Program-made: the position numbers and the translations under genes
The notes under the pieces: model-generated
The model's input: only the letters and a program-made list of their open reading frames with translations
Told to the model about the DNA's origin: nothing
Databases searched by the model: none
Virus record (IMG/VR): IMGVR_UViG_3300028577_000007
Strand: one strand, 5' to 3'
DNA: 64,000 bases
Source: an uncultured virus (IMG/VR IMGVR_UViG_3300028577_000007)
Taxonomy: Duplodnaviria; Heunggongvirae; Uroviricota; Caudoviricetes
Part shown: positions 1-64,000 of the stretch, piece by piece
Layout: each line of letters opens with the position of its first letter
How positions within the stretch are numbered: the first letter of the stretch is position 1

Positions 1-423
1 CATACCTTCGTAGTAAGACGCGGCGACGGGGTGACAAATATCATCCCCGCCATTGATCATGAGGGTGTCGATCAGAAGCTCGGCCACGCGCGGCTGGGGC
101 TCGTAGGCCGTGACACTCCCCTTGTCGCCCGCGAGCTCCTTCAAGAGCAGCGTGTAGTAACCGAAGTTCGCGCCGACATCGATGCAGCGCATCCCAGGCT
201 TCACGTAGTCGACGATCGCCTGCGTCACCCACATTTCCCAGTAGCCGTTCAGGAGGAGATGGGGGGCGAGCGACAGGTCGCGCGTGTCGACGTACATCAG
301 GAATTTACCGAGCACGCGGCAGAGCGCCCGGTGGTCCCCGACGTAAGCCTGCTGCGTGTGCGCGCGGCACCATTTCTCGAGCGCGCTTCGGTCTTCTGCC
401 CCAAACAAATCTCTCAACTTCAT
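1..423 (-). CDS. FkbM-family SAM methyltransferase (3' end outside window)
   Basis: Manual translation from ATG 423: ...GYWEMWVTQAIVDYVKPGMRCIDVGANFGYYTLLL...AYEPQP; DVGAN.G motif. Confidence 0.85.
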   Translation of the reverse strand, partial: MKLRDLFGAEDRSALEKWCRAHTQQAYVGDHRALCRVLGKFLMYVDTRDLSLAPHLLLNGYWEMWVTQAIVDYVKPGMRCIDVGANFGYYTLLLKELAGDKGSVTAYEPQPRVAELLIDTLMINGGDDICHPVAASYYEGM

Positions 424-1052
424 CTGAACTTCTCCGGATGCAAATACCTGTCGGGATCTCCCCACAGCTCGCTAAACGCGATCACCTTTAATTTATGAGT
501 CCGCCCTTCGAGAAAATCAGTGATGATCCCTCGGATAACGGCTGTCGGGGTGACGTTCCAGGAATCGGCGTGGTGGTCGAGCGCGATTTGAGCGCCTCGG
601 GTGATGCGCGCTCGCGCTCGCGCGAGCCCCTTGCCGCCACTCTGGATCCGAAGCACCTCGCCGCGGTAGACCCAGCTCTCGCTCGTGACCCGAGGACGCG
701 CTGGGGTCACTAGGAGGTGGTGCACCAGGCTCCGCAGGATCGTCCCCCGATGCACGCGGAGGGTGCGACAGATCGCGACCCAGTCAGCCTCGATGGGCTT
801 CGGCAGGTAGACACCCACATCCGCGTAATCATGCCCGACGTAGCGCCGCCTACCTCGGACGACGCCGACGGCGCCCCGCTTCTTGAGCTCGCCCTCTCGC
901 TTTGCTTGGGCTTCACGGAGCACGTCGAGCCGTACCCCGAGACGCACCGCGAGATCGAGGGGGGAAATATCGACAGGAGCCGACCAGCGCGTCAACGTGA
1001 GCTGCCTGACTAGCCACTCCCGAAACGTGAGCTGATCATCGGCGGCCTTCAT
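420..1052 (-). CDS. Hypothetical protein, possibly two ribbon-helix-helix DNA-binding units
   Basis: 210-aa ORF with ATGA overlap; two segments resembling RHH (VYLPKPIEADW...TILRSLV; RITRGAQIAL...TAVIRGII). Confidence 0.5.
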   Translation of the reverse strand: MKAADDQLTFREWLVRQLTLTRWSAPVDISPLDLAVRLGVRLDVLREAQAKREGELKKRGAVGVVRGRRRYVGHDYADVGVYLPKPIEADWVAICRTLRVHRGTILRSLVHHLLVTPARPRVTSESWVYRGEVLRIQSGGKGLARARARITRGAQIALDHHADSWNVTPTAVIRGIITDFLEGRTHKLKVIAFSELWGDPDRYLHPEKFR

Positions 1053-1417
1053 GCGCCGAGAATGATCTTTGGCGCGTCATCGGGCACGTGCACGACGCGC
1101 GTCACGTAAGCGATGTTTTTGAAATCGAGCAACGTCGCGACCGTGGCAATGGTCCCTTTCACGGGCCCCGGCACCACGAAGGCCAGCTCGACGAAGTCCC
1201 CGGGGAGATCGCGCAAGACCGCGTACCGGATGAACTGCACCGCCGAGAAATTCCCGCCCTCGTCCTTGGTCTCCTGAGGGATCCATTGCTTGGACGTGGG
1301 CGCATCCGAGTACGCGAGCGCTTGGCGCTCGACGATGGTCACCGGCACGATCGGGATGTGGAGCTGCACGAGCACCGGGACGCCGAAAAAACTTGAAATC
1401 TCACTCTTGGTTTCCAT
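1049..1417 (-). CDS. Hypothetical protein
   Basis: 122-aa ORF coupled to neighbours. Confidence 0.6.
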   Translation of the reverse strand: METKSEISSFFGVPVLVQLHIPIVPVTIVERQALAYSDAPTSKQWIPQETKDEGGNFSAVQFIRYAVLRDLPGDFVELAFVVPGPVKGTIATVATLLDFKNIAYVTRVVHVPDDAPKIILGA

Positions 1418-1687
1418 TCACGAATCCTCTCTCGTAGGCACCGAAACTCCCCAGCGGATCCTTTCCTTCAGATCCGGGCGAGATCGCATGGTCTCCATTG
1501 CGTCCTTGGTTGCCTTGAGCAGTAGCCCTGCTGCCGCTGGACTGACATCCTTCACTAGCTCGGCCGCTTCCATGAGCGAATCGATACGGGTCATTTCTTC
1601 CAGATCCACCAGCATCTCTTGCACGATCTCTAGGGAGCAAGGCCAATTACTAGCCAAGATCCCGTCCCAGCGCTTGCCGGTGCTCAT
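1418..1687 (-). CDS. Hypothetical protein
   Basis: 89-aa ORF abutting both neighbours. Confidence 0.55.
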   Translation of the reverse strand: MSTGKRWDGILASNWPCSLEIVQEMLVDLEEMTRIDSLMEAAELVKDVSPAAAGLLLKATKDAMETMRSRPDLKERIRWGVSVPTREDS

Positions 1688-2574
1688 TCGCCCCTCTTGG
1701 TTTCGCTCGACACCAGGATCTCCGAGACTGCCCCGCGCCCAGAGCCGACCGAGTTGACGTTCCGGCGCGCCTGCACGGTCTTGATCTTAAGACCGTGATA
1801 GAGTTCCCGTGTCTCTGGGACATCGGAGTTCGAGAGAAGGACGGGGATGCGGTGGCGGGCGATTTCTCTCATCCAGCGCGCGAGCTCTTGCTGATGACCC
1901 TTCGTAAACCCAAAGGCGGTGTAGCTGGTGAAGTTCGCCGTGGGTCGCGTGGGCCAATACGGCGGGTCAAAATACACGAAGGTCGCGGGTAAATTGAAGA
2001 TGTCCACGCTCCAGAACGGCGCCCACCGAAGCTCGGCGCAAGCGAGCGCGTAGTGCGCTGACCAAATCGCTTCTTCGTCCAAGATCGTTGGCGGGATCTT
2101 GTGATGCCCGTAGGGCACGTTACAGATGGCTTTTTGGTTCACGCGCCAGAGGCCGTTGTAGCCGCACTTGTTGATGTAGAGGAAGCGCGCGGCCCGACCG
2201 ATCTCTGACCGTGGGACTACGTCACGCACCTCGTAGTAGCGCGACTCTCCGAAGCCTTTCTTCTTGAGTCGAGCGAGCGCGCGGATCAGCGACGCAGGCG
2301 AGCTCTGCACGGCTTCATAGAAGTTGATGAGCTCTTCGTTCGAGTCGGAGAGGATGGCCGACTTGAGCCTCCTCAAGCGCGCGAGCGCGAAGAAGACGGC
2401 GGCGCCCCCGAGGAATGGCTCGTAGTATTGGTCGATGGGTCCCGGGTGCAGGCGATCGATCTCTTTCAAGATCACGGGCAAGAGTTGGGTCTTGCCGCCA
2501 ACCCATTTCAGGAGCGGCTTCGCTTGCCTCACCCTGCGATCGGGATCTCCTGCCTGGATTCGTTTAGCGGACAT
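1684..2574 (-). CDS. dam: Dam-family DNA adenine methyltransferase
   Basis: LKWVGGK, YYEPFLGGAAVFF, YINKCGYNGLWRVN, VYFDPPY, LSNSD motifs. Confidence 0.93.
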   Translation of the reverse strand: MSAKRIQAGDPDRRVRQAKPLLKWVGGKTQLLPVILKEIDRLHPGPIDQYYEPFLGGAAVFFALARLRRLKSAILSDSNEELINFYEAVQSSPASLIRALARLKKKGFGESRYYEVRDVVPRSEIGRAARFLYINKCGYNGLWRVNQKAICNVPYGHHKIPPTILDEEAIWSAHYALACAELRWAPFWSVDIFNLPATFVYFDPPYWPTRPTANFTSYTAFGFTKGHQQELARWMREIARHRIPVLLSNSDVPETRELYHGLKIKTVQARRNVNSVGSGRGAVSEILVSSETKRGE

Positions 2575-3640
2575 TCTTCAGCCTTTCTATGAACGGCTCT
2601 AGGGAAGCTTCCCAGGACCAATTCGATCGCCAGATGTGGGCGTTGTCGAGCGCTGCCCTCTGGAGTTCGAGCCACGAGGTGCGCGCCCGGACCAGCGCCA
2701 GAGCGACGTCCATTGGATCCACAGCGGGCGCTCGGCTCCCTGGCAAATCGTCGATGGGACGCAGATCCTTCGTGGTCCCGATGATCACGGCGCCCGGAGT
2801 CGCCCTGGACAAATACTCCGTGTGCCCCGTGACCGCGGTCGCGACGACGGGCACCCCGCACGCCAGGGCCTCGAGCGGGACGAGCCCGAACCCCTCGCCG
2901 CGAGACGGCTGACACACGACGTGCGAGCGAGCAAGTGATCGCGCCATGCGCTCGGGCGGAAGATCTGCGCGATCGACGATCTTGATCGAGTCGTCGATGG
3001 GCCCGGCCTCTCCATCGAGGAGAGCCTCCTCGAGCGCAAGACGCGCGGGGTAGTCCATCACGCAGAGCAGCTTCCCGGCGCGGGGGATGCTTTGCCACCC
3101 CTGAATGAGCTCGAGGGTCCCCTTACGCTGCCGCGCGCTCGTCGAGAGATGCAGCACCCGGAATTCGTTTTCCTGAAACGCGCGCCTCGTCTCCACCGAA
3201 AGCTCAGCGAGCACGCGGTACTCAAGCGAAACCCCGTGCGGCACGATCAGGATCGGCCACGCAGGCAGAAATTTCGCCACGACGACGGCGGCCCACGCGC
3301 TCGGTGCCATGAGCGTTATGTCGTACCGATCCTGGTAGCCTGCGATTTCGCGCACGAGGCTCTCGGGGAGCTGGTCAGAGTTCGGGGTGACCATGACGAA
3401 GTGATGCTCGTGTTTCCCCCGCTCGAACATCTGCCCGACCGCTCCGAGCGGGCCAACGTAGACGCCGTAGCGCGCGTCGGCGCCATCGGTCGGGCACTCC
3501 CCATCTACGAAGCTCCCCGCCTCGTCGACCGCGTAGATACCGCGGAGGAGTCCCGCCTTCGTGAGCGCCCCCTCGAACCCTCGCATCACCGTCGCGAGCG
3601 ATCCGTAACCGAGGCGCTTGCCGTAGAGTCGCGCGGTCAT
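2564..3640 (-). CDS. GT4-like glycosyltransferase
   Basis: RKG and PSRGEGFGLVPLEALACGVPVV motifs. Confidence 0.9.
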   Translation of the reverse strand: MTARLYGKRLGYGSLATVMRGFEGALTKAGLLRGIYAVDEAGSFVDGECPTDGADARYGVYVGPLGAVGQMFERGKHEHHFVMVTPNSDQLPESLVREIAGYQDRYDITLMAPSAWAAVVVAKFLPAWPILIVPHGVSLEYRVLAELSVETRRAFQENEFRVLHLSTSARQRKGTLELIQGWQSIPRAGKLLCVMDYPARLALEEALLDGEAGPIDDSIKIVDRADLPPERMARSLARSHVVCQPSRGEGFGLVPLEALACGVPVVATAVTGHTEYLSRATPGAVIIGTTKDLRPIDDLPGSRAPAVDPMDVALALVRARTSWLELQRAALDNAHIWRSNWSWEASLEPFIERLKNVR

Positions 3641-4989
3641 GTGCTTGAGGCCCGAGCAGCATAATCAAGGTAGAGCGCGGTGGTCGAGCGCTTCGCCCGC
3701 TCGAGCACGCGGCGCTGCATGAGCCTCCCTACGCTCGTCAGTGTGTGCCGCTCGAGATCGATCGAGTCCGGACGGTCGTGCCTCCCCGGAGCCCACGCTC
3801 TCTTCAGCGCGGAGCCGAGCGCGCTAAGATCGTAGCGCACCCACTCGGCGTTAGGCTCCCAGCCGTAGGAGCGCGGCACGGGCTCGAGCCCGCGTGGCGC
3901 GACGACTGAGTGCCCATTGCCGAGGTAGTCTTCGACGCCGCCCGAGGGCACGTAGCAGACGTTGTTGCCCGCGAGCGCCGCCTCGAAGGCGGGTAGGTTC
4001 CAGGCCTCGCCGTGCGACGACGAAACGTAGATGTTGTTCCGGTAGTGGAGCTCCAGGATGGCCTGGCGCGGAAAGCGGCCCTCGATGAGCTTCACGCGCT
4101 CGCGGATCTTTTCTGGGGTCCAGCCTCTCGCCTTAAAGTAAGGATCCACGGCGGAAGCGGCCATCACTTCCTCGGGCGTCTTGTACCCGGGCCATTTGCC
4201 GCCCGTGTACTTGATCGTGAGGATCGCGTTGTCCTTCGGCGTGAACTCCATCAAGAACGCGCCCACGAGCTCCGCGTAGCCCTTCCGCGGCTCCCAGCGA
4301 CCGATGGAGTAAAACTTCTTCCACGAGGCATCAGCCTTCCGGCGGCGAAGCTTCAGGATCGGATCCGACGGGTCGTACGGGTGAGGCACGACGAAGATCT
4401 TCTCTTGCGGAACGCCGCTCGACGCGAGCATGCGAGCGTTCGCGTGGCAGGGGACCCAGCACTCGGCGACCCGGGATAAGATCTTCACGATGGCCGGATC
4501 GACCAGGCTCCGCTCCCAGACCGAGTAAACGACGGTCGCATCGTAGATGCGCTGCCGGAGCCCCGCCTGCTCCTCGAACGTTCCCCCGAGGGCGCCCTGA
4601 GGCATGACCGTGCGCTTCAGGTGCTCGGCATTTGCCACGACGAGGTGGTGAATGATCGGGAAGTACTCGCTCGCCGTCGTGAGTTGGAGTTTTCCCACCT
4701 CGCGGGCGACATCGGGGTCGGGATCGATCGAGTGCGCCGGTCGAATGACCCCGTGCTCGTCGGTGACGCTCGCCGTGTAGCTCCGGAGCAGGACCGGGAT
4801 GCCCGCCCCCGCGAGCGCGCGCGCGTGAGCGCGCACGGCGACCGCTGTGCCGTCCCAAGGCGTCTCGAACTCCCCGCGGTACATGACCGCGTACGGGTAC
4901 TCGGCGCGGCGCCCGCCACCGAAAAACGCCGCCGTTGGCTCTGGCCTCTGGAACGGCAACGGCGGCAGATCAGAAGGGATCTCGCTCAT
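3637..4989 (-). CDS. GT4-like glycosyltransferase
   Basis: SIGRWEPRKG and SSHGEAWNLPAFEAALAG motifs. Confidence 0.88.
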   Translation of the reverse strand: MSEIPSDLPPLPFQRPEPTAAFFGGGRRAEYPYAVMYRGEFETPWDGTAVAVRAHARALAGAGIPVLLRSYTASVTDEHGVIRPAHSIDPDPDVAREVGKLQLTTASEYFPIIHHLVVANAEHLKRTVMPQGALGGTFEEQAGLRQRIYDATVVYSVWERSLVDPAIVKILSRVAECWVPCHANARMLASSGVPQEKIFVVPHPYDPSDPILKLRRRKADASWKKFYSIGRWEPRKGYAELVGAFLMEFTPKDNAILTIKYTGGKWPGYKTPEEVMAASAVDPYFKARGWTPEKIRERVKLIEGRFPRQAILELHYRNNIYVSSSHGEAWNLPAFEAALAGNNVCYVPSGGVEDYLGNGHSVVAPRGLEPVPRSYGWEPNAEWVRYDLSALGSALKRAWAPGRHDRPDSIDLERHTLTSVGRLMQRRVLERAKRSTTALYLDYAARASST

Positions 4990-5489
4990 CTTATGCGACT
5001 CGCTAAGGCCAGCGCCAAAAGGCTGGCCACAAGCAAAGTGGTCAGGAATCCTACAAGGAGATAGTAGTACCGTCGATCCGGCTCCGGCTCCGGCTCCCTG
5101 CTGCCCTGGAACCCTTGCGCACCCTGCGCGCCTCCCTGTCGGTCGTCCACGCGCTCACCTTGCTCCTTCCCGTCGAAAATATTCTCGGTGATCTGGCGCC
5201 CGAGACAACCTTCCTCCATCCGCGCGGCCCTGTGCAGGGCACAGTAATGCCGATCGCCCACCATGAGCCATGAGTTGTTCAGAGGGTCGCCCGATGTTCG
5301 GACCGTGTACCCATCGATAGCGGTTCGGGACTCTTTGCACCCGACCCCGTCACACGTGAACGTCTCCAGCCTCTCCTCCGGACGAATCACAGGCGCCTCA
5401 TTGATCCCTTCAAATCGGTTGCCGAAGATCCCATTGTCGTTCCCCTCACCGAAAATCCCGCCACGTATAGGCTCCTTCTTCACAGCCAT
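4986..5489 (-). CDS. Hypothetical protein with Cys/His cluster and C-terminal TM helix
   Basis: Start re-assigned to ATG 5489 (MAVKKEP); CDGVGC...HYCALH; hydrophobic C-terminus. Confidence 0.55.
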   Translation of the reverse strand: MAVKKEPIRGGIFGEGNDNGIFGNRFEGINEAPVIRPEERLETFTCDGVGCKESRTAIDGYTVRTSGDPLNNSWLMVGDRHYCALHRAARMEEGCLGRQITENIFDGKEQGERVDDRQGGAQGAQGFQGSREPEPEPDRRYYYLLVGFLTTLLVASLLALALASRIR

Positions 5490-6046
5490 CGAAGCACCGA
5501 GTTGTCGATCACGAAGGCGCGCGAGCACGTCGGGCACCGCGTCACATCCGTCAGGTGGATCGTGCCCGCCAGGTACACGAACTCCGTCGGGATGAGCGGG
5601 TTCACCCAGAGCTCGCCCTTGCGTCGCTCGTCGAGCTCGAACTTCCTGTGCCGCGATCGAATCGTCATCTGCGCTTCGGCCGACCCGAACCGCACCGCGC
5701 AGAACGGGCAGCACACGACCAGCATGAGCCCCTGCCCGGTCTCATCGTCGCGGTCGACCGTGAGCTCGCAGACGATGTACTCCTCGGCCTTGCCGTCAGA
5801 GTTTCGGATCTCGAGCACGATGCTCGCGTGGGAGCCGGCGCCGCCGAGCTTCGTCGTCGAGATACGCGCGTTCGGGTCGGTAAGGGTCGCGAGCCGACGC
5901 TTGTCCTCCTCGGCGCGGCGACGCTCGGCGTCCTGCCGCTTTGCCTGGAGCTGCTTCTCGAAGTCGCTCGTGATGGATCCCCCTCTCACGAACGAGGTCA
6001 TGGGGGCTGAGACTTCGCGCGGGGGCGCGGATTTTTCATCTGTCAT
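5480..6046 (-). CDS. Zn-ribbon hypothetical protein
   Basis: Start ATG 6046 (MTDEK); CCPFC and RCPTC motifs. Confidence 0.6.
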   Translation of the reverse strand: MTDEKSAPPREVSAPMTSFVRGGSITSDFEKQLQAKRQDAERRRAEEDKRRLATLTDPNARISTTKLGGAGSHASIVLEIRNSDGKAEEYIVCELTVDRDDETGQGLMLVVCCPFCAVRFGSAEAQMTIRSRHRKFELDERRKGELWVNPLIPTEFVYLAGTIHLTDVTRCPTCSRAFVIDNSVLRWL

Positions 6047-6111
6047 GCGGGCAGCTGCGAGATAGCACACAGCTGTCTCCCGCTGCAAGCGCGGAATTGG
6101 CGAGCTTCGGA

Positions 6112-6363
6112 CTAAGCCGCTTTCTTGCTGAAAGCTCGAATCAGGAGCGTGACCACCAGCGTCGTCGCGACGCCGGCCACGATCGGAAAGAGCAGGCTCT
6201 CTTTAGCCGCCTCGACGAGGGACGTGCGAACGCCGTTCACGCAGCCCGCGCACTCGGGGAAGTCAGCGCTCGCGCCGTCGGGGCAGATCTCGCAGTCCCC
6301 GCCGGATGCAATCGTGCACGGCCCGCAGGCATCTCCGAGTCCACGAATCGCCGCGTAGCTCAT
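6112..6363 (-). CDS. Small tail-anchored Cys-rich putative virion protein (GLG motif)
   Basis: MSYAAIRGLGDAC...; C-terminal TM helix followed by KK. Confidence 0.7.
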   Translation of the reverse strand: MSYAAIRGLGDACGPCTIASGGDCEICPDGASADFPECAGCVNGVRTSLVEAAKESLLFPIVAGVATTLVVTLLIRAFSKKAA

Positions 6364-6370
6364 GGCCCGT

Positions 6371-6565
6371 CTATTTCTTGAACGATACCCAGATCGCGAG
6401 CGCCGTGATGCCCGCGATGATCACGGCCGGCACGATCACGTCGCGACGCACGGTGCCGGCGTTCGTGGTGAGCGGCTCACTCGTCACGTCGCCTGTGGCT
6501 CGAGCTGCGCAGGGGCAGCCGAGGCCGTCCATCGGTCGGTAGGTGCTCACTTGCGGGAACATCAC
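6371..6565 (-). CDS. Small tail-anchored putative virion protein (GLG motif)
   Basis: MDGLGC; C-terminal TM plus KK. Confidence 0.65.
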   Translation of the reverse strand: MMFPQVSTYRPMDGLGCPCAARATGDVTSEPLTTNAGTVRRDVIVPAVIIAGITALAIWVSFKK

Positions 6566-7059
6566 TTCCCGTGCTTCGCGCGGTATTGGCGCGTGTACTC
6601 GGCCGCGTTGGCGTCGGACTGACGCTTGATCTCGGCGATCTCTTTCGTCGTGAAGAGCGTGCTCGGCGTGCTCCGTTTTCCATGTAGCGGGCCGCCCGGT
6701 GATTTCGCGCCGAGGTACAAGACGCCGCCGACGATCGCGACCATGCCGAGAATGATGAACGTCGCGGAGCTGGACGAGCCGGCCGCGTCGTCCCCCAAAC
6801 CCGAGATCGGCGCCTCGTACTCAGGCTTGTAGTACGCGCCGAGCCCATTGATGGAAGCCTCGTACTCAGGCTTGTAGTACGCGCCGACGGCGCGGAGTCC
6901 GCCGAGCCCTTCGACCGCTAAGCGCGGGGGGCCGACGAGGTTCGGGTTCACGCCGAAGGAGGGCCAGGGCGCGCTCTTCCAGCCCTCGGAGCCTGCATGC
7001 CAGGGGGAATCCGGCATGTGCATCTGGTAGTACTGGGGCTTGATTTCTGCGTAGCTCAT
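6562..7059 (-). CDS. Putative virion membrane protein with three GLG motifs
   Basis: VEGLG, INGLG, ISGLG; duplicated GAYYKPEYEA; TM helix. Confidence 0.7.
   Translation of the reverse strand: MSYAEIKPQYYQMHMPDSPWHAGSEGWKSAPWPSFGVNPNLVGPPRLAVEGLGGLRAVGAYYKPEYEASINGLGAYYKPEYEAPISGLGDDAAGSSSSATFIILGMVAIVGGVLYLGAKSPGGPLHGKRSTPSTLFTTKEIAEIKRQSDANAAEYTRQYRAKHGK
6812..6886. repeat. Two-copy 45-nt-period repeat encoding GAYYKPEYEA
   Basis: gcctcgtactcaggcttgtagtacgcgccga occurs twice. Confidence 0.85.
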
Positions 7060-7754
7060 GATCGTTTGCCCTCTTCGTGCGCTTTCTTCAGCAGATCGAA
7101 CGCCACTCTAACTTCTTTGAACCGCACTTCGGCAGCGTGCCGATCTTGTGGGTTACGATCGGGGTGGTACCGAACCAGCAAGTCCTTGTAGGCCGACTCC
7201 ACCTGCGCCCAGCTCGAGCGACGGGTGACGTGGAGCACTTTGCGGGCGGCAGTGAGGCGAGCCTGAAGGGTCGGATCTGACGGAGGAGGCGGCGGGGGCT
7301 TCGGCTCGTACCGGCTCTCGGGCGACGCATCGGGAGGTGGCGCTCCCGGATGGGGCGAATGACCACGAGCGTGCGGGGGCCATTCCACGCGCGGGCCTGG
7401 GGCGGCGGGACCCGCGTGATCGTCGATGTCCTGCTTGACGCAGGCAAAGCACACCGCTTGCCCTGAGCGCGCAACGAAGGCGTGATCGAGACACACGGGC
7501 TTTCGGCAAACCGAGCAGCCGGCGATGGCAGGCGACTGGCACGGGATGCCGATGCCGAGCGTCGGGTGACGAGCGAGGACTTCACAGGGGATGCCGAGGA
7601 GGAGGTGCTGGAGCCAGTGCTGGGAGGCAGAGCGCGTGAGATCTTGCACCCAGGGACCGATCGCGTAGAGGACGTTCTTTGGGCCCTCGGGAGCGGCGTC
7701 GGTGAGCGCCGACGCGAAGCGTCCGAGCGCGCCGAGGAAGCTCTCCTTCGCCAT
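7056..7754 (-). CDS. Zn-finger plus C-terminal J-domain (DnaJ-like co-chaperone)
   Basis: AYKDLLVRYHPDRNP...FKEVRVAFDLL with HPD; N-terminal CxxC...CxxH...CxxC. Confidence 0.85.
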   Translation of the reverse strand: MAKESFLGALGRFASALTDAAPEGPKNVLYAIGPWVQDLTRSASQHWLQHLLLGIPCEVLARHPTLGIGIPCQSPAIAGCSVCRKPVCLDHAFVARSGQAVCFACVKQDIDDHAGPAAPGPRVEWPPHARGHSPHPGAPPPDASPESRYEPKPPPPPPSDPTLQARLTAARKVLHVTRRSSWAQVESAYKDLLVRYHPDRNPQDRHAAEVRFKEVRVAFDLLKKAHEEGKRS

Positions 7755-7775
7755 GCCTGGGATCGTACCACCAGA

Positions 7776-8375
7776 TCACCGCTTCATGTACAGGTAGCCG
7801 ACCGCAAGCGCCAGGACGGCGCCGCCGATCGCGACGCCCTTGGTGAGCTGTGCGATCTTGGTATCGGTGGCGCTCGTCGCAGCAGTGAGATTGTCCTGCG
7901 TAACGGGCAATACCGAGCTCGGAACGATGCTCGTCGCATCCCCGAGCACCCCGTCCCGGAACGTGTACCCCAAGCCCTGCATGGCTCGATCGCTGAAGGC
8001 TGGCAGGAACGTCCTCCCAAGCGTGCCGTCGGCGTAAGACGTGCCCGCTCCTGACACGCTCTGGTACCGACCCGGAGGGAGCGGCGTCGTGCGGCGACCG
8101 ACTGGCGTCTGCTTGTGAGACCGCACCATCGTCGGCACGAGCGACGACGTGGCGCCGAGACCACTCACGCCGCCCCGAGTCAGCGGCGTGATCCTGCGAC
8201 TCGCGCCCATGTAGTGACCCCTTCGCATCTGCGTCAGGAAGCGCGAGCCAGACTGCTTCGACGCGCCGAGCCCGCCGTCCCCGAACTGACTCACGCTCGC
8301 TTGGTAGGCCTGGTAGGGCGCGGCTTGGGAAAAGAGTCCGTCGTTGTAGGCCGCTTCTCCGACTGCTTTGTACAT
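7776..8375 (-). CDS. Tail-anchored putative virion protein (GLG motifs)
   Basis: Start ATG 8375; VSGLG, MQGLG; ends LAVGYLYMKR. Confidence 0.7.
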   Translation of the reverse strand: MYKAVGEAAYNDGLFSQAAPYQAYQASVSQFGDGGLGASKQSGSRFLTQMRRGHYMGASRRITPLTRGGVSGLGATSSLVPTMVRSHKQTPVGRRTTPLPPGRYQSVSGAGTSYADGTLGRTFLPAFSDRAMQGLGYTFRDGVLGDATSIVPSSVLPVTQDNLTAATSATDTKIAQLTKGVAIGGAVLALAVGYLYMKR

Positions 8376-8403
8376 TGGGATCGATCCTTTTTTCTTTCTG
8401 ACT

Positions 8404-8601
8404 TTACCGGCGACCACTCAGCACGAAGCGGCCAATGATGAGCCCGATGGCCCCGCCCACGAGCAGCCCGAACATCTCCGACTGCCCGCTCGCCGAGCGC
8501 ACCTGCACGCAGGTGTTGAGCTCGGCCCCGTCCGGGTAGAACGACGCGCAGCTCTTCTGGATGGAGTCGATGCTCCGAAAGGCGTCGAGCGGGTACGTCA
8601 C
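8404..8601 (-). CDS. Small tail-anchored membrane protein
   Basis: 65 aa, C-terminal TM plus RR; lies just downstream of a promoter. Confidence 0.6.
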   Translation of the reverse strand: MTYPLDAFRSIDSIQKSCASFYPDGAELNTCVQVRSASGQSEMFGLLVGGAIGLIIGRFVLSGRR

Positions 8602-8607
8602 AGGGCG

Positions 8608-8643
8608 ATACTACCCAGTAGAGCGAGGTTCTCGCAACTTTTC
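8608..8643 (-). promoter_or_regulatory. Putative sigma70-like promoter (AAAAG TTGCGA-N18-TAGTAT)
   Basis: Same layout as the promoters at 17967-18000 and 30301-30336. Confidence 0.6.
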
Positions 8644-8666
8644 AGGGCGCTAGAGCGCCTCCGCGA

Positions 8667-8939
8667 CTAAGGCTGCCCCCCGATTGACCTGATCATTTCA
8701 TCGAATTCATCAGCTAGGGCAGCACCCTTGTCGGCGGCGGCCCGGAGCTGCGCCTGGCACGCCGTGATCAGCGCCTGTACCGTTCCCCATCGGCCAAGCA
8801 CACGCCGGGCGAATTCATGGTTGTCGTGAATGAGCCACTCTTGCTCCGAGAGCCTCAGCGCTCCACAAATTCGGCACCACTGCACGGTTTGAGGGGCAGT
8901 GACTACTAGTCGGACGTATCCGGGCGGGTGTTCGCACAT
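8667..8939 (-). CDS. Hypothetical protein
   Basis: 90-aa ORF, CEH...WCRICG. Confidence 0.5.
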   Translation of the reverse strand: MCEHPPGYVRLVVTAPQTVQWCRICGALRLSEQEWLIHDNHEFARRVLGRWGTVQALITACQAQLRAAADKGAALADEFDEMIRSIGGQP

Positions 8940-8968
8940 GGGCGGAGCCTAACCCAAACCCGTGCCCT

Positions 8969-9988
8969 TCAGGGCAGGATCGCAAGCTCATCCCAGCCGC
9001 ACGCTTCGCGGGCGAGGACTACGTCGCTCATCCCGGCCTGGTTCGGGTTGAAGAGCCGCCCTTGACCGCTCGTCATGCCCGGATCGAGCCCGTGCTTGTG
9101 GCGAAGGAAGAGCTCGTCCCGGGCCGCGTCGTCGAGCTTCGCCTCGGCGAAGAGGAGCGAGAGGAGGTTCATGGCGCCGGGGGCGAGCCCGCGCACATCG
9201 AGCGCGAGGAGGGCATAGGGGTCGGCTTCTGAGACCCAGTCCGAGTCCTCCTGCACCTCGCGCCAGAGTAGCTCGAGGGACTCCTGCACGGAAACGCCTT
9301 TCGGGATCTCGACGTTCATGGCGGCGCAGACGAGGTGGCGTCCGTCAGCTGCCTCGTATTCTAGGACTTCGACATCCTTCTTGGTGGTCTTCTCGATGTC
9401 GACGTTGACCGAATTGACGTAGACCACTTCGCCTTCGTCCACGAAGCGATCGAGATCGCTCGGGCTGAGCTCGAGATCTACGTTTTCATCCTTTTCGGTC
9501 TCCTCTTCATGGCGCGTTTCCGCAAGCCCGATCTTCACGGCGGACGCCCACCATTTGTCAGCTTCGTTCGAGCGGTTGTCGGTCCAGGAGCAGATCCCGT
9601 CGCCCGTGCCTCGCATCCGGAGCTTGACCCGATCGTAAAACTCCTGGTGCGCGCCGAGCGTGAGCGCCGTGTAGAGCGCTGTTCCCCAGCCCTTGCCCTT
9701 GATGACGACGCCGTCGGGCGTGTGCGATCTCGGGAACCCTGTGAGCCGCTCGGGCTCGTTCCGTTCCTCTTCGTAGTAGCCACGCCCGAGGCGACGGAGG
9801 AGCGCAGACTCGCCGAGGCTTCGGATGCTCACGTACTCGCCGTCGGTCACGACGAGCGCGGGCTCGTGCGTCTTCGGATTGGCGACGAGCCCCAAGACCG
9901 TGAGCCCAGCGATCGTAAAGTCAAAGCGCGGAGCTGGAGCTGGAGCGGCCGGAGGCGGCGTAAGCTGGTTACTTCGAAGACGACGCAT
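8969..9988 (-). CDS. Hypothetical protein with GNAT acetyltransferase-like motif
   Basis: IKGKGWGTALY resembles the GNAT acetyl-CoA-binding motif A. Confidence 0.5.
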   Translation of the reverse strand: MRRLRSNQLTPPPAAPAPAPRFDFTIAGLTVLGLVANPKTHEPALVVTDGEYVSIRSLGESALLRRLGRGYYEEERNEPERLTGFPRSHTPDGVVIKGKGWGTALYTALTLGAHQEFYDRVKLRMRGTGDGICSWTDNRSNEADKWWASAVKIGLAETRHEEETEKDENVDLELSPSDLDRFVDEGEVVYVNSVNVDIEKTTKKDVEVLEYEAADGRHLVCAAMNVEIPKGVSVQESLELLWREVQEDSDWVSEADPYALLALDVRGLAPGAMNLLSLLFAEAKLDDAARDELFLRHKHGLDPGMTSGQGRLFNPNQAGMSDVVLAREACGWDELAILP

Positions 9989-9997
9989 CGGGCTACT

Positions 9998-10305
9998 TCA
10001 ACCCCAATAACCCTGAGTCCCCTGCACTAAGGGCACCGCGGTGCCCCGCACCACGCCAGGAACGACTGTCGCGGGGATGCTCGACGGCGTCGCCGTCGAT
10101 CTGGCGACTGTCGGAGTCGCGATGGGCGCCGAGCAAGCCGCCGCTGTCCAACTCGGGCACATGTTGGCTCCTCCCATGCGGAGCAGCAGGAACATCGTTA
10201 CCCCCCCCCTAACGCGCCAGCAGCCATGAGAGCGGGGCCCTTGTTGCGGCACAGCGCGGCGCCCGCGACAGCGCCCGAGAGCAGGAACGGATATTGGGGA
10301 AGCAT
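9998..10305 (-). pseudogene. Small membrane protein split at a G9 homopolymer (10201-10209)
   Basis: MLPQYPFLL...GALGGG-stop; one more G joins it in frame to VTMFLLLRMGG...QGYWG. Confidence 0.6.
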
Positions 10306-10319
10306 CGGTTTGTTTCCCT

Positions 10320-10715
10320 TCAGGCGAGTAGTCCCGCCACGAACGCTTGCGCAATGAGCCCAGAATTCTGGGACGAGCCTTGTTGCAAAATCCCCGCCCC
10401 TGTCCCATCCCCGAACGTCACGACGTAGTCTTGCTGGGGGTTGGCGGCGTTCTGCACGAGCGCGATGAGCCCCGCCTTCTGGCCCGAGGCATTGGCTTGC
10501 TGCTGCCACTGCGTGATGGTGAGCGTGAGACCGGTCGGGTTCTTGGGACCGGGCGGGACAGTCATCGAGGCAGCCCCTGGCCCCGGGACGGGCGGGCCTG
10601 CTGCAGGCGCGGCAGCACCGGGGAGCACGGCTGCTTGCGCTTCCGAGTGCTTCAGGAGCAGGTACCCGACGCCGACGACGGCGCCGCCAATCAAGAGCAT
10701 TTTTCCGATTCCCAT
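10320..10715 (-). CDS. Membrane protein with N-terminal TM helix
   Basis: Start ATG 10715 MGIGKMLLIGGAVVGVGYLLLK. Confidence 0.65.
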   Translation of the reverse strand: MGIGKMLLIGGAVVGVGYLLLKHSEAQAAVLPGAAAPAAGPPVPGPGAASMTVPPGPKNPTGLTLTITQWQQQANASGQKAGLIALVQNAANPQQDYVVTFGDGTGAGILQQGSSQNSGLIAQAFVAGLLA

Positions 10716-10725
10716 GGCCGACTCC

Positions 10726-10944
10726 CTATCCAAAGTGCTTCGTGACGTGATGGCCGTACTTGATGCCGACGACGGCGCCCGCGCCGAGCGCGAGCACGAT
10801 CCAGGCCCAGCTCGGGATCCCGGCCGCCATCTCGGCCTCGCCGAGACCGACGGCGCGACCGGCAAGCTTCAGGGGGTTCGCGTCGATCTTCATCGCGGCC
10901 GACGCGATCTTCTCGAAGTCCCCGGGGCTCATCACGAAGTCCAT
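10726..10944 (-). CDS. Small tail-anchored membrane protein
   Basis: 72 aa, WAWIVLALGAGAVVGIKY. Confidence 0.6.
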   Translation of the reverse strand: MDFVMSPGDFEKIASAAMKIDANPLKLAGRAVGLGEAEMAAGIPSWAWIVLALGAGAVVGIKYGHHVTKHFG

Positions 10945-10945
10945 C

Positions 10946-11152
10946 TCAGGTGACGAGCCTCCGTGATTTCGGCTGCAGCGTGCCCCAGAAGATGTAGGCG
11001 ACGGTGCCGATGGCAGCGCCCCAGATGAGTAGCGTCGTGGTGGACATGGGCGCGGGCGTTACCACGGCGGCGTTCGGGGGGCTCGCGTCTCCGTAGCCCC
11101 GCATGCCGCAGCCGCAGCCCTCCGTTCCACGCAGCGCGACGATGCCGGCCAT
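10946..11152 (-). CDS. Small tail-anchored protein with MRGYG motif
   Basis: 68 aa, MRGYGD, C-terminal TM plus basic tail. Confidence 0.6.
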   Translation of the reverse strand: MAGIVALRGTEGCGCGMRGYGDASPPNAAVVTPAPMSTTTLLIWGAAIGTVAYIFWGTLQPKSRRLVT

Positions 11153-12045
11153 CAGGATGCCCTCTTGCGATTGACAGCGTAGCGGTACGCGAGGACCGCC
11201 GCTCCCGCGCCGAGGCTGACGAGGAGCACCGCCTTCAGGTTGTCAGATCCCGAGCTCGCGGCTGCCGCCTGAGTCACGGCAGGCGCTGTCGGGAGCACGG
11301 GCGGCGACGGGAGCACGAGGCTCGGCAGCGGCGCCGTCGGCGAGACAGCGGGCGTCGCCGGGATCGTGGTCTGCACGGCGGGCGTCTGGGGCACCGCGAT
11401 AGGGCTCTTCGAGAGCTGCTGGGTGAGCGCGCCCGGGAATGAGCCGCTCGCCGGGTGCGCGCGATCGGTCGAAGCCGGCGCGAGCTGCACGATGTAGCTC
11501 AAGACGCCGCTGACCCGCGCCGCGGCGTAGTTGAGCGAGGTCGGGCCCGTCTTCGGATCGGAGGCGTCGCGGAGCCTCAGCCAGTAGAGAAAATAGATCT
11601 GCGGCGTGCCCGCGGTGTCGAGCTGCGCGTAGACGCCTTCAGTGTGATCGTACGCAAACGGCGTCCCCTCGAAGGCGCTACCCACCGCGTCCATGCGCGT
11701 CAGCACCGGCGAGATGACCGCCAGCGTATCGACCTCGGCGCTCGCGGTGTTCGCGACGGCGACGAGCTGAAAGTCGCTGACGGCGTAGGCCTGGTAGTCC
11801 TTCGCGGGCGTCGCTTCGGTCCAAGCCGCGTCTCCGGTCTGCGTCGCCCATTCGGTGTACACGAGCGACGGCTGCGGACTCACGATCGAGATGAGCGTCT
11901 GATCGGCGAAGGTGAGCGCGCTGTCGTCCGCGCCGAGGCCTGACAGATCGTTTCGGAAGTAGGAGGAGCCGAAGCGGATCACAGCGCTGCTCCCCGCGAT
12001 AGAACCGAGGGAGAGCAACCGTGGCACCCTGTCAGGACGCGCCAC
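11152..12045 (-). CDS. Tail-anchored putative virion protein (GLG motif)
   Basis: LSGLGADD; Pro/Thr linker; TM followed by RKR. Confidence 0.7.
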   Translation of the reverse strand: MARPDRVPRLLSLGSIAGSSAVIRFGSSYFRNDLSGLGADDSALTFADQTLISIVSPQPSLVYTEWATQTGDAAWTEATPAKDYQAYAVSDFQLVAVANTASAEVDTLAVISPVLTRMDAVGSAFEGTPFAYDHTEGVYAQLDTAGTPQIYFLYWLRLRDASDPKTGPTSLNYAAARVSGVLSYIVQLAPASTDRAHPASGSFPGALTQQLSKSPIAVPQTPAVQTTIPATPAVSPTAPLPSLVLPSPPVLPTAPAVTQAAAASSGSDNLKAVLLVSLGAGAAVLAYRYAVNRKRAS

Positions 12046-12140
12046 CGCCTAGTGAGGTTTTCATCTCCTCGGTTGGGGTAACGCGGTTCGGGGGGGGACA
12101 CGGTTGCTCTCTCTCAGAAGGTGTGGGTGGGCGGGCGCGC

Positions 12141-12983
12141 TCAGACGCCGCCTGACTTCGTGATGCAGGGCGCGATGGCTTTCTGCATCTCGAAGAGGTG
12201 TTGGTCGGGCAGCATGAAGCCGAAGACTTCCGCTTCGAAGAACGCGAGCGGGATCTGCACCGCGCGAAACACCGTGCAGCTCAGGATCAGATCTTCGTTC
12301 GAGTGAAGGATCCAGGGAGCGGGTACGTGGAGGAGCCCCTGGCGCGTGTGGCGCTGGGGCATGAGCGAGAGAGCGTTGCCGGTCGCGCCTTGCGCTTGCG
12401 TCGCGCGGGCGGCCGCGAAGACATCGTCGGAGGCGAGGCCCGCGGGCGTGCCCGGGATGAGGCCGAGGTTCGGCATGGACTGGTAGGCGGAGTTCGATTT
12501 GTCGAAGGGCGGGATGGGGTTCAGCTCGTAGCGAAAGTTCCCCTGACGATTGGAGTTCGCTTGGATGTCCCAGCCTACTTGCGTCGGCAAGCGGTTGTTC
12601 TCGAGCTCGACGAAGTCTCCCGCGGCGCACCCGCTCGGGCGATAGATCGCAAAGCGCGTGTCGAGCACGACGAAGCCCATGTTCTTCGGGACGTGCACCG
12701 TACCCACCTCGAACTGACACGGCTGGTTCGGGGAGGCGGTGAAGATCCCGTCGATCGGCAGCCTGCGAAACACCGCCTCGAACGGCACGATCGAGTCGGG
12801 CTTCAGGTAGCTGCCGAGCTGGCCGCCGGCGAGCATCACGCGATCGGCCGTGCACGGCGTCATCACCCCTCCCTCGAACGGCGACGGGAAGGCGGCGCCG
12901 ATGTTCGATTGGGCGAAGTGGGGATTCGAGCGAGCGAGCTCCGCGAAGCCCGCACGCTGCTCGATACTGAAAGGCCGGGTCAT
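12141..12983 (-). CDS. Beta-rich putative capsid-associated protein
   Basis: 280 aa, no TM, alternating hydrophobic strands; co-transcribed with putative MCP. Confidence 0.5.
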   Translation of the reverse strand: MTRPFSIEQRAGFAELARSNPHFAQSNIGAAFPSPFEGGVMTPCTADRVMLAGGQLGSYLKPDSIVPFEAVFRRLPIDGIFTASPNQPCQFEVGTVHVPKNMGFVVLDTRFAIYRPSGCAAGDFVELENNRLPTQVGWDIQANSNRQGNFRYELNPIPPFDKSNSAYQSMPNLGLIPGTPAGLASDDVFAAARATQAQGATGNALSLMPQRHTRQGLLHVPAPWILHSNEDLILSCTVFRAVQIPLAFFEAEVFGFMLPDQHLFEMQKAIAPCITKSGGV

Positions 12984-12994
12984 GGCCTATCCTA

Positions 12995-13954
12995 TCAGTA
13001 CGGTCCCGAGCCGGCAGGTTGAATGATGCGGTACCCGTGGAAGCCGATGATCAAGATCCCGTCGGGGAGGCGCGTGATGGAGTCGGTGCTGCCAGCCGCA
13101 GTGAGCGCCTGGTCGTTCACGCCTTCCATGTAGTCCCAGCCGGAGGCGAGGAAGGGGAAGTTCGCGTTCGAGGACGCGAACGACTGGATGTTGCCGTAGG
13201 AGGGGTTGTTGATGTGGAGCGGCTGCACATTGAACGTCAGCGTCTCCCCTCGCTCGAACACGTCCAAGGCCCCGAGCTCGAAGGGGGCGTTGATCTGCGG
13301 CGTCCAGAAGGCGGAGGGGACTTCGATGTTCGAGCGCGGGAAGGAGGAGCCCGCGTTCAGGAACTGAATCGTGTAGTCCGACTCCATCGTGCGGAAGGGC
13401 GATCCGTTCGAAGGGGAGAGGACGTGGGGCGCGCCCGTACCCGGGAAGGGCACCGATTGCGTCACCTCTTGGCGCGGCATCCCGTCCATCAGATCCCACA
13501 TCGAATGGATGGGGCGCTGGCGGCCGTAGGAGCGGCCGTAGAAGCTTGCCTTGGCGCCCGAGAGCGGATCGGTGCGCTGCACCTGGTACTGGCTGATGAA
13601 GGTGGCGACGCGGCTGACCGCGACGAAGGGGCCTTCCTGCGAGACCAAGATCGATCCCTGCTGCACCGAGTTGATGTTGGCGCCGATCGGGATCCGCACC
13701 AGCATATCGAACGGCACCCGGCGACCGGGGATGTTCTCGATGTACTGGATGTTCGGGGGGCCGCCACCGCCTGAGCGGCTGACGGTGAAGTTCTTCTGGA
13801 TGTCGTCGAGACGCTTGTTGACGGCGTCGAAGGCCTTCGAGTGGCCTTGCGCGACCGCAAGCGCTTGGTTTGCGGACTGGGATGCGTCTCGAGCGGCGCC
13901 GGCAGCGTAGCTTACTTGCCGGGCGAGATCTCGCGGATCGATATTCTGAGTCAT
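12995..13954 (-). CDS. Putative second capsid protein (N-terminal helix plus beta-rich domain)
   Basis: 319 aa; directly downstream of putative MCP; strand-like C-terminus ILIIGFHGYRI. Confidence 0.5.
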   Translation of the reverse strand: MTQNIDPRDLARQVSYAAGAARDASQSANQALAVAQGHSKAFDAVNKRLDDIQKNFTVSRSGGGGPPNIQYIENIPGRRVPFDMLVRIPIGANINSVQQGSILVSQEGPFVAVSRVATFISQYQVQRTDPLSGAKASFYGRSYGRQRPIHSMWDLMDGMPRQEVTQSVPFPGTGAPHVLSPSNGSPFRTMESDYTIQFLNAGSSFPRSNIEVPSAFWTPQINAPFELGALDVFERGETLTFNVQPLHINNPSYGNIQSFASSNANFPFLASGWDYMEGVNDQALTAAGSTDSITRLPDGILIIGFHGYRIIQPAGSGPY

Positions 13955-14077
13955 GGGGAACTGTGCCTTCAGCTGAGCCGTGGCTCAGAAGCGGAAGTAC
14001 CTCGCTGAAGGAGCGAGTGCCTCCGGACTTGAGACAGTCGTCACCCGAGCGCGAGGAGCGCTCAGGCGGGGAAGGCC

Positions 14078-14108
14078 CCGAGCCGAGGATGTCCGTCCCT
14101 CGGCTCGG
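14078..14108 (-). terminator. 11-bp GC hairpin downstream of putative MCP (terminator or mRNA stabiliser)
   Basis: ccgagccgagg...cctcggctcgg perfect inverted repeat; no U-tract. Confidence 0.5.
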
Positions 14109-14123
14109 TACCTTGCGGGTCCC

Positions 14124-15636
14124 TTACTGAACGTCTCGAGAGAAGAGACCATCGAACGTGAACGTCACGACCTTGTTGATCGCGTCGATCGCGTTGAGGT
14201 TGTCGCGCAGGCTCAGCATGTTGCGCTGACCCTGGCTCGTCCCGGCGATGCTCGTGTTGGGATCCGAGGGCAAGGCGTAGATGTTCGCCGTGCACTTGAT
14301 GTTCTGGCGCGGGGGGATGAGGATCGCGCGAGCGAGCCGCAAGATGCCCGAGTGGCCATCCGTGCCAGAGTTCTGCATGTGGATGAGGTCGGTCGCGCCG
14401 CCGAGCTGAGCCGACAGACCGCCGCCGGTCGGGAAGTACCAGGTCGGCATGTTGGTGATCGAGAACTTCTCGCCGGTGCCGAAGCTCCAGTGAAGTTGCT
14501 CTTCCGTCTGCCAGTGCAGGCGAAACACGTCCTGAATCTGACCCGGGGCTTGGCCGACGGCCGCGCCAGAACCGGTCCACAGATCCAGAGCGCCGTAGTC
14601 ACCGTTGAGGGCGAGCTCGCCGTCCACGCCGCCATCGACACGCAGGATGGAGTTTCTGTACCAGCTGAACACGCGCAACGCCAAGACGACGTGCGACTGA
14701 TCAGAGGGCAGCGTGCTGCCGTTCTGGAGGTTGGTGGTGGCGGGCGTGCGGACGGTGCCCGAGCCTCCGAAGAGGTCGGTTTGGTCTTGCACGGTACCTT
14801 GGGTGTAGCCCGCGGTACGGATGAGGGTGTCCCAGACAAATGTTACGCTGGCCGTTTAAACCAGCTCTCCGGATTTCTCCGGAGTATCGGACCATATCAC
14901 CAGCTTCGGCTCAGTTGAGCGAGGCTGCCGGGCACTCTTGGGGCGGATTATCGGTGGAGCTCACCGCCCTGGCCTCTACGCCTTCCGTACCCTGATCGAT
15001 GACTCGATCTCCCGGTACGGCTTGGCTCGGGATTACCTCGCGGAGGAACTCTCGTACCTCTGCAGGGGCTTCCCCGCCATTTTTCTTGATCGCGCTCATC
15101 GACTCGAGCACGACCTGATCGAAGGGGGTGCGGTGGTATTGCTTGACCTCGCAGGCCTTGCGCATGAACCACACGACGATCGACGCCTCATCGCGCTTGG
15201 CAGTGAGGTGCGGCAAGAGCAACTCGGTCACCTTCAGAAGCTCATGCTTCCTTTGGATCTCCAGCCACCACTGCCAGCGTGTCGCTCGCGTTCCCTTCCA
15301 GACTTTCCGCATCTTCTTGTGACCTACACCGTGCGCGGTGAGGATCCTGGAGATCCGGTCCATCATGGGCTTCGAAGTGTTGCAGATCACGAGCCAGATG
15401 GCGTAGCTCGTGCGGCTTCCCCGTCGCTCGCCGCTTTGGCGCGTGAGGGGACGCTTGACGCTGAAGCAGCCTTCACCGTCTACGATGCCTGCCAACCAGG
15501 CGAGATCTGTGTCACTCGAAGTCATCAGAAAAACAGTTTGATTAACCCGGTTCTGCACCTCGGGATCGCTCCCGAGGGCCGCCCTTCAGTTTGACGGTTG
15601 GTGGACGCGCTCTCGGATAGAAACGACTTTGGCCAT
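14124..15636 (-). CDS. Putative major capsid protein, 251 aa after splicing (exon1 15636-15594, exon2 14836-14124)
   Basis: Joining CAA CCG T to TC TGG GAC gives MAKVVSIRERVHQPFWDTLIRT...TNLQNGSTLPSDQSHVVLALRV...FDGLFSRDVQ; purine-rich RBS; capsid role inferred from size, beta-rich pattern and position. Confidence 0.65.
14837..15593 (-). mobile_element. Group I intron (757 nt) with homing endonuclease
   Basis: Exon ends in U, intron ends in G; P1 CCGUC/GGCGG with U.G at splice site; core-like elements AATGGCGGGGAAGCC, GGTAATCCCGAGCCAAGC, GAAGGCGTAGAGGCCAG, GATATGGTCCGA; splicing restores the frame. Confidence 0.9.
14911..15558 (-). CDS. Single-motif LAGLIDADG homing endonuclease (intron-encoded)
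   Basis: LAWLAGIVDGEGCF motif; LLPHLTAKR; C-terminus overlaps the ribozyme core. Confidence 0.9.
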   Translation of the reverse strand: MQNRVNQTVFLMTSSDTDLAWLAGIVDGEGCFSVKRPLTRQSGERRGSRTSYAIWLVICNTSKPMMDRISRILTAHGVGHKKMRKVWKGTRATRWQWWLEIQRKHELLKVTELLLPHLTAKRDEASIVVWFMRKACEVKQYHRTPFDQVVLESMSAIKKNGGEAPAEVREFLREVIPSQAVPGDRVIDQGTEGVEARAVSSTDNPPQECPAASLN

Positions 15637-15783
15637 TGATTTTCTTCCTTCGTGTCGGGCTACCGTGATTTAAAAGAGGCCTGGTTCCTCTTCGGCCCGA
15701 ACAACGCCCTAAGCCCGGGTCTCTGGTTTTCCAGAGATGCCGGGCCCGGGGCGCGCATCACCCTAGCGGGTGACTCTTCTCTC

Positions 15784-17886
15784 TCAGCCGAAGACCCCTT
15801 GACCGCCGTCGGTCTGGAGGATGCCGGCCGGCACCATCTCGGTCGCGCTCTGAGGAGCAGAGATCGAGCGGGTTCCTGCCCAGATTTGCCCGTTCGAGGA
15901 GCCTGGGATCCAGGTGCTGGAGGTCGGCAGAGTCGACACGTCACCGAAGCCGGCAGCGGCCTCGTACGACGGGAGGGCTCCAACGCCCGCCGCCGCTTCC
16001 GCGATGGTGAGCTCGCGATCGAGATCGCCGTGCGGATCGACGTGGTTCGTGTTCGTGGCCTCACGCGCGCCCATACCGGCCGCTGCCTCAGCGAAATCCG
16101 GGTTCGCCCCGTACCCCGCTGCAGCTTCGTACGCTGGGAGCGATCCGAGCCCATTCACGCCGCTCGAGAAGTACTCGCCGAGCCCGTTCACGCCCGAGGA
16201 GAAGTACTCTCCAAGGCCGTTCACGCCGCTCGAGAAGTACTCACCCATGCCGCGCCCGATGGACTGGTACCGCGGCTGGAGCGAGGTGCCCGCGCCGAGA
16301 CCGTACATCGCGCTCAGGCGTGCGGCCGTGCCGTCACCCGCCAGCATGTCGACATGCGTTGGCGCAAACTTCATGAGCGCCGCCGTGAGCAAGGAGGTCG
16401 CGAAGCTGACCGCGATGCCGGTCATGACGGTGTTTCGGGTGCCCGGATCCTTGATGAGCTTCGCCGAGGCGAAGACACCGAGGCCCGCGACGAGGCCCGC
16501 GCCGATGAGCTTCTGGTAGGCCGGATCGAGATTGATCAGACCGAGACCCGAAGTCGCAGGCGCGACCACCGCTGCCGTCGTGGGGCTCGTCTGGACGACC
16601 GTTGCCGGCGCCCCGAAGATCTTGCCCATGACGTTGTTCACGAGGAGGTTCGTCAGCACCTTGTGGCCGACGAAGCCGAGGAGCGCGATGCCGCCCGTCT
16701 TCCCAATGAATATCAGCGTGTCGCCGATGCCGTTCTTCCGGAACATCCGGCGACCGTTCCGGCGGTGCCGGCGACGGTTCGAGGACATCCGACGACGCGA
16801 ACGACGCTTGTTCGGGCTCAGACGAGCTCGCGATCGACGCCGACGATTACTCGACAGGCGACGACGGCTCGAGCGCCGACGACGATTCGGGCGAAGCTTC
16901 GCTACCGCACGACGGCGGCGTCGAGCCGCGACGGCCGACTTCTTCCTCGACAACTTCCTTCGCTTGCCGCCCGCTCGGCGCTTCTTCGACGAACGACGAC
17001 GCTTTCGCTTCGGCGCGACCGCGGAGGCCTTCCGGCGGCTCTTGCGGCGCTTCTTCTTCGAGAACGAAGTCGGCGCGTAGCGCTTCTTCCGGGTACGCCA
17101 GCCACGCTTGGCGCCGATGCTCGTGCCCTTGTTGCGGCGCAGCCGACGGCGGCGACGATTGGCTTTCAGCACGGTCTTCTTCGCGCGACGACGCTTCCGC
17201 TTCGGCGCGGCGGTCTTCTTCGCGACCCGACGACGACGCTTGACCGTGCGGCGCTTGGCCACACGCTTCCTCGGTGCGGAGCGCCGAGCGCTCTTCTTGC
17301 GGCGGACTTTTCGACGAGCCATGGTGCTTTTCCTTGTCACTTTCTTGGGCGCCTTCGCTCGGCGCCGAGATGTCGGGGCTTTCGCCTTCTTCTTCTTTTT
17401 CGGCTTGGACTTCGATCGGGCTCGGGTGGCCGAAGCCCCCCACGGATCTCGATGACGAGAGGCCGCTCGTTCCCAGCGGCGCTCTTGCGACGGGGAGGCC
17501 AGCACCAGAGAAGCGTGCCGGACCTCGTTTCTCCGCATGCGGCGCACGACGTAGCCCGAAGACGCGCGCTTCACGCGGCGAGCATTCTTGTGGAGGCTCT
17601 GCCCCTTGCCCTTCGCGGCCCGCATCCTCTTCGCGAACGCGCGCTTCTTCGCGTCCGACAGACTCGAGCGAGCGGCGGCGGGGCGGCGGTTCGCGGAGAG
17701 CCCGCTCATCGTGCGGCGCGCCGACCGGTAGCTACCCCGGCCATTGATGGCCGCGATGTGCGTCACGCCCCCGTTGGCCGCGAAGCGCGGGCCGTTCCGG
17801 CGGTGCGCGCGGGAGCTCGGGGGCCGGGTATAGCCGTACGCCTTTACAGCGTTCTTTTTGATGCGGTATGCGCGCCCAATAGCCAT
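15784..17886 (-). CDS. 700-aa Arg/Lys-rich (protamine-like) core protein fused to TM helices and a GLG-repeat tail
   Basis: About 380-aa very basic N-part punctuated by hydrophobic-x-x-N; three or four hydrophobic helices; (GLGEYFSSGVN) repeats; AAAG(Y/M/V/F)G repeats. Confidence 0.8.
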   Translation of the reverse strand: MAIGRAYRIKKNAVKAYGYTRPPSSRAHRRNGPRFAANGGVTHIAAINGRGSYRSARRTMSGLSANRRPAAARSSLSDAKKRAFAKRMRAAKGKGQSLHKNARRVKRASSGYVVRRMRRNEVRHASLVLASPSQERRWERAASRHRDPWGASATRARSKSKPKKKKKAKAPTSRRRAKAPKKVTRKSTMARRKVRRKKSARRSAPRKRVAKRRTVKRRRRVAKKTAAPKRKRRRAKKTVLKANRRRRRLRRNKGTSIGAKRGWRTRKKRYAPTSFSKKKRRKSRRKASAVAPKRKRRRSSKKRRAGGKRRKLSRKKSAVAARRRRRAVAKLRPNRRRRSSRRRLSSNRRRRSRARLSPNKRRSRRRMSSNRRRHRRNGRRMFRKNGIGDTLIFIGKTGGIALLGFVGHKVLTNLLVNNVMGKIFGAPATVVQTSPTTAAVVAPATSGLGLINLDPAYQKLIGAGLVAGLGVFASAKLIKDPGTRNTVMTGIAVSFATSLLTAALMKFAPTHVDMLAGDGTAARLSAMYGLGAGTSLQPRYQSIGRGMGEYFSSGVNGLGEYFSSGVNGLGEYFSSGVNGLGSLPAYEAAAGYGANPDFAEAAAGMGAREATNTNHVDPHGDLDRELTIAEAAAGVGALPSYEAAAGFGDVSTLPTSSTWIPGSSNGQIWAGTRSISAPQSATEMVPAGILQTDGGQGVFG
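16148..16250. repeat. 33-nt tandem repeat x3 encoding G(L/M)GEYFSSGVN
   Basis: Three copies of ttcacgcc(gctc/cgag)gagaagtactc. Confidence 0.85.
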
Positions 17887-17938
17887 CGTCAGGACAGACC
17901 TCTGCGCTCCCTTCAGAGCGCTCTAGCGGTCCTGACGA
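17886..17938 (-). promoter_or_regulatory. Hairpin covering the RBS and start of the core-protein gene
   Basis: tcgtcaggac (17886-17895) and gtcctgacga (17929-17938) form a perfect 10-bp inverted repeat; inner GCGCTC/GAGCGC stem. Confidence 0.6.
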
Positions 17939-17966
17939 ACCCGGCTAAACCGTTGCGGTGATTGGA

Positions 17967-18000
17967 AGCCTAAAAGACCCCGTAATCTTCGTCAACTTTT
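17967..18000 (-). promoter_or_regulatory. Sigma70-like promoter (AAAAG TTGACG-N17-TAGGCT) for core/capsid genes
   Basis: -35 at 17990-17995, -10 at 17967-17972. Confidence 0.7.
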
Positions 18001-18055
18001 TGAGAAGGGCGTGTGCGCTTTTTTCTGAGGATCACGCGATCCAGCAAGAAAAAGG

Positions 18056-18529
18056 CTATTTCCGCACGACGAGGTAGGCGACGAGGCAGCAGGCACCGAT
18101 CGCGAAGTAGGCGTTCGGCTTGGGCATGCGTGCGCGCCGTTGATCCAAGATGCCCTGCACCACTCGACCGGGCTCGGCGCGCTGCTGGGCGTTCACGGAA
18201 GATTGCGTGAGGACGAGCGTCGGGTTTACCTGCGGGAACGGCGGATACGACGTGTCGCCCGCTGGCGGGTAGGGCGCGAGCGGAGTCGCGCTCCAGGCGG
18301 GGCGAAGCTTGGAGAGCGCGATCACGTAGGACGCCATCGACTTCTCGTAAGTCACTTGGGTCTGAGCGGTCGCGATGATCTGACTCATGGCGTCCGCGAT
18401 CGTCGCAGGCGGCGGTGCGCTCTGCGCGGACGTAAGCGGTACCGATCGCGCTGGGATGATGGCGGACGCTTGGTTTGCGACGGGCGAGGGAGCCGCGGGA
18501 CCGAGTGAGCGAGTGATCGCTTGCGTCAT
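18056..18529 (-). CDS. Tail-anchored putative virion protein
   Basis: Pro-rich; ends AYFAIGACCLVAYLVVRK. Confidence 0.65.
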   Translation of the reverse strand: MTQAITRSLGPAAPSPVANQASAIIPARSVPLTSAQSAPPPATIADAMSQIIATAQTQVTYEKSMASYVIALSKLRPAWSATPLAPYPPAGDTSYPPFPQVNPTLVLTQSSVNAQQRAEPGRVVQGILDQRRARMPKPNAYFAIGACCLVAYLVVRK

Positions 18530-20097
18530 CGCTTCCTCCGCTTCCAGAGCGCAGATCCGAGCAGCCCCACGCCGAGCGCGAGCACGCCGTAGTTCAAGAG
18601 ATCGGAGAGGTTCTGGCCGGTCTTCTGCGCTTGACTAAGCGCCGCCCCGCGCGCGATCTGAGCGGCGTTGAGATCTGCAACCGAGAGCCGCAGGGTGTCG
18701 TGCACGGCCTTCTCTGCGGCGACGGAGGCAGCGGTCTTCACGAGATCGCCGATGACCGTGACCGACAAGATCCGGAGCGCCTGCACCGCCTGCTGTTCCT
18801 GATTTACAGCCACCTGCAAGGCGACCCGATAAGCGTAGAGATCGTAGGAGTCATCGAGCGGAAGACTGCACTCGGTCTGCCGCTGCGCCGGCGGGATCCA
18901 GAGCGCGCCGCGCGCCAGGAAAGCTGCCACCGTGCGATCGTATCCGCCCGCGTCGATGCCGGGAGGGAGCGGCGGGTAGGGGCAACCGAAGCTGAACGGG
19001 CAGCCGTAGTTGTACACGGTCGTGCGGATCGGTTGCGTCGCGCCCGCCGGATAGATTTCCCAATTCTGGTGGCTCACCGGGATGGCGCGATTCGCGGTCG
19101 TGACCGGTCCTGAAAAGGTGCGGGTCGCCGGATCCCAGCTGAGAGAAAATGCGCCGCCGAGCGGCGTGTATGTCTCGGTCCCGTACCACCGGAGACCGAA
19201 GCGCCAACCGACTTGGTTCACTTCGGCGACCTCCCACTGGAGCTCGGTTGCGAGGATCAGCTGATCGAAGATCTGCCAGTAGATCGCGCGCGCCGACGAG
19301 CAAGCGGCGTTCGCTTGATCCCGCATGGCCTGCTCAGCTGCTCGAAACTGACTCAGCAGCTCCGCCGTCGTCGGATGGTTGGTCGCGCCGAAGATCTGCC
19401 CAATCGTGCCGCCCACGTAGCCGCCCGCGAGCCCGCCGATGAAGGCGCCGATCGGAGCCGGCACCCCGAAGGCTTGCCCCACGATGGCGCCGGCGATAGC
19501 GCCTGCGGTCGTGCCGATCGCCTCACACTCGGACTCGGACAATTTCCCGTCCATCAGCGCGTCAACGACGACGGTCATCGACCGCGGATCGATCCCAGTC
19601 TCCATCACGACCGCGGTGCAGGCGAGATCGACCGCGACCGATTTCAGATCTTTGAGGTTACTCGGCCAGGTCGGCGGGATCGTGATCCCGAGCTCGGAGG
19701 CGGCGACGGACGCAGCGTAGGCGGCGAGCTGGTCTTCTGCCTCCTTCGTCGTCGTCGGGTAGCCGTTCGCCTTGGCGTAGGCGATGAGCGCCGACTTCAT
19801 CAGCGCAATGCACTTTTTCGGATCCCTCAGATCGTCGAGATTGAAGCCGGGGATAGCGTCGAAATAAGCCTTGTACTCATTGAACTGCAGCAGCACTTGC
19901 GCCGCCGACGGGTAGTTGTTCAGCTGCTGCTCGGCGAACGCGATGGCTTGCGCCTTGCTCGCGTCCAGCATCTGCTGGCCTGTGGCCTGGGCCTGAGCCT
20001 TGAGCTGCTGCTGATAGGCCTTCGCCGCCGCGGTCGGGCTCGGCACGAGATCGTCGTAGCCCGCGTAGCCGCGCTTGGGCACGTAGGCGTACGACAT
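18526..20097 (-). CDS. 523-aa tail-anchored protein with internal glycine-zipper hairpin
   Basis: GTTAGAIAGAIVGQAFGVPAPIGAFIGGLAGGYVGGTIG; C-terminal TM plus KRRKR. Confidence 0.7.
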   Translation of the reverse strand: MSYAYVPKRGYAGYDDLVPSPTAAAKAYQQQLKAQAQATGQQMLDASKAQAIAFAEQQLNNYPSAAQVLLQFNEYKAYFDAIPGFNLDDLRDPKKCIALMKSALIAYAKANGYPTTTKEAEDQLAAYAASVAASELGITIPPTWPSNLKDLKSVAVDLACTAVVMETGIDPRSMTVVVDALMDGKLSESECEAIGTTAGAIAGAIVGQAFGVPAPIGAFIGGLAGGYVGGTIGQIFGATNHPTTAELLSQFRAAEQAMRDQANAACSSARAIYWQIFDQLILATELQWEVAEVNQVGWRFGLRWYGTETYTPLGGAFSLSWDPATRTFSGPVTTANRAIPVSHQNWEIYPAGATQPIRTTVYNYGCPFSFGCPYPPLPPGIDAGGYDRTVAAFLARGALWIPPAQRQTECSLPLDDSYDLYAYRVALQVAVNQEQQAVQALRILSVTVIGDLVKTAASVAAEKAVHDTLRLSVADLNAAQIARGAALSQAQKTGQNLSDLLNYGVLALGVGLLGSALWKRRKR

Positions 20098-20100
20098 AGT

Positions 20101-20667
20101 TCAGCCTACGATCCCGTCTTTTTCCACTCCGAGGATGTCACCCGTGATGATCGCGCACAAATCGCTCTGCGTGTAGACGATGAGAAAGGTCTCGTTCGTG
20201 GTGGGGTGAACGGCCGCTCCCACGTACGCGCGCGCGATGCAAATGTTGTAGTACTCGTCCGAGAGCACGAACTCGGACGTGTCGTCCTCGGGCTCGGCGT
20301 ACGGCTGAAACTGCAGACCCAGGATGGGCGCGAGCTCGGCGATGGCCGTCGGCATCTTCTTCGGCAACTCGATCTCCTCGGAGGGAAAATCGAGCTTCCG
20401 GCGCGACGTGTAGTCGCACAGAAACCCGGGCTTCACGAAGAGCTTCTGCGGGCCTTCGGCGACGTGCTTGTAGTCCTGGTAGTCGCCGCGCTTCTTCCAC
20501 TTGTCGCTCGTGTACTGCACGGCCTCCGATTGGCCGACGCAGTAGAGCTTCTTCGGCCACGACCAATGGATCGGGACCTTCTTCTCCATCTTGCGATCGA
20601 CGAAGGTCTCCCGGAGCCGCTTGGCGGCTTCCATGTCGGAGCGGTTGACGAGGAGGCGGCGAGCCAT
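20101..20667 (-). CDS. Hypothetical protein
   Basis: 188-aa soluble ORF in operon. Confidence 0.65.
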   Translation of the reverse strand: MARRLLVNRSDMEAAKRLRETFVDRKMEKKVPIHWSWPKKLYCVGQSEAVQYTSDKWKKRGDYQDYKHVAEGPQKLFVKPGFLCDYTSRRKLDFPSEEIELPKKMPTAIAELAPILGLQFQPYAEPEDDTSEFVLSDEYYNICIARAYVGAAVHPTTNETFLIVYTQSDLCAIITGDILGVEKDGIVG

Positions 20668-20672
20668 GTGGG

Positions 20673-21023
20673 TCAGCGCGGGTATTGCCGCTCGAGGCGC
20701 TTCTCGAACTTCTCTTTTGCCTGTTCGATCATGCCGATGATGGTCTGGAGCTTCGCCTTCGTGGCCTCACCGTGCTCATCCGTGAACGCGAACCACCCTC
20801 CGGAGCGACCCGTCTGGTACCAGCGGCCCGTCCATGGGTATCGCTTCTTGAGGGCGCGCCCGAGCTGAATCAGCGCGTCCTGCGCTTCGTAATCGAACTC
20901 GTCTGCCGTCATGTCGACGCCGAGCGGCGGGATCTTGATGTCGAACTCGTACTCGACGCCCGGATCCCCGATCTTCTTACGAGAATCGTACCGGCACTCT
21001 GAATCTAGCGTGATCCTTCGCAT
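20673..21023 (-). CDS. Hypothetical protein
   Basis: Start ATG 21023 (MRRITLD) coupled to upstream stop; TGRSGGW. Confidence 0.6.
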   Translation of the reverse strand: MRRITLDSECRYDSRKKIGDPGVEYEFDIKIPPLGVDMTADEFDYEAQDALIQLGRALKKRYPWTGRWYQTGRSGGWFAFTDEHGEATKAKLQTIIGMIEQAKEKFEKRLERQYPR

Positions 21024-21352
21024 CAGCGCCTCGCCTTCCCCAGCAAAAATCCAAGACCGAGGCCCACGAGCACCGCTGCCCCAAGCTTCACCGGCGCGCT
21101 CGACCAATCGAGCCCGAGCCCCATGAGCCCGGACTTGTTCATGGGGGCGACCATGCCGCGAGCGAGCGGGCCCGATCCAATGAGCTGAGCGTCCCCCGGG
21201 ATCGCGCGCCCGATGTCAGTGGACGCGACTCCGAGCTCGGTGGTGTTCGAGAGACGGGGGACGGGCAGATCATCGCCGAGCCCGTAGCGCGTGCTCGGGC
21301 TGTCGAAGTAGTCGTACCCGCCCGTGTCTGGGCGCCAGCGAGAAAAGATCAT
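21023..21352 (-). CDS. Tail-anchored protein (GLG motifs)
   Basis: YGLGDD, LMGLG; TM plus KARR. Confidence 0.65.
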   Translation of the reverse strand: MIFSRWRPDTGGYDYFDSPSTRYGLGDDLPVPRLSNTTELGVASTDIGRAIPGDAQLIGSGPLARGMVAPMNKSGLMGLGLDWSSAPVKLGAAVLVGLGLGFLLGKARR

Positions 21353-21364
21353 GCGCGTTCGGGG

Positions 21365-21856
21365 TTACTCCCCTTCAGGAGTCTCGTAGTACGTCACGAA
21401 CACCGTGCCCGAGCTCTCGGCATCGGTCGAGTGCACCGTGACGGTGTTGTCGCTCGTCACCTCTGCACGCAGAAACCCGGGGCTTGCCCCGAAGGTCACG
21501 TACGTGCAGTGAAACCAGCCGCCCGGGTTTACGTCGAAGCCGTTTTGAGATCCGACGCCGGAGGCGAGCGTGATGACCGCCATCTGCACGACCGCGACGA
21601 AGCGACCATCGACGGTGCTCGAGCCGATGCCGTCGATGACGTTGTCATTGCCGGAGGTGTCTTCGGCGATGGCGATAGCGAGGTTCTTTTTGAGCTTGTA
21701 GAAGCGGTTCGAGTTCCGGACGTAGAAGAGAGCCGCGTCCGGATAGTCGTTGACATTTTGGCCGCGGAGGGACTGGCCATCCGCGCCGGTTGCGCCAATC
21801 GAGTCAACGATCGTTAGGCGCTTGCCGACTGCAATCTGGACGCTAGCTGAGTTCAT
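21365..21856 (-). CDS. Beta-rich putative spike/vertex protein, paralog A
   Basis: Aligns by eye with 21895-22374 (KRLT.V..IG...DG.SL.GQNVN.YP...LFYVR.SNRFY). Confidence 0.65.
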   Translation of the reverse strand: MNSASVQIAVGKRLTIVDSIGATGADGQSLRGQNVNDYPDAALFYVRNSNRFYKLKKNLAIAIAEDTSGNDNVIDGIGSSTVDGRFVAVVQMAVITLASGVGSQNGFDVNPGGWFHCTYVTFGASPGFLRAEVTSDNTVTVHSTDAESSGTVFVTYYETPEGE

Positions 21857-21894
21857 GGGGAACTATCCTTGTTGCTTCTGGGCCCGCTCTGGGC

Positions 21895-22374
21895 TCAGGA
21901 CTCTGCCGGGCTCTCCACGAAGACCACGAGCACCGTGCTCGTGTCCGCGCCGGAGGAGGAGGCCACCGTCGCGAGGTTCGGGGCGCTCTTCAATGCGTGC
22001 AAGAACCCCTGCGTGCCGCCGGCCGTCACGTAGGAGACCAGGAAGAAGCCGTTGCTCGAGAGATCGAAGCCCGCGATGGTGGCGCCTCCCGCCGACAGCG
22101 TGGCCGTAGCCCACTGTTGCACCGCGACGAAGCGGCCGGCCGCGGCAGACGATCCGACGCCGTCGACCACGTTGAAGGCTCCGGTGGCGACGACGGCGCC
22201 GTCGATGTTTTTCCGCAGCTGGTAGAAGCGGTTCGAGGCACGCACGTAGAAGAGCGAGCCCGCGGGGTAGTTGTTGACGTTCTGACCAGCGAGCGAATCG
22301 CCATCGGCGGTGGTGCCGATGTGTTCGACGACGGTGAGACGTTTGGCGACGGCGAGGAGGCTGAGATCGGTCAT
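21895..22374 (-). CDS. Beta-rich putative spike/vertex protein, paralog B
   Basis: Paralog of 21365-21856. Confidence 0.65.
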   Translation of the reverse strand: MTDLSLLAVAKRLTVVEHIGTTADGDSLAGQNVNNYPAGSLFYVRASNRFYQLRKNIDGAVVATGAFNVVDGVGSSAAAGRFVAVQQWATATLSAGGATIAGFDLSSNGFFLVSYVTAGGTQGFLHALKSAPNLATVASSSGADTSTVLVVFVESPAES

Positions 22375-22452
22375 GATGTGTTCCTTTACGTGGTTTCTTT
22401 TTTCGGTGAGCAGGTTTTTTTTGATCAGACGGGGTCGCCCGGAAGGTACATC

Positions 22453-23358
22453 CTACGCGGCCTCTTTTTTGGTGAGCAAGTTTTTGATCAGGTATGGGGC
22501 CGCCAAGTAGAGCGCGTAGATCGCGACCCCGCCGATCGCGTAGGGCACGAGGGCCGTCAACGTGTCTTTGATGGCATTCGGGATGGCGGTCCCGGCGTTC
22601 TTGTTCGGGTCGGTGAGCGTCGCAATGCACTGCTGGGTCGTGGCCGCGTCGCCGGACGCCTGCGCCTTGGTGCAGATTTGCGCGACGGTCGCGTTCTTTT
22701 TCGAGAGATCGATGACCGACACCAGCACCCAGGCGATGCACGCCACGATAGCGATCGTGACCACGACGGCGGCGACCAAAAGCGCGGGCGCAATCCCAAG
22801 CCCGCTTGCTGGAGCCGCGGGGGTTCCTGGCGCCTGGGACTCATCGATCCCGAGCGCCTTGTAGAGCCCGAGCGTCCGCAGCATCACGAGCGCATTCATG
22901 GTGCCGACCGCGACGTTCGCGTGGGCGGCGATTTCCGCGTCCGACATGCCCGAGTGGTGGATCGTCTCGTCCGAGTGGAGAAGGAAGGCGTAGTCGGCCG
23001 CCTGATAGGCATGGCTCACGAGGTAGCGGATCGCTTCACGGCTGAGCCCGACCTGGAGCTGCATCAAGTCGGCGTTCGGGAGACCGACGAGCGGGAGCAC
23101 GCTCGAGGCGATCGACTGCAGCAGGGATTCGTTCAGGGAATAGGCCTGCTGGTTGCCCGCCAGATCGGTGCCCACGTCGAAGGTCATCCCGCCGACGTTC
23201 GCGATCATCGCGCTCAGAGCGGGCGCCATGTAGTTGTCGATGTAGTCCCGATCCCAGACGGATCCTCGCCCGGAGGCCGCGAGCGTTGCCCAGTCGATGC
23301 CCTTGAGCCCGAATTTCGTGACGGCGAGCTCAGCGAGGTCGTAGACCGATGCGATCAC
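22453..23358 (-). CDS. Membrane protein with two TM segments (ASGLG)
   Basis: 301 aa; TM helices flank a Cys pair. Confidence 0.65.
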   Translation of the reverse strand: MIASVYDLAELAVTKFGLKGIDWATLAASGRGSVWDRDYIDNYMAPALSAMIANVGGMTFDVGTDLAGNQQAYSLNESLLQSIASSVLPLVGLPNADLMQLQVGLSREAIRYLVSHAYQAADYAFLLHSDETIHHSGMSDAEIAAHANVAVGTMNALVMLRTLGLYKALGIDESQAPGTPAAPASGLGIAPALLVAAVVVTIAIVACIAWVLVSVIDLSKKNATVAQICTKAQASGDAATTQQCIATLTDPNKNAGTAIPNAIKDTLTALVPYAIGGVAIYALYLAAPYLIKNLLTKKEAA

Positions 23359-23362
23359 TTCC

Positions 23363-23824
23363 TTAGGCTCCCGCTCCGTGCGTCTTCTTCCACCGCTTGT
23401 AGCTCACGTAGCTCGTCGCGAGCGCCGCGAGCGCAATGCCGCCGTACACGTACGGGTGCACCTGATTGAACGGTAACGTCACGTCTGCTCGGAGCGAGCT
23501 CACCGGATCGCCGGCGAGGAGGAAGCGCTTGACCGCGCCCGGGGCCTGAGCCGAAATCGCGCTCATCTCGGTCGCGTCGATCGCGCCCATGCCGCTCACT
23601 TCCACGTAGGAGCTCTTCGTCGGGGAATTACCGAGCCCCTGGAGCGTCCCGTCTTGAAAGTACCCGAACTCGTCGTACGGCGCGCGGAAGTGCGCAATGT
23701 CGACGTACGATCGACCTTGGGGCCAACCGCTGCGGTCGAGCTTCGCCGCGCCGAGGCCCTGAAGGACCGCGTTCTCGAAGGGCGCGTAGGCGTGCGAGCG
23801 ATCCACGTACAGGCGGCGAGTCAT
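23363..23824 (-). CDS. Tail-anchored protein (GLG motifs)
   Basis: Start ATG 23824; LQGLG twice, VSGMG; TM plus KRWKK. Confidence 0.65.
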   Translation of the reverse strand: MTRRLYVDRSHAYAPFENAVLQGLGAAKLDRSGWPQGRSYVDIAHFRAPYDEFGYFQDGTLQGLGNSPTKSSYVEVSGMGAIDATEMSAISAQAPGAVKRFLLAGDPVSSLRADVTLPFNQVHPYVYGGIALAALATSYVSYKRWKKTHGAGA

Positions 23825-24597
23825 CAGACCATCCCCTTCTTCTTCGCGTAGTAGTAGAGGCCGCCTGCTGCGAGGAGCGCGACTCCCCCCATCGCGAGGC
23901 TTGCGGTCGAGATCGGTTTCTTCGTCGGGATGACGATAGGTTGAGCGCCAGGCGTCGCAGGCGGCGCCGAGACGACGGCGGACACGCGCTTCGTCGGCAG
24001 CGTGAAGCTCGTGCAGGCGCCGCCGTACTGGCACAGGTAGCCGGTGCTGGCGACCTGATCGAGGAGCTTCATCGCCCCGCAGGTGGCGGGCCCGAGCTTC
24101 GAGTCGGCCGTGATGGGGTTATATCCGTTGGCCGCGAGCTGCGTGTTGGCGAGGTTCTGGAAAGCGAGGGTCGCAGGCGACGCCGTGCCGGCGGGGAGCT
24201 TCTGAGCGGAGCTCGCGCACGACGGATCCGTGTTGCCTTGCACGTAGGCGGATGTTTTGTTCGCGAGGAGCGGGACCGTGTAGGCCTGCCCATCGCACGC
24301 TGTGTGCACCTGCATCGCGAGCGCGTCGTCCCAGTTGCTCGCGGCCGTATCGAACGACTCTGGCATCGAGTCGAAGAGGTGGCTTGCGCCGCACGTGCCC
24401 TTGCCGAGTTTCCCGTCGACCGCGATCTGTGAGAACCCCATCTTCACGAGCGAGGTGTTCATCATGGCCTGGTAGCGCTGCACGTCCGGATCGACGACCT
24501 CCGACCCGAACGTCGTCATGCCGAGCGTGCCGTCGCGATAGGCGCGCGACGCCCCGAGGGGGCGAGCGAGCTGCTGACGCGGATTGAAGATACTCAT
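23824..24597 (-). CDS. Tail-anchored protein with two peptidoglycan-binding-like repeats
   Basis: Q..N..L...G...I.VDGKLG..TCGA twice; ends GGLYYYAKKKGMV. Confidence 0.75.
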   Translation of the reverse strand: MSIFNPRQQLARPLGASRAYRDGTLGMTTFGSEVVDPDVQRYQAMMNTSLVKMGFSQIAVDGKLGKGTCGASHLFDSMPESFDTAASNWDDALAMQVHTACDGQAYTVPLLANKTSAYVQGNTDPSCASSAQKLPAGTASPATLAFQNLANTQLAANGYNPITADSKLGPATCGAMKLLDQVASTGYLCQYGGACTSFTLPTKRVSAVVSAPPATPGAQPIVIPTKKPISTASLAMGGVALLAAGGLYYYAKKKGMV

Positions 24598-24600
24598 CGC

Positions 24601-25698
24601 TCAGACCATTCCTTTTTTCTTCGCGTAGTAGTAGAGGCCACCGGCGGCGAGGAGCCCGAGTCCTCCGACGAGCATCGTGGCGCTCGATATGGGATGCGTG
24701 CTGGGCGGCGTCGGGGCGGGAGGAGCGCCGGGAGGCGGCGGGGAGCCCTTCGGCGCCGTGCCGGGCGTGGAGTTCGCGGGCTTCTTCGTGGGCGACGTGA
24801 AGGCCTGGCAGTTCGCGCCGGTCTCCGTCATGAGGTCTTGCCCCATGTTCGCTTTCATCCACTGCATCGCGCCGCACGTGGCGGCGTCGAGCACGCCCGT
24901 CACCGGGATCGGTAGGTAGCCGGCGGCGTCGAGCGACTGATTGATCTGCTGCTGCGTGGAGGCGAGCGTCGGTGAGGCCACGCCCCAAGCGGGCACCGTC
25001 GGCGTCGTGATGCCGTCGGAGACCTGGAGCACGACGGTCTGCTCGGGCACGGTTTTGCCGACCATGGTGGGGTTCGTCCAGGCGGTGCAGTAGGCCGCGA
25101 GGTTATTGTCGGTGTAGACCGAGGACCACTTCATCTGGCTCACATAGAGAGCCGCTCCGCACGTCGCTGGGCCGAGCTTCCCGTCGACCGTGATGGGCTT
25201 GAAGTTGTTCGCGACGAGCGCTGCGTTCGTGGTCTTTTGGATCGCGGTCACTTGCGCCGCGGTGAGGCCACCCGCTTGCGTCGTCGGCAGCGTCGCGGGG
25301 CAATACTTCGGCACGCAGTTTTGGATCGAGTACTGATCGGCATAGATGTCCGTGCACGTGTCCATGTCGCCGCCGAAGTTCGCGGCAGCGTCGCCGCCCT
25401 GGCAGTCCTTCTGCGCCTGCGCGAACCACGTCGCGTGGCAATCCTGAAAGCCCGCCACGTCCCAGCAGGCGCCAGGGATCGTACTGGCGAGCCCGAGCGC
25501 GCTCAGGCCTCGGAGCCCCGAGAGGGCGGCGTTCGAGAAGTACTCGCCCATGGGGCCCTGCTGCACGACGCCCGCGCGACCGATTTGGCGCTGGTAGGCG
25601 GGCGCGCGCGAGCGGCCGCCTTGAATGGGCGAGTAGTTCGGGAGCACGCTGCCGCTGAGCGGGCGCGCGTGAGGACTCTTGGGGCTGAAGATGCTCAT
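24601..25698 (-). CDS. Tail-anchored protein with Cys domain and two peptidoglycan-binding-like repeats
   Basis: ITVDGKLGPATCGA, IPVTGVLDAATCGA; same C-terminus as 23824-24597. Confidence 0.75.
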   Translation of the reverse strand: MSIFSPKSPHARPLSGSVLPNYSPIQGGRSRAPAYQRQIGRAGVVQQGPMGEYFSNAALSGLRGLSALGLASTIPGACWDVAGFQDCHATWFAQAQKDCQGGDAAANFGGDMDTCTDIYADQYSIQNCVPKYCPATLPTTQAGGLTAAQVTAIQKTTNAALVANNFKPITVDGKLGPATCGAALYVSQMKWSSVYTDNNLAAYCTAWTNPTMVGKTVPEQTVVLQVSDGITTPTVPAWGVASPTLASTQQQINQSLDAAGYLPIPVTGVLDAATCGAMQWMKANMGQDLMTETGANCQAFTSPTKKPANSTPGTAPKGSPPPPGAPPAPTPPSTHPISSATMLVGGLGLLAAGGLYYYAKKKGMV

Positions 25699-25702
25699 GG
25701 GG

Positions 25703-26455
25703 TTAGCCTCGGCGCTTCTTGATGTAGTAGACGGCTCCGACTGCGAGCAGTCCGCCGCCCAGGAACCCGAGCACCTTTTTGGTGTTCGAGGAAAGGATCG
25801 GGAGCGAGCTCGTGACGGGCGTCATCGCGGCTGTCGTCGGCTTCGATGCCGTGGGGACCGCGGGACCCGTGCCGCAGCCGGCGCTCGATTGGTTCGGGAA
25901 CTTCGTGTCCTGGCACGTCGTCGGGTAGCTGACGGGAGCGCCTGGGTCGAGGCCGCCCACGCTGAGCACGGCGCCGCACGTCGCGGGACCGAGTTTCCCG
26001 TCGGCGATGATCGGGCAGAAGCCGTACTTCAAGAGCTTCTGGTTCAGGGAGTTTTGGATCTGCAGCGTCTGCGCGCTGTATTTGCCGTAGGGGTAGTTCG
26101 CCTGATCGGAGGCGGTCGCCGTGATGTCGCCGAGGGTCTTGGCTTGCGGCGATCCGAGCGACGGCGCGCCCGAGAGGTTTCCGTCGAAGACGCCGCCGCC
26201 GTAGCCGCCCGGACGAAAGATCCCGTCGCCGACATCGGTTGCTTGGTCATTGCCGAGGCCGGAGTATCCGCCCGGCGGTCTGTCTGGGATCATGTCGATG
26301 TCTCGCGGTGGGAGGAAGACGGTGCTCGTCTGCTGGATCTGAGGGAACTTAAACGCAGGGCGCGACCAGATCCCTCCATGGAAGCGCGTGGGGTAGGGGT
26401 TCACGTGCATGGTGAAGGGCGTCGGGACGCCAGCGGGGTATCCGGGGCCTTTCAC
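25703..26455 (-). CDS. Tail-anchored protein with one peptidoglycan-binding-like repeat
   Basis: GTG start 26455; YSGLG; IIADGKLGPATCGA; TM plus KKRR. Confidence 0.7.
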   Translation of the reverse strand: MKGPGYPAGVPTPFTMHVNPYPTRFHGGIWSRPAFKFPQIQQTSTVFLPPRDIDMIPDRPPGGYSGLGNDQATDVGDGIFRPGGYGGGVFDGNLSGAPSLGSPQAKTLGDITATASDQANYPYGKYSAQTLQIQNSLNQKLLKYGFCPIIADGKLGPATCGAVLSVGGLDPGAPVSYPTTCQDTKFPNQSSAGCGTGPAVPTASKPTTAAMTPVTSSLPILSSNTKKVLGFLGGGLLAVGAVYYIKKRRG

Positions 26456-27009
26456 TTGTGCTCCAGCGCGATGATGGCCTCGATGCCGAGCCCGAACGGT
26501 CCCCCAAGGAGCCCCGCCGCGACGCCCCACCAGGCGTATTTCGATTCCTTGTCGCGGCTCGGCGCGACGGCCTTGCCGACGTAGTACGAGCCGACGCCAG
26601 TGAGCACGAGCCCGACCGCGACCGCTGCCACGAGGAGCCCGCTCGCTCCGGCGACCGCGGTGCCGGTCTGCACGCCAGCAGGCGTCGCTGGCGCGGGCGC
26701 CGCGTCGTCACCGAGCCCGCTCATGGCGCGGAAGCCTCGGATGAGCGGCGAGCCCGAGAGCACGCGACCGAGGACGCCGTTGTTCATGGCGGAGGGAGTC
26801 GGCATCTGGTAGAGGCGCGAGTAAGCCCCGATGCCGTCAGGGGACGCGCCGAGCGGCGCGAGCGGGTAAGCCGCGGGGTTATATTGAGGGGGAGGCGCGG
26901 CGCCGTAGCCCGCGTTCGCCTGCACGAGCGTGTCGTGCCGCGCCGGAAACTGTTGCCCCTGGCTCACGACGGCCGGGGCCGAATCTTCATCGTCAGTGTA
27001 GTCGAACAT
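26452..27009 (-). CDS. Membrane protein (MSGLG) with two C-terminal TM helices
   Basis: 185 aa; Pro/Tyr-rich N-part before MSGLGDD. Confidence 0.65.
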   Translation of the reverse strand: MFDYTDDEDSAPAVVSQGQQFPARHDTLVQANAGYGAAPPPQYNPAAYPLAPLGASPDGIGAYSRLYQMPTPSAMNNGVLGRVLSGSPLIRGFRAMSGLGDDAAPAPATPAGVQTGTAVAGASGLLVAAVAVGLVLTGVGSYYVGKAVAPSRDKESKYAWWGVAAGLLGGPFGLGIEAIIALEHK

Positions 27010-27013
27010 CTTC

Positions 27014-27697
27014 TTACTTCTTCTTTCCGAAGAGCGCCCAGAGGGCGCCTGCTGCGGCGCCGACGAGGATCACCTTGCCGACGAGAGCTGCGGTGTTCGT
27101 GGGGACGGGAGCCGGCGCGTCGCCGAAGCCACCGATCCCCGCGATCGATTGCGGGTCCTGCATCCAGTCGGCGATGTTCACGCCGGGCATGGGAGCTGCC
27201 TCCTGCCAGCGCACGACGTTCTGGGGCGTCGAGTAGCGGCCCTGCTCGATGTAGGCGATCTGCGCCGCAGAATCGAGGCTGACCGCGCCCGAGGGGACCG
27301 CGATGACGCGGCGCCCGGTCGTGGCGTCCACGACCTCGGTCTTCGAGAACGGCACCTCGCGCGCGTGGTAGCCAGGGAGCGAGTAGCGCGCGGCCATGAT
27401 GCCCGCGTCGGGGTGAATGTTCGGGTGGGTGCCGGGCGGATCAAAGACGCCGTTGCCCTGCACGTCGTCCATCTCGGCGTAGACTTCGAGCTCGTTCTTG
27501 GCCCAGCCAGGATCGGCCGATTCGTCGGACACGTCGATACCGAGACCGGCGAGCCTTCGTCCGTAGCGCCGGTCGAAGGGGGCCTCGTAGTGCGGCGCGA
27601 GGTTACTCGTGTAGCGCGTGTCGCTCGGACCGACCTCGACCATCGACGGGAGATCGCCCGTGTAGGGCTGTGACGGGTAGTTCGGGTAGGAAGGCAT
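27014..27697 (-). CDS. Tail-anchored protein (LAGLG, IAGIG)
   Basis: 227 aa; ends GALWALFGKKK. Confidence 0.7.
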   Translation of the reverse strand: MPSYPNYPSQPYTGDLPSMVEVGPSDTRYTSNLAPHYEAPFDRRYGRRLAGLGIDVSDESADPGWAKNELEVYAEMDDVQGNGVFDPPGTHPNIHPDAGIMAARYSLPGYHAREVPFSKTEVVDATTGRRVIAVPSGAVSLDSAAQIAYIEQGRYSTPQNVVRWQEAAPMPGVNIADWMQDPQSIAGIGGFGDAPAPVPTNTAALVGKVILVGAAAGALWALFGKKK

Positions 27698-27715
27698 GAA
27701 CCGATCTTTCTTCTG

Positions 27716-28171
27716 TTATCCGGTCGCAACTTTGTAGACGATGACGGCCGCGAGCGTGAGCCCAAGGCATAGTCCCCAATGAGCCCCGACCGAGCGTGCG
27801 GCCTGAGCGACCGAAGCGGACGACACCAGAGGCGCGCAGTCAGTCCACTGCGCGGTGCCCCAGGCGCCCGTCTTGCTCTGGCGTGGGAGTTTTCCGCCGA
27901 CCGGCGTGGTGCCGGACGGACAAGGCGATGGAGCCGGGCAGGGCCTGGTATCGGCGACGGCGCATTGAGCCGCTTCTCCTGCGTTGCAGGCGAGCTGAGC
28001 TGTCTTCCACGTGCTGCCCTTGATGCAGGGGTAGCAGCTGCAGGCGGACCAATCCATTTGCTGACCTGCGGGCACGAAGGGACACGAGCGCGCGGTCCCC
28101 GCTGGACACACGAGCTCCGCATCTCCGAGACCGGAGATCGATCGAGCGTCGTAGGCCGCAGTGTAGCTCAT
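27716..28171 (-). CDS. Cys-rich tail-anchored protein, paralog A (ISGLG)
   Basis: Start ATG 28171; CPAG..RSCPFVPAGQQMDWS.CSC shared with 28180-28884. Confidence 0.7.
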   Translation of the reverse strand: MSYTAAYDARSISGLGDAELVCPAGTARSCPFVPAGQQMDWSACSCYPCIKGSTWKTAQLACNAGEAAQCAVADTRPCPAPSPCPSGTTPVGGKLPRQSKTGAWGTAQWTDCAPLVSSASVAQAARSVGAHWGLCLGLTLAAVIVYKVATG

Positions 28172-28179
28172 GGAGGCGC

Positions 28180-28884
28180 TTAGCCCTTCTTCCGCATCGC
28201 GAGGTAGAGCGCTCCGCCGCCCACGACGACGGCCGCGAGCAGCCCCCAGTGACTGAAGCCGCCGGCCGCTGTGGCCGAAGCGGTGAGAACGCCGCCCGGG
28301 AGAGCATTTCCCGACGGAGGAGCCGAGGCCGATCCAGAGGCAGAGCAGTAGCTCACGGCTACGCTGCCCCAAGCGCCCGTCGTCGCTTGACGCGGCACCT
28401 GCACGACGACGCGCGTGCCTGAGGGGCACGGCACTGGAGCCACGCACGGGCGCGTATTGGTCACGGCGCATTGGGTCTTGTCGCCCGCGTTGCAGGCGAG
28501 CTGAGCCGCGTACCACGCGCTCCCTTCCAGGCACGAGCTGCAGCTGCACTTGGACCAGTCCATCTGCTGACCCGCCGGCACGAACGGACACGATCGGATC
28601 TGACCCGCGGGGCACACCAAGGGCGGCGCGTTCGAGGGGGTCTGGGGGCACGGGGTCTGAGCCGCCAGGTAGCAAGGATCGCTCGTGTCGACCGCTGACG
28701 TGTTGATGGTGGCGGGGAGAGGCGCGCCGGTTTCGATCAGGACTTGGTTCGCGGTGAGGCCGGTTGCGCCGAGGCCGCGGAGGCCTGCGAGCACGTAGCC
28801 GAAGCCCTTCACGGAGAGCGGGTTATTCTTGGCGTTGCAAGCCACCCTGTACTGAAACCACTGGTCATAAGGGATGCAGGTCAT
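28180..28884 (-). CDS. Cys-rich tail-anchored protein, paralog B (LRGLG)
   Basis: Shared Cys domain; TM plus RKKG. Confidence 0.7.
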   Translation of the reverse strand: MTCIPYDQWFQYRVACNAKNNPLSVKGFGYVLAGLRGLGATGLTANQVLIETGAPLPATINTSAVDTSDPCYLAAQTPCPQTPSNAPPLVCPAGQIRSCPFVPAGQQMDWSKCSCSSCLEGSAWYAAQLACNAGDKTQCAVTNTRPCVAPVPCPSGTRVVVQVPRQATTGAWGSVAVSYCSASGSASAPPSGNALPGGVLTASATAAGGFSHWGLLAAVVVGGGALYLAMRKKG

Positions 28885-28893
28885 CTGACTTCC

Positions 28894-29706
28894 TTAGGCG
28901 GCCGCTTTCGGTTTCTTGAGCGTGCGGTAGAGGGCGTAGCCGCCAGCGGCGAGCACGACGACGATGAGTCCGTTCGAGAGAAGCCCGCCGCTCTTCGTGG
29001 AGCTCGCGGCAGGAGGCGGAGCGCTCGGGGTGGGATCAGACGGGATACTCTGAGGGGCCGTGTTCAGGACGGGAGGAGCGCTCGATGCCGCCGGCGGCGT
29101 GGGCGGCATGGGCTCGGGGCGAAGCGGCGCGGGCGGCGCCACCGCGAACGTGAGCGGAGTCGGCGGGAGCGGCTTCGGTCGAAGCGCGGGCGGGAGCGGT
29201 AGATCGGCGAAGCACACCGGCAAGAGCGCGAGCGCGCAAGCGGACCCCGTGGGATCTGCGCCGAGGCCTTTCACCGGCGCCGATAGGTAGCTGCACGTCG
29301 CAGCCCAGGCATTGTGCTGCGCCTGCGAGACGCAGCCAGCGTAACCCGCAGGAGTGACTGCTCCCGCGGCGCGCGCTTGCGCGTTGGCCGCATCGAGCGC
29401 GCGTTGATTCACGAGCTGCTGACGCTGACGCGCAACGATCGCGCCAGCGTACGCCGCGTAGTCGATGTTCCATTGCGCGAGATCTGCTTGATAGGCAGCC
29501 GTCGCAGCGGCGTTGGTCGACGACACGCCCGCGCTCTGCGCTGCATAGGCCTGCACCGCCTTGTCGTGCGCGGCTTTTTCCTGCAGCCACTGATCGTGGT
29601 TCTCGTGGTACGCCTGCACCGCAGCGTCGTACGCCGCGTCACCCAAGCCACGGAGCGCGTAGCGCCCGAGGCCCGCAATCTTTCCTGAATAGGCCTGGAC
29701 GTACAT
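28894..29706 (-). CDS. Tail-anchored helical/Pro-rich protein (three GLG motifs)
   Basis: Start ATG 29706; IAGLG, LRGLG, VKGLG; TM plus KKPK. Confidence 0.7.
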   Translation of the reverse strand: MYVQAYSGKIAGLGRYALRGLGDAAYDAAVQAYHENHDQWLQEKAAHDKAVQAYAAQSAGVSSTNAAATAAYQADLAQWNIDYAAYAGAIVARQRQQLVNQRALDAANAQARAAGAVTPAGYAGCVSQAQHNAWAATCSYLSAPVKGLGADPTGSACALALLPVCFADLPLPPALRPKPLPPTPLTFAVAPPAPLRPEPMPPTPPAASSAPPVLNTAPQSIPSDPTPSAPPPAASSTKSGGLLSNGLIVVVLAAGGYALYRTLKKPKAAA

Positions 29707-30239
29707 CAGTCGATTCTCCAAATCTTGTAAGTCGTCACGCGCTTCAGCATCGACGCCTCGTCGGTGCCAGCGACCGGATCGCAGATGATCCACTGGCCGC
29801 TCTTCGGCTCGAGCACACGCGCGAACACGTGCGCGAACGAATTGGGGCGGCCGAAGCCCACCGTCACGTATTCGATCTCGCGACCGAGCTGTCTCGAGAG
29901 CGTACCAATGAGGAGCGCGATCTCGTCGCAGTCCGCGACCGCTCGACCCTGCTGCACGATCTCTTGCGCCATGCGCTCGGGGTCCTGCACCTGCTCGACG
30001 GCTAGAGCGTCGTTCGAGTACTTGACCTTTTCCGCGACGAAATTTCGGACAGCCAAGATCTCCGAGAGGTAGTCCTTGGGGGCAACGTCCCTCACGATAT
30101 GGTCCTTCAGCGACCGCACGAGCGTCGATTGCTCACCCCTCGGTCCAACCGTCATGCTCACCATGAGCGAAATGGTGTCCCCCGGGCCGCGAAATGGCCG
30201 GATCGTGGTCGGTTGCGTGGAAGCGATGGCAGCGGGCAT
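29706..30239 (-). CDS. Transglutaminase-like (Cys-His-Asp) protease, candidate virion maturation protease
   Basis: ADCDEIALL (Cys), AHVFARV (His), WIICDP (Asp); first gene of the virion operon. Confidence 0.78.
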   Translation of the reverse strand: MPAAIASTQPTTIRPFRGPGDTISLMVSMTVGPRGEQSTLVRSLKDHIVRDVAPKDYLSEILAVRNFVAEKVKYSNDALAVEQVQDPERMAQEIVQQGRAVADCDEIALLIGTLSRQLGREIEYVTVGFGRPNSFAHVFARVLEPKSGQWIICDPVAGTDEASMLKRVTTYKIWRID

Positions 30240-30300
30240 AGGTCGGCCTACGCAGACCTGCCTAATTCGCGGAAAGACGCCCGAACAGTCTGTGAGAACC

Positions 30301-30336
30301 AGCCTACCTGCTAGGGGCTAGCTCTCGCAACTTTTC
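30301..30336 (-). promoter_or_regulatory. Sigma70-like promoter of virion operon (GAAAAG TTGCGA-N18-TAGGCT)
   Basis: -35 at 30325-30330, -10 at 30301-30306; tctcgcaacttttc is identical to 8630-8643. Confidence 0.65.
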
Positions 30337-30526
30337 GGGGCTGCGGCGCGAGCGGCGCGGTAGCGCTCAAAACCCCGGAGGCGCTCGCAGTAGCAGAAAA
30401 GATGCCCTATTGGCACCGTGACCGACCAGTCTAAGCCGATGAGCGAGGCCCCGGGAGGTCGCGCTATTGGCGCCTCTCGCAAACCGTGCTCTAAGTAGAC
30501 GGGATCGTTCTCTGACAACTGAACCA
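30331..30526 (+). promoter_or_regulatory. CRISPR leader 1
   Basis: Homologous to about 59793-59983; repeat-proximal ~55 nt nearly identical; GCGAGCG/CGCTCGC inverted motifs. Confidence 0.85.
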
Positions 30527-31441
30527 GTGCAAAGGGAGCCCGGGCCCGATGGAAGCCGGGACAACGAATTTATGGCCTGGCTCGGCGTGCGGCGCTGGCG
30601 TGCAAAGGGAGCCCGGGCCCGATGGAAGCCGGGACTGTAGCAACCCGACCGCTGCCGCCGTGTCTCCGATTGGTGCAAAGGGAGCCCGGGCCCGATGGAA
30701 GCCGGGACTTGTGGCGCTGGTAGCTGCCCCACGCTCGGCGGGAAGTGCAAAGGGAGCCCGGGCCCGATGGAAGCCGGGACCGATCGGCGACCGACGCTGC
30801 CACCAGTCGAGCGCAAGTGCAAAGGGAGCCCGGGCCCGATGGAAGCCGGGACGCGATTGCAGCCGCGAGCTCGTGCCGATCCGTCTGCTGTGCAAAGGGA
30901 GCCCGGGCCCGATGGAAGCCGGGACCACAGCAACGCCGCCATCGAAGTTTCGGTGACTCATTGTGCAAAGGGAGCCCGGGCCCGATGGAAGCCGGGACGA
31001 CGTTCCCAACCGAAGGGCGCACCTTCGCGTTCCAGCAAGTGCAAAGGGAGCCCGGGCCCGATGGAAGCCGGGACCCACGCTATTGCCGCGCCCCACGTCT
31101 CTCACCGTTCCATGTGCAAAGGGAGCCCGGGCCCGATGGAAGCCGGGACTTGCGCGATGCGCGCCGGTTCACCCGCCCACCCGAGTGCAAAGGGAGCCCG
31201 GGCCCGATGGAAGCCGGGACATCACCCCGGCGATGGCCAAGGGGGGCTGGGACGTGCCGGTGCAAAGGGAGCCCGGGCCCGATGGAAGCCGGGACGATCT
31301 TGTGCAGCTGGCGCTGGCACAGCCAGGTTTGGTGCAAAGGGAGCCCGGGCCCGATGGAAACCGGGACGAGTCGTTGCTAGCCGCCGGGCAGACCCAAGCC
31401 ACGCTGTGCAAAGGGAGCCCGGACCCGATGGAAGCCGGGAC
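30527..31441 (+). CRISPR. CRISPR array 1: 13 repeats, 12 spacers (35-40 nt), no adjacent cas genes
   Basis: Repeat GTGCAAAGGGAGCCCGGGCCCGATGGAAGCCGGGAC; last two copies carry single changes, marking the trailer end. Confidence 0.97.
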
Positions 31442-31452
31442 CAAAAGTGCTC

Positions 31453-34161
31453 TTACCCTGCGACCTTTTTCTTCAACTCATCGAACAGCGCTCGCAAGTA
31501 CTTCTTACCGTCTCGCCGCAGAAACGGCGAGCTCGGATCTCCCGTGCGGGTGATCGCCAAGATCACGCGCTCTGGATCCATGTTTTGAACTAGCCCCGTC
31601 ACCTGCTCGCGCCCGAGCTCCGCGAACATGTGCTCGGCGACGAACGCCGGTGAGACGCCTGCCGTGTACTGCGGGAGCAGCACCTGCTCGGCCTGCAAGA
31701 TCTGGCGGTCGACCGCGGTGTCCGCCGGATCGACGCTAGCCGCTGCGACCGGAGGCGAGGACGGCGGCGCGACCTGAATCTGAGTCGGCGGCGGAGGCGG
31801 GACCGATGGGCGCATCTGGGGCTCGGGCGGCATCCCCGTGTGCCCCGGGAACGGCGCGGGCGCCATCGACACCTGACTCTCGTAGATCGGCGCCGGCATC
31901 GGCAGCGGCTCAGGAGAAGGCTGAAACGCGGGCGCCTGCTGCTGCTGGTACAACGCGGGAGAAATCGGCTCTCCCGACGGGCCCATCGGCATAGGCGAGA
32001 CCTCGGACATGTGTCGAGGGACGTAGCCCCCCGGAGCGCCGAGCGCCGGCGCGCGCCGGCGCGCGTGCGGGGGCGGGAGCTGGAGTCCCTGACCCGCTTG
32101 ATCGACCATGTCTTGTCGACCCTGGAGCCGCGCCTGCTGCAGTTCCTGCGCGCTTCTCGCCTTGAACATCCCGCCAATGTTTTCGATGATGGCGGGGAGA
32201 TTCTGGACGACGCCCATGCCCGTCTTCATCAGCATCTGCGGCACGGTCTCGGGCTCGGTAGGAGACTCCCCGGCCTCCACCATGCCGAGCTCGGCTGCGT
32301 CCTCTTTCAGCTTCCGCATGCGCCCGACTACGTCTTTACCGCTCTCGGCCTCTTGCTTCCAGCGATCGACCTCGGAGAGCGTGCGCTTGACTTCACCGCG
32401 AGCAGTCTCGAGCCGCATGTCGTAGCTGTTCTTGAGGGAGTCGAGCGCCATCGCGTGCTGGGCCTTCAGCGCGTTCATGTCGCGCTCGTGATTGCGCGCC
32501 TCGGCGGTCATCGCGGCCGAGTGCTGAGCCGTGAGCATCGCGACCGCGTCGGTGTGCTGGCGGTGCATGTCGTTCACTCGGCGGTCGGCTTCTTCTTTGA
32601 TGCGGCTCACCTCCCGATCGCTGCGATCTCGGATCTCGCGCTCGGAGTCGGCCGCGCGCTTTTCGATTTCTCGGATGCGCTCGGCGACGCGACCCGCGGC
32701 CTCTTCGATGCGCAGATCTGCGCGCTTCTGCTCTTCCCGTACTCGATCCGCGGCGCGCTCGGTGTCGGCCTTAGCGGAGGCTTGCACCCGCTCGAGCTCG
32801 CGCGCGTGTTGCTCGCGGAGCATCTCGGAATTGTCAGGCTTACTGATGATGGTCGAGAGGCGATGGAGCTTCTCGAGATCGTCGGGCTGCTTTTTTTCTT
32901 CTAGCAACGCCTTGATTCGCTCTTCGCTCGCGCGTCGCTCGGACGCGAACCGCTCTTCCCATTTGGCGTCGTTCGCGCGGCGCTCTTCGGCGATCTCGCG
33001 CTCGCGCTGGACCTGAGCCTCACGGAGATCCGCTTCGCGTTCCGCGGCCTTGTCCTGAAGCTCCATGAATTTGCCGAGCAGATCAGACTCGGCGCGAGCC
33101 TTCTCTTTCAGAGCTGCCTCAGCGCGACTGCGTTCGCGATCGACTTGAGTCTCTTGCCGGATCTCGCGCGCTGCGTCGACCGAGAGGCGTTCTTTTTCGA
33201 TCTGCGCGTCCGCCATCGAAGCCGGGCCCCGGCGACCTGCGAGGTTTGGAAAATTGGGAGATGCCGTCATAGGGTCCTCGACATTGTAATCTTCACTTTC
33301 GGAACTGGGAACGCCCGGAAACACGACCGTGATGGGCTCGGTCATCTTGACCGCAGCGACACGGCCATCTGCTTGCATCACGCCGCCGCGCTTGGGTGGA
33401 CCGTACACCGTGAGCTTGTAGGTGCCGCCCCCGTAGATGTCCTGCCAATCAGCAAGCGTTAGGGGGCTCGTGATGGGGCGCTGGTAGCCGGCGACCTTGC
33501 GGCCCAAGTATATCTTCGGCTCTTTGCGATCGACCAGGATCCACCAATTCACGCCGTCGAGCAGCGGGAACAAGCTGAACAAGTCGAACAGCGTCGTTGG
33601 CTGACCCTTGCCAGCCAAGAAATCATCGGGGGCATCCTCGAGCCCCACGACAGGGCTCACCGTAAGCGTGCCCGGACGCTTGGCGGCGTCGGCCTCAGGA
33701 TGAGGGACCGCCACTGCGCCGTCGGTCATGATTTCGATCCGGCGGGCCATCTCGTCGACCTTCGCTTGCGCGGCAGCGTTCGCGGCAGCGTCAGCCTTCG
33801 CCTGCGCGGCGGCGCGGGCGGCGGCGTCGGTCTCCGCTTGCGCGGCGGCGGCGTCCGCGTCGGCCTCGGCGGTCATGACTTCGATCCGGTTGGCCATGCC
33901 GATCGGCGACTCGGTCGGCTCGGTGGAGGCCCCGAGCTTACGAATGAAGTCGACGTTCTCCTGGATCGCCAAGGCCACCTCGGGCTCGAGGTGCTTTCTG
34001 GCAACCTCGTCGAGAGAACGAGGGCTCTCCTCGTCGACACGAGCCACCCGAGTCAGTCTCTCCCCCCCATGATCGATCGTGTGGGACAAGTCCGGCACGA
34101 GGCGACGCTTGCGCCGAGATTCATCGCTCGGAGGCTGGGGGGGAGAGACGGGATCGGTCAT
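31453..34161 (-). CDS. 902-aa coiled-coil protein with Pro-rich C-terminal region
   Basis: Long E/R/A heptad region; YGGGTYKL domain; Pro-rich linker. Confidence 0.75.
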   Translation of the reverse strand: MTDPVSPPQPPSDESRRKRRLVPDLSHTIDHGGERLTRVARVDEESPRSLDEVARKHLEPEVALAIQENVDFIRKLGASTEPTESPIGMANRIEVMTAEADADAAAAQAETDAAARAAAQAKADAAANAAAQAKVDEMARRIEIMTDGAVAVPHPEADAAKRPGTLTVSPVVGLEDAPDDFLAGKGQPTTLFDLFSLFPLLDGVNWWILVDRKEPKIYLGRKVAGYQRPITSPLTLADWQDIYGGGTYKLTVYGPPKRGGVMQADGRVAAVKMTEPITVVFPGVPSSESEDYNVEDPMTASPNFPNLAGRRGPASMADAQIEKERLSVDAAREIRQETQVDRERSRAEAALKEKARAESDLLGKFMELQDKAAEREADLREAQVQREREIAEERRANDAKWEERFASERRASEERIKALLEEKKQPDDLEKLHRLSTIISKPDNSEMLREQHARELERVQASAKADTERAADRVREEQKRADLRIEEAAGRVAERIREIEKRAADSEREIRDRSDREVSRIKEEADRRVNDMHRQHTDAVAMLTAQHSAAMTAEARNHERDMNALKAQHAMALDSLKNSYDMRLETARGEVKRTLSEVDRWKQEAESGKDVVGRMRKLKEDAAELGMVEAGESPTEPETVPQMLMKTGMGVVQNLPAIIENIGGMFKARSAQELQQARLQGRQDMVDQAGQGLQLPPPHARRRAPALGAPGGYVPRHMSEVSPMPMGPSGEPISPALYQQQQAPAFQPSPEPLPMPAPIYESQVSMAPAPFPGHTGMPPEPQMRPSVPPPPPTQIQVAPPSSPPVAAASVDPADTAVDRQILQAEQVLLPQYTAGVSPAFVAEHMFAELGREQVTGLVQNMDPERVILAITRTGDPSSPFLRRDGKKYLRALFDELKKKVAG

Positions 34162-34640
34162 CAGTGCGCCTGAGCCTCGTCGTCGTCTTCCTCGTCTGTC
34201 TCCTCCGCGGTCGCCTCGTCAATGAACGCCACCGCTTCGGCCGCTTGCTGCTTCAAGGTCGCGAGGAGCGCCTCGTCATCAGGGGACGAAGCCGCACGAA
34301 GATTTTGCGCAAGCACGAGGATCACGCCCTTCAGCTTCGCTGCGTCCTCGGGCAAGATCGTCGTGCCGTCCATTCCCTTCAGCTCGTCGAGGTCGTCGTC
34401 GACTTGGGCCGCCCACTCGAAGTGCTCGAAGTGAGCCTGGAAGGCGTACTGCGACACGTCGGCCATGATCGAGAACAGCTCCCCCACCTCGACGGCGAGC
34501 GCGTTCGGGTCGGCGAGCGCGCCCGCCGCGAGCTTCTTCTTGAACGCCTCATAGGCGCCCGAGGCGTCGTCGGCGAGACCCTTCAGGAGGTGGAGTACGT
34601 CGTCGGCTTCTGCTTCTTCTGCGGTGATCTTAGGCGGCAT
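34161..34640 (-). CDS. Acidic helical hypothetical protein
   Basis: 159 aa, D/E-rich. Confidence 0.65.
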   Translation of the reverse strand: MPPKITAEEAEADDVLHLLKGLADDASGAYEAFKKKLAAGALADPNALAVEVGELFSIMADVSQYAFQAHFEHFEWAAQVDDDLDELKGMDGTTILPEDAAKLKGVILVLAQNLRAASSPDDEALLATLKQQAAEAVAFIDEATAEETDEEDDDEAQAH

Positions 34641-34646
34641 CTCTCT

Positions 34647-35408
34647 TCATCCTTTGGGGTTACTACCGAGCACGCCAAGCGAGCCCGATGAATCTTCTGC
34701 GGCAAGGGCCGCGTCTACGTCGAAGAGCCCGGCTTGGATCTTCTCGTTTGCCTGCTGCACCTTCAACTGATCGAAGTCGTCGAGAATGCGCTCGGACTCG
34801 ATATGCCGGGGAGAGCGCAAGCTGCAGGCGTAGATCGCGGAGTCGCCGACCGAGTAGTACTCGCCCGTCTCCGAGCGCTGCGCCATGCAGGAGCGCATCA
34901 GGTAGCGCCTCGATCGATCGGCCGAGATGTCGGTCTGCATGCGAGCGTAGTGCGCGCAAGCGGGACGGAGCGGCTCGACGGCAATGACGAGAGTCTTCTC
35001 TCCCGCGACCGCGACATGATACAGCCTCGGGAGGTTCAGCACGGACCTGATCCGGGCTACGAAGCCCGACCAGCCGAGCGAGGTCGAGATCTTGCGGTTC
35101 GCGTTCACGGAGCGCATGAGCGCCTTCGGCTCCACGTAGTACGAGCCGCCTGCGGAGCGCTTGACCTCGCTCGGCTCGAACACCACCCAGACCGATCCGT
35201 CAGGATTTCGGATCACGAAGGAGCTCTTGTCCTCCATGCACACGAGCGTGTCGACCGCAAGGGGCGGGGGGCGGTCCTCGTTGTCGGGCGACGCCGGGAC
35301 GGGCATGCGGTCATTCGGATCGATCGAGAACGTAACCGGCACTTCCGAGCCCTGATGCAGCTCTTCGCTCGGCTTCGGGGCCGTGAATTTGCCAAAATCG
35401 TCGGACAT
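34647..35408 (-). CDS. Hypothetical protein with Cys cluster
   Basis: 253-aa ORF in operon. Confidence 0.6.
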   Translation of the reverse strand: MSDDFGKFTAPKPSEELHQGSEVPVTFSIDPNDRMPVPASPDNEDRPPPLAVDTLVCMEDKSSFVIRNPDGSVWVVFEPSEVKRSAGGSYYVEPKALMRSVNANRKISTSLGWSGFVARIRSVLNLPRLYHVAVAGEKTLVIAVEPLRPACAHYARMQTDISADRSRRYLMRSCMAQRSETGEYYSVGDSAIYACSLRSPRHIESERILDDFDQLKVQQANEKIQAGLFDVDAALAAEDSSGSLGVLGSNPKG

Positions 35409-35409
35409 T

Positions 35410-35913
35410 TCAGCCCTGATCTCCTGTCCCTGCCGAAGAACCCGGCTGATTTGCGGGAGAAACGGCGCGGTGGACAGCGGGTGTCCCTAACCTATCCAAC
35501 ACCGGGGTAACGTGCCGTTCCAGGTACAGCGCCTGGGTCTCCCGGATGACCGGGGGGAGCTCGACGCTCACCCCCGCCCCCGACAGCTTTCGTTCCAGCA
35601 TCTCGATCGCGCCCATCATCATCGCCTGAGCGTTCCCGTGGGCGATGGCCTGCTCATCGTAGAGCCTGCCCCATTGGTCCCGCTGCTTGAGGGCTGAGGC
35701 GATGGCGTCGCGGTTCTCGAGCACGCGCCGCTCGGCGTCCTCGAGATCGAGAGTAGTGCGCTTGAGCTGCTCGGTCAGACGGCTGATTAGATCGGTGGTC
35801 CCCGCGAGCGCGAGAGCGGCGGCGGCCTCGCGCTTCAGCGCGGCGTATAGTTGCCAGCCAGCCAGAAGCAACGCGAGCATCGACGACGATGCAATAATTA
35901 CGCCTAGTACCAT
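35410..35913 (-). CDS. N-terminal TM plus coiled-coil protein
   Basis: 167 aa. Confidence 0.6.
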   Translation of the reverse strand: MVLGVIIASSSMLALLLAGWQLYAALKREAAAALALAGTTDLISRLTEQLKRTTLDLEDAERRVLENRDAIASALKQRDQWGRLYDEQAIAHGNAQAMMMGAIEMLERKLSGAGVSVELPPVIRETQALYLERHVTPVLDRLGTPAVHRAVSPANQPGSSAGTGDQG

Positions 35914-35954
35914 TTGGCCTCATGTTTCACGGGTAACAACAGTTTATTCACAAG

Positions 35955-36209
35955 TTAGTCCAGTGGTTGCTCGCGGATGGCCTTGCTCTCTTGCCTCAAT
36001 ATCGCCTGGCAGCGCTCTTCCATGCCCTCCTCGTGCTCCCATTCGCCGGGGACCACGATGCCCAGCGCGGAGTGCTCCGGGAATTCGATCACACTGAACA
36101 GCAACTCGGCGCTGTCTTCTCCTTCGGCCCCCACGATCAGGACGCTCCGCCCGTCCCGGAGCGCGCCGCGGGCGGCCTGCCGGAATGCCTGCTCTTCAGC
36201 GTCGGTCAT
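35955..36209 (-). CDS. Hypothetical protein
   Basis: 84 aa, ATGA overlap. Confidence 0.55.
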   Translation of the reverse strand: MTDAEEQAFRQAARGALRDGRSVLIVGAEGEDSAELLFSVIEFPEHSALGIVVPGEWEHEEGMEERCQAILRQESKAIREQPLD

Positions 36210-36736
36210 GGCGTCCCCTGAAAAGCCAAGGCCCCGGCGAGCCCGACAGCGACCGACAGCACCAATTTCGGGTCTTTCGTGTCGAGGGGCACGTCAATCA
36301 GCCGGTTACTGACCCGGAGCCAACTCTCGTTCTTGCGGGGCTTGAGCGCTGCCTGCATCTGGGTCTCGTCGAGGCTCGTCACGGGGAGGGAAAATCGATG
36401 CGCGAGGTGGGTGAGCATCACCCGGACGGCCGCGACGTGCTCTGGGGGCTCCCGCGAGCTACACGCTGGGCCAATGGCCAGCGCCGCCCGGGGCTTTGGG
36501 GCCCGCCCAAAAGGGACCAAGAACCGCTCGAAAATGACCTCCAAGATCAGATGATGCACATACGCCTTTTTGCTGATTCCTACCAGAGCTTTGAGGAACC
36601 CTGCATCATCTCGCCCTGGGAGCTTGGGGCCGAGGAGCACGTCTTTGTCGATGACGACGGCGGGGAGCGGCGGCTCGATGTCAAGCACGGAGTAGGTGAG
36701 CGCCTTCAGCCCCGGTGCGACACCGATGATGATCAC
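36206..36736 (-). CDS. RuvC-like resolvase fold with catalytic acids substituted
   Basis: MIIIGVAPG (canonical GIDPG), ALAIGP (canonical ..IE), C-terminal SVAVGL (canonical DA.A.A). Confidence 0.6.
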   Translation of the reverse strand: MIIIGVAPGLKALTYSVLDIEPPLPAVVIDKDVLLGPKLPGRDDAGFLKALVGISKKAYVHHLILEVIFERFLVPFGRAPKPRAALAIGPACSSREPPEHVAAVRVMLTHLAHRFSLPVTSLDETQMQAALKPRKNESWLRVSNRLIDVPLDTKDPKLVLSVAVGLAGALAFQGTP

Positions 36737-36804
36737 GTGGATCGTACGCCCGCCGGGGTCATGCTCGGGCGAAAGCGTAGCCCCGAGCAGCCTATGGCGT
36801 CAAC

Positions 36805-37095
36805 CTAGGAAGGCTGGCTATCGAGCAAGATCTCCACATCGACCCCATGATGTATCCCGTACTCGGAAATCTTGCGGAACGCCTCGCTGATCTGAGGGGG
36901 CAAACTGATCTCGTCAATAAACCTCGCAGCGTCAGCCTCGGCTTTTGGCATGTACAAGGCTAGGCACTCACGAATGCGTCCCCGAGCTTGCGGTAGCGTA
37001 CGTCCCTGCGTGTGGCATCCCGGAATGGTCGGAACGGACGCAACCCACCAACCGTCCCGGTCAAGCTCGTACCTCACCGCTAATTCCATCGTCAT
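36805..37095 (-). CDS. hicB: HicB-family antitoxin
   Basis: DGWWVASVPTIPGCHTQGRTLPQARGRIRECL. Confidence 0.88.
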   Translation of the reverse strand: MTMELAVRYELDRDGWWVASVPTIPGCHTQGRTLPQARGRIRECLALYMPKAEADAARFIDEISLPPQISEAFRKISEYGIHHGVDVEILLDSQPS

Positions 37096-37298
37096 ATACC
37101 TAACCACCGTTTCTTGCCGATGCACGGAGCAAGATCTTTTTCTACGCTCTTCAGGAGGCCATAACCGATGTCATCGGCCCCATGAACAGGGATCGAGCTC
37201 TGGCATGCCCCACAGCGGACCATCAAATGCGACCCCGACCAGCGCAATTCTTCACATCCGAGTTCTCTGAGCCGCTTCCGTAGCTCTCTCCCCGTCAT
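37092..37298 (-). CDS. hicA: HicA-family mRNA interferase toxin
   Basis: RELRKRLRELG...GSHL...IPVHGADDIGYGLLKSVEK; ATGA overlap with hicB. Confidence 0.88.
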   Translation of the reverse strand: MTGRELRKRLRELGCEELRWSGSHLMVRCGACQSSIPVHGADDIGYGLLKSVEKDLAPCIGKKRWLGI

Positions 37299-37598
37299 GA
37301 CCAGGGACTATATGTTCAGTGGTCCGTTCAGGTCAATCGCAAAATCGTTTCAGGCCGCGCTCGCCATTTTCGTGCAGATCGACCCCACAAACCTGAGCCA
37401 CGCAGCGAAACGCTCGTCGCTGAGGCAGGCCTCGCAGTAGTCGTGCTCGCAGCCGCAGAGCGCGGGCGCGGGCTTCAGCGCCGGGGCCGGGTAGGACACG
37501 AGGCAGCGGTAGCAGCGAGCGACGGGGATTGACATCAGAGATTGACTGTGCCCGGAGCCGCTTGCGATAGCAAGCGCAGCGAGCGCCTTGCTCGGGCG

Positions 37599-37922
37599 TT
37601 ATTCGTCCGAGCAGGCGTCGGCGGCAGCGCAGTCGGCGGCAGTGGCTTGGCAGCGCGGATTCTCGGAGGCGTAGCCGGAGGACTCGACGTTCTGGCAAAC
37701 CACTTCGCAGGGCGCCCCTTTGGGCGTCGGGTCGCCTGCGGGGCAATGGAGAGCGCGCAGGTGATCGCACATCGCTGCGCAGTCGGCGTCCGTGCCCGAT
37801 GCGAGCGGGGCGTTGTGATTGACCGGGGGAGGCACGATGCTCGCGTAGGTCGAGCAGGCCTCCATGCCCATGCTGATGATGGAGCCGCCCACAACGAAGA
37901 GAACAACCAGCTTGATGTTCAT
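37599..37922 (-). CDS. Cys-rich putative lipoprotein
   Basis: Start ATG 37922; signal-like N-terminus ending MEAC; CxxxC repeats. Confidence 0.6.
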   Translation of the reverse strand: MNIKLVVLFVVGGSIISMGMEACSTYASIVPPPVNHNAPLASGTDADCAAMCDHLRALHCPAGDPTPKGAPCEVVCQNVESSGYASENPRCQATAADCAAADACSDE

Positions 37923-38689
37923 AGGGAAGGGCCCACGTCGAAGGCGATGAAGCCGAGGCTCGATCGCACGTACTGCTCGGTGAAGCGACAGCGGCCGCCG
38001 TCGCGCCAGGTCACGTCGTAGTGGTTCAGGAGACCGAAGGTCCCGTCTGGAGCAAAGTCCTCGATGGGCATCGCGTGATTGCCAGCGATGTCGCGATCGG
38101 GGGTGTCGATGAGGGTCGGCCCCGTGTCGAGCTCGAAGGATCTGTCGACGGCCCAGGCCCCAACGACGCAGATCCCTTTGTCGATGGCGCGCCGCACGCC
38201 GTCCGCGTCGTCGCGATCGATCGAGTAGTAATCCCGGAGTCCGCGGCGATCGTAGGCGTCGTGCAGCGCAGATCCGGTCGGGCGAGCGTTCACGCGAAGG
38301 AGACTGAAGGGCCAGGTCTCTTCGGATGCGAGCCCGAAGCGCTGCACCGCAGTCGATCCCGCTTCGAAGCTCATTCCGGCGTCGGTGTCCTCTAGCCCCA
38401 TGGAGGCTCGCCCGAGCTTGTACGGGAACAGGCCGCTGAGATCGGGGCAGGGGATGCCACGCTTCAGGCAGGTCAGGCGAAAGGCTTGAGCCATCGCCAT
38501 CCCGAGGCACGAGTCGGTCGCCGATTGCCACTTGGGACCCACGAGGGCGCTCCTCACGGTGCCCGATGAAGGGAGGACCGATGTCGAGCCGATGAGGGTA
38601 GAGAGCGACTTAACCGAGTCAGGGAGCGGCGCGTGCACGTACCCGTGACCGCGACGGCCCTGCACGGCGTTGACGATGGCGCTAATCAC
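37919..38689 (-). CDS. Papain-like (C1) cysteine peptidase
   Basis: QSATDSCLGMA (Gln/Cys), GNHAM (His), LLNHY (Asn); GLASEETWPF. Confidence 0.8.
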   Translation of the reverse strand: MISAIVNAVQGRRGHGYVHAPLPDSVKSLSTLIGSTSVLPSSGTVRSALVGPKWQSATDSCLGMAMAQAFRLTCLKRGIPCPDLSGLFPYKLGRASMGLEDTDAGMSFEAGSTAVQRFGLASEETWPFSLLRVNARPTGSALHDAYDRRGLRDYYSIDRDDADGVRRAIDKGICVVGAWAVDRSFELDTGPTLIDTPDRDIAGNHAMPIEDFAPDGTFGLLNHYDVTWRDGGRCRFTEQYVRSSLGFIAFDVGPSL

Positions 38690-39120
38690 TCGGCTACCCG
38701 AAGACCAATCACGCGCGGCGTTGGAAAGTCATCGCCCCCCGCGGCGCCGACGCCGACGAGCCCTGCTCCGGCTGGCGTCACCCCTTTGGACTTCAAGAAG
38801 CCCGTGAGCGCGGCGTAAGCCGTTTGGAAATCCGTGAACGCCTGATCGTACTGGCCCTGGCTGACGTGTTTGATATCAGAGATCGCGCGCTCACCTACCG
38901 AGAGCGCGCGGTAGGCGGTGGCGAGGAGGCGCGCGTACTCGGCCCGATCGGTCGGCGACACGTCATGACCCAGCTGGTACGCATCGAAGGTGGCATCGAT
39001 GCCCTTCAGCACGATGTCAGTGTCGGTGAGCGCAGAGTTGATGACCGGGAGCGCGCTCGAGAGCGCGCTGCAGCCGCACAGGGTGAGCAGGGAGAACAGT
39101 AGCGCGAAGAATTTGTTCAT
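38686..39120 (-). CDS. Lipoprotein
   Basis: MNKFFALLFSLLTLCGC lipobox. Confidence 0.7.
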   Translation of the reverse strand: MNKFFALLFSLLTLCGCSALSSALPVINSALTDTDIVLKGIDATFDAYQLGHDVSPTDRAEYARLLATAYRALSVGERAISDIKHVSQGQYDQAFTDFQTAYAALTGFLKSKGVTPAGAGLVGVGAAGGDDFPTPRVIGLRVAE

Positions 39121-39160
39121 GAGGGTCAAGGTAAAACGCGAGACGGGGGGAGAGCAAGTT

Positions 39161-39493
39161 TTAGGAGTCGTTGTAGCCGACGGCGCTGCGACGTGGCGGG
39201 TGCACGCGCGCTTGCTCTCCGGGGCTACGGATCCGGCGGCGGAGCTCGGCGTCCACCTCGTCGAGCAGTTGCGGCGGAATAGGCAGGCGCTGCGAGTACG
39301 GGTAGCGCACATATTTCCCAGCGTCCCAGACGCCGGCGGCGATCTGGCCCGTCGAGTCATGAAGCGTCACGTCGTGGCCCTTGACCTTGACGTGGCAGTC
39401 GACGCCTTTCCCGTTAGGGAGGATGGCGCTCGCTCGAAAATCGAAGTTCTCCTGCACGAGGTGAGGCTTTGGGGGGTCTCTTCGTCGCGGCAT
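39161..39493 (-). CDS. Hypothetical protein
   Basis: Start ATG 39493 (MPRRRDPP). Confidence 0.5.
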   Translation of the reverse strand: MPRRRDPPKPHLVQENFDFRASAILPNGKGVDCHVKVKGHDVTLHDSTGQIAAGVWDAGKYVRYPYSQRLPIPPQLLDEVDAELRRRIRSPGEQARVHPPRRSAVGYNDS

Positions 39494-39504
39494 TCTTTTG
39501 ATCC

Positions 39505-39936
39505 TCAGGGCTCGTAACCCGCTCGGCGCAAGATCCCGAGCACGTCCGGCGGCTGCCACCCCTCCGGCTTCAAGATCTTTCCGTCGTGACGGCGCACGAC
39601 TCGGCCCCCTGGAGCTTTCGCCATGTTGGCCGCCTGGACAGCGGCCCATACCTGCTCGATCGGGATCCCGAACTCCAGTGCGGCGCCAATAATCACGTAG
39701 ATCGAGTCTACCATGGCGTCCGCTGTCTCGACCAGATCTCGGCGCGCGATGGCGGGGAGGAGATCCTTCGTCACCTCTTCGACGATGAGGCTCACGCGAA
39801 GATCCACCCGATCGTCTTCTGGAAATCTCGGCACGAACAGCACCGGCGTGCCCGTCGCGAGGTGAAATACCGAAACGTCTGTTACGGCCGACTCGAGCGC
39901 CGGCGGGGGCGGCTCGGTTAGATGCGAAGCGGTCAC
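39505..39936 (-). CDS. MazG-like all-alpha NTP pyrophosphohydrolase
   Basis: LIVEE...ETADAMVDSIYV..G; ANMAK; DGKILKPEGWQPP. Confidence 0.85.
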   Translation of the reverse strand: MTASHLTEPPPPALESAVTDVSVFHLATGTPVLFVPRFPEDDRVDLRVSLIVEEVTKDLLPAIARRDLVETADAMVDSIYVIIGAALEFGIPIEQVWAAVQAANMAKAPGGRVVRRHDGKILKPEGWQPPDVLGILRRAGYEP

Positions 39937-40055
39937 GGCTCCGCCACCACTTCTGTCGCGGCTGACGCAAGCGCCGTCGCTATCAAGATCCCGATCCCCA
40001 GCACAGCAGCAGCAAGCACGATCACAGTCTTCATTTGTTTCCTTTCATTTGTTGT

Positions 40056-42770
40056 TCACCGATCCCAGTAGCTGTCTTCCGGAACATTGTCCGCCACGTC
40101 ATCAAACTCTTCATAGCCCCGAGCAATCGGCCTGAAGCTGATCGTCGGGCCATCGAAGATGAGCTTCACGGTGCCGGTTGCGCCGCCGCGCTGTTTAGCG
40201 ACGATGATCTCGGCCTGGTCGTCCGCGTCCTTGTTGTAATACTTCTCGCGGTAGATAAACCAGACCGCGTCGGAGTCATTTTCAATGGCGCCCGAATTAT
40301 GGAGGCACATATTCTGGGCGACGAAGTTTTCTGCCCCTGGGACGCTCAGGTCAAACGTCTCCTCTTCTCCGTCGGGGACAACCGACTCCACCTGATCCCA
40401 CAGCACGTCACTTTCGGCGAGCTCACGAAGCGAAGTCGAGCCGAGAGTCGCCGCCACCTTAGCGAGGTTCGGGCGACTGATGTGTTTACCTTGGTGCACC
40501 CAACCGAGCGAGCGGTAGGTATGCCCTTGCCGAGTCTTCTCCGCTCGGATCAGTTCATTGACCGCGAGTGGCAACCGATCGAACCCCGGCTTCTCTCGCA
40601 CCATCGGCTCTATCGCTGCCCGGCGGAGCTTCTCTCCTTTGATACCGAGCATCGGAACACGCTCCGCAAATCTACGGATCATGAGTTGATCGTGGATCGT
40701 AATCGTCGCGATCGGGACCTTCGACTTCGTGTTGAACTCGGCCGGGCCATGACCCGCAACGATGCCGAGGCGGGTCAGTATCCACATCACCTGGTCCAGT
40801 AGCTGGAAGCTTGTCGACGTGAACTTCAGCGCCCACCCGGACCTCTTTCTTTTCACCACCGATCCGTCTCCTGCCCACAGGGCCCCGAGGAAGTGACCGA
40901 GTGCGTTATTGTCCATCCTGAGGACTTCCTCCGGAATGGTTTTTTCAGGGCCATTCTGATCGTGGATCCCAAGCTCTTTCAGCCATAAGATGACGGGGTT
41001 CTGGCCGCGGCGCCCTCTGCCCCTGGTCACCGTCAACTCGATCTGCTCGGAATCTCCCTGGCACTTGTGATCTTTGGCGGTGATCCCGAAGCGCGAGAGC
41101 GCAATGCGTCGTACGTTGTTCACGAGCGCAGGATCCGCCTTGACGTACCCAACCGAGCGGTACCGGGTGTAGGTTCCGTCTGAAATCAGGTACCCGAGCA
41201 GAGCGAGTTCGTCGGGGGTAAACCTGCGACTCGGCTCGGTGGGCTCCGGGACCACTCTCGGGACCGCGATCCTTTCGTGCGGCTCAAGATCCGCCAAGGT
41301 CTTCCACCCCTCAAGCACTCTCACTCGGTGCTCGCCTGCCGCGCGGAGCGTTCGGCCGGTGCCCGTGGTCAACTTGAAGATCTTTTTCTTCCCCGTGCTC
41401 CATGCGCTAGCCGAGACGGCGGGGTGGAGCTTCCAGTCGTCGCCCAAGGCGGACACGATGGTGCCTTCCTTGAGATCTCGGATCTGCACCCTCGCGCCCG
41501 TCCTCGCGTCATAGACCCATTGGTCACCTGCCAAGCATTCGCGCAGGTTAGCAAGCGAAGGCCTCCTGTCGGTCGCTGAGCTCGAGCCCTTCTCCTTTTC
41601 TCGGTTCACCTGCGAGAGTCCCAAGATACAAAGCCCCTCGCTCTTGGCAAGTTGCTTTAGGCCGCGGGTGATGGAGGAGATCTCGAGCTCGCGGCCTCCG
41701 CCCTGCTCGCCCGTCATGAGCTGCATGTAGTCGACGGCGGCGAGTACGAGCTTCTTCGCCTTGATCGTGCCGCGCGTGATGTCGCGCTTGATCTTCCTGA
41801 TGATCGAGCGCAGCTCGGTCACGGTGAGCGCGGCCTTGTCGCCGATGAGGATCGGGTGTTTCAAGAGCTCGTCTGCTGCCCGGAACAGCTCCCGCCACTG
41901 CATCTCGGTCAGCTGGTTCTGACGGAGGCGCGCGTACTCGATGGAGGCCTGCACGCAGACGAGCCGAAGGGAGATCTCTTCCTTCGGCATCTCGAGTGAA
42001 TGGAAATACACGGCATCTGGAAGGCTCCCGTCGGCAGGCGGCTTCGTCGTGCGGAGCAGGCTCGAGCCTGCGAGCGCGGTCTTGCCTTGCCCGGTCCGGG
42101 CGGCGAGCGTCACGAGGTGCCCAGGCTGATAGCCCCCCGTCATCTTGTCGAGATCGGCGTAGCCAGTGGTCGCGCCAATCGTTTGACCAGTGCGGAAGGC
42201 GTGAGCGAGCTCGGCGAGCCCCCGACCACCGATGGCCCCAGCGAGCTCGTAGGTCGCTTCCCGCTCATCGTGAGCGACCTCCCAGACGCGGGTCTCGTGC
42301 TCTTCGATGACATCGCGAGACGGGACGCCCTTCGGGTGGTAGAGCGCCGCGATCGTGGTCTGGCTGAGCGCGATGACCTGGCGCGCGCGCCAGTGCTGGA
42401 TGACCGTTCGGCAGTACTGCTCGAGAAGCCCCGGCTTACCTTCGACGGGGCCGAGGTCAGTGAGGCGCGCGAGGTAGGAGCTCCCGACTTGTTCGAGGAG
42501 CCCGCGCAAGCGAAGGTCGCCTGCGACCTCGACGAGATCGATGTACTGCTTCGACTCGCTGAGGTTACAAATCGCTTCCCAGATCTGGCGATTCGGAGCG
42601 GCGTAGAAGTGGCTCGCCTCAAGCCCGATCGCGACGCAGCGGTCGTAGTCACCCGGCTCGAGAATGACCCACGCAAGGATCGCACCCTCGGCGTCGAGAT
42701 CCGACGGAGGGACGTTCCCGGGGTTAATGTGAGTCGGATCCGGGAGCCGGTTTGCGTCGATCGCTGTCAA
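40056..42770 (-). CDS. dnaB: Replicative DNA helicase DnaB with intein
   Basis: AARTGQGKT, SLEM, VDYMQL, LSQVNR, LRE|...|SGAIENDSD, KQRGG. Confidence 0.95.
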   Translation of the reverse strand: MTAIDANRLPDPTHINPGNVPPSDLDAEGAILAWVILEPGDYDRCVAIGLEASHFYAAPNRQIWEAICNLSESKQYIDLVEVAGDLRLRGLLEQVGSSYLARLTDLGPVEGKPGLLEQYCRTVIQHWRARQVIALSQTTIAALYHPKGVPSRDVIEEHETRVWEVAHDEREATYELAGAIGGRGLAELAHAFRTGQTIGATTGYADLDKMTGGYQPGHLVTLAARTGQGKTALAGSSLLRTTKPPADGSLPDAVYFHSLEMPKEEISLRLVCVQASIEYARLRQNQLTEMQWRELFRAADELLKHPILIGDKAALTVTELRSIIRKIKRDITRGTIKAKKLVLAAVDYMQLMTGEQGGGRELEISSITRGLKQLAKSEGLCILGLSQVNREKEKGSSSATDRRPSLANLRECLAGDQWVYDARTGARVQIRDLKEGTIVSALGDDWKLHPAVSASAWSTGKKKIFKLTTGTGRTLRAAGEHRVRVLEGWKTLADLEPHERIAVPRVVPEPTEPSRRFTPDELALLGYLISDGTYTRYRSVGYVKADPALVNNVRRIALSRFGITAKDHKCQGDSEQIELTVTRGRGRRGQNPVILWLKELGIHDQNGPEKTIPEEVLRMDNNALGHFLGALWAGDGSVVKRKRSGWALKFTSTSFQLLDQVMWILTRLGIVAGHGPAEFNTKSKVPIATITIHDQLMIRRFAERVPMLGIKGEKLRRAAIEPMVREKPGFDRLPLAVNELIRAEKTRQGHTYRSLGWVHQGKHISRPNLAKVAATLGSTSLRELAESDVLWDQVESVVPDGEEETFDLSVPGAENFVAQNMCLHNSGAIENDSDAVWFIYREKYYNKDADDQAEIIVAKQRGGATGTVKLIFDGPTISFRPIARGYEEFDDVADNVPEDSYWDR
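40296..41537 (-). mobile_element. Intein (414 aa) with LAGLIDADG endonuclease in DnaB
   Basis: Starts CLAGDQ, ends LHN followed by Ser; LLGYLISDG and FLGALWAGDG motifs. Confidence 0.93.
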
Positions 42771-43204
42771 CGCTTGCCTGTCTCACGTTGGATATGGGCG
42801 CACAAGATGCGATCGACCGCGTCCTCGATGCTGCTGCCATAGAGCCCGTGCTCCATCTGCCGCTCGATGGCGGCGAGGACCTCGTGGCGCACGATAACCG
42901 AGCGGCCCGTGAGGCCGCCGCCTTGAATATCCTTGATGAGCCCGTCGAGCTCTTGCCGGTAGAGCGGGCTCTTGCTCGCGCGGAGGGCGACCTTCTTGCA
43001 AGCGTGGATCACGGTCGAATGGTCCCGCCCGAACGCCGTCGCTATCTGCGGATACGAAAAGCTCCCCACGAGGCGCGCCACGTACATCGCGGTCGAGCGC
43101 ACGACCACGGTGGAGTTGTGGCGATCGGCGCTCAAGATGGTCGAGGGATCGATCGCGTAGTGACGCGCAACCGTATCGATCACGACCCGGAGGAGAGGTT
43201 CCAT
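42767..43204 (-). CDS. Stand-alone DnaA domain IV (DNA-binding HTH) protein
   Basis: RSTAMYVARLVGSFSYPQIATAFGRDHSTVIHACKKV; start ATG 43204. Confidence 0.85.
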   Translation of the reverse strand: MEPLLRVVIDTVARHYAIDPSTILSADRHNSTVVVRSTAMYVARLVGSFSYPQIATAFGRDHSTVIHACKKVALRASKSPLYRQELDGLIKDIQGGGLTGRSVIVRHEVLAAIERQMEHGLYGSSIEDAVDRILCAHIQRETGKR

Positions 43205-43762
43205 TGGAGCCAGTGAGGTTACTTGACGCGAAGACCCGAGTGCCCGCTCTGGATCTGCTGACAGAACTCGGGCGTTGCATACACGGGGACCGGATCCCCG
43301 ATGGGCTCTTCCCGCGGCTCCGAGAGGTCGGTCCCCAGGCGGTCGGCTACTTCCTTCACCATCTGATCGCGGTCTCGCTCCGTCAGATGATAGGAGCACC
43401 CGTCAGCCTGCGCCGTGCCGTCCGGCATCACGACGATCCAGAACTGCTTCAACACCACCCGCGCGTTTTTCGGAATCGGGATACTCATGCTTTTCGTCCT
43501 CTCGCCTCGAACCTCAATGCCTTACGTCGGAGCGCCACCCCGATCTTCCCCTCCCGGAACGATTCGCGTGTGTCCGCTGTCACCGCGACCACCCGGAACC
43601 AGTCCTTCCACTCGACGGGGCCCGGGAGCTCACGCGCGTCCTGGTGGCAGCGCTCTTCCATGAGCGGGGCTGCTCGGAGGCAGTAGAGCGGATCCTTACC
43701 GAGGATCGCCCGGGCGGCGTCCACCATGTCGCGGAGCGACTGCTGGTCAGGCGAGACGCCGC

Positions 43763-44302
43763 TCACCGGAACTCCACCACTGCCGCCGCGTCCGGTTGAT
43801 AGAGCGGGTGCACGGGGGAGCCGTCCAGGTTTTTCCTGAAGCACTCGAGGAGGTATCCGTGCGACCGAAGAGCGCTAAGGACCTGCTGCCCGCGACCCAG
43901 GATGTCACCCTCTTTGCCCCAAGCGACCACGATCTGACCCGCCCCGGCGGCCGCCGCGAGGATGTGATGGTCGTTCTCCGGGCCAATGAGATCGGTCCGC
44001 GCTGCCAGCGAACGGAGCCTCTTCGAGTCCGTCTCGCGGTACGCGAACAAGTTAACCACGGAGAGGCGCTGGTGGCCCCATGCGCGCCCGAACTTCATCA
44101 GCTTATCGATCGTCGGGTCGTTGGCGTTCTCGTCGGCGGTGGAGGGGTTCAGCATGACGAAGCAGATCGTGCTGCGGTCACCCTCGGCGTCCCAAGCTTG
44201 TCCGTCGAGTGAGCGGTAGAGCACGTAGCGGTAGACGCGATCGGCACTGAGGACAGCGTGGTTGATCTTCGTGAGCCACGAGAACGTTTGCTGCACCATC
44301 AT
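43763..44302 (-). CDS. DUF1643-like protein (in frame with, possibly fused to, the MTase C-part)
   Basis: YRYVLYR, FVMLNPSTAD...DPT, VVNLFA, VVAWG, PVHPLY. Confidence 0.8.
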   Translation of the reverse strand: MMVQQTFSWLTKINHAVLSADRVYRYVLYRSLDGQAWDAEGDRSTICFVMLNPSTADENANDPTIDKLMKFGRAWGHQRLSVVNLFAYRETDSKRLRSLAARTDLIGPENDHHILAAAAGAGQIVVAWGKEGDILGRGQQVLSALRSHGYLLECFRKNLDGSPVHPLYQPDAAAVVEFR

Positions 44303-44937
44303 GGGCTGGTCTTCTTTGGTTGGAGGGTCTCGCTCGATGAGCTCTCGGATGAGGTAGCCGATGACTTCGGCGCACGGCGGGACGACGGCGTTGCCGAGCG
44401 CGCGAATGCGGGCCCGTCGTCTACGTCCAACCAAACCGCCGGAAATCCCATGAACCAGAGGCACCACTCCGGGTTTAGGTGCCCGCCAAGAGTGCCCGGC
44501 AAGTCTCTCCCGCCGTTCTTGCCGTCGATGGTCAAGGTCGGAAGAAGCCCCCGCTTCGCCATCGTCTCGAGACTCGGCTTCCCTTTCAGGTTGAACTCCG
44601 TCTCCCCGTCGCGAGTCCCGTTGTTGCCCGTCCCGTAGCCCGCTGCCGACAAGGTCGGGAGGAGCTCTTCTTGCGACCACGAAGATTCTTCTTCGCTCGT
44701 GAGGAGCGCCGACATCACTTGCTGACAGCGGGACCGGAAGGCAAGCATAGCCGAGCTGTTCCAGATCACTGATGACGAAGTCGACCCAGCGGTTTGCTCC
44801 TGAGGCGACGTTCTCGACGACGATCCATTCGGGGAGGACTTCGCCCACAATCCGTCTAAACTCACGCCACAGGCCTGAGCGCTCTCCAGCAAGGCCCGCG
44901 CCCTTACCCGCGCCGGACACATCTTGGCATGGCTCAC
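44299..44937 (-). CDS. Overlapping-frame beta polypeptide of C5-MTase (motif IX)
   Basis: [16 protein letters not shown] in an alternative frame inside alpha, as in M.EcoHK31I; start uncertain. Confidence 0.7.
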
Positions 44938-45203
44938 GGGAACCCCCCGCAGATCAGATCTACCGCAGGAAGCTCCCAGCTGCCCTCCTTGCTGGACGCG
45001 GCCCCGGCTCTGCCCAAGACAAGCTTCACGTCCGTGAAGCGCTGAGCCTCTGGCCAATGATGCTTGAGCACACACAAGCAGAATGGGTCCTGCTCTACCT
45101 GCCAGATCGTCCGACCGAGGCCCGCCTCTTCGAGGCCGAGATCGAGACCGCCGATCCCGCTGAAGAGCGAGCCGATCCGGAACGACGTTTTAAGCTCGGA
45201 CAT
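44303..45203 (-). pseudogene. C5-cytosine methyltransferase alpha chain interrupted at catalytic motif IV
   Basis: SLFSGIGG...GGFP-TGA at 44934-44936; [23 protein letters not shown] continues in another frame (7 extra nt). Confidence 0.75.
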
Positions 45204-45918
45204 AAATCAACTCGTTTGAATGGTGAGACTGAGTCTCCTGACGCCTTGATGTCACGCTCCGGTGCGACGGGCGAAACGGCAGGTAGCTCGGGGCCTGGCC
45301 GTCCGATTTTCGCGCCGCCTCGCACACGACCACCGTCGACTTCTTGTGCACGGTCTCGATGAAACTACAAAGCCCCGCATAATCGAAGTCCGGGAGCTCT
45401 TTACGGTATCTGTAGTTGAACTGATACGGCGGATCGATAAACCAATGCGCAGGGGTGTCGACAAGCTCGATCGGTTGACGGAATTCCCAGTGCGCGACGG
45501 CGCCGACCTCGTCCGCTACGCGCGAGCGCGTGCTCTCCGTCCACTGACCGGGCAGGTGCCCCCATGGCGAGATGGTCCAGCAGTCGCCAACGTTGTTCGT
45601 GCGTTGCCAGTGCTTCAGGAGCAGCTCCTGGCCGTCGCTTAGTCCGAGCGTTCGGATGTCGAGCCCCACCGGTAGACGGATCGGGATGTCCAAAATATCG
45701 GACGGCTGAGCCGCTCCCGTGTTGATGAGCCAGCGCCACAGCTTCTGCAGGTTGGGGTCGTCTTCCCATAGCATCACCATCCTATCGGAGTAGTTCAGGG
45801 AGAAGCCCGCCCCGCCCGCGAACGGCTCGCAGATGATCTCGTGCTCCGGCTTCGGGTAGTGCCTAGCGCTTTGCCACTTGCTCCCGAACCACTTGAACAT
45901 CGGCCCCACCTTGATCAT
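45190..45918 (-). CDS. Second Dam-like DNA adenine methyltransferase
   Basis: [21 protein letters not shown]. Confidence 0.8.
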
Positions 45919-46129
45919 GGCGGCTTCGGCAAGCTCGAAAGCCCCTGGGCAAAAATCGACGCCGGGGTCGGCGACGGCGAGAGCGCGGCGGCGGCGTGAT
46001 GTCTCTTGTGGGCTTGGCGCAGAAGCCGCGCGCGCAAGCGCTCCGCGCGCGCGGCGCCGGCGGCGGCTTCATGCCTCACCCCGAGCCGAAGCTTCCTTCG
46101 CTGTCGCCGGTGACGGCGGGCGCGGGGGT

Positions 46130-47056
46130 TCATGAGGAGGCGCTTTCGAAGGCCAAGATGTCGCTCTCGCCGTGGATGAGCTTTCTCGCCTGCACCCAGC
46201 CGTTGAAGTTGCCGAGGAAGTAGGTGTTCCGGCGTGCTGAGATCCATTCAGCATCTGGGTCGAGGGGGCCTCCTGGCCAGTTCGCGGGTCTTATCCACTC
46301 ACACTGCCTGAACAGCCCGCGCTCCTGCTCCGTCATCGGCCGCGCAGGGTGCTCCCAGGGCGCCATGTGGCCATTCAGGAGGAGGCTTTGCGCGAGATCT
46401 ACGTCCGCTCGCGGATCGCGTTTCCCGTCGTGGGTGAGATAGCTCACGCGGGCTGAGCGGCCCGCTGACACCTGCACGAGCTGAGTCGTGTCGAGCTCCG
46501 CGTCGTCGGCGTTCGTGAAGGGCAGATGCCACTCATCCGAGGTGAGCAGGCGCGGGCGGCTCGCTCGGTAGAGCTCGTGCATCATGCCCGCCGCCTTCTG
46601 GATCTCGGGCTGCGCGAGCTTGTTATTCCGGAGGTGAAAGAAGTTCGACCACTCGGTCGCGGTCACGATGACCGTGTGCCACATGAAGGGCTCGAGGAGA
46701 CGGTTCGTGATCTGCTTGTGGACTCCGATCTCGAGTAGGTGCCGCGCCCACGCGACGGCATAGTCCCGAGCGCTGTCCCAGACTACCTTCGCGCAGCGCG
46801 CGTCGGTCGGCGACAAGTCCTCTCCAGCCTGCATCCCTTTTTGGTTCTTGCCCCAGCTCACGGGCTCGAACGGATCCTCCTGCAAGCGAGCGATCTGTTT
46901 CTCGACCGGGATCGCTCGGCTCGACGCCGAGCTTCGTGAAAATACCCGATGCGTATTGAACTCCGCGAGCACTATCCTCGGAAACGTGACCACGAACGTC
47001 GTCAAACGCTCACCATACTGGGTGACGGAGTCTCTCTCGATTCTGGCTTCGTACAT
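46130..47056 (-). CDS. thyX: Flavin-dependent thymidylate synthase (phage Thy1/ThyX type)
   Basis: AEFNTHRVFSRSSASSRAIP, HKQITNRLLEPF, FFHLR, AQPEI, SARVSY. Confidence 0.88.
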   Translation of the reverse strand: MYEARIERDSVTQYGERLTTFVVTFPRIVLAEFNTHRVFSRSSASSRAIPVEKQIARLQEDPFEPVSWGKNQKGMQAGEDLSPTDARCAKVVWDSARDYAVAWARHLLEIGVHKQITNRLLEPFMWHTVIVTATEWSNFFHLRNNKLAQPEIQKAAGMMHELYRASRPRLLTSDEWHLPFTNADDAELDTTQLVQVSAGRSARVSYLTHDGKRDPRADVDLAQSLLLNGHMAPWEHPARPMTEQERGLFRQCEWIRPANWPGGPLDPDAEWISARRNTYFLGNFNGWVQARKLIHGESDILAFESASS

Positions 47057-47548
47057 GGATACTGCTGGTCCTTTTTTTCTTCTAACGTTTCTGTGGATAG
47101 GCCGCGTAGAACGGCCAAAGTAAGATCCCGCCGAGCACCGCTTGGCAGACCGCCGGGTATCGCTGCCAAAACACTCGCGCCTGCACCAGCTCCGCGAGCT
47201 TCTGAAACTTCCGGAACCCGTGCTGCTCCGCGAGAAGTCGACGGGCGTGGTTGTGCGCGATACGGATTTCGCGCGGCGGGCGAAGACCGATCGAGTGCAT
47301 CGGCTCGAAGGTCGCGCTGAAGAGCAGGTTCAGGACGAGATCATCGCTCATGAGTCACCTCGTGAAGAGCCAGGTCAGCCCCAGCACGAACGGAGTCAGG
47401 TACCACGCTGCGATTTGCCACGGGCGCCAAGTAGTCGCACGGGCGTAGTACACCGGTAAACGGATCGGGATGTAGATCCACAAGATCACGGCACAGAACC
47501 CCAACATAGCCCAGCCCATCTTATGGTAGGCCTGAGCTTCCTCAGCGC

Positions 47549-48106
47549 TCATCGCCCCGTCACCCGTCGGAAGGAGTCAAGGACTTGGCTCACCTTGGCC
47601 AAGCGCTCGTCAAACGCCACAACGTCTCCGAGATCAAGCACCAGGAGCCCGCGGCTCCGCTCGATGATCGCGCCCAAGAGCAATTCATAGAGCTCGTGGT
47701 AGGCGCTCTCGGTCTTTCGTGCTCCGTCGTCGAGCTTCTGAAAGTCTCGCTTCCATACCCGAACAATGAAGTCGTACCGCTCAGCCGAGCGCGTGTACGT
47801 CGTGACAGCGTCATCCTCCAGTTGATCGGCCATATGGAGCGCCGAGTAGGTGAGGTTGTCGAGAGTCGTTCTGTCCGTGACGAAGGCGTCGTGGGCGCGC
47901 TCCCAGTCACGCTTCGTCTCGAAGAGGCGCCTCTGGAACTCCCCCCGCTTGCCCGCAGCGTCGACATCGTACGGGTTCTGAAAACCCATCTCGAGCGCGA
48001 CGCCGCGGGCCCCGATGGGGTTCAGGGGGAGGGAGTACTTCTCAGAGATCGCGCGAGCGAGCGTGGTCTTACCCGTGCCTGACGCGCCTGCGATTGCGAT
48101 TCTCAT
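47549..48106 (-). CDS. P-loop nucleotide kinase-like protein
   Basis: MRIAIAGASGTGKTTLA...VTDRTTLD; start ATG 48106. Confidence 0.8.
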   Translation of the reverse strand: MRIAIAGASGTGKTTLARAISEKYSLPLNPIGARGVALEMGFQNPYDVDAAGKRGEFQRRLFETKRDWERAHDAFVTDRTTLDNLTYSALHMADQLEDDAVTTYTRSAERYDFIVRVWKRDFQKLDDGARKTESAYHELYELLLGAIIERSRGLLVLDLGDVVAFDERLAKVSQVLDSFRRVTGR

Positions 48107-48302
48107 CTTGGTTAACCTCGTAGCCTCGGCATCACGACCTTGCGTCCGTCCTCGAGCCAGTACTCGCCCTTCAGTCGATCGACGCGCGTGACCTGGACGC
48201 CGTCTACTTCGTGCCCGATGTCGGGAAGGAGCGGTACCGCATAATTGAGCTTCTGCCAGTTCTCCCTGAGCCACCGATCTTTGACAGAGTCACTGGGCGC
48301 GC

Positions 48303-49217
48303 TCACAGCTCACGCCCTAACCATCCAACGCCGCATTCTTCTGCCCACTCGGCACACGTCTTCGTTTCCATGTTCTCTCCGTCCATGTCGCCGAGCTCGA
48401 ACTCCTCCTCGTCAGGAAGCTGCCGGGGTTCAGGGCGCTCGTCACCTTCTTCGTGGTACTCGAGCCACTCCTCGATCGCGGCATCGCAGCTCGACGCCAC
48501 GAACCAATCGAACGTCTCGTCAAACCGGTAAACGTGTAACTCACTCAACGCGAGCGATCCCTCACTCGCCGCAGCGCTTGCCCGCATGTCCGCGAGCGCC
48601 GCTTCATTCGAGGCGAAGAAGTCCGGGACGCGGCCGGTGCTCACGTGATAGATGACGGCGCCAGCGAGCCACGACCCGAACACGTCCTCTAGCTCGCGAC
48701 CCATCGGGTGCAGCGCAATCGCGCTACCAGCTCGGCAATGCGTCGTCCCGCACGCCTCGTGGCAGTGGTAGCTACTCATATCGAACCCGAACAACCTCCG
48801 CTTCTCCACGGCGTCGAGAATGGTCGCGTCAAGTTGATCGATTGGCGCGAGGCGGGCGCCGAGCAGCGCGATCAGGTCGGTGACGACAGCGGATCGAGAG
48901 GCGAGCGGGAAACTCGCCCAAGCTACGCACCATGCGAACCCGAAGTGGAGGGCGCGGGCGAAGTAGAGGGCGTCGGCGAGGTCGGCGTCAAGGACGCGGG
49001 CAATAGCGAGACCGCGGATGGATTCCTTAATGGATTCCTGCCACTGCTCTATGCCGGGTTCGTCATCAGCAATGCGCCGATCGTACATGGATGCCAGCGC
49101 TTCGATCACTGGGTGATCCACTAACCTGTGCTGCAATGTCCACGCGACAAGTCGGTCGCTGACGCGGGTCAACGGTTCGTGGGGTGGAGCTTCGGGAGGG
49201 AGGAGATCGTCGATCAT
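48303..49217 (-). CDS. Hypothetical protein
   Basis: 304 aa; CGTTHCRAG motif. Confidence 0.6.
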   Translation of the reverse strand: MIDDLLPPEAPPHEPLTRVSDRLVAWTLQHRLVDHPVIEALASMYDRRIADDEPGIEQWQESIKESIRGLAIARVLDADLADALYFARALHFGFAWCVAWASFPLASRSAVVTDLIALLGARLAPIDQLDATILDAVEKRRLFGFDMSSYHCHEACGTTHCRAGSAIALHPMGRELEDVFGSWLAGAVIYHVSTGRVPDFFASNEAALADMRASAAASEGSLALSELHVYRFDETFDWFVASSCDAAIEEWLEYHEEGDERPEPRQLPDEEEFELGDMDGENMETKTCAEWAEECGVGWLGREL

Positions 49218-49220
49218 GGT

Positions 49221-50147
49221 TCAAACCCTGAGTACGTATGCCCCTAAGAAATCTTCCTTCGCGGGCATCGTGCTGGCGATGATCGTCGCGCGACCCTGAT
49301 CTCGTCGGCGCTCATAGAGCCACACGACTTCTTTCCTGGCGTAGGACCCAGGTTTGATGGATTCCGGATCCACCGCGTCGAGCAGGAGCACATCGACATC
49401 GACCAGCGCCAAAAACGGCGATTGTTCCTTCACCGTCATGGCGTTCATGGCGACGCGCACGAGCTCGGGCACGTTCACGGATCGGTAGGTGCCGCTCGGG
49501 AAGTTCTTCATCGCCGATCGGAGGAGAGCCGCCGCGTACTCGCGGGCGAGGCTGCCCTCGATGAGCACTTGGAGATTGGCGGGCGAGCGCTGACCCCGCC
49601 CCGAGCCAATAAACCCATCAAACACCCTCACCACCTCGGGCGGCGGCACATCGCTGATCCCGTGGAGCTTCATTCGACACAAGCGCTTGTCGACGCCCAC
49701 GCTCTCGAGCCGACGGGCCAGATAGAAGTCGATGTAACGCCGACACCACTTCACCTCCTCTGTAATTTGACTCGGCTCCTGAAGAGCCAGCCGGGTCAAT
49801 AACCCCTCCGGGAGCCGCTCCTGACTGCCGGCGCAAAATGCCCCATCGGTGGGGCATTTTGCACATTCACGCAAACGAGCCTCATGTCCGACCCAGAACG
49901 CCCGCGTCTCACTCAGGACCAACGATTCCATTACTACAGGATCAGTCGTGATCAATGTGAGGCTCGTTTGACTGCGCGGGCACTGTGCCGATAGCCACTC
50001 GAGAGCCCCGCCGGCCAGCCGGATCTCCTCCCGGAACCCTTCCCTGAGCACCTGGTAGCGCTCCCGGAGCACCGAGTGAGCGATCAGCAGCTCCGCGTCC
50101 TCGCTTTCCGTTTCCGTGACTGGCCCGCTGTCCGGTGCGATGTTCAT
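49221..50147 (-). CDS. DnaC/IstB-like helicase loader with degenerate Walker A
   Basis: CxxC..C Zn region, DVDVLLLD Walker B, LYERR...ATIIAST; follows the initiator. Confidence 0.6.
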   Translation of the reverse strand: MNIAPDSGPVTETESEDAELLIAHSVLRERYQVLREGFREEIRLAGGALEWLSAQCPRSQTSLTLITTDPVVMESLVLSETRAFWVGHEARLRECAKCPTDGAFCAGSQERLPEGLLTRLALQEPSQITEEVKWCRRYIDFYLARRLESVGVDKRLCRMKLHGISDVPPPEVVRVFDGFIGSGRGQRSPANLQVLIEGSLAREYAAALLRSAMKNFPSGTYRSVNVPELVRVAMNAMTVKEQSPFLALVDVDVLLLDAVDPESIKPGSYARKEVVWLYERRRDQGRATIIASTMPAKEDFLGAYVLRV

Positions 50148-50847
50148 TTGCCGATAAATCCTCGTTTTGTTGTAACCCTTCCGACCCTTCCAACCCTTCG
50201 GAGGGTTTAGATGGTTGCAAGGGTTGCAACAGTGTATCTGTACCAGTACCTGTACCAGTACCTGTACCTGTCTTCTCTTCCGGATCTCCGAGATCAAAAA
50301 TATGATCTATTTTTTTCTCTGACTCAGAGGGAATGGTTGGAAGGGTTTCAACCCTTGTAACCGTTCGGTTATTGACCCAACCACTGACGCGGTACTCCGC
50401 AGGGTCAATATCCGGGCGGATCTGGCCAAAACTGCTCAAGTACGCTTGCGCCGCAGCATCTTTTTGCTTCGCTAGCCGCCAAAGCGAATCCAAGTGGTCG
50501 AATTTTATCTGAGCATTCGGGAGTTTATCCCAAGTGCGGCGCCAGCCGATGATCATGTTCGCGTTCGGGACCGGATGGTGCCGGTAGCACTTCGGGAGCC
50601 GGAGGAGGTTCGAGGCGGCGTCAAAAATGGCCAGCCCTCGCTCCAGGATGGCCTCAAAAGCGTTTTCGACCTCGTCCTTGGGGTAGCACCGCAGGGGATG
50701 GTAAAACGCGCTAGGAGCCGCCCTGTAGAGCCCGGGCAGGTTGGTGATCTGCGGACCCGAAATCATGCAGTTGAACAAAAGCACCCCAGCCGGGGGCAGG
50801 CTGAAGACCTTGTCGTCGTCCCAAAACTGCGGGGCAATATTCCCCAT
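49942..50847 (-). CDS. Phage replication initiator-like protein
   Basis: IAPQFWDDDKV..L...LLF..MISGP...PGLY N-terminal pattern; TGTGTG linker; lambda O/P-like order with loader. Confidence 0.65.
   Translation of the reverse strand: MGNIAPQFWDDDKVFSLPPAGVLLFNCMISGPQITNLPGLYRAAPSAFYHPLRCYPKDEVENAFEAILERGLAIFDAASNLLRLPKCYRHHPVPNANMIIGWRRTWDKLPNAQIKFDHLDSLWRLAKQKDAAAQAYLSSFGQIRPDIDPAEYRVSGWVNNRTVTRVETLPTIPSESEKKIDHIFDLGDPEEKTGTGTGTGTGTDTLLQPLQPSKPSEGLEGSEGLQQNEDLSANEHRTGQRASHGNGKRGRGAADRSLGAPGALPGAQGRVPGGDPAGRRGSRVAIGTVPAQSNEPHIDHD
50170..50370. repeat. Iteron-like ACCCTT/AAGGGT repeats, 12-nt tandem repeat and AT-rich tract (putative origin)
   Basis: acccttc x3, aagggttgc, aagggtttcaaccctt; tgtaccagtacc x2.5; AT-rich 50293-50320. 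Confidence 0.5.
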
Positions 50848-50850
50848 GGG

Positions 50851-51093
50851 TCAACCTACTTTGCGGGTGAGTAGGTGTTCCAGTTTGGACGCAAAGGGCG
50901 ACTCGTCGCCCATGACCGCCTGGTCAGCGATCCGGATCAGCTTCCGGAGCGTGTCGGGGATCTTCAGCTTCTCGAAATCCGCCAAGCGGACGAGCGCCGC
51001 GTAGTGGTCAGGATCGAGCCTGAAGGTCACGTTCTTGAGGCAATTTTCAGAGGCTTCGTCGTCTTCGAGCGCGTCGCGATTGGGGTGATTCAT
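50851..51093 (-). CDS. CopG/RHH-like regulator
   Basis: VTFRLDPDHYAALVRLA...PDTLRKLI; directly upstream of the initiator. Confidence 0.6.
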   Translation of the reverse strand: MNHPNRDALEDDEASENCLKNVTFRLDPDHYAALVRLADFEKLKIPDTLRKLIRIADQAVMGDESPFASKLEHLLTRKVG

Positions 51094-51463
51094 GCGGAGC
51101 CATGAGTACTAGTCCGACTCCGATCCGACGTGCAACAGAATTGCGGCAGAATTGTTGTCACTTGACATTAAATTCAGTGTCTTGACTCCGCTCTACAAAT
51201 CTCGGATCGCGGCTCAGTCAGTGGTGCAGAGCTCGAAAGATCGAGATGATCCCGCTCGCTATCAGGAGCACCGTGATCGTCACGATCGCTCCCGCTTGAA
51301 ACCCCGCCCATATGGCGCGCCCGACTCGGAAGTGGAGCTCGATCGCTTGCTCCTCGCTGAGCCCAAACTCTCGCATGAGCTCGCCATGGTCCATCCGTGA
51401 GACGATCTTCCGGCACCTGCTTACTGAAGCTCACTGGGCTTCGTCCTCGGCCCGCAGCGCCGC

Positions 51464-52168
51464 TTACAGCTCCCCCACGAACCCCCAGCTCGCCTTGGCG
51501 TGATCCGCAACTGTAAAGATAGGATCCACGTCGGCGTTCTTAGCGACGAGGTCGCGCACGCGATCGAGTAGGGGCTGGATCTCGTAGGAAGTCTCGAGTG
51601 CTAGATCGCTCAGCATGGAGCGATGCTGCGAGCGGACCGAATTCTGGAGCAACGCTGAGACACTGTAACCCTCGCCGATTGCCTTACCGAGGTAGCTCAA
51701 GCGCGTGACGAGGATCATCTCAGCGTGCGAGAGCTTGGGTGGAGTCGCGAGCGCGGCGCCTCCAGCTTTCAGCAGCTTCGATCCGTCCTTGCACACGGGG
51801 CAGTGGTCATATTGATCGGTCACGATCCACCCGACCGCCTCGGCAACCTTGATTGCCTTCCGCTCCGAGCTCGCCCCGGGCGACTTCAGCTTGCATCGGT
51901 CGCATTGCACGCTGTGTTGGCAATCAGAGCCCTCTTCCTGAAAGTAGACTTTGGCCAGATCCAAGATGTGATCGCCGAGGTCGCGACTTTGCTCTCGCGC
52001 TGAATTAACGATGCGGGTGACGAGCGCGTCGGTACCGCGTGTGAGCGCCGTCACCTTCGACTCGAGCGGCGTGTCGCTTGGAGCGCCGACCCGGAGACGC
52101 TCGAGGCTCGGGCCTGCTTTCGTGGTGGAGATGATCTTTAGCTTTGGTTTTTTCTTCTTACTTGGCAT
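51464..52168 (-). CDS. Hypothetical Zn-finger protein
   Basis: QCDRC...GW....DHCPVC. Confidence 0.55.
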   Translation of the reverse strand: MPSKKKKPKLKIISTTKAGPSLERLRVGAPSDTPLESKVTALTRGTDALVTRIVNSAREQSRDLGDHILDLAKVYFQEEGSDCQHSVQCDRCKLKSPGASSERKAIKVAEAVGWIVTDQYDHCPVCKDGSKLLKAGGAALATPPKLSHAEMILVTRLSYLGKAIGEGYSVSALLQNSVRSQHRSMLSDLALETSYEIQPLLDRVRDLVAKNADVDPIFTVADHAKASWGFVGEL

Positions 52169-53401
52169 GAGCTGGTTCGTCCTGTCGTACTCGCGTCGCG
52201 CACTCGGCGCACAGATCGGGGTAATCGTCGCTGCCGCCTTGGCACCAGCAGACTTCGTCGGCGCACAGCTCGCACCGAAAGGTCTGATCTGGCCTGAAGC
52301 CGCATCGCACCTGGCCCGAGACGCACTCGCGCCAGGGCGGCGGCAGGGGGCCCGGGATGGTGCTCATTGTATCCTGGCGAACGCCATGCAGCGGCGTGAT
52401 GTCATTTGTGTGAGCCCGCCGCTGACACGATCACATTGACTACCGGCGCGGGGATCACGAGTGATGGTGGGGCCTGTACGTTCACAATAGGCGCTGGGAT
52501 TACGACGGGAGCTAGCGGCTTATCTGGTTTCCAGATCTTGTAGACCGGCAAAGCGCATTGACCTAGTCCGCTAAGTGACGCGATCACGGCCATCGCCAGA
52601 GACCATCTCGCCATCGAAATTGCTCGATCGCGTTCACCTTCTGCTTGCTCAAGCAGAAGCTGATTTGACAGTCGAACGACCTCATTCTCAGCCACTCGCA
52701 GCTCCATTTCGAGCGCGCCGACATTCGCAAGAGACTCTTGACGGAAGCCTTCGTCGACTCCGACCCTTGGAGCGTTTGCGCTCAGCCGAGCGAGCGCGCG
52801 TTGCCGCCCAGGTGGCGATATCTTCCATGGTTCCCGTGCGGGAGATCAATCGGTCGTAAGATTGTCTGCAAGCCCGACACCACTGCCTGAGGTAGCCGCG
52901 GATCGAGGGACGCGCGCAGATTTTACAGTTCGCCATTACTAACCCACTCGAACGTGTTCCTGAACTGATCCTCTGCCGTTGCACAAACGTGCACCCTCTC
53001 CACGTCGTCCTCGCGACGCGCTACTACAGCAGTATCGGAGACGACGAAGATCTCGCCTGTGAATCGATGCTTCCAACGCGAACCATTTAAAATCGGGGTG
53101 CAGCCACTGCCCCAGCCGCGGCGCCGAAGGCGCTCAGGGAGCGTTTCAGGGTGAATCGGATCGTTCCGCTGTGACCCGAGGCCTTCGCTCGTGGGCGCCC
53201 CGCTCGGGGCAGCGCTCGCGTTCCGGAACCCCGGTAAGAATTGCACGCCGACGGTGCACTCGATAGCGGGCCTCCAGGTGAGGCCGCAGCTCTGGCAGGA
53301 GTGCGTATGGTGCGGCTTCGTTGCAAATTCCCCTTCGTCGATGTGGAGCTCGCCGCACGCCTCGCAGCAGAGGCGCATGGGGATGGGAGGTTTGTCGTCC
53401 G

Positions 53402-54568
53402 TCATTTTCTTGGCTTCACGTGGATCTCGCCGACTGGCGTAATCGGTACGAGGATGATGCAGAGGGTCTCGTTCCGGAGGCAGAGGGTTTGCTGCCCGTT
53501 GATGGCGTCGTAGTACAGATCGAGCTCGGCGGGGGAGAAGCTTCGGAGTGCTTGGGACAGGAGACCGCCGTCGATGTGGAGCCGGAACGCCGATCCGTCC
53601 TCGGGCGCCTCGATGAGGGGGAGATCGTCCTCGCCAAAGTTGCGCTCGCTCTTTCGCGTCGAGACGACGCACCCGGCCGTCTTCTCGTACGCGATGTCGA
53701 TCTGCACGAAGCGTTCGGCGCCTTCGACGAAGTCGGCGGCCACGCTGACCGCGCGCACGCTTTCCAGAAAGCGGTCGCTACTGACTTTGAAGCGCTTCAC
53801 CTGGGGGATGTGCTCGAGCATGAGCTTCCAGACCGCCGGGAAGGTCGTGGCGAGCCGCAGGGCAAGGATGAGCGTCTCGCCGTTCTTGGTCGCGACGCCG
53901 ATCTTTTGTTCGTCCATGCTGATGACGAGCTCGGTGGTGTCACTCGAGAGCGCGCCCACAGCGTCGAGGAGGTTCGTGGGGAGGAGGCACTCCTGCCTCT
54001 GGCTCGCCGCCGTAAACCAACCGGTCGCAACGGCCATCTGGCGGCTCGACATGGAGACGCAGCGAAACTTCAATCCGTCCGGATCGGGCGAGAGCAAGAT
54101 CCCGTCCGTGTAGGCCTTGTCCACCCCGAACCGCACCTCATCGCAAGCCTGCTGCAAGATCTTCGTCTCGATGGAGTAGAGCGCCTCCCCAGCGGTCGCT
54201 CCCGAGATCTCCGGAAAGTCGGCGGGGTCGGCGCCCGTCATCGTGAATTTCCGCTTCCCCGAGCTCCCTCGGAAGCTGACCTGGAAGCGGTCGTTTACGG
54301 TGATTTCGATGGAGCCGAGGGGCAACTCGGTGACGATGGCGGAGAGGCGGCGGTGGTTCAGGAGCGCGCGACCGGGCTTCCTCACCTCGCCATGGGCTTG
54401 GCAGATGACGGCGAGCGGACCGCTACTACCGGTAATAACGAGGGGCTGTTTCGCTTCGGTGACGATGAGCACCGATTGGCGGAAGGCGAGCATGTCGCTC
54501 GGGTTGATGGCGGCTCCGGCGCGCTTGAGCGTGGACAGGAATTCTTGGCGGTCGATGGCAAATTGCAT
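53402..54568 (-). CDS. dnaN: DNA polymerase III beta sliding clamp
   Basis: 388 aa; MQFAIDRQEFL, ELPLGSIEI, ADFPEI, FP.VWKL, LLSQALR, ILVPI. Confidence 0.85.
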   Translation of the reverse strand: MQFAIDRQEFLSTLKRAGAAINPSDMLAFRQSVLIVTEAKQPLVITGSSGPLAVICQAHGEVRKPGRALLNHRRLSAIVTELPLGSIEITVNDRFQVSFRGSSGKRKFTMTGADPADFPEISGATAGEALYSIETKILQQACDEVRFGVDKAYTDGILLSPDPDGLKFRCVSMSSRQMAVATGWFTAASQRQECLLPTNLLDAVGALSSDTTELVISMDEQKIGVATKNGETLILALRLATTFPAVWKLMLEHIPQVKRFKVSSDRFLESVRAVSVAADFVEGAERFVQIDIAYEKTAGCVVSTRKSERNFGEDDLPLIEAPEDGSAFRLHIDGGLLSQALRSFSPAELDLYYDAINGQQTLCLRNETLCIILVPITPVGEIHVKPRK

Positions 54569-54578
54569 GGAGTCCTTT

Positions 54579-55100
54579 TTAGGTGGATAGGTCGGGAAGC
54601 GATCGGCGATCGATGATCTGGTAGCCGCCGTCCTTCATCAGGACGACGCCATCGCCGGAGGGGTTGATATGGGCGCGTACGGCGGCGTCGCCCGGCCATT
54701 TGCTTTGGGCATAAGCGAGGAAGCGCTTCTCGAGAGCTGCCCGCTCGGCCCAATAGGCGCGGTAGTACTCGGCGTGCTCGACGGAGCAAAACAGATCATC
54801 GCCGTCGCGATAGAAGCCGGGGTCCGAAGAGCCCACGCGCTTATCGCAGTGACTGCACGAGAACGACCAACCGTCGTCGAGGCACCACGAGAGCAGATCG
54901 CCTTCGAAATGATCGAGCTTCGGGAAGCGTCTACACTCGACGCTGTCCCAGTCGCTATCGAGGCAGTCTGCGCCGTACCGGCGCGCTTCGGCATGGAAGC
55001 GGGCCCACACGAAGATGCTCATCCCTTCGTAGTCCAGGGTCACGATGAAGCACTTGTCGGCTTCTGGGTGGGCGAGGTAACCGAGCTCCATCACGGGCAT
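54579..55100 (-). CDS. Hypothetical protein with Cys motifs
   Basis: GWSFSCSHC...LFCSVEH. Confidence 0.55.
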   Translation of the reverse strand: MPVMELGYLAHPEADKCFIVTLDYEGMSIFVWARFHAEARRYGADCLDSDWDSVECRRFPKLDHFEGDLLSWCLDDGWSFSCSHCDKRVGSSDPGFYRDGDDLFCSVEHAEYYRAYWAERAALEKRFLAYAQSKWPGDAAVRAHINPSGDGVVLMKDGGYQIIDRRSLPDLST

Positions 55101-56265
55101 GGGATCGGTACTCCTTTCAGCTCGCGCGAATACCGGCGAGGGTGCAGAGCTCGCAAGAGCGCGACCCCCGGAACGCTCACGTGATAGTAACGCAGCGCGC
55201 CCGGCACCTTACGCCCCGGCACCGCTAAGAATAGCTCGCAGAGCAGCTCCCACTCAGCGAACGAATCGTCCGCCGCGGCGTAGTGGTTGCGATGCCCGTG
55301 GTCACCGACAGCGTGCTCCAAGAGACGAAGCAGATCGACGCCGTTGTAGGACGCGGTCATGGGGCCGCCTGAGAGATGTCGAGCAAGATCGCCTGGTGCT
55401 GCGCTTCGCTCATTTCCTTGCCGATGCGGATCGCAGCCATGAGCGCGTTGACGTAAGCGGCTGGGAGGTCACCGTCTTGGAGTTTACCGAGAGCGAAGCA
55501 GAGATCTTTCTCGGCGTCCCGCCGCGCGAGATCGCGCTTGATCCACGACGAACCGAGTCGCGCGGCCTTCGATGCTTGGACACGTTTCATCGCGCCGCCC
55601 GTGGCACGAACACCCTCAACTTCGAGCGGCACCCTTCGCACACGCCAGCGCCGATGAGCTTTCCAGTCCCCTCTGGCCGGTAACCAGTCTCCCATTCCAC
55701 CCCGTGTCCCTTCATGCAGAACATGCAACTCAGCTGGTCTTCCTGTGGACCAGCCTCTTGCTTCACGAGGTGCAGCGTTAGGGATAGCGTGGCCGCTTGC
55801 TCCTTGGGAGCAGGATCGGGCCCGGGCTCGGGCGGAGCCGCCTGCGGGTGAAGATTGAAGTGGTTCAGGAGCCAACCCTCACCCTGCTCGATGTAGTAGT
55901 CGCCGCTTTGCCCGAGCGCTCCGGCGCATTCGCGAATGACCGCGTCGCGAAAGAGTTGGCGCTGCCGCGTGCGGTGCTCCGCGAGAAAGTCTCGCGCGTA
56001 GAAGCCGTCGCCGGCGTTCGCGTGCATGTCGCCATCGTGGCCCCAGGGGAGCTCGCAGGCGCCGACGTTGTACGATGGGATACCGCAGAGACGGTCGGTC
56101 ATGGGACTGGGTCACCTTTCTTGTCGGGTCTGGTCGCAAGGAGCGCGTCCGCCGCGGCCTCGTATTCTTGGCGCCGGCGCTCGGGTAAACGGAGCCACAG
56201 GTTTTCCTTAGGCTCGCGCTCGATCTCGTGGGTGCGAAGGAGGCGAAACAAAAACTCCCCCGGGG

Positions 56266-56622
56266 TCATTGAGTCTCGTTACTGAGCGGAGCGCTCGCTT
56301 CCCAAGCGAGCTTGAACTCTTCCGAGTAGCCGCGCTCCGTGCGACACATCGCGCGCACGTCCTCCCGCATCTGCCCCGCCGCGTAGGACAAGTCGTCCCG
56401 ACCAAGCGCCAGCACCGCGATCGAGTGGCAGCTCCGGATCCGCTCACACTTCTGGCAGAGCACATACCTCGACCACTTGCCGCGGTCGAAGGTGTTCAGG
56501 AACATATATCGGTGCCCGGGCTCGATGGGCACGGTGCACTCAGCGCAAGCGTGCTCGCGGCGCGCTGTGTGGCGGTGCACCGTGCCAGGGCGCTTCTCGG
56601 GCGACGTGGGGTCGCTCATCAA
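56266..56622 (-). CDS. Zn-binding hypothetical protein, paralog A
   Basis: ARREHACAEC..IEPGHRY...CQKC. Confidence 0.65.
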   Translation of the reverse strand: MMSDPTSPEKRPGTVHRHTARREHACAECTVPIEPGHRYMFLNTFDRGKWSRYVLCQKCERIRSCHSIAVLALGRDDLSYAAGQMREDVRAMCRTERGYSEEFKLAWEASAPLSNETQ

Positions 56623-56999
56623 AGCACCGTCGAATATCGACCGAAGCCTAGGGGCTTTGGTTTCTGCGGGACCGGCTCACCCTTCCACGCCGCCCGGAAC
56701 GCGACCAAGTAGTGCGGCTCTTCACGGATGCACTCCTTGATCTGGCTCAAGAGCTCACCCACGTAGTAGCTCGAGTCTCCTCCCATGGACCGCTCTGCCG
56801 CCATGTGAGCCCTCTCGACGCGGTGGCACTTCAGGCACTGCGCCCAGTCGCTGACGCTGCCATCGGTCTTCGAGACGCACCGGAAGTAGTGCTCACCCGG
56901 CTTGATGGGGCACCGGCACTCGCGGCACCAGTGCGCCTTCCGGGCCTTCCGCCGGATCTCGCTCGACCACTCGACCTCCCAGTCTGTTCCTTCGCACAT
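56619..56999 (-). CDS. Zn-binding hypothetical protein, paralog B
   Basis: ARKAHWCREC..IKPGEHY...CLKC. Confidence 0.65.
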   Translation of the reverse strand: MCEGTDWEVEWSSEIRRKARKAHWCRECRCPIKPGEHYFRCVSKTDGSVSDWAQCLKCHRVERAHMAAERSMGGDSSYYVGELLSQIKECIREEPHYLVAFRAAWKGEPVPQKPKPLGFGRYSTVL

Positions 57000-57382
57000 G
57001 GGTTACTCCTCCTCCGTGGACGCGAGGTAACCCGCGCCAAACTGCTCCAGTATGTCAGCGACCGTGAGCGATCTGACCTCGCAGCAAGAGAAGTCGACGC
57101 TTCGCACCTGGTCGTTTTTGCCAAAGAACACGCAGAGCGGGCGCGGGTTAGCGGGAGGTCGCGTAAACCCCGGAGGGCGCTTAGGTGTAGTCATTGCGCA
57201 CTCCTCGCCGAGGAGGGCTCCGGTAGCGGCAGCATGGTCCCGGGATCGATGCCCAGGCCGCAATAGGTCGTGACCGAGCCCCGGCCAGCGTTGGGGATGT
57301 GGGTTTTCTTTGCCATGGGTACAGGTACCTACGCGCGCTCTCGCGGGGAGCTTCCCTGGAAAACGATCCGTGAGATAGCGCG

Positions 57383-57412
57383 TTGACAGCTCCCAGATAG
57401 CAGTGGTAGCGT
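57383..57412 (+). promoter_or_regulatory. Sigma70-like promoter at the strand switch (TTGACA-N18-TAGCGT)
   Basis: Consensus -35 and extended -10; lies where minus-strand genes end and plus-strand genes start. Confidence 0.55.
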
Positions 57413-57579
57413 CCGTCGTCGAGATGAAATTATACCCGACTCCGCTCCCGCCGCCGCTTTCCCGGGGAACGCCTGCGCTCCACAGGCAGCGGACGCTGGT
57501 TGAGCGCGCGGACCACCGTTCAAGCTGAGGATATTGACTGGCTACGGCCGGAGGAAGATCCGGCGTCGCCCAGTCGTAG

Positions 57580-59025
57580 GATGGAGCCAATGGAAGAGAG
57601 TTTAGAATCACTACGAGTAGCCATCACGAACCTCAAAGGCTGGCCCTTGAGCAAGCGCGACACCTTCGCCGCCTTCAGTCTGATGGGCCTCACGAGCCGC
57701 CTGCAGCCGCTCCAGGTAAACAGCACCGAGCACCAGGAGCTCGTCGTGGGGCTGGCGTTCAAGCTGGGGGACTTGGCCGCCGCAGAGAGTGAGAAGTAAG
57801 CATGCCGCAGCACAAGCTCGAGCGAGTAGCCCCACCGATCCCCTACGGCACCCGGGTCGCGCTGGTCGATGACGCTGGCGTGGTGCACATCACCCGCACG
57901 CGGAGCGATGCCTGGATCGTGTCTGATGGCGCCTCGGGCGCCTGGCTCGTGCTGGTCGAAGGTCGCACGGGTGGCTATCGCGTCGACCGACTATTCCTAC
58001 TGCCGGACAATGTACTGGAGCTCGCCTGATGCCGGATCCCGTCGACCACGCTCTCTCCGAGAGCAAGCTGAGGAAAGCGGCTCCCCCGCGGCCCGTCTTC
58101 ATCACGCTGGTCCACCAGCAATCGGGAGCGCGCAAATCCGTGCAATACCTGGGCATGGCCGGCATCCCGCTGCGGGCTCAGATTTTTTGGCCGATCGCGG
58201 GCGACTACCTCGTATCCCCCCGCTCCGGAACCCTCCTCGGTCCGCGCAAATCTGCCGAAGCGCTTCGCCATTGGAAGGTGAGCTCGCCGGATCACGTTTT
58301 CCTAAAGAATGAATACCGCTCGGCGCGCGCCAGGCTCTCTGACGCAGAACGACTCACCAAATGCCCGTGACCCCGCTGTCAATTGTCCCGAGGCTCCGCC
58401 AGCAGGAGCAGTGGCTGCGGAGCGGAGGCCTTTACGAGGCCGCGGTGACCATCCAGCGCCGCGCCGACATCATCGAGCAGGCCGGCGAGTACCCGAGCTG
58501 CCCGAGTTACATGGATCGTGGGACCGCGGCGATGCCGGACTGCTACCTGCTGGATGATTTGCTGATCGTGCCGTCAAGTGACGGCGCCGTGACGCTCGGC
58601 TTCACTAAGGATCGGGCGGAAGTCTTGCTGATGTATACGGCGGCGTACCTAGGCTTCAGCATGGGTGAGCTCGTGGATCTGGAGCACCAACTCTGGAAGG
58701 TCAGGGATCGATCGTGAAGCACACCGTGCGCATCTGGGATGCCCTGAACAGCACCGAAGAAGACGACGCGGTGGAGATCGCTATAGAAGTGTTCTCCGGC
58801 TACCCCGGCTACCCAAAGGGTCTCGATCCTTTCAGCGGAGATCCGCCCACGGAGAGCGAGCTGCTTCAGGCGGCGGAGCGCTTCGTGGAACAGCGGTGGG
58901 CCGAAAGCGACTACCTTGACTGCACGCGCGTGCTCGTGAGGAGAGCGGACGGGCGGCTCTTTGGGTACGATGTGCACGCCGAGACCATCGTGCACTTTAG
59001 GGCGGTCCCAATTGAATCGGCATGA
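57580..59025 (+). CDS. Run of five small coupled hypothetical ORFs (57580-57799, 57802-58029, 58029-58370, 58361-58717, 58714-59025)
   Basis: Overlapping or abutting start/stop codons. Confidence 0.55.
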
Positions 59026-59184
59026 GACCTCCGGTCGATTACACGCCGACCGGCTCGCGTGTCTTGGATTTCGCGCTCAACGTGCTCGACGGACTCGAGA
59101 TCGCGGTCCTGCTCGGGCTGTTTCTAGTGTTCGGGAAGAGGCAAAAGTTTTGACTCCCCACTCTTTCGATTTAAAAGGCCGGCC

Positions 59185-59787
59185 ATGGACCTGAACGCAG
59201 CTATTTTCACCTCGCTCATGAGAATGTCGCCGCACAAGACGGACACGGAGACGCGCCCCGAGCGCGAGATCCGGATGCACATCGTGGCCGACGCCATCCA
59301 TGACGCAACGCTTCGCGCTGCCTGCCAGGGGCGCTTCGCGGACGCGGTTTGCAAACCCATCTACTCCGACCGACGCACGCTCGCGGCGCTGCTCCTCGGC
59401 AAAGGTCACTTCGAGTCGAACTTCGCGGAGTACGTCCACACAGGCCATTGCGAACAGGGCCCCCCAGGGGCTCGTTGCGACTCAGATCGAAACGGCGTCC
59501 CGCGCGCTCACGGCCCTTGGCAACAATGGGAGCTCTCGGTCTTTCCTCGGGAGGACTGGGTGGCCATGCACGCTGCGACGCCAGAGGCGACGGGGCTTGC
59601 GGCCTGGCATGCGGCGCGGCTCCTGGCGGGGTCTCGGTCGATGTGCAAAGCCGCCTTCGGAGGCGACGAGATCCAGGCTGCCATCGCGGGCTTCGCGGGC
59701 AGCTGCACCATGGGCATGAGCCCGAAGAAGATCGCGTTTCAGGCGGCAACGGTCAGGAAGATCTTGGCCGCGCTGCCGGCCGAGTAG
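59185..59787 (+). CDS. Lysozyme/lytic-transglycosylase-like protein
   Basis: AALLLGKGHFESNF...RAHGPWQ resembles SLT ES and G..Q motifs. Confidence 0.6.
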   Translation: MDLNAAIFTSLMRMSPHKTDTETRPEREIRMHIVADAIHDATLRAACQGRFADAVCKPIYSDRRTLAALLLGKGHFESNFAEYVHTGHCEQGPPGARCDSDRNGVPRAHGPWQQWELSVFPREDWVAMHAATPEATGLAAWHAARLLAGSRSMCKAAFGGDEIQAAIAGFAGSCTMGMSPKKIAFQAATVRKILAALPAE

Positions 59788-59792
59788 GGAGC

Positions 59793-59983
59793 TTTTCGGA
59801 AAGCGCGAGCGGCGCGGTAGCGCCAAAACCCCCGGAGGCGCTCGCAGCAGCAGAAAAGATGCCCGATCGGCTCTGGCTACCGACCAACCGAGGGTAGTGG
59901 CGAGGTCTCCGAGAGGAGGCGCGTTGGCGCCTCTCGCAAACCGTGCTCTAAGTAGGCGGGATCGTTCTCTGACAACTGAACCT
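59793..59983 (+). promoter_or_regulatory. CRISPR leader 2
   Basis: Homologous to 30331-30526. Confidence 0.85.
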
Positions 59984-61689
59984 GTGCAAAGGGAGCCCGG
60001 GCCCGATGGAAGCCGGGACGCACACGATATGGATTCAGGCGAGGCACGATCTACGTGCAAAGGGAGCCCGGGCCCGATGGAAGCCGGGACATCGATCGGG
60101 CGATCGACGCCGCAATCGACGCCGGAGTGCAAAGGGAGCCCGGGCCCGATGGAAGCCGGGACGGTGTCGTAGGCGCGCGCGGCCGCGATGGGGTCAGCGA
60201 AGTGCAAAGGGAGCCCGGGCCCGATGGAAGCCGGGACAGGAAGTCCACCGCCGTCGTCTTGTGGACTTTGCTCGTGCAAAGGGAGCCCGGGCCCGATGGA
60301 AGCCGGGACACTTCTGGCGCTCCCGGCGAGCCCGCTCGGTCTCAAGGTGCAAAGGGAGCCCGGGCCCGATGGAAGCCGGGACGAGTTCACGAAGAAGAAC
60401 CGCGCTATCCGTTGTTTCGTGCAAAGGGAGCCCGGGCCCGATGGAAGCCGGGACCTATCCGTAGTCACGCACCGCGTGGCGTGGTAGGCGCCGAGTGCAA
60501 AGGGAGCCCGGGCCCGATGGAAGCCGGGACAATCGCTACGGGTTGAGCAGCACCGAGAGCTTGGACGTGCAAAGGGAGCCCGGGCCCGATGGAAGCCGGG
60601 ACGGCGGCGCTCCCTTCTGCCGGTGGCGAGCAAGCCCGTGCAAAGGGAGCCCGGGCCCGATGGAAGCCGGGACGAGACGCGCTCAATCGTCGTCGCCGAG
60701 GCAATGAGTTGTGCAAAGGGAGCCCGGGCCCGATGGAAGCCGGGACACGGTCTTCTTCGCGCGACGACGCTTCCGCTTCGGCGCGGCGTGCAAAGGGAGC
60801 CCGGGCCCGATGGAAGCCGGGACCCTGCGAGAGTCCCAAGATACAAAGCCCCTCGCTCTTGTGCAAAGGGAGCCCGGGCCCGATGGAAGCCGGGACGCCT
60901 AGTGTTCGCGCTCTTGAGCTTGTCAGTCATCGGCGTGCAAAGGGAGCCCGGGCCCGATGGAAGCCGGGACAGGTCATGGCCTACGTGCTCGTCCCCCGCA
61001 GTCTCCCCGGTGCAGAGGGAGCCCGGGCCCGATGGAAGCCGGGACCAGCGCTACCGGAGCGGCCAGGCCTTCCGCTACCAAGTGCAGAGGGAGCCCGGGC
61101 CCGATGGAAGCCGGGACGTGGAAAGCCGCGCATTGCCAGGCAGCGAGTGGGTAGGTGCAGAGGGAGCCCGGGCCCGATGGAAGCCGGGACACAGTTACTG
61201 AAGCGTAGCCAGTCAGGTTGGAATGATGTGCAGAGGGAGCCCGGGCCCGACGGAAGCCGGGACGATTAGAACGGCAACGGTCAACGTTTTCAGGTCGGTG
61301 TGCAGAGGGAGCCCGGGCCCGACGGAAGCCGGGACGTGCACAACGTGGCCGCGAGCTACTACGTGGACCGTTGTGCAGAGGGAGCCCGGGCCCGACGGAA
61401 GCCGGGACCCCTGGTAACGCGGGCATTCAAGACTCGGCGCTCACGCGCAGAGGGAGCCCGGTCCCGATGGAAGCCGGGACCAACACGTCTACGACAAGTA
61501 CGCGCGCGTTGCGTGGTGCAGAGGGAGCCCGGTCCCGATGGAAGCCGGGACGAATGTTGGACATTCCCGCCCGGCCTCTGTCGATCAGGCGCAGAGGGAG
61601 CCCGGGCCCGATGGAAGCCGGGGACAGCTCCCGGGTTCCTCGTCGCGCAAAACGAACGAACGCTCTGCAGAGCCGATGGAAGCCGGGAC
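59984..61689 (+). CRISPR. CRISPR array 2: 24 repeats (last one truncated), 23 spacers (35-41 nt), no cas genes
   Basis: Same 36-bp repeat as array 1 for the first 14 copies; GCAGAG variant from 61010 onward; degenerate trailer. Confidence 0.97.
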
Positions 61690-61704
61690 GAGCCGCGTCG
61701 CCTC

Positions 61705-61739
61705 AAAAACTTTCGCTCCAGACCGCCTCCGGCTATTGT
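61705..61739 (+). promoter_or_regulatory. Putative promoter (AAAAAC TTTCGC-N17-TATTGT)
   Basis: A-tract, -35 and -10 layout as in the other virion-gene promoters. Confidence 0.45.
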
Positions 61740-61746
61740 CCTGGCT

Positions 61747-62175
61747 GTGCCATTCGATCCCGAGCAGCCCCCGCGCCCCATGTGGGATGCGGGGTTAGGT
61801 GACGATCCTGCCCCGGTCTCACCGTCGCCGAGCGGCCCGGCCCCATTGCCGACGGCCCCCACGCAGACGAGCTCAGCTTCGTTGCCCGCCCCGGCTCCTG
61901 CTCTGACGCCAACGGCGGCGCGTCGGCGCGCCGGCGGCGCCATCGTGCTCACTGGCGTGGGCATCGGCGCAGGCGCGCTTCTCGGTGGCCCCTGGGGAGC
62001 AGGTTCTGGGCTCTTCTTTGCAGGCGCTCTCTCGAACGCCTACCGCGCCTCCACCCTGTGGCGCTCCGACTTCGCCGACGATCGAAAAGAAGCCATGAAG
62101 GCCACGGTCATGACCGTGCTTGGTGTGGGGCTTGCGGGCTACCTCGGCTATCGAGCGCGCGAGGCGCGCGACTGA
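61747..62175 (+). CDS. Membrane protein with DAGLGDD motif
   Basis: GTG start; Pro-rich; three hydrophobic segments; basic tail. Confidence 0.65.
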   Translation: MPFDPEQPPRPMWDAGLGDDPAPVSPSPSGPAPLPTAPTQTSSASLPAPAPALTPTAARRRAGGAIVLTGVGIGAGALLGGPWGAGSGLFFAGALSNAYRASTLWRSDFADDRKEAMKATVMTVLGVGLAGYLGYRAREARD

Positions 62176-62196
62176 ACACCAAAGAAAAAGGAACCC

Positions 62197-62520
62197 ATGA
62201 GCTACGTCGCTTTTCCTCCCGCTCCGCCCCTCGTGAGGCCGCTTGCTCGATCACGGTTTGGCCCGGGTCTCCGCGGTGTCGGTACGCTCATGGACGCGAA
62301 CGTGCTCACGTCCGCCTGGTACTTGCCGCTCATCGAGCGGCTGGATCGATCTTCGGCTGCGCGATCGTATCAGTGGGGCCCCATGAAGTATCTTTCGAAC
62401 TGGGACGCTCTCAACTACAACATCGGCTTTACCGAGTACACTGGGCTCGTGTCTCAAGAGTCCACGCTCTATCAATGGGACGGGTCCGAGTGGCTAAAAA
62501 CGAACGTCGGTAACGTCTGA
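62197..62520 (+). CDS. Putative virion protein (MSY start, LRGVG motif)
   Basis: 107 aa; purine-rich RBS. Confidence 0.6.
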   Translation: MSYVAFPPAPPLVRPLARSRFGPGLRGVGTLMDANVLTSAWYLPLIERLDRSSAARSYQWGPMKYLSNWDALNYNIGFTEYTGLVSQESTLYQWDGSEWLKTNVGNV

Positions 62521-62550
62521 CCACCCCGCGCCGGAACAAGAGAGAAAAAT

Positions 62551-63402
62551 ATGAGCTCCAGCCAGATTGTGCTGATGGACGGGCAGTGGACGATGTGCCG
62601 CTTCCTTCGCCCTTTCCCGAACTTCGAGCGTGTGTATCAAGGCAAGGGCGGCACGATCCCCATCGCCTTCCCTGGCGTCCTCGATCTCTTTGCCGAGCGC
62701 GGCGTCGTGGGCTTCGACCCAAACCTCATCGCCGGCATCACGGTTCCGTACGGCTCGCGTGTCACGATTTGGATCCCGCAAACCATCGCGGGCTACACGG
62801 TCAACGCGCTCTATCAGTACCAGATCATCTGGCGCCTCCGAAGCGTGCGGGACTTCCGGGCAGGTCAAGCAGAAGGCCAGGTCTCGGCGCTGCAAGACTA
62901 CTCCGGCTACCACCTCGCGACTTCCGGGCTCGGTCAGCCCGAGCAAAACCCGTCAGTCCCGACTCCGACGTCGGCGACGAAGCGCTACTTCATCCCGGGC
63001 TCGACGAGGACGGTCGCGTTCGAGCAGAGTGAGCCGGCGCTCGGGCTTCCGGGGGTCATTCACCTGACGGGTGAGATGCTGCAGCCGACCCTGAGCCCGA
63101 TCTGGACGCAGCCGCTCACGCCGAGCGGCGCCAACGCGGTCTGGCAGCAGGGCACCTACGTGGGCTCGTCCCAGGCCAACACCGGCGGGCCGTCGTGGCT
63201 CACGTTTACGTGCGACGCCGAAGGCGACGAGATGAGCATCCTCGCCTACAAGATCCCGCCGGACGAAGGCTCGCCGCCCGCGTGGGATTTCACGGCCGCA
63301 GCTCCAGGCGATCTCGCCTTCTCGAACACCTACGGCAACGGCAACGGTCAAAACCAGCCGAGCCCGTTCACGAGCATCATGGTCACGACGGGCACGCGCT
63401 GA
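62551..63402 (+). CDS. Beta-rich putative virion protein
   Basis: 283 aa; TSGLG; purine-rich RBS. Confidence 0.6.
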   Translation: MSSSQIVLMDGQWTMCRFLRPFPNFERVYQGKGGTIPIAFPGVLDLFAERGVVGFDPNLIAGITVPYGSRVTIWIPQTIAGYTVNALYQYQIIWRLRSVRDFRAGQAEGQVSALQDYSGYHLATSGLGQPEQNPSVPTPTSATKRYFIPGSTRTVAFEQSEPALGLPGVIHLTGEMLQPTLSPIWTQPLTPSGANAVWQQGTYVGSSQANTGGPSWLTFTCDAEGDEMSILAYKIPPDEGSPPAWDFTAAAPGDLAFSNTYGNGNGQNQPSPFTSIMVTTGTR

Positions 63403-63409
63403 CCGGACC

Positions 63410-64000
63410 GTGCTCGAGCCGTACCTAGGCCCCCGCGATCCGCAGGTGGACGTGATCTGGGTCATCGTGCCCTTCTCGCGCCCCGAGCACGCCTCGCGCG
63501 TGCTCGCGAACTTCGCCCGCCAACGCTTCGCGGGCAAGCGGCTCATCGTCGTCGGCAATGGAGCATGCGGCGCCGCGGGCTCGCTCTCGATCGGCGGCGC
63601 GCACTGGATCACTTCCGCCGCGCACCCGGCCCACGCCCGGAACGAAGCGCTCGCGTTCATTCGGAAGCGGGGCGGCGGCTTCTTCTCGCTGATGGACGAC
63701 GACGACTGGTACGGCCCGGGCTATCTTGACGAGGTAGCGGGTTACGCGCGCTCCGCCGACGTGGTCGGTAAGCGCCAGCACTTCGTCTCACTCGGAGAGG
63801 GCCTCACCGACCCTGCACCCCAGCTCTTGCTCTGCTACCGGCGCTACGCCGAGAGCGATCCGGCGCCATGGCTCACGGGTGGCGCGATCAGCGGCTGGGC
63901 CGAGACGGCGGTCGACTTTCCCGTCGTCAGGGGGACCGAAGATCTCGCCTGGTGCGATCGAATGATCGCCCAGGGCGCGCGCCTCCGGGGGCTATCCATA
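63410..64000 (+). CDS. GT2-like glycosyltransferase (3' end outside window)
   Basis: Manual translation: VIWVIVPFSRP...ARNEAL...LMDDDDWYGPGYL. Confidence 0.8.
   Translation, partial: MLEPYLGPRDPQVDVIWVIVPFSRPEHASRVLANFARQRFAGKRLIVVGNGACGAAGSLSIGGAHWITSAAHPAHARNEALAFIRKRGGGFFSLMDDDDWYGPGYLDEVAGYARSADVVGKRQHFVSLGEGLTDPAPQLLLCYRRYAESDPAPWLTGGAISGWAETAVDFPVVRGTEDLAWCDRMIAQGARLRGLSI

Follow-up and report, generated by a model that had tools for sequence, protein, structure and literature searches.

Two Leader-Bearing CRISPR Arrays in the Genome of an Uncultured Phage and Their Probable Relationship to a Phage-Encoded Cas12m-like System

Structure of the Two CRISPR Arrays

The window, which is the whole 64,000-nt stretch of DNA analysed here (IMG/VR record IMGVR_UViG_3300028577_000007), contains two leader-bearing CRISPR arrays, and their presence in the genome of this soil phage is confirmed. 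Both arrays are built on one common 36-nt repeat, GTGCAAAGGGAGCCCGGGCCCGATGGAAGCCGGGAC, which has 35 copies on the + strand of the window at three or fewer mismatches and no copy in 100 shuffles. In array 1 (30527..31441, + strand), 12 spacers of 35-40 nt separate 13 copies of the 36-nt repeat. Array 2 (59984..61690, + strand) has 23 spacers of 35-41 nt, set between 23 full repeats and a final truncated one. Its first 22 repeats are distributed across 59984-61551, the 23rd (61589-61625) has one additional G, and the 24th (61664-61690) is truncated.

Exact repeats account for 25 of the 37 repeats in both arrays. The trailer repeats are decayed in both. In array 1, the final two repeats are mutated with one change each, while in array 2, repeats 1-14 are exact and variants build up toward the trailer. 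There is no spacer common to the two arrays, and the longest match between spacers is 13 nt.

The leader of array 1 (30331..30526, + strand) and that of array 2 (59792..59983, + strand) align with each other. Their homology, ~195 nt long, starts at CTTTTCGG (30331 and 59792, respectively) and runs to the first repeat. The distal block and a ~60-nt proximal block are nearly identical, and the middle is diverged. A proximal core of ~55 nt is conserved in both window leaders and in the leader behind the cas12m-like gene of a related phage, G806. The promoter scan found no sigma-70-like site in either leader. The minus strand of each leader has one terminator-like hairpin. The boundary motifs AACTTTYSG and CTTTTCGG are not enriched.

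These observations bear out the preliminary description of this DNA, which had reported two arrays with 12 and 23 spacers, a common repeat, homologous leaders of ~195 nt, no common spacers and mutations at the trailer end; the repeat count, the leader alignment and the spacer comparison all agree. The Rfam search of the whole window detected no family at the gathering score and no CRISPR-DR family. A raiA-hairpin match around leader 1 (E 3.1) is considered to be chance. The literature search with the repeat sequence returned no match.

Genomic Context and Independent Assemblies

The element is a phage, based on PHROG matches and on colinearity with G806, a complete phage record (135,429 bp, direct terminal repeats, CheckV estimate of 100%). 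In G806, 68 of 87 window ORFs are colinear. Homologues of a window protein are present on contigs of 125.9-136.3 kb, and by sequence homology the window phage belongs to a phage family of ~125-136 kb.

The array-1 cassette is located between a gene for a transglutaminase-like protein of 177 aa (29706..30239, - strand; Pfam PF01841) and a gene for a 902-aa coiled-coil protein, which is not Cas-like (31453..34161, - strand). The end of array 1 is 11 nt from the stop codon of this convergent gene. The left neighbour of the array-2 cassette (59185..59787, + strand) encodes a protein of 200 aa that belongs to no family. In G806, the transglutaminase-like gene is 86% identical (109360-109890), the coiled-coil protein is 51% identical, and the 200-aa protein is 77% identical (71232-70636). 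At both array sites, G806 has small ORFs and no arrays. The homology between the window and G806 at the array-1 site breaks at ~30342 and ~31462. Both the viral nature of the element and the insertion of the arrays between viral genes, as originally described, thus hold. Because G806 has small ORFs at both sites instead, arrays 1 and 2 are, by this comparison, lineage-specific cassettes, remote from cas12m.

Independent assemblies confirm the array junctions and flanks. L001 is 99.9% and L002 is 100% identical to the window, and the flanks are covered by contigs from four runs with no difference. The only two differences of L001, in 1,899 nt, are both inside spacers. A contig from run X2 contains a spacer without a counterpart in the window, flanked by two such repeats; therefore, array versions differ within the community. 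In a contig from run X1, the leader is connected to 60935, and 61011 to 61591, which could be an assembly-graph artefact. Logan contigs end within the arrays. The preliminary description took the trailer-end mutations as a sign of active acquisition. This is unsupported, as the array-2 spacers are unchanged in L001 (s1-s11) and in L002 (s9-s23).

Searches for cas Genes and for the Repeat

No Cas family was detected with Pfam in 77 + 20 ORFs, with PADLOC in 85 ORFs, or with NCBIfam in 102 ORFs (94 from the window and eight from L002, a 7-kb extension). The tblastn search of the window with the Cas12m-like proteins of the phage family gave a best E of 0.006. The earlier observation that no cas gene is recognisable in 64 kb is thus confirmed by Pfam, PADLOC, NCBIfam and tblastn. 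Beyond the window, the 7-kb extension contains none either, and no cas gene was found within 30 kb of either array.

The repeat was searched in bacterial genomes, as had been proposed. Its exact core has no match in 185,579 species genomes, and no array was found there. A looser pattern gave 10 single chance matches and no arrays in the species genomes, and a mismatch-tolerant search found the repeat in 0 of 401 and 0 of 401 genomes (802 sampled). Only two loci in metagenomes match the repeat, and both are the phage itself. No host array with the window repeat was found in the genome and metagenome scans. In the viral collection, neither the repeat core nor the two leader blocks have any match; two matches to the repeat-junction pattern are chance and not arrays. 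The clamp protein has no relatives in the viral collection. The clamp and ThyX have no close relative among cultured phages and thus give no clue to the host. In the protein atlas, the 339-aa ORF belongs solely to unnamed viral clusters.

Cas12m-like Proteins in the Phage Family

G806 has a CRISPR array with 23 repeats and 22 spacers, whose repeat is of the same family as that of the window. The order is the gene for P0060 (488 aa), a 69-nt leader after its stop codon, and then the array. P0060 matches the Cas12m chain 23vw_A in PDB with E 3.8e-36, with the alignment confined to residues 178-483. In PADLOC, P0060 matches Cas12f (E 2.4e-49) and Cas12u1 (E 5.2e-48). There are no Cas1 or Cas2 matches in the six-frame translation of G806. 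Pfam detected no adaptation gene and no class 1 Cas in the 98 ORFs of the non-syntenic half of G806, the half to which this ORF-by-ORF scan was confined. G806 carries an integrase-family gene.

P0088, the 520-aa orthologue of P0060, is 61% identical to it. The exact P0088 sequence is present on nine contigs, the longest of which is 127,411 nt. The exact sequence of a window protein is also found on a contig of 127,411 nt, the longest of its carriers. Because the two proteins share this length for their longest contigs, the window phage very probably encodes P0088 in its unseen half. A cas gene on the same replicon outside the window, which the preliminary description regarded as incompatible with its reading, is thereby indicated by inference only.

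The predicted model of P0088 (pLDDT 90, pTM 0.82) is closest to the Cas12m structures 8hhl, 8hhm, 8hio and 8pm4 (E 2e-18 to 1e-15, TM 0.55-0.64), followed by Cas12f and TnpB structures. Matches with at least 56% identity and full coverage range from 474 to 520 aa. Across 54 members of the family, N280 and E421 reach at least 90% conservation, and D504 and D506 are invariant. Asn occupies the first RuvC position in at least 90% of these members, and the remaining two positions are E and D. Among the cysteines of the zinc ribbon, C480, C496 and C499 are invariant and C477 is at least 90% conserved. The N-E-D RuvC site fits an impaired nuclease.

Repeat Structure

The window repeat and the G806 repeats share their final 12 nt exactly. 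In both phages, the repeats can be drawn as a two-stem pseudoknot that ends with ...AC beside the spacer; the predicted stem stops 2 nt before the spacer. At 8-10/19-21 and 13-17/30-34, 152 of 152 cells hold standard pairs; slid controls reach no more than 49%. Changes on both sides are seen in three of the eight pairs, counts that are biased upward because the pseudoknot was drawn from the tested sequences and the rows are two lineages plus array variants. All repeat variants preserve every pair. By this comparison, a Cas12m-like pseudoknot is kept by compensatory changes in the repeats. The published Cas12m crRNA repeats (Go and Ap) listed in rows 512 and 515 of the PMC11013384 supplement start with GUG and end with a stem plus GCGAC, and their layout agrees with that of the phage repeats.

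In the fold of a single repeat, the stem is no better than in shuffles (z 0.48). The scan of the window for anti-repeat (tracrRNA) duplexes showed none that stands out, with the best scores in coding DNA; the value for the leaders is -34.5, and the window as a whole averages -27 (sd 5.2). A strand classifier (65% accurate on known genes) was applied to 34 spacers, that is, all except the last spacer of array 2. It is uninformative, with 16 spacers sense-like and 18 antisense-like.

The position of the stem also bears on the subtype. The suggestion from repeat and spacer lengths that the arrays belong to type III or I-G is unsupported, as the predicted stem ends 2 nt before the spacer and no class 1 Cas family was found in the window, L002 or the non-syntenic half of G806.

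Spacer Targets

Two spacers of array 2 match the window itself in blastn-short. Spacer A2_s11 (41 nt; 60747..60787, + strand) is identical at 41 of 41 positions to 17171..17211 (+ strand). This protospacer is inside the gene for a 700-aa very basic protein (15784-17886, minus strand) and has the 5' flank AGC. The crRNA from s11 would pair with the coding strand of this gene. Spacer A2_s12 (37 nt; 60824..60860, + strand) is identical at 37 of 37 positions to 41609..41645 (+ strand). This one is inside the gene for an intein-containing DnaB helicase (40056-42770, minus strand) and has the 5' flank TCA. The two spacers are neighbours in the middle of the array. Both are present in L002, and s11 is present in L001. 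Intact self-protospacers are seen in contigs of three of four runs.

The other 33 of the 35 spacers have no target in the window, cultured phages, plasmids or G806. There is no target for array-1 spacers in cultured phages. One 31-nt match of an array-2 spacer there (E 0.5) was judged to be chance. No target was found for the array spacers in plasmids, where leader 1 with the first repeats and spacers as a query gave chance matches only (E 0.01 or weaker). No window spacer matches G806. The spacers of G806 show only imperfect self-matches, both partial (26/28 and 20/20).

Published Cas12m proteins have a T- or C-rich 5' PAM (PMC10442227 and PMC11013384). Full protospacers here number two, and their flanks, AGC and TCA, differ; a partial G806 match has CGT. 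Only the TCA flank is pyrimidine-rich like the published PAMs.

Interpretation of the Arrays

Arrays 1 and 2 probably belong, as additional and distant arrays, to a type V-M (Cas12m-like) system encoded by the phage, rather than being orphan arrays that depend on host class 1 Cas proteins. Under this interpretation, each array would be transcribed from its own leader, and Cas12m would cleave the transcript to give crRNAs that carry a handle from the repeat at the 5' side and the spacer at the 3' side. The effector, in which Asn replaces the first Asp of RuvC, would bind PAM-flanked matching DNA without cutting it. The bound effector may block transcription or replication of competing phages and plasmids. 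Because the complete relative G806 has neither Cas1 nor Cas2, new spacers would have to come either from a host Cas1-Cas2 that works in trans at the conserved junction of leader and repeat, or from recombination between arrays. Perfect self-spacers could persist if the effector only binds or if the site lacks a PAM, either of which would make them non-lethal. Such spacers would also strike identical kin.

An unlikely alternative is that the window arrays are inert cassettes, duplicated or moved from the cas12m locus, which are unused and drift neutrally. Their distance from any cas gene is consistent with this, as are the persistence of the self-matching spacers, the eroded trailer ends and the array-2 spacer content, which is the same in all overlapping stretches of the window, L001 and L002. 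That the only two differences of L001 are in spacers also points in this direction. Neutral drift is, however, hard to reconcile with repeats of which two-thirds (25/37) are exact and whose variants keep all pseudoknot pairs, or with a leader-proximal core kept across lineages whose effectors are just 61% identical. The packing of array 1 within 11 nt of the next gene and the non-window spacer on the X2 contig, which indicates different array versions in the community, also argue against inert copies.

It is also improbable that the self-spacers and a non-cutting Cas12m repress the helicase gene and the 700-aa basic protein gene of the phage itself, keeping a prophage quiet and excluding identical or nearly identical superinfecting phages. 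In favour of this are two perfect matches of adjacent spacers, one to the probably essential DnaB gene and one to a large gene of virion type. The same self-spacers are seen in other assemblies, with protospacers intact in three of four runs, and G806 carries the integrase-family gene. Interference by published Cas12m is restricted to essential genes, and prophage silencing has been proposed as a suitable use (PMC11013384). In all four self or near-self matches (two in the window and two partial ones in G806), the coding strand is the one with which the crRNA would pair; the p-value of this agreement is no better than 0.06, and the one-sided orientation of the genes confounds it. The pyrimidine-rich 5' flank is present at only one of the two sites, the self-spacers are mid-array, their targets are not conserved in G806, which no window spacer matches, and the self-matches of G806 are imperfect only. 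It is doubtful that this is a temperate phage in which a nuclease-dead Cas12m and self-derived spacers form an RNA-guided immunity repressor, silencing the resident copy and blocking superinfection by identical kin.

Orphan arrays that mimic host arrays, with crRNAs loaded by host Cas6 and type III or type I complexes and arrays extended by host Cas1-Cas2, would agree with the 64-kb window and 7 kb beyond without a cas gene, the full and conserved leaders of both arrays, the variable spacer lengths (35-41 nt), the antisense orientation of both self-matching crRNAs to the mRNA without a common 5' flank motif, and the absence of Cas1 and Cas2 from G806, but this model is very unlikely: in G806, the same repeat family and leader core are directly behind the phage cas12m-like gene, only AC separates the stem and the spacer, leaving no 8-nt tag outside the stem, the repeat array was not found elsewhere in species genomes while the metagenome loci are the phage itself, and under type III rules the self-targets read as non-self (1/8 and 2/8 tag identity) and should harm the phage. 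The proposal in the preliminary description that a cas-less element hijacks host interference is for the same reason not supported, since in G806 this repeat family and this leader core are part of a phage Cas12m-like locus. That description as a whole is partly supported.

Comparison with Known Systems

The closest likeness is to type V-M CRISPR-Cas12m (MmCas12m2 and GoCas12m; PMC10442227 and PMC11013384). Both have one small effector derived from TnpB whose RuvC site is non-canonical, and both lack adaptation genes and a tracrRNA (for the phage family, as searched in G806 and the window). Both also have a 36-nt repeat with a GUG start, a stem plus (G)AC end and a pseudoknot handle of ~30 nt immediately 5' to the spacer, and both are carried by a mobile element. 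By sequence (P0060) and by fold (P0088 model), the phage-family effector best matches solved Cas12m. There are several differences. The effectors of the phage family are 474-520 aa, whereas the solved Cas12m chains are 577-614 aa. Their RuvC set is N-E-D, in contrast to D-E-D, H-D-D and N-D-D in the published proteins. Two perfect self-matching spacers are present in array 2. The window arrays are two separate cassettes with their own leaders at least 30 kb from cas, while the G806 array does adjoin the effector.

The distance is an observation in its own right that counts against the V-M reading: both arrays are at least 30 kb from any cas gene, whereas characterised V-M arrays adjoin cas12m.

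The virus-borne cas-less mini-arrays (PMC6858448) are likewise intergenic, preceded by leaders and variable in position among related viruses, and their presumed role is likewise conflict between related mobile elements. Mini-arrays have one or two spacers and use host Cas via host-identical repeats, and the loci of the carrier are mutated to avoid self-targeting. The window differs in its 12 and 23 spacers, the effector of its phage family, the lack of any host array found, and perfect self-matches of two of 35 spacers.

Huge phages (PMC7162821) also encode class 2 effectors without Cas1, Cas2 and Cas4, and as a further likeness their arrays target other phages. There, arrays have a median of six repeats and are near the effector, and genomes exceed 200 kb. 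Here, the genome is ~127 kb, and the arrays are longer and remote from the effector. Compared with these median arrays and with the one or two spacers of mini-arrays, the window arrays are larger, as had been noted with regard to typical viral mini-arrays.

Type IV-A3 plasmid systems (bioRxiv 10.1101/2023.06.23.546257) are similar in being on a mobile element without their own adaptation module, in non-cutting interference and in needing Cas1-Cas2 of another system. IV-A3 is, however, a class 1 multi-subunit effector on plasmids, and acquisition in trans is only proposed here.

Implications

A call of a cas-less viral array from half a genome can mislead, and a syntenic relative can settle the question. 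The comparison points to a family of high-GC phages from the environment, with genomes of ~125-136 kb, whose Cas12m-like proteins are unusually small (474-520 aa) and share a conserved N-E-D RuvC set. Compact programmable DNA binders of this kind are of interest. The arrays of one system would be dispersed over the phage genome as separate leader-plus-array cassettes.

The window also offers a natural case of perfect self-spacers against essential phage genes in a putative binding-only system. These spacers make tolerance versus self-regulation or kin exclusion testable. If the doubtful repressor reading were true, the phage would gain new 'operator' specificities by writing them into its dispersed arrays rather than by evolving a protein.

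CRISPR Arrays and Leaders

The two CRISPR arrays of the window share a 36-nt repeat. In a scan of the window, 35 copies with three or fewer mismatches are found on the plus strand, and none in 100 shuffled sequences. Array 1 (30527-31441, plus strand) has 13 repeats and 12 spacers. Array 2 (59984-61690, plus strand) has 23 full repeats, a truncated 24th and 23 spacers; its repeat 23, the last full copy, has an extra G. Spacers in both arrays are 35-41 nt long, with a mean GC content of 0.64 (34 of 35 spacers), similar to the window, and no spacer is common to both. Twenty-five of 37 repeats are exact, and the changed copies are all at the right-hand ends of the arrays. This trailer-end decay fits polarised array growth at some time.

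The leaders are homologous from CTTTTCGG (30331 and 59792) up to repeat 1. The two are near-identical in a distal and a proximal block of ~60 nt and diverged in the middle. Each leader has, in the same conserved place, a terminator-like hairpin with a T-run on the minus strand (30401-30417 and 59863-59887). These hairpins could end antisense read-through out of neighbouring minus-strand genes. Judging from the repeat, leader and spacer data, the preliminary description of the arrays (repeats, homologous leaders, unshared spacers) was right in every particular.

Phage Genome Carrying the Arrays

The window is phage DNA. It is high in GC (58-69% per 2 kb), with genes mainly on the minus strand. 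Pfam, PHROGs and NCBIfam matches include a DnaB helicase with an intein, a DnaA-C-like protein, ThyX, dNMP kinase, MazG, a sliding clamp, several DNA methyltransferases, several glycosyltransferases, an HNH endonuclease and a glycine-zipper protein of the tape-measure type. There are no tRNAs in the window. The metagenome locus L002 matches window 60537-64000 at 100% identity and continues for 7,190 nt beyond it, with collagen-like tail fibres and further glycosyltransferases.

The DnaB helicase gene (40056-42770, minus strand) contains an intein with a LAGLIDADG homing-endonuclease domain (PF14890, PF14528). The alignment of the complete relative phage G806 to this protein spans only 411 of 904 residues, so G806 DnaB may be without the intein. 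The cytosine-5 DNA methyltransferase gene (43763-45203, minus strand) seems to be in two pieces, an N-terminal ORF of 89 aa and a second of 385 aa fused to DUF1643; this may be a frameshift or a natural split.

G806, from the viral collection, is 135,429 bp long and bounded by direct terminal repeats; CheckV puts it at 100%. Window 1-64000 is colinear, in reverse, with G806 ~135,000-67,900, and tblastn matches 68 of 87 window ORFs to G806, a tally that takes in three spurious frames over the arrays. The arrays are real and carried by a phage, as first described. At both homologous sites G806 is devoid of the arrays. At the first, homology reaches window ~30342 and resumes from ~31462, with two small G806 ORFs between; at the second, a small ORF stands in place of the array cassette.

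Homologues of a conserved membrane protein (22453-23358, minus strand) are found on contigs of 125.9-136.3 kb, and the exact protein of the window sits on a 127,411-nt contig. Thus, the window would represent about half of a ~127-kb genome. The half of G806 outside the window's coverage encodes a HigB-like toxin domain, a tyrosine-integrase-family protein, a sigma-70-like factor and a response-regulator receiver, located in the G806 stretches L016 (G806 1839-2165 and 11841-12857), L017 (15513-16184) and L018 (10182-10574). The phage family may be temperate.

Cas12m-like Effector

No Cas family was detected by Pfam in 77 + 20 ORFs (window and L002 extension), by PADLOC in 85 ORFs or by NCBIfam in 102 ORFs. 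G806 itself has an array (25,755-27,409; 23 repeats, 22 spacers), whose repeat on the transcribed strand is GTGTGGAGGCAGCTCGGCGCCGACGGAAGCCGGGAC, with the final 12 nt identical to the window repeat. The gene directly upstream encodes a 488-aa protein, P0060, and the 69 nt from its stop codon to the array hold the leader-proximal core common to both window leaders. P0060 matches the structure 23vw_A (E = 3.8e-36), titled "CRISPR-associated DNA-binding protein Cas12m" in PDB, as well as the PADLOC models Cas12f (E = 2.4e-49) and Cas12u1 (E = 5.2e-48) and, weakly, PF07282. Six-frame translation of G806 yielded no Cas1 or Cas2 match. In the G806 array, units s15 and s22 (L017 6297-6340 and 5791-5828; 44 and 38 nt) are near-duplicates and faintly leader-core-like, and repeat variants are grouped in blocks; the array looks like several arrays fused.

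P0060 has 86 homologues, and the long contigs carrying them have the sizes of contigs carrying the membrane protein (135,548, 135,306, 126,165, 136,303 and 131,781). P0088, a 520-aa orthologue 61% identical to P0060, is carried by nine contigs. The longest measures 127,411 nt, and so does the longest contig found to carry the membrane protein in exactly the window's version. This match in length argues strongly, if indirectly, for a P0088 gene in the part of that genome beyond the window; tblastn found no gene of this type in the window or L002.

The AlphaFold model of P0088 (pLDDT 90, pTM 0.82) is nearest to the Cas12m folds 8hhl, 8hhm, 8hio and 8pm4 (E = 2e-18 to 1e-15, TM 0.55-0.64), followed by Cas12f and TnpB structures. 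Among 54 family members, RuvC position 1 is Asn (N280) and position 2 Glu (E421), each in at least 90%, while D504 and D506 are invariant. The zinc-ribbon cysteines C480, C496 and C499 are invariant, and C477 is conserved in at least 90%. According to PMC11013384, Cas12m proteins with D-E-D, H-D-D or N-D-D sites all bind but do not cut DNA, their PAMs are T- or C-rich (5'-TTN for Go), tracrRNA is not needed, interference is limited to essential genes or origins, and V-U-type loci are without acquisition genes.

Most likely, the arrays are parts, spread over the phage genome, of a type V-M-like system whose Cas12m-type effector is encoded by the phage. The preliminary description had proposed cas-less arrays that hijack host adaptation and interference; hijacking of host class 1 Cas is disfavoured, because the repeat family and leader core adjoin the phage cas12m-like gene in G806.

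Repeat Structure and Distribution

The window and G806 repeats are both predicted to fold as an H-type pseudoknot, with positions 8-10 paired to 19-21 (stem 1) and 13-17 to 30-34 (stem 2); AC and then the spacer come next. Standard pairs occupy 152 of 152 cells across 19 distinct repeat variants, and three of eight pairs change on both sides (10-19, CG/GC/UG; 14-33, UA/CG/UG; 16-31, GC/GU/AU). With the partner shifted by 1-3 columns, pairing falls to 49% or less. The covariation score was reached in none of 500 shuffles, although the pseudoknot was drawn from the same sequences it was scored on and these figures lean towards it. The crRNAs used for Go and Ap Cas12m share with the phage repeats both their ends (GUG...GCGAC) and a stem lying next to the spacer (PMC11013384 supplement, rows 512 and 515).

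The repeat was not found outside the phage in the collections searched. The exact 29-nt core had no match in the viral collection or in 185,579 species genomes, and two in the metagenome collection, both from the same phage (99.9% and 100% identical). A looser pattern hit ten loci in species genomes, each a single match and none an array. A mismatch-tolerant pattern found nothing in 401 genomes of each of two phyla or in five single genomes.

Spacers Across Assemblies and Possible Further Arrays

Array-2 spacers are identical where assemblies overlap: s1-s11 in the metagenome locus L001 and s9-s23 in L002. L001 differs from the window at two of 1,899 positions, 60258 (s4) and 60604 (s9), both within spacers; the repeats and the 1,085 nt of flank and leader before the array are free of differences. 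A contig of sequencing run X2, at about one third of the phage depth, carries two repeats of this family separated by 31 nt that do not occur in the window. Other run contigs with foreign flanks match either the distal leader block only (window 59804-59847, four differences) or the last degenerate repeat only (61587-61625). These contigs hint at one or more further arrays of this repeat family in the community, possibly including the one beside cas12m.

Self-Matching Spacers

Two neighbouring spacers of array 2, out of 35 in all, match the window perfectly. The s11 protospacer (17171-17211, 41/41, 5' flank AGC) lies in the gene for a 700-aa basic protein, and that of s12 (41609-41645, 37/37, 5' flank TCA) in the DnaB helicase gene. 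Both 3' flanks start with GG. L002 has both spacers and L001 has s11, and intact self-protospacers are present in contigs of three of four runs.

The 700-aa protein (15784-17886, minus strand) has no family match and is 84% identical to its G806 counterpart over 315 residues. Runs of Arg, Lys, Ser and Ala make up nearly all of its first ~380 residues; hydrophobic segments and then three exact GEYFSSGVNGL repeats follow.

Both s11 and s12 would give crRNAs that pair to the coding strand. Window spacers do not match G806; G806 spacers include one 26/28 self-match and one partial 20/20 match (G806 18417-18444 and 80771-80790), both also to the coding strand. For coding-strand pairing in four of four self or near-self matches, p is 0.06 at best, and the count is confounded because genes run mainly in one direction.

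In viral mini-arrays described in the cited part of PMC6858448, the carrier's own loci are mutated, avoiding self-targeting, in contrast to the two perfect self-matches here. Such self-spacers would be tolerated if the effector only binds DNA or if a PAM is missing. The probable phage system differs from described type V-M systems in its small effectors with an N-E-D site, in its arrays, which form remote cassettes with their own leaders, and in its perfect self-spacers, which may possibly regulate or exclude kin.

Follow-up and report, generated by a model that had tools for sequence, protein, structure and literature searches.

Two CRISPR spacers that match their own phage's genes may be tolerated passengers of a Cas12m system

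We analysed a 64,000-nucleotide stretch of DNA from an uncultured virus (IMG/VR record IMGVR_UViG_3300028577_000007), which we call the window. The phage genome to which the window belongs is at least 127 kb long, and a 339-aa protein encoded in the window is recorded on a contig of 127,411 nt. Most of the window's ORFs belong to no known family. Those that were recognised are DnaB, a DnaA-like domain, a sliding clamp, ThyX, dTMP kinase, Dam and C5 methyltransferases, glycosyltransferases, and tape-measure-like and peptidoglycan-binding proteins. These families fit a large phage; the carrier is a lytic-looking phage from soil. Two relatives in IMG/VR are collinear with the window over its full length, with a median amino acid identity of about 60%: G003 (110.7 kb) and G006 (135.4 kb, with terminal repeats, rated complete). 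Sequencing run X17 contains a relative that is about 93-97% identical to the window phage. Neither array (see below) nor the dnaB DNA had a match among GenBank phages or PLSDB plasmids, and no relative of the sliding clamp was found in IMG/VR.

Several other genes deserve mention. The gene for the 339-aa protein (8969-9988) has about 50 metagenome homologues and is differently placed in related phages (beside dnaB, within the structural block, or near the slot of array 2), so it appears to move as a cassette. A C5 DNA methyltransferase (43763-45203) is seemingly split in two: an 89-aa ORF (44934-45203) corresponds to the start of C5 methyltransferase models, and a 385-aa ORF (43763-44920) corresponds to the remainder plus a PHROG domain with no assigned function. 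A free-standing homing-endonuclease-like ORF (14911-15558) lies among the genes of the structural block and is missing at that place in G003. Past the window's right end (contig L123, 1579-3459), there is a gene for a 626-aa collagen-like repeat protein, followed by glycosyltransferase and methyltransferase genes.

The window holds two CRISPR arrays, each preceded by a copy of the same leader (Table 1). The 36-nt repeat occurs 36 times (13 + 23), which gives 12 + 22 = 34 spacers. (An earlier reading, made from the letters alone and called the sequence-only reading below, had counted 35.) In array 2, variant repeats build up rightward, and the decayed remnant of a repeat lies to the right of the array (about 61667-61690). 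In array 1, the final two repeats have one change each. Since the shared leader is at the left and the decayed repeats are at the right, both arrays read left to right. Array 1 is flanked by minus-strand genes and array 2 by plus-strand genes. About 50 nt before the first repeat, the leader of array 2 contains a box that does not vary among the six leaders compared from related phages, although the repeats of these six arrays differ. A second, upstream box with an inverted repeat is present in four of the six leaders. A simple scan for sigma-70-type promoters found none in either leader, and a search of the window against Rfam found nothing.

Table 1. Coordinates of the arrays, the leaders, the two self-matching spacers and their targets. 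(Positions are in the window unless a contig or phage is named.)
Feature	Coordinates	Strand	Description
Array 1 leader	30335..30526	+	copy of array 2 leader
CRISPR array 1	30527..31441	+	13 repeats, 12 spacers, repeat as in array 2
Array 2 leader	59795..59983	+	about 190 nt, common to both arrays
CRISPR array 2	59984..61624	+	23 repeats of 36 nt, 22 spacers of 35-41 nt
Spacer 11, array 2	60747..60787	+	41 nt, identical to 17171-17211
Spacer 12, array 2	60824..60860	+	37 nt, identical to 41609-41645
Self-protospacer 1	17171..17211	+	in Arg/Lys-rich part of ORF 15784-17886 (-), residues 226-239
Self-protospacer 2	41609..41645	+	in DnaB_C domain of ORF 40056-42770 (-), residues 376-388, just before intein
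700-aa protein	15784..17886	-	N-terminal half basic; C-terminal half hydrophobic, Gly-rich; in block that related phages have too
Replicative helicase DnaB (N and C domains)	40056..42770	-	interrupted by intein with LAGLIDADG endonuclease
Leaders compared	59795-59983 and 30335-30526; L151 384-590; L161 18299-18500; L164 4038-4240; L243 7410-7463
Sites of variant spacers	61006-61265 and 60825-60926		runs X1, X17
G017 arrays (L278-L282)	41843-42165, 53806-54825, 60424-60531, 71802-72792

We then examined the two spacers that drew attention to this locus. As had been claimed, spacers 11 and 12 of array 2 are identical to parts of the phage's own genes (0 mismatches for both, on the + strand). Among 100 dinucleotide shuffles, none gave a second match with up to 3 mismatches for either spacer. 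When we ran the proposed check of every spacer against the window, just 2 of the 34 matched elsewhere in it, at up to 7 substitutions. (Protospacer 1 also has a weaker second copy at 16979-17019, which matches at 31 of 41 positions.) Both targets do lie within minus-strand genes. The first of these genes had been labelled a core protein, and its 700-aa product has no match in Pfam, PHROGs, PADLOC or NCBIfam. Protospacer 2 falls in a conserved motif of DnaB. Three further details were confirmed: ten spacers separate spacers 11 and 12 from the leader and so are newer; the 5' flanks of the protospacers do not resemble the end of the repeat (1 of 8 and 2 of 8 bases are identical to its last 8 bases); and GG directly follows both protospacers on the + strand. 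We considered the shared GG as a PAM and rejected it, as type V PAMs are on the 5' side and a dinucleotide common to two sites is about what chance would give. The three bases on the 5' side are AGC for protospacer 1 and TCA for protospacer 2.

A concern with any such match is that the assembly could be a chimera, in which an array from a host was joined to the phage that it targets. Identity of 37-41 nt between spacer and protospacer can mislead assemblers. But phage genes lie on both sides of both arrays, the arrays have a common leader, and homologous leaders with arrays are found in related phages as well. Also, when we scanned metagenomes for the core of the repeat, we found two contigs, both of this phage and both from other assemblies, and these connect array 2 to its left and right flanks. 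L122 corresponds to 58899-60797 of the window (99.9% identity) and includes the left flank, the leader, and spacers 1-11; L123 corresponds to 60537-64000 (100%) and continues for 7.5 kb beyond. In run X1, long contigs span 41500-59953 at even depth and end 30 bases before the first repeat, which is where contigs built from 31-mers must end. Coverage in this run is low at 60176-60842. Overall, a chimera is barely credible, and the worry that the array belongs to another replicon, such as the host's, was not borne out.

Contigs of runs X1 and X17 also carry, between copies of this repeat, spacers that the window lacks; 31 and 27 letters separate the flanks. These are variants of the arrays or one more array of the phage lineage. 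(Logan contigs break at each repeat, so the linkage of spacers cannot be recovered from them.) Another phage with dispersed arrays is G017, a complete 80-kb phage in which several arrays with the same repeat lie away from cas12m, so the dispersal is not unique to the window.

Which Cas protein would these arrays use? We found no cas gene either within the window or over the 7.5 kb past its right end. Three related phages (G003, G004, and G006) have, directly behind a gene for a protein of 484-707 aa (514 aa in G003 and 707 aa in G004), an array whose leader is homologous to the window's, as are the repeats of G003 and G006. A profile of this effector family matched solved structures of Cas12m (23vw_A, E = 7e-109) and Cas12m2 (8hhl/8hio, E = 4e-47). 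One member by itself, P0075 (520 aa), matched 23vw_A with E = 4e-29. PADLOC called it Cas12u1 (7.6e-46), an older name for type V-M. P0075 is 60% identical to the effector of G003, and its longest-contig figure is 127,411, the same as for the window's 339-aa protein. Most likely, a Cas12m of the P0075 type is on the same genome as the window; this placement comes from the shared figure and from synteny, rather than from reading the gene itself. By synteny with the relatives, the gene would be 15-30 kb to the left of the window. Of 75 IMG/VR loci that encode a relative of this effector, 53 have an array right behind the gene, whereas both of the window's arrays lie between unrelated genes. Cas1 was found in none of 20 virus records. 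The first aspartate of the RuvC site is replaced by asparagine in P0075, P0055, the effector of G003, and the family consensus; it is aspartate in 23vw_A.

The repeat itself points to Cas12m as well. The window's repeat can be aligned with 14 effector-linked repeats, and the 15 repeats share a fold with a 6-pair stem, separated from the guide by two bases, plus a 3-pair pseudoknot. Pairing is kept in 95.6% of cells, with compensatory changes in 8 of the 9 pairs; none of 500 shuffles scored as high, and controls in which the pairing was slid gave 30-46%. In the clade that includes the window, two of the pseudoknot pairs are flipped from C-G to G-C. The G-U pairs favour this strand. The covariation fixes the strand and orientation of the repeat, and the stem and pseudoknot match those described for the Cas12m crRNA in the excerpts available of PMC11013384. 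(This claim rests on covariation and not on folding energy, which does not exceed that of shuffled repeats on either strand.)

The sequence-only reading supposed that the arrays rely on host Cas. In the form of this idea that we considered, the orphan arrays would depend on a type III or type I system of the host, with crRNAs that act on mRNAs. This would explain why no cas gene is in the window, a 36-nt repeat with spacers of 35-41 nt also suits type III, and the crRNAs from spacers 11 and 12 would both pair with mRNAs. But an exhaustive search for the 29-base core of the repeat among the genomes of 185,579 species gave 0 matches, and in metagenomes the repeat was seen just on the two contigs of this phage. 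A looser pattern for the ends of the repeat occurs at at least 121 loci in genomes; among the matches listed, none is related (they are protein-coding or belong to other repeats). The architecture and covariation of the repeat fit those of Cas12m-linked repeats. Also, the self-matching spacers that we describe below have no bias in orientation, while type III guides should be complementary to transcripts. We consider a borrowed host system very improbable. The use of host Cas is not supported: in the collections searched, no host array carries this repeat, and the relatives have an effector gene of their own beside the array. The arrays most likely serve a phage-encoded Cas12m, as judged from the relatives.

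What is known about Cas12m bears on the fate of a self-matching guide. According to the available excerpts of PMC11013384 and PMC10442227, Cas12m orthologues with D-E-D, H-D-D, or N-D-D active sites bind PAM-flanked DNA without cutting it (all three forms of the RuvC site failed to cut in the excerpts of PMC11013384). The same excerpts state that Cas12m blocks transcription or replication and interferes only where an essential function is targeted, that about 18 bp of the heteroduplex is read, and that Cas12m2 requires T at -3 and -2 (TTN) while other orthologues take T- or C-rich PAMs. Neither of the window's protospacers has the TTN of Cas12m2. AGC would be an unlikely PAM for the window's orthologue, while TCA could be acceptable as a T/C-rich PAM.

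The window and its relatives share with characterised type V-M systems (MmCas12m2, GoCas12m, and MsCas12m; 8hhl, 8hio, and 23vw) the effector family, a 36-nt repeat with a stem and pseudoknot directly before the guide, a non-canonical RuvC site, the lack of nearby adaptation genes, and carriage by a mobile element. They differ in that the effector is smaller (about 480-520 aa instead of about 600) and has Asn-Glu-Asp where the solved 23vw protein has Asp-Glu-Asp. Also, the arrays are apart from the effector, as two leader-plus-array copies, and two guides match the carrier perfectly. The carrier differs too: it is a phage of 127 kb or more that looks lytic, where the excerpts of PMC11656645 place type V-M mainly on plasmids and in some prophages. 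Our literature searches turned up no description of V-M arrays with spacers that match self.

To place the two spacers in context, we surveyed 20 sequences: the window and 19 IMG/VR records. An oriented repeat was obtained for 16 of them. (We dropped G005, which has no array; G002, a fragment without the effector; and G018 and G019, which have no 30-40-nt consensus. We kept G001, although its effector is of the V-U4 type and not V-M; it contributes 2 of the 14 self-matches.) The 16 arrays or sets of arrays have 269 spacers, of which 249 are at least 30 nt, and we allowed up to 4 mismatches over the full length. Matches to the spacer's own genome were found for 14 of the 249 spacers, in 10 of the 16 records, as compared to 0 matches for reversed spacers and 1 match to another record. 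The targets are in unrelated genes, including a Uma2-type gene, MT-A70, a collagen-like gene, and cas12m itself. The sequence-only reading had put weight on the antisense orientation of spacers 11 and 12, and this did not hold up across the 10 phages: with target strands assigned from ORF length and GC3, 8 of the 14 spacers are antisense, 5 are sense, and 1 could not be assigned.

Four of the self-matches are perfect: the window's two and two in G014 (L269, 17941-18013). The two in G014 (41 and 37 nt) match opposite strands of one gene, which is Uma2-family endonuclease-like and lies about 600 nt upstream of cas12m; the array is at 20969-21368. The other ten self-matches, two of which are in one gene in G010, have 21 mismatches in total. 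Fourteen of these mismatches are at guide positions 1-7 (binomial p = 3.6e-6), and all 10 spacers have at least one mismatch there (p = 1.8e-5). Guide positions 1-7 adjoin the PAM, which is where type V guides tolerate mismatches the least. Because all ten imperfect self-matches are mismatched in the seed, self-binding is probably disarmed there as a rule, a sign that binding to the phage's own genome is selected against. The disarming could arise by a change in the target or in the spacer, or else because spacers taken from kin are retained only where their seed differs from self.

Pyrimidines are present at both -3 and -2 for 1 of the 4 perfect self-targets versus 5 of the 8 imperfect ones from V-M phages, which is not a significant difference (the imperfect count is 6 of 10 if the V-U4-type phage is included). 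The self-targets of G003 and G004 have 5' flanks of TTC and TTG. We regard the association between a perfect match and the lack of a PAM as weak.

G003 has a self-match within its own cas12m gene (L151, spacer at 166-203 and target at 1850-1887). The two agree at 36 of 38 positions, with mismatches at guide positions 6 and 28. The target encodes the most conserved N-terminal motif of cas12m, and the seed mismatch is in a codon that varies among homologues, which would fit the retention of a spacer that came from kin and differs from self in the seed. A guide against its own cas12m recalls the Cas-regulating cr-like RNAs (CreR, tracr-L, and regulatory mini-arrays) that Shmakov et al. (2023) are said to have described, and which reportedly repress their own locus without cutting. 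Such units are degenerate, stand by themselves and match cas promoters in part, whereas the window has full spacers in ordinary arrays, with targets in the coding regions of unrelated genes.

G001, a related 140-kb phage, has a similar leader box and an unrelated repeat (array at 92856-93900). Instead of Cas12m, it encodes a Cas12u4-type effector (TnpB-like, with an HTH; L141, 13882-15801), so the effector and the repeat were probably exchanged as a unit.

We then weighed what spacers 11 and 12 might do. One idea is programmed self-repression: Cas12m with these guides would damp replication and assembly by binding dnaB and the basic gene of the structural block, and so would set the timing of infection, a carrier state, or latency. 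Cas12m is a natural non-cutting repressor (in the excerpts of PMC11013384 and PMC10442227), and the targets are one replication gene and one structural-block gene. The perfect matches of 41 and 37 nt are adjacent in the array and were kept while ten spacers were added. Other phages have paired self-matches as well (perfect ones to both strands of one gene near cas12m in G014, and imperfect ones to one gene in G010). Against this, the arrangement is not conserved, as neither dnaB nor the basic gene is matched by any spacer of the closest relatives (G003 and G006), and the targets in other phages are unrelated. The 5' flanks are not TTN, there is no rule for orientation (8 to 5), and for 10 of the 14 self-matching spacers the seed is mismatched, which implies that self-binding is usually removed. 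On balance, self-repression seems rather doubtful.

There is a reported precedent for a guide of this kind. Guo et al. (2022) reportedly described a type IV-A system of Pseudomonas oleovorans, a non-cutting and element-borne repressor whose natural spacer is directed at a gene in the same cell. It resembles the window in being a non-cutting CRISPR system on an element with a self-matching guide, but it is a Class 1 system, is DinG-dependent, is borne by plasmids or islands, and targets the host chromosome, not the carrier element.

Another idea is that the spacers are weapons against kin: they would be acquired from superinfecting siblings and act on them at conserved sites, and the carrier would be hit but cope, or would be spared by DNA modification or timing. 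The phage does encode several DNA methyltransferases and glycosyltransferases, and protospacer 2 is in a conserved motif of DnaB, as the self-match of G003 is in the most conserved motif of cas12m (with its difference at a variable codon). A spacer of G004 matches G005 (31 of 35), runs X1 and X17 have extra spacers between the same repeats, and X17 has a relative about 93-97% identical. Arrays on viruses that target related viruses are documented: according to the excerpts of PMC11656645 (which refer to Medvedeva et al. 2019), the mini-arrays of the portogloboviruses SPV1 and SPV2 play a role in virus-virus competition. As in the window, these arrays are on viral genomes without adjoining cas genes, and the SPV spacers target close relatives. 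They differ in having just one or two spacers and repeats that are identical to those of host arrays, and in using host Cas, per the same excerpts. The window has 12 + 22 spacers, no host array was found, and the effector family is phage-encoded. A difficulty is that a perfect match cannot distinguish self from kin, so it cannot spare the carrier. Also, spacer 11 matches the homologous site in G003 at just 32 of 41 positions, with mismatches in the seed, and spacer 12 has no match in G003. In the survey, 1 of 249 spacers matches another of the 20 sequences versus 14 that match self, in a set without close kin. We consider kin weapons unlikely.

In a fuller scheme, the phage would use its own Cas12m as a programmable self-repressor, with perfect guides that throttle replication and assembly through the helicase and a virion-block gene, as a switch written in CRISPR that delays lysis or maintains a carrier state, and the seed-mismatched self-matches of its relatives would mark guides that tell kin from self. 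This fuller scheme is improbable, in our view.

We favour a simpler explanation, to which we give a probability of about 45%: spacers 11 and 12 may be tolerated, probably unbound passengers in phage Cas12m arrays. The window's arrays would be stand-alone leader-plus-array copies of a phage-encoded type V-M locus, and the matching effector, a Cas12m of about 520 aa with asparagine for the first RuvC aspartate, is most likely encoded outside the window. Transcripts would run left to right, and in each crRNA the 3' part of the repeat (the stem and pseudoknot) would remain before the guide. If the window's effector behaves as is established for characterised orthologues, then it binds PAM-flanked DNA and blocks transcription or replication, with no cutting. 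Because Cas12m binds without cutting, the self-matches would not be suicidal. The most likely source of spacers 11 and 12 is the DNA of the phage itself or of a sibling with an identity of at least about 99%. They were presumably captured by an adaptation module of the host, as cas1 is absent. They would persist because nothing is cut and because binding is probably poor at both sites (AGC and TCA, not TTN). Spacers that are not bound would escape selection and remain perfect, which fits their age in the array.

Tolerance was one of three options that the sequence-only reading offered, and it is the one that we favour, for a different reason: the arrays most likely belong to the Cas12m family, whose effector binds without cutting. 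A caveat is that both perfect targets are in genes that matter (the helicase and a conserved structural-block gene). That two spacers, side by side, outlasted ten later acquisitions also fits a useful function. And the two perfect spacers of G014, beside its cas12m, count against passengers.

Self-targeting by CRISPR is normally read as autoimmunity. In a type of CRISPR that only binds DNA, a self-matching guide is instead either harmless or a ready-made switch for a gene. In the window and 15 other records, of phages that are related to it or similarly equipped, Cas12m arrays often contain self-matching guides; most of them are disarmed in the seed and a few remain perfect, and this pattern can be tested. 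More broadly, arrays on a phage that have no cas genes as neighbours need not rely on the Cas proteins of the host.
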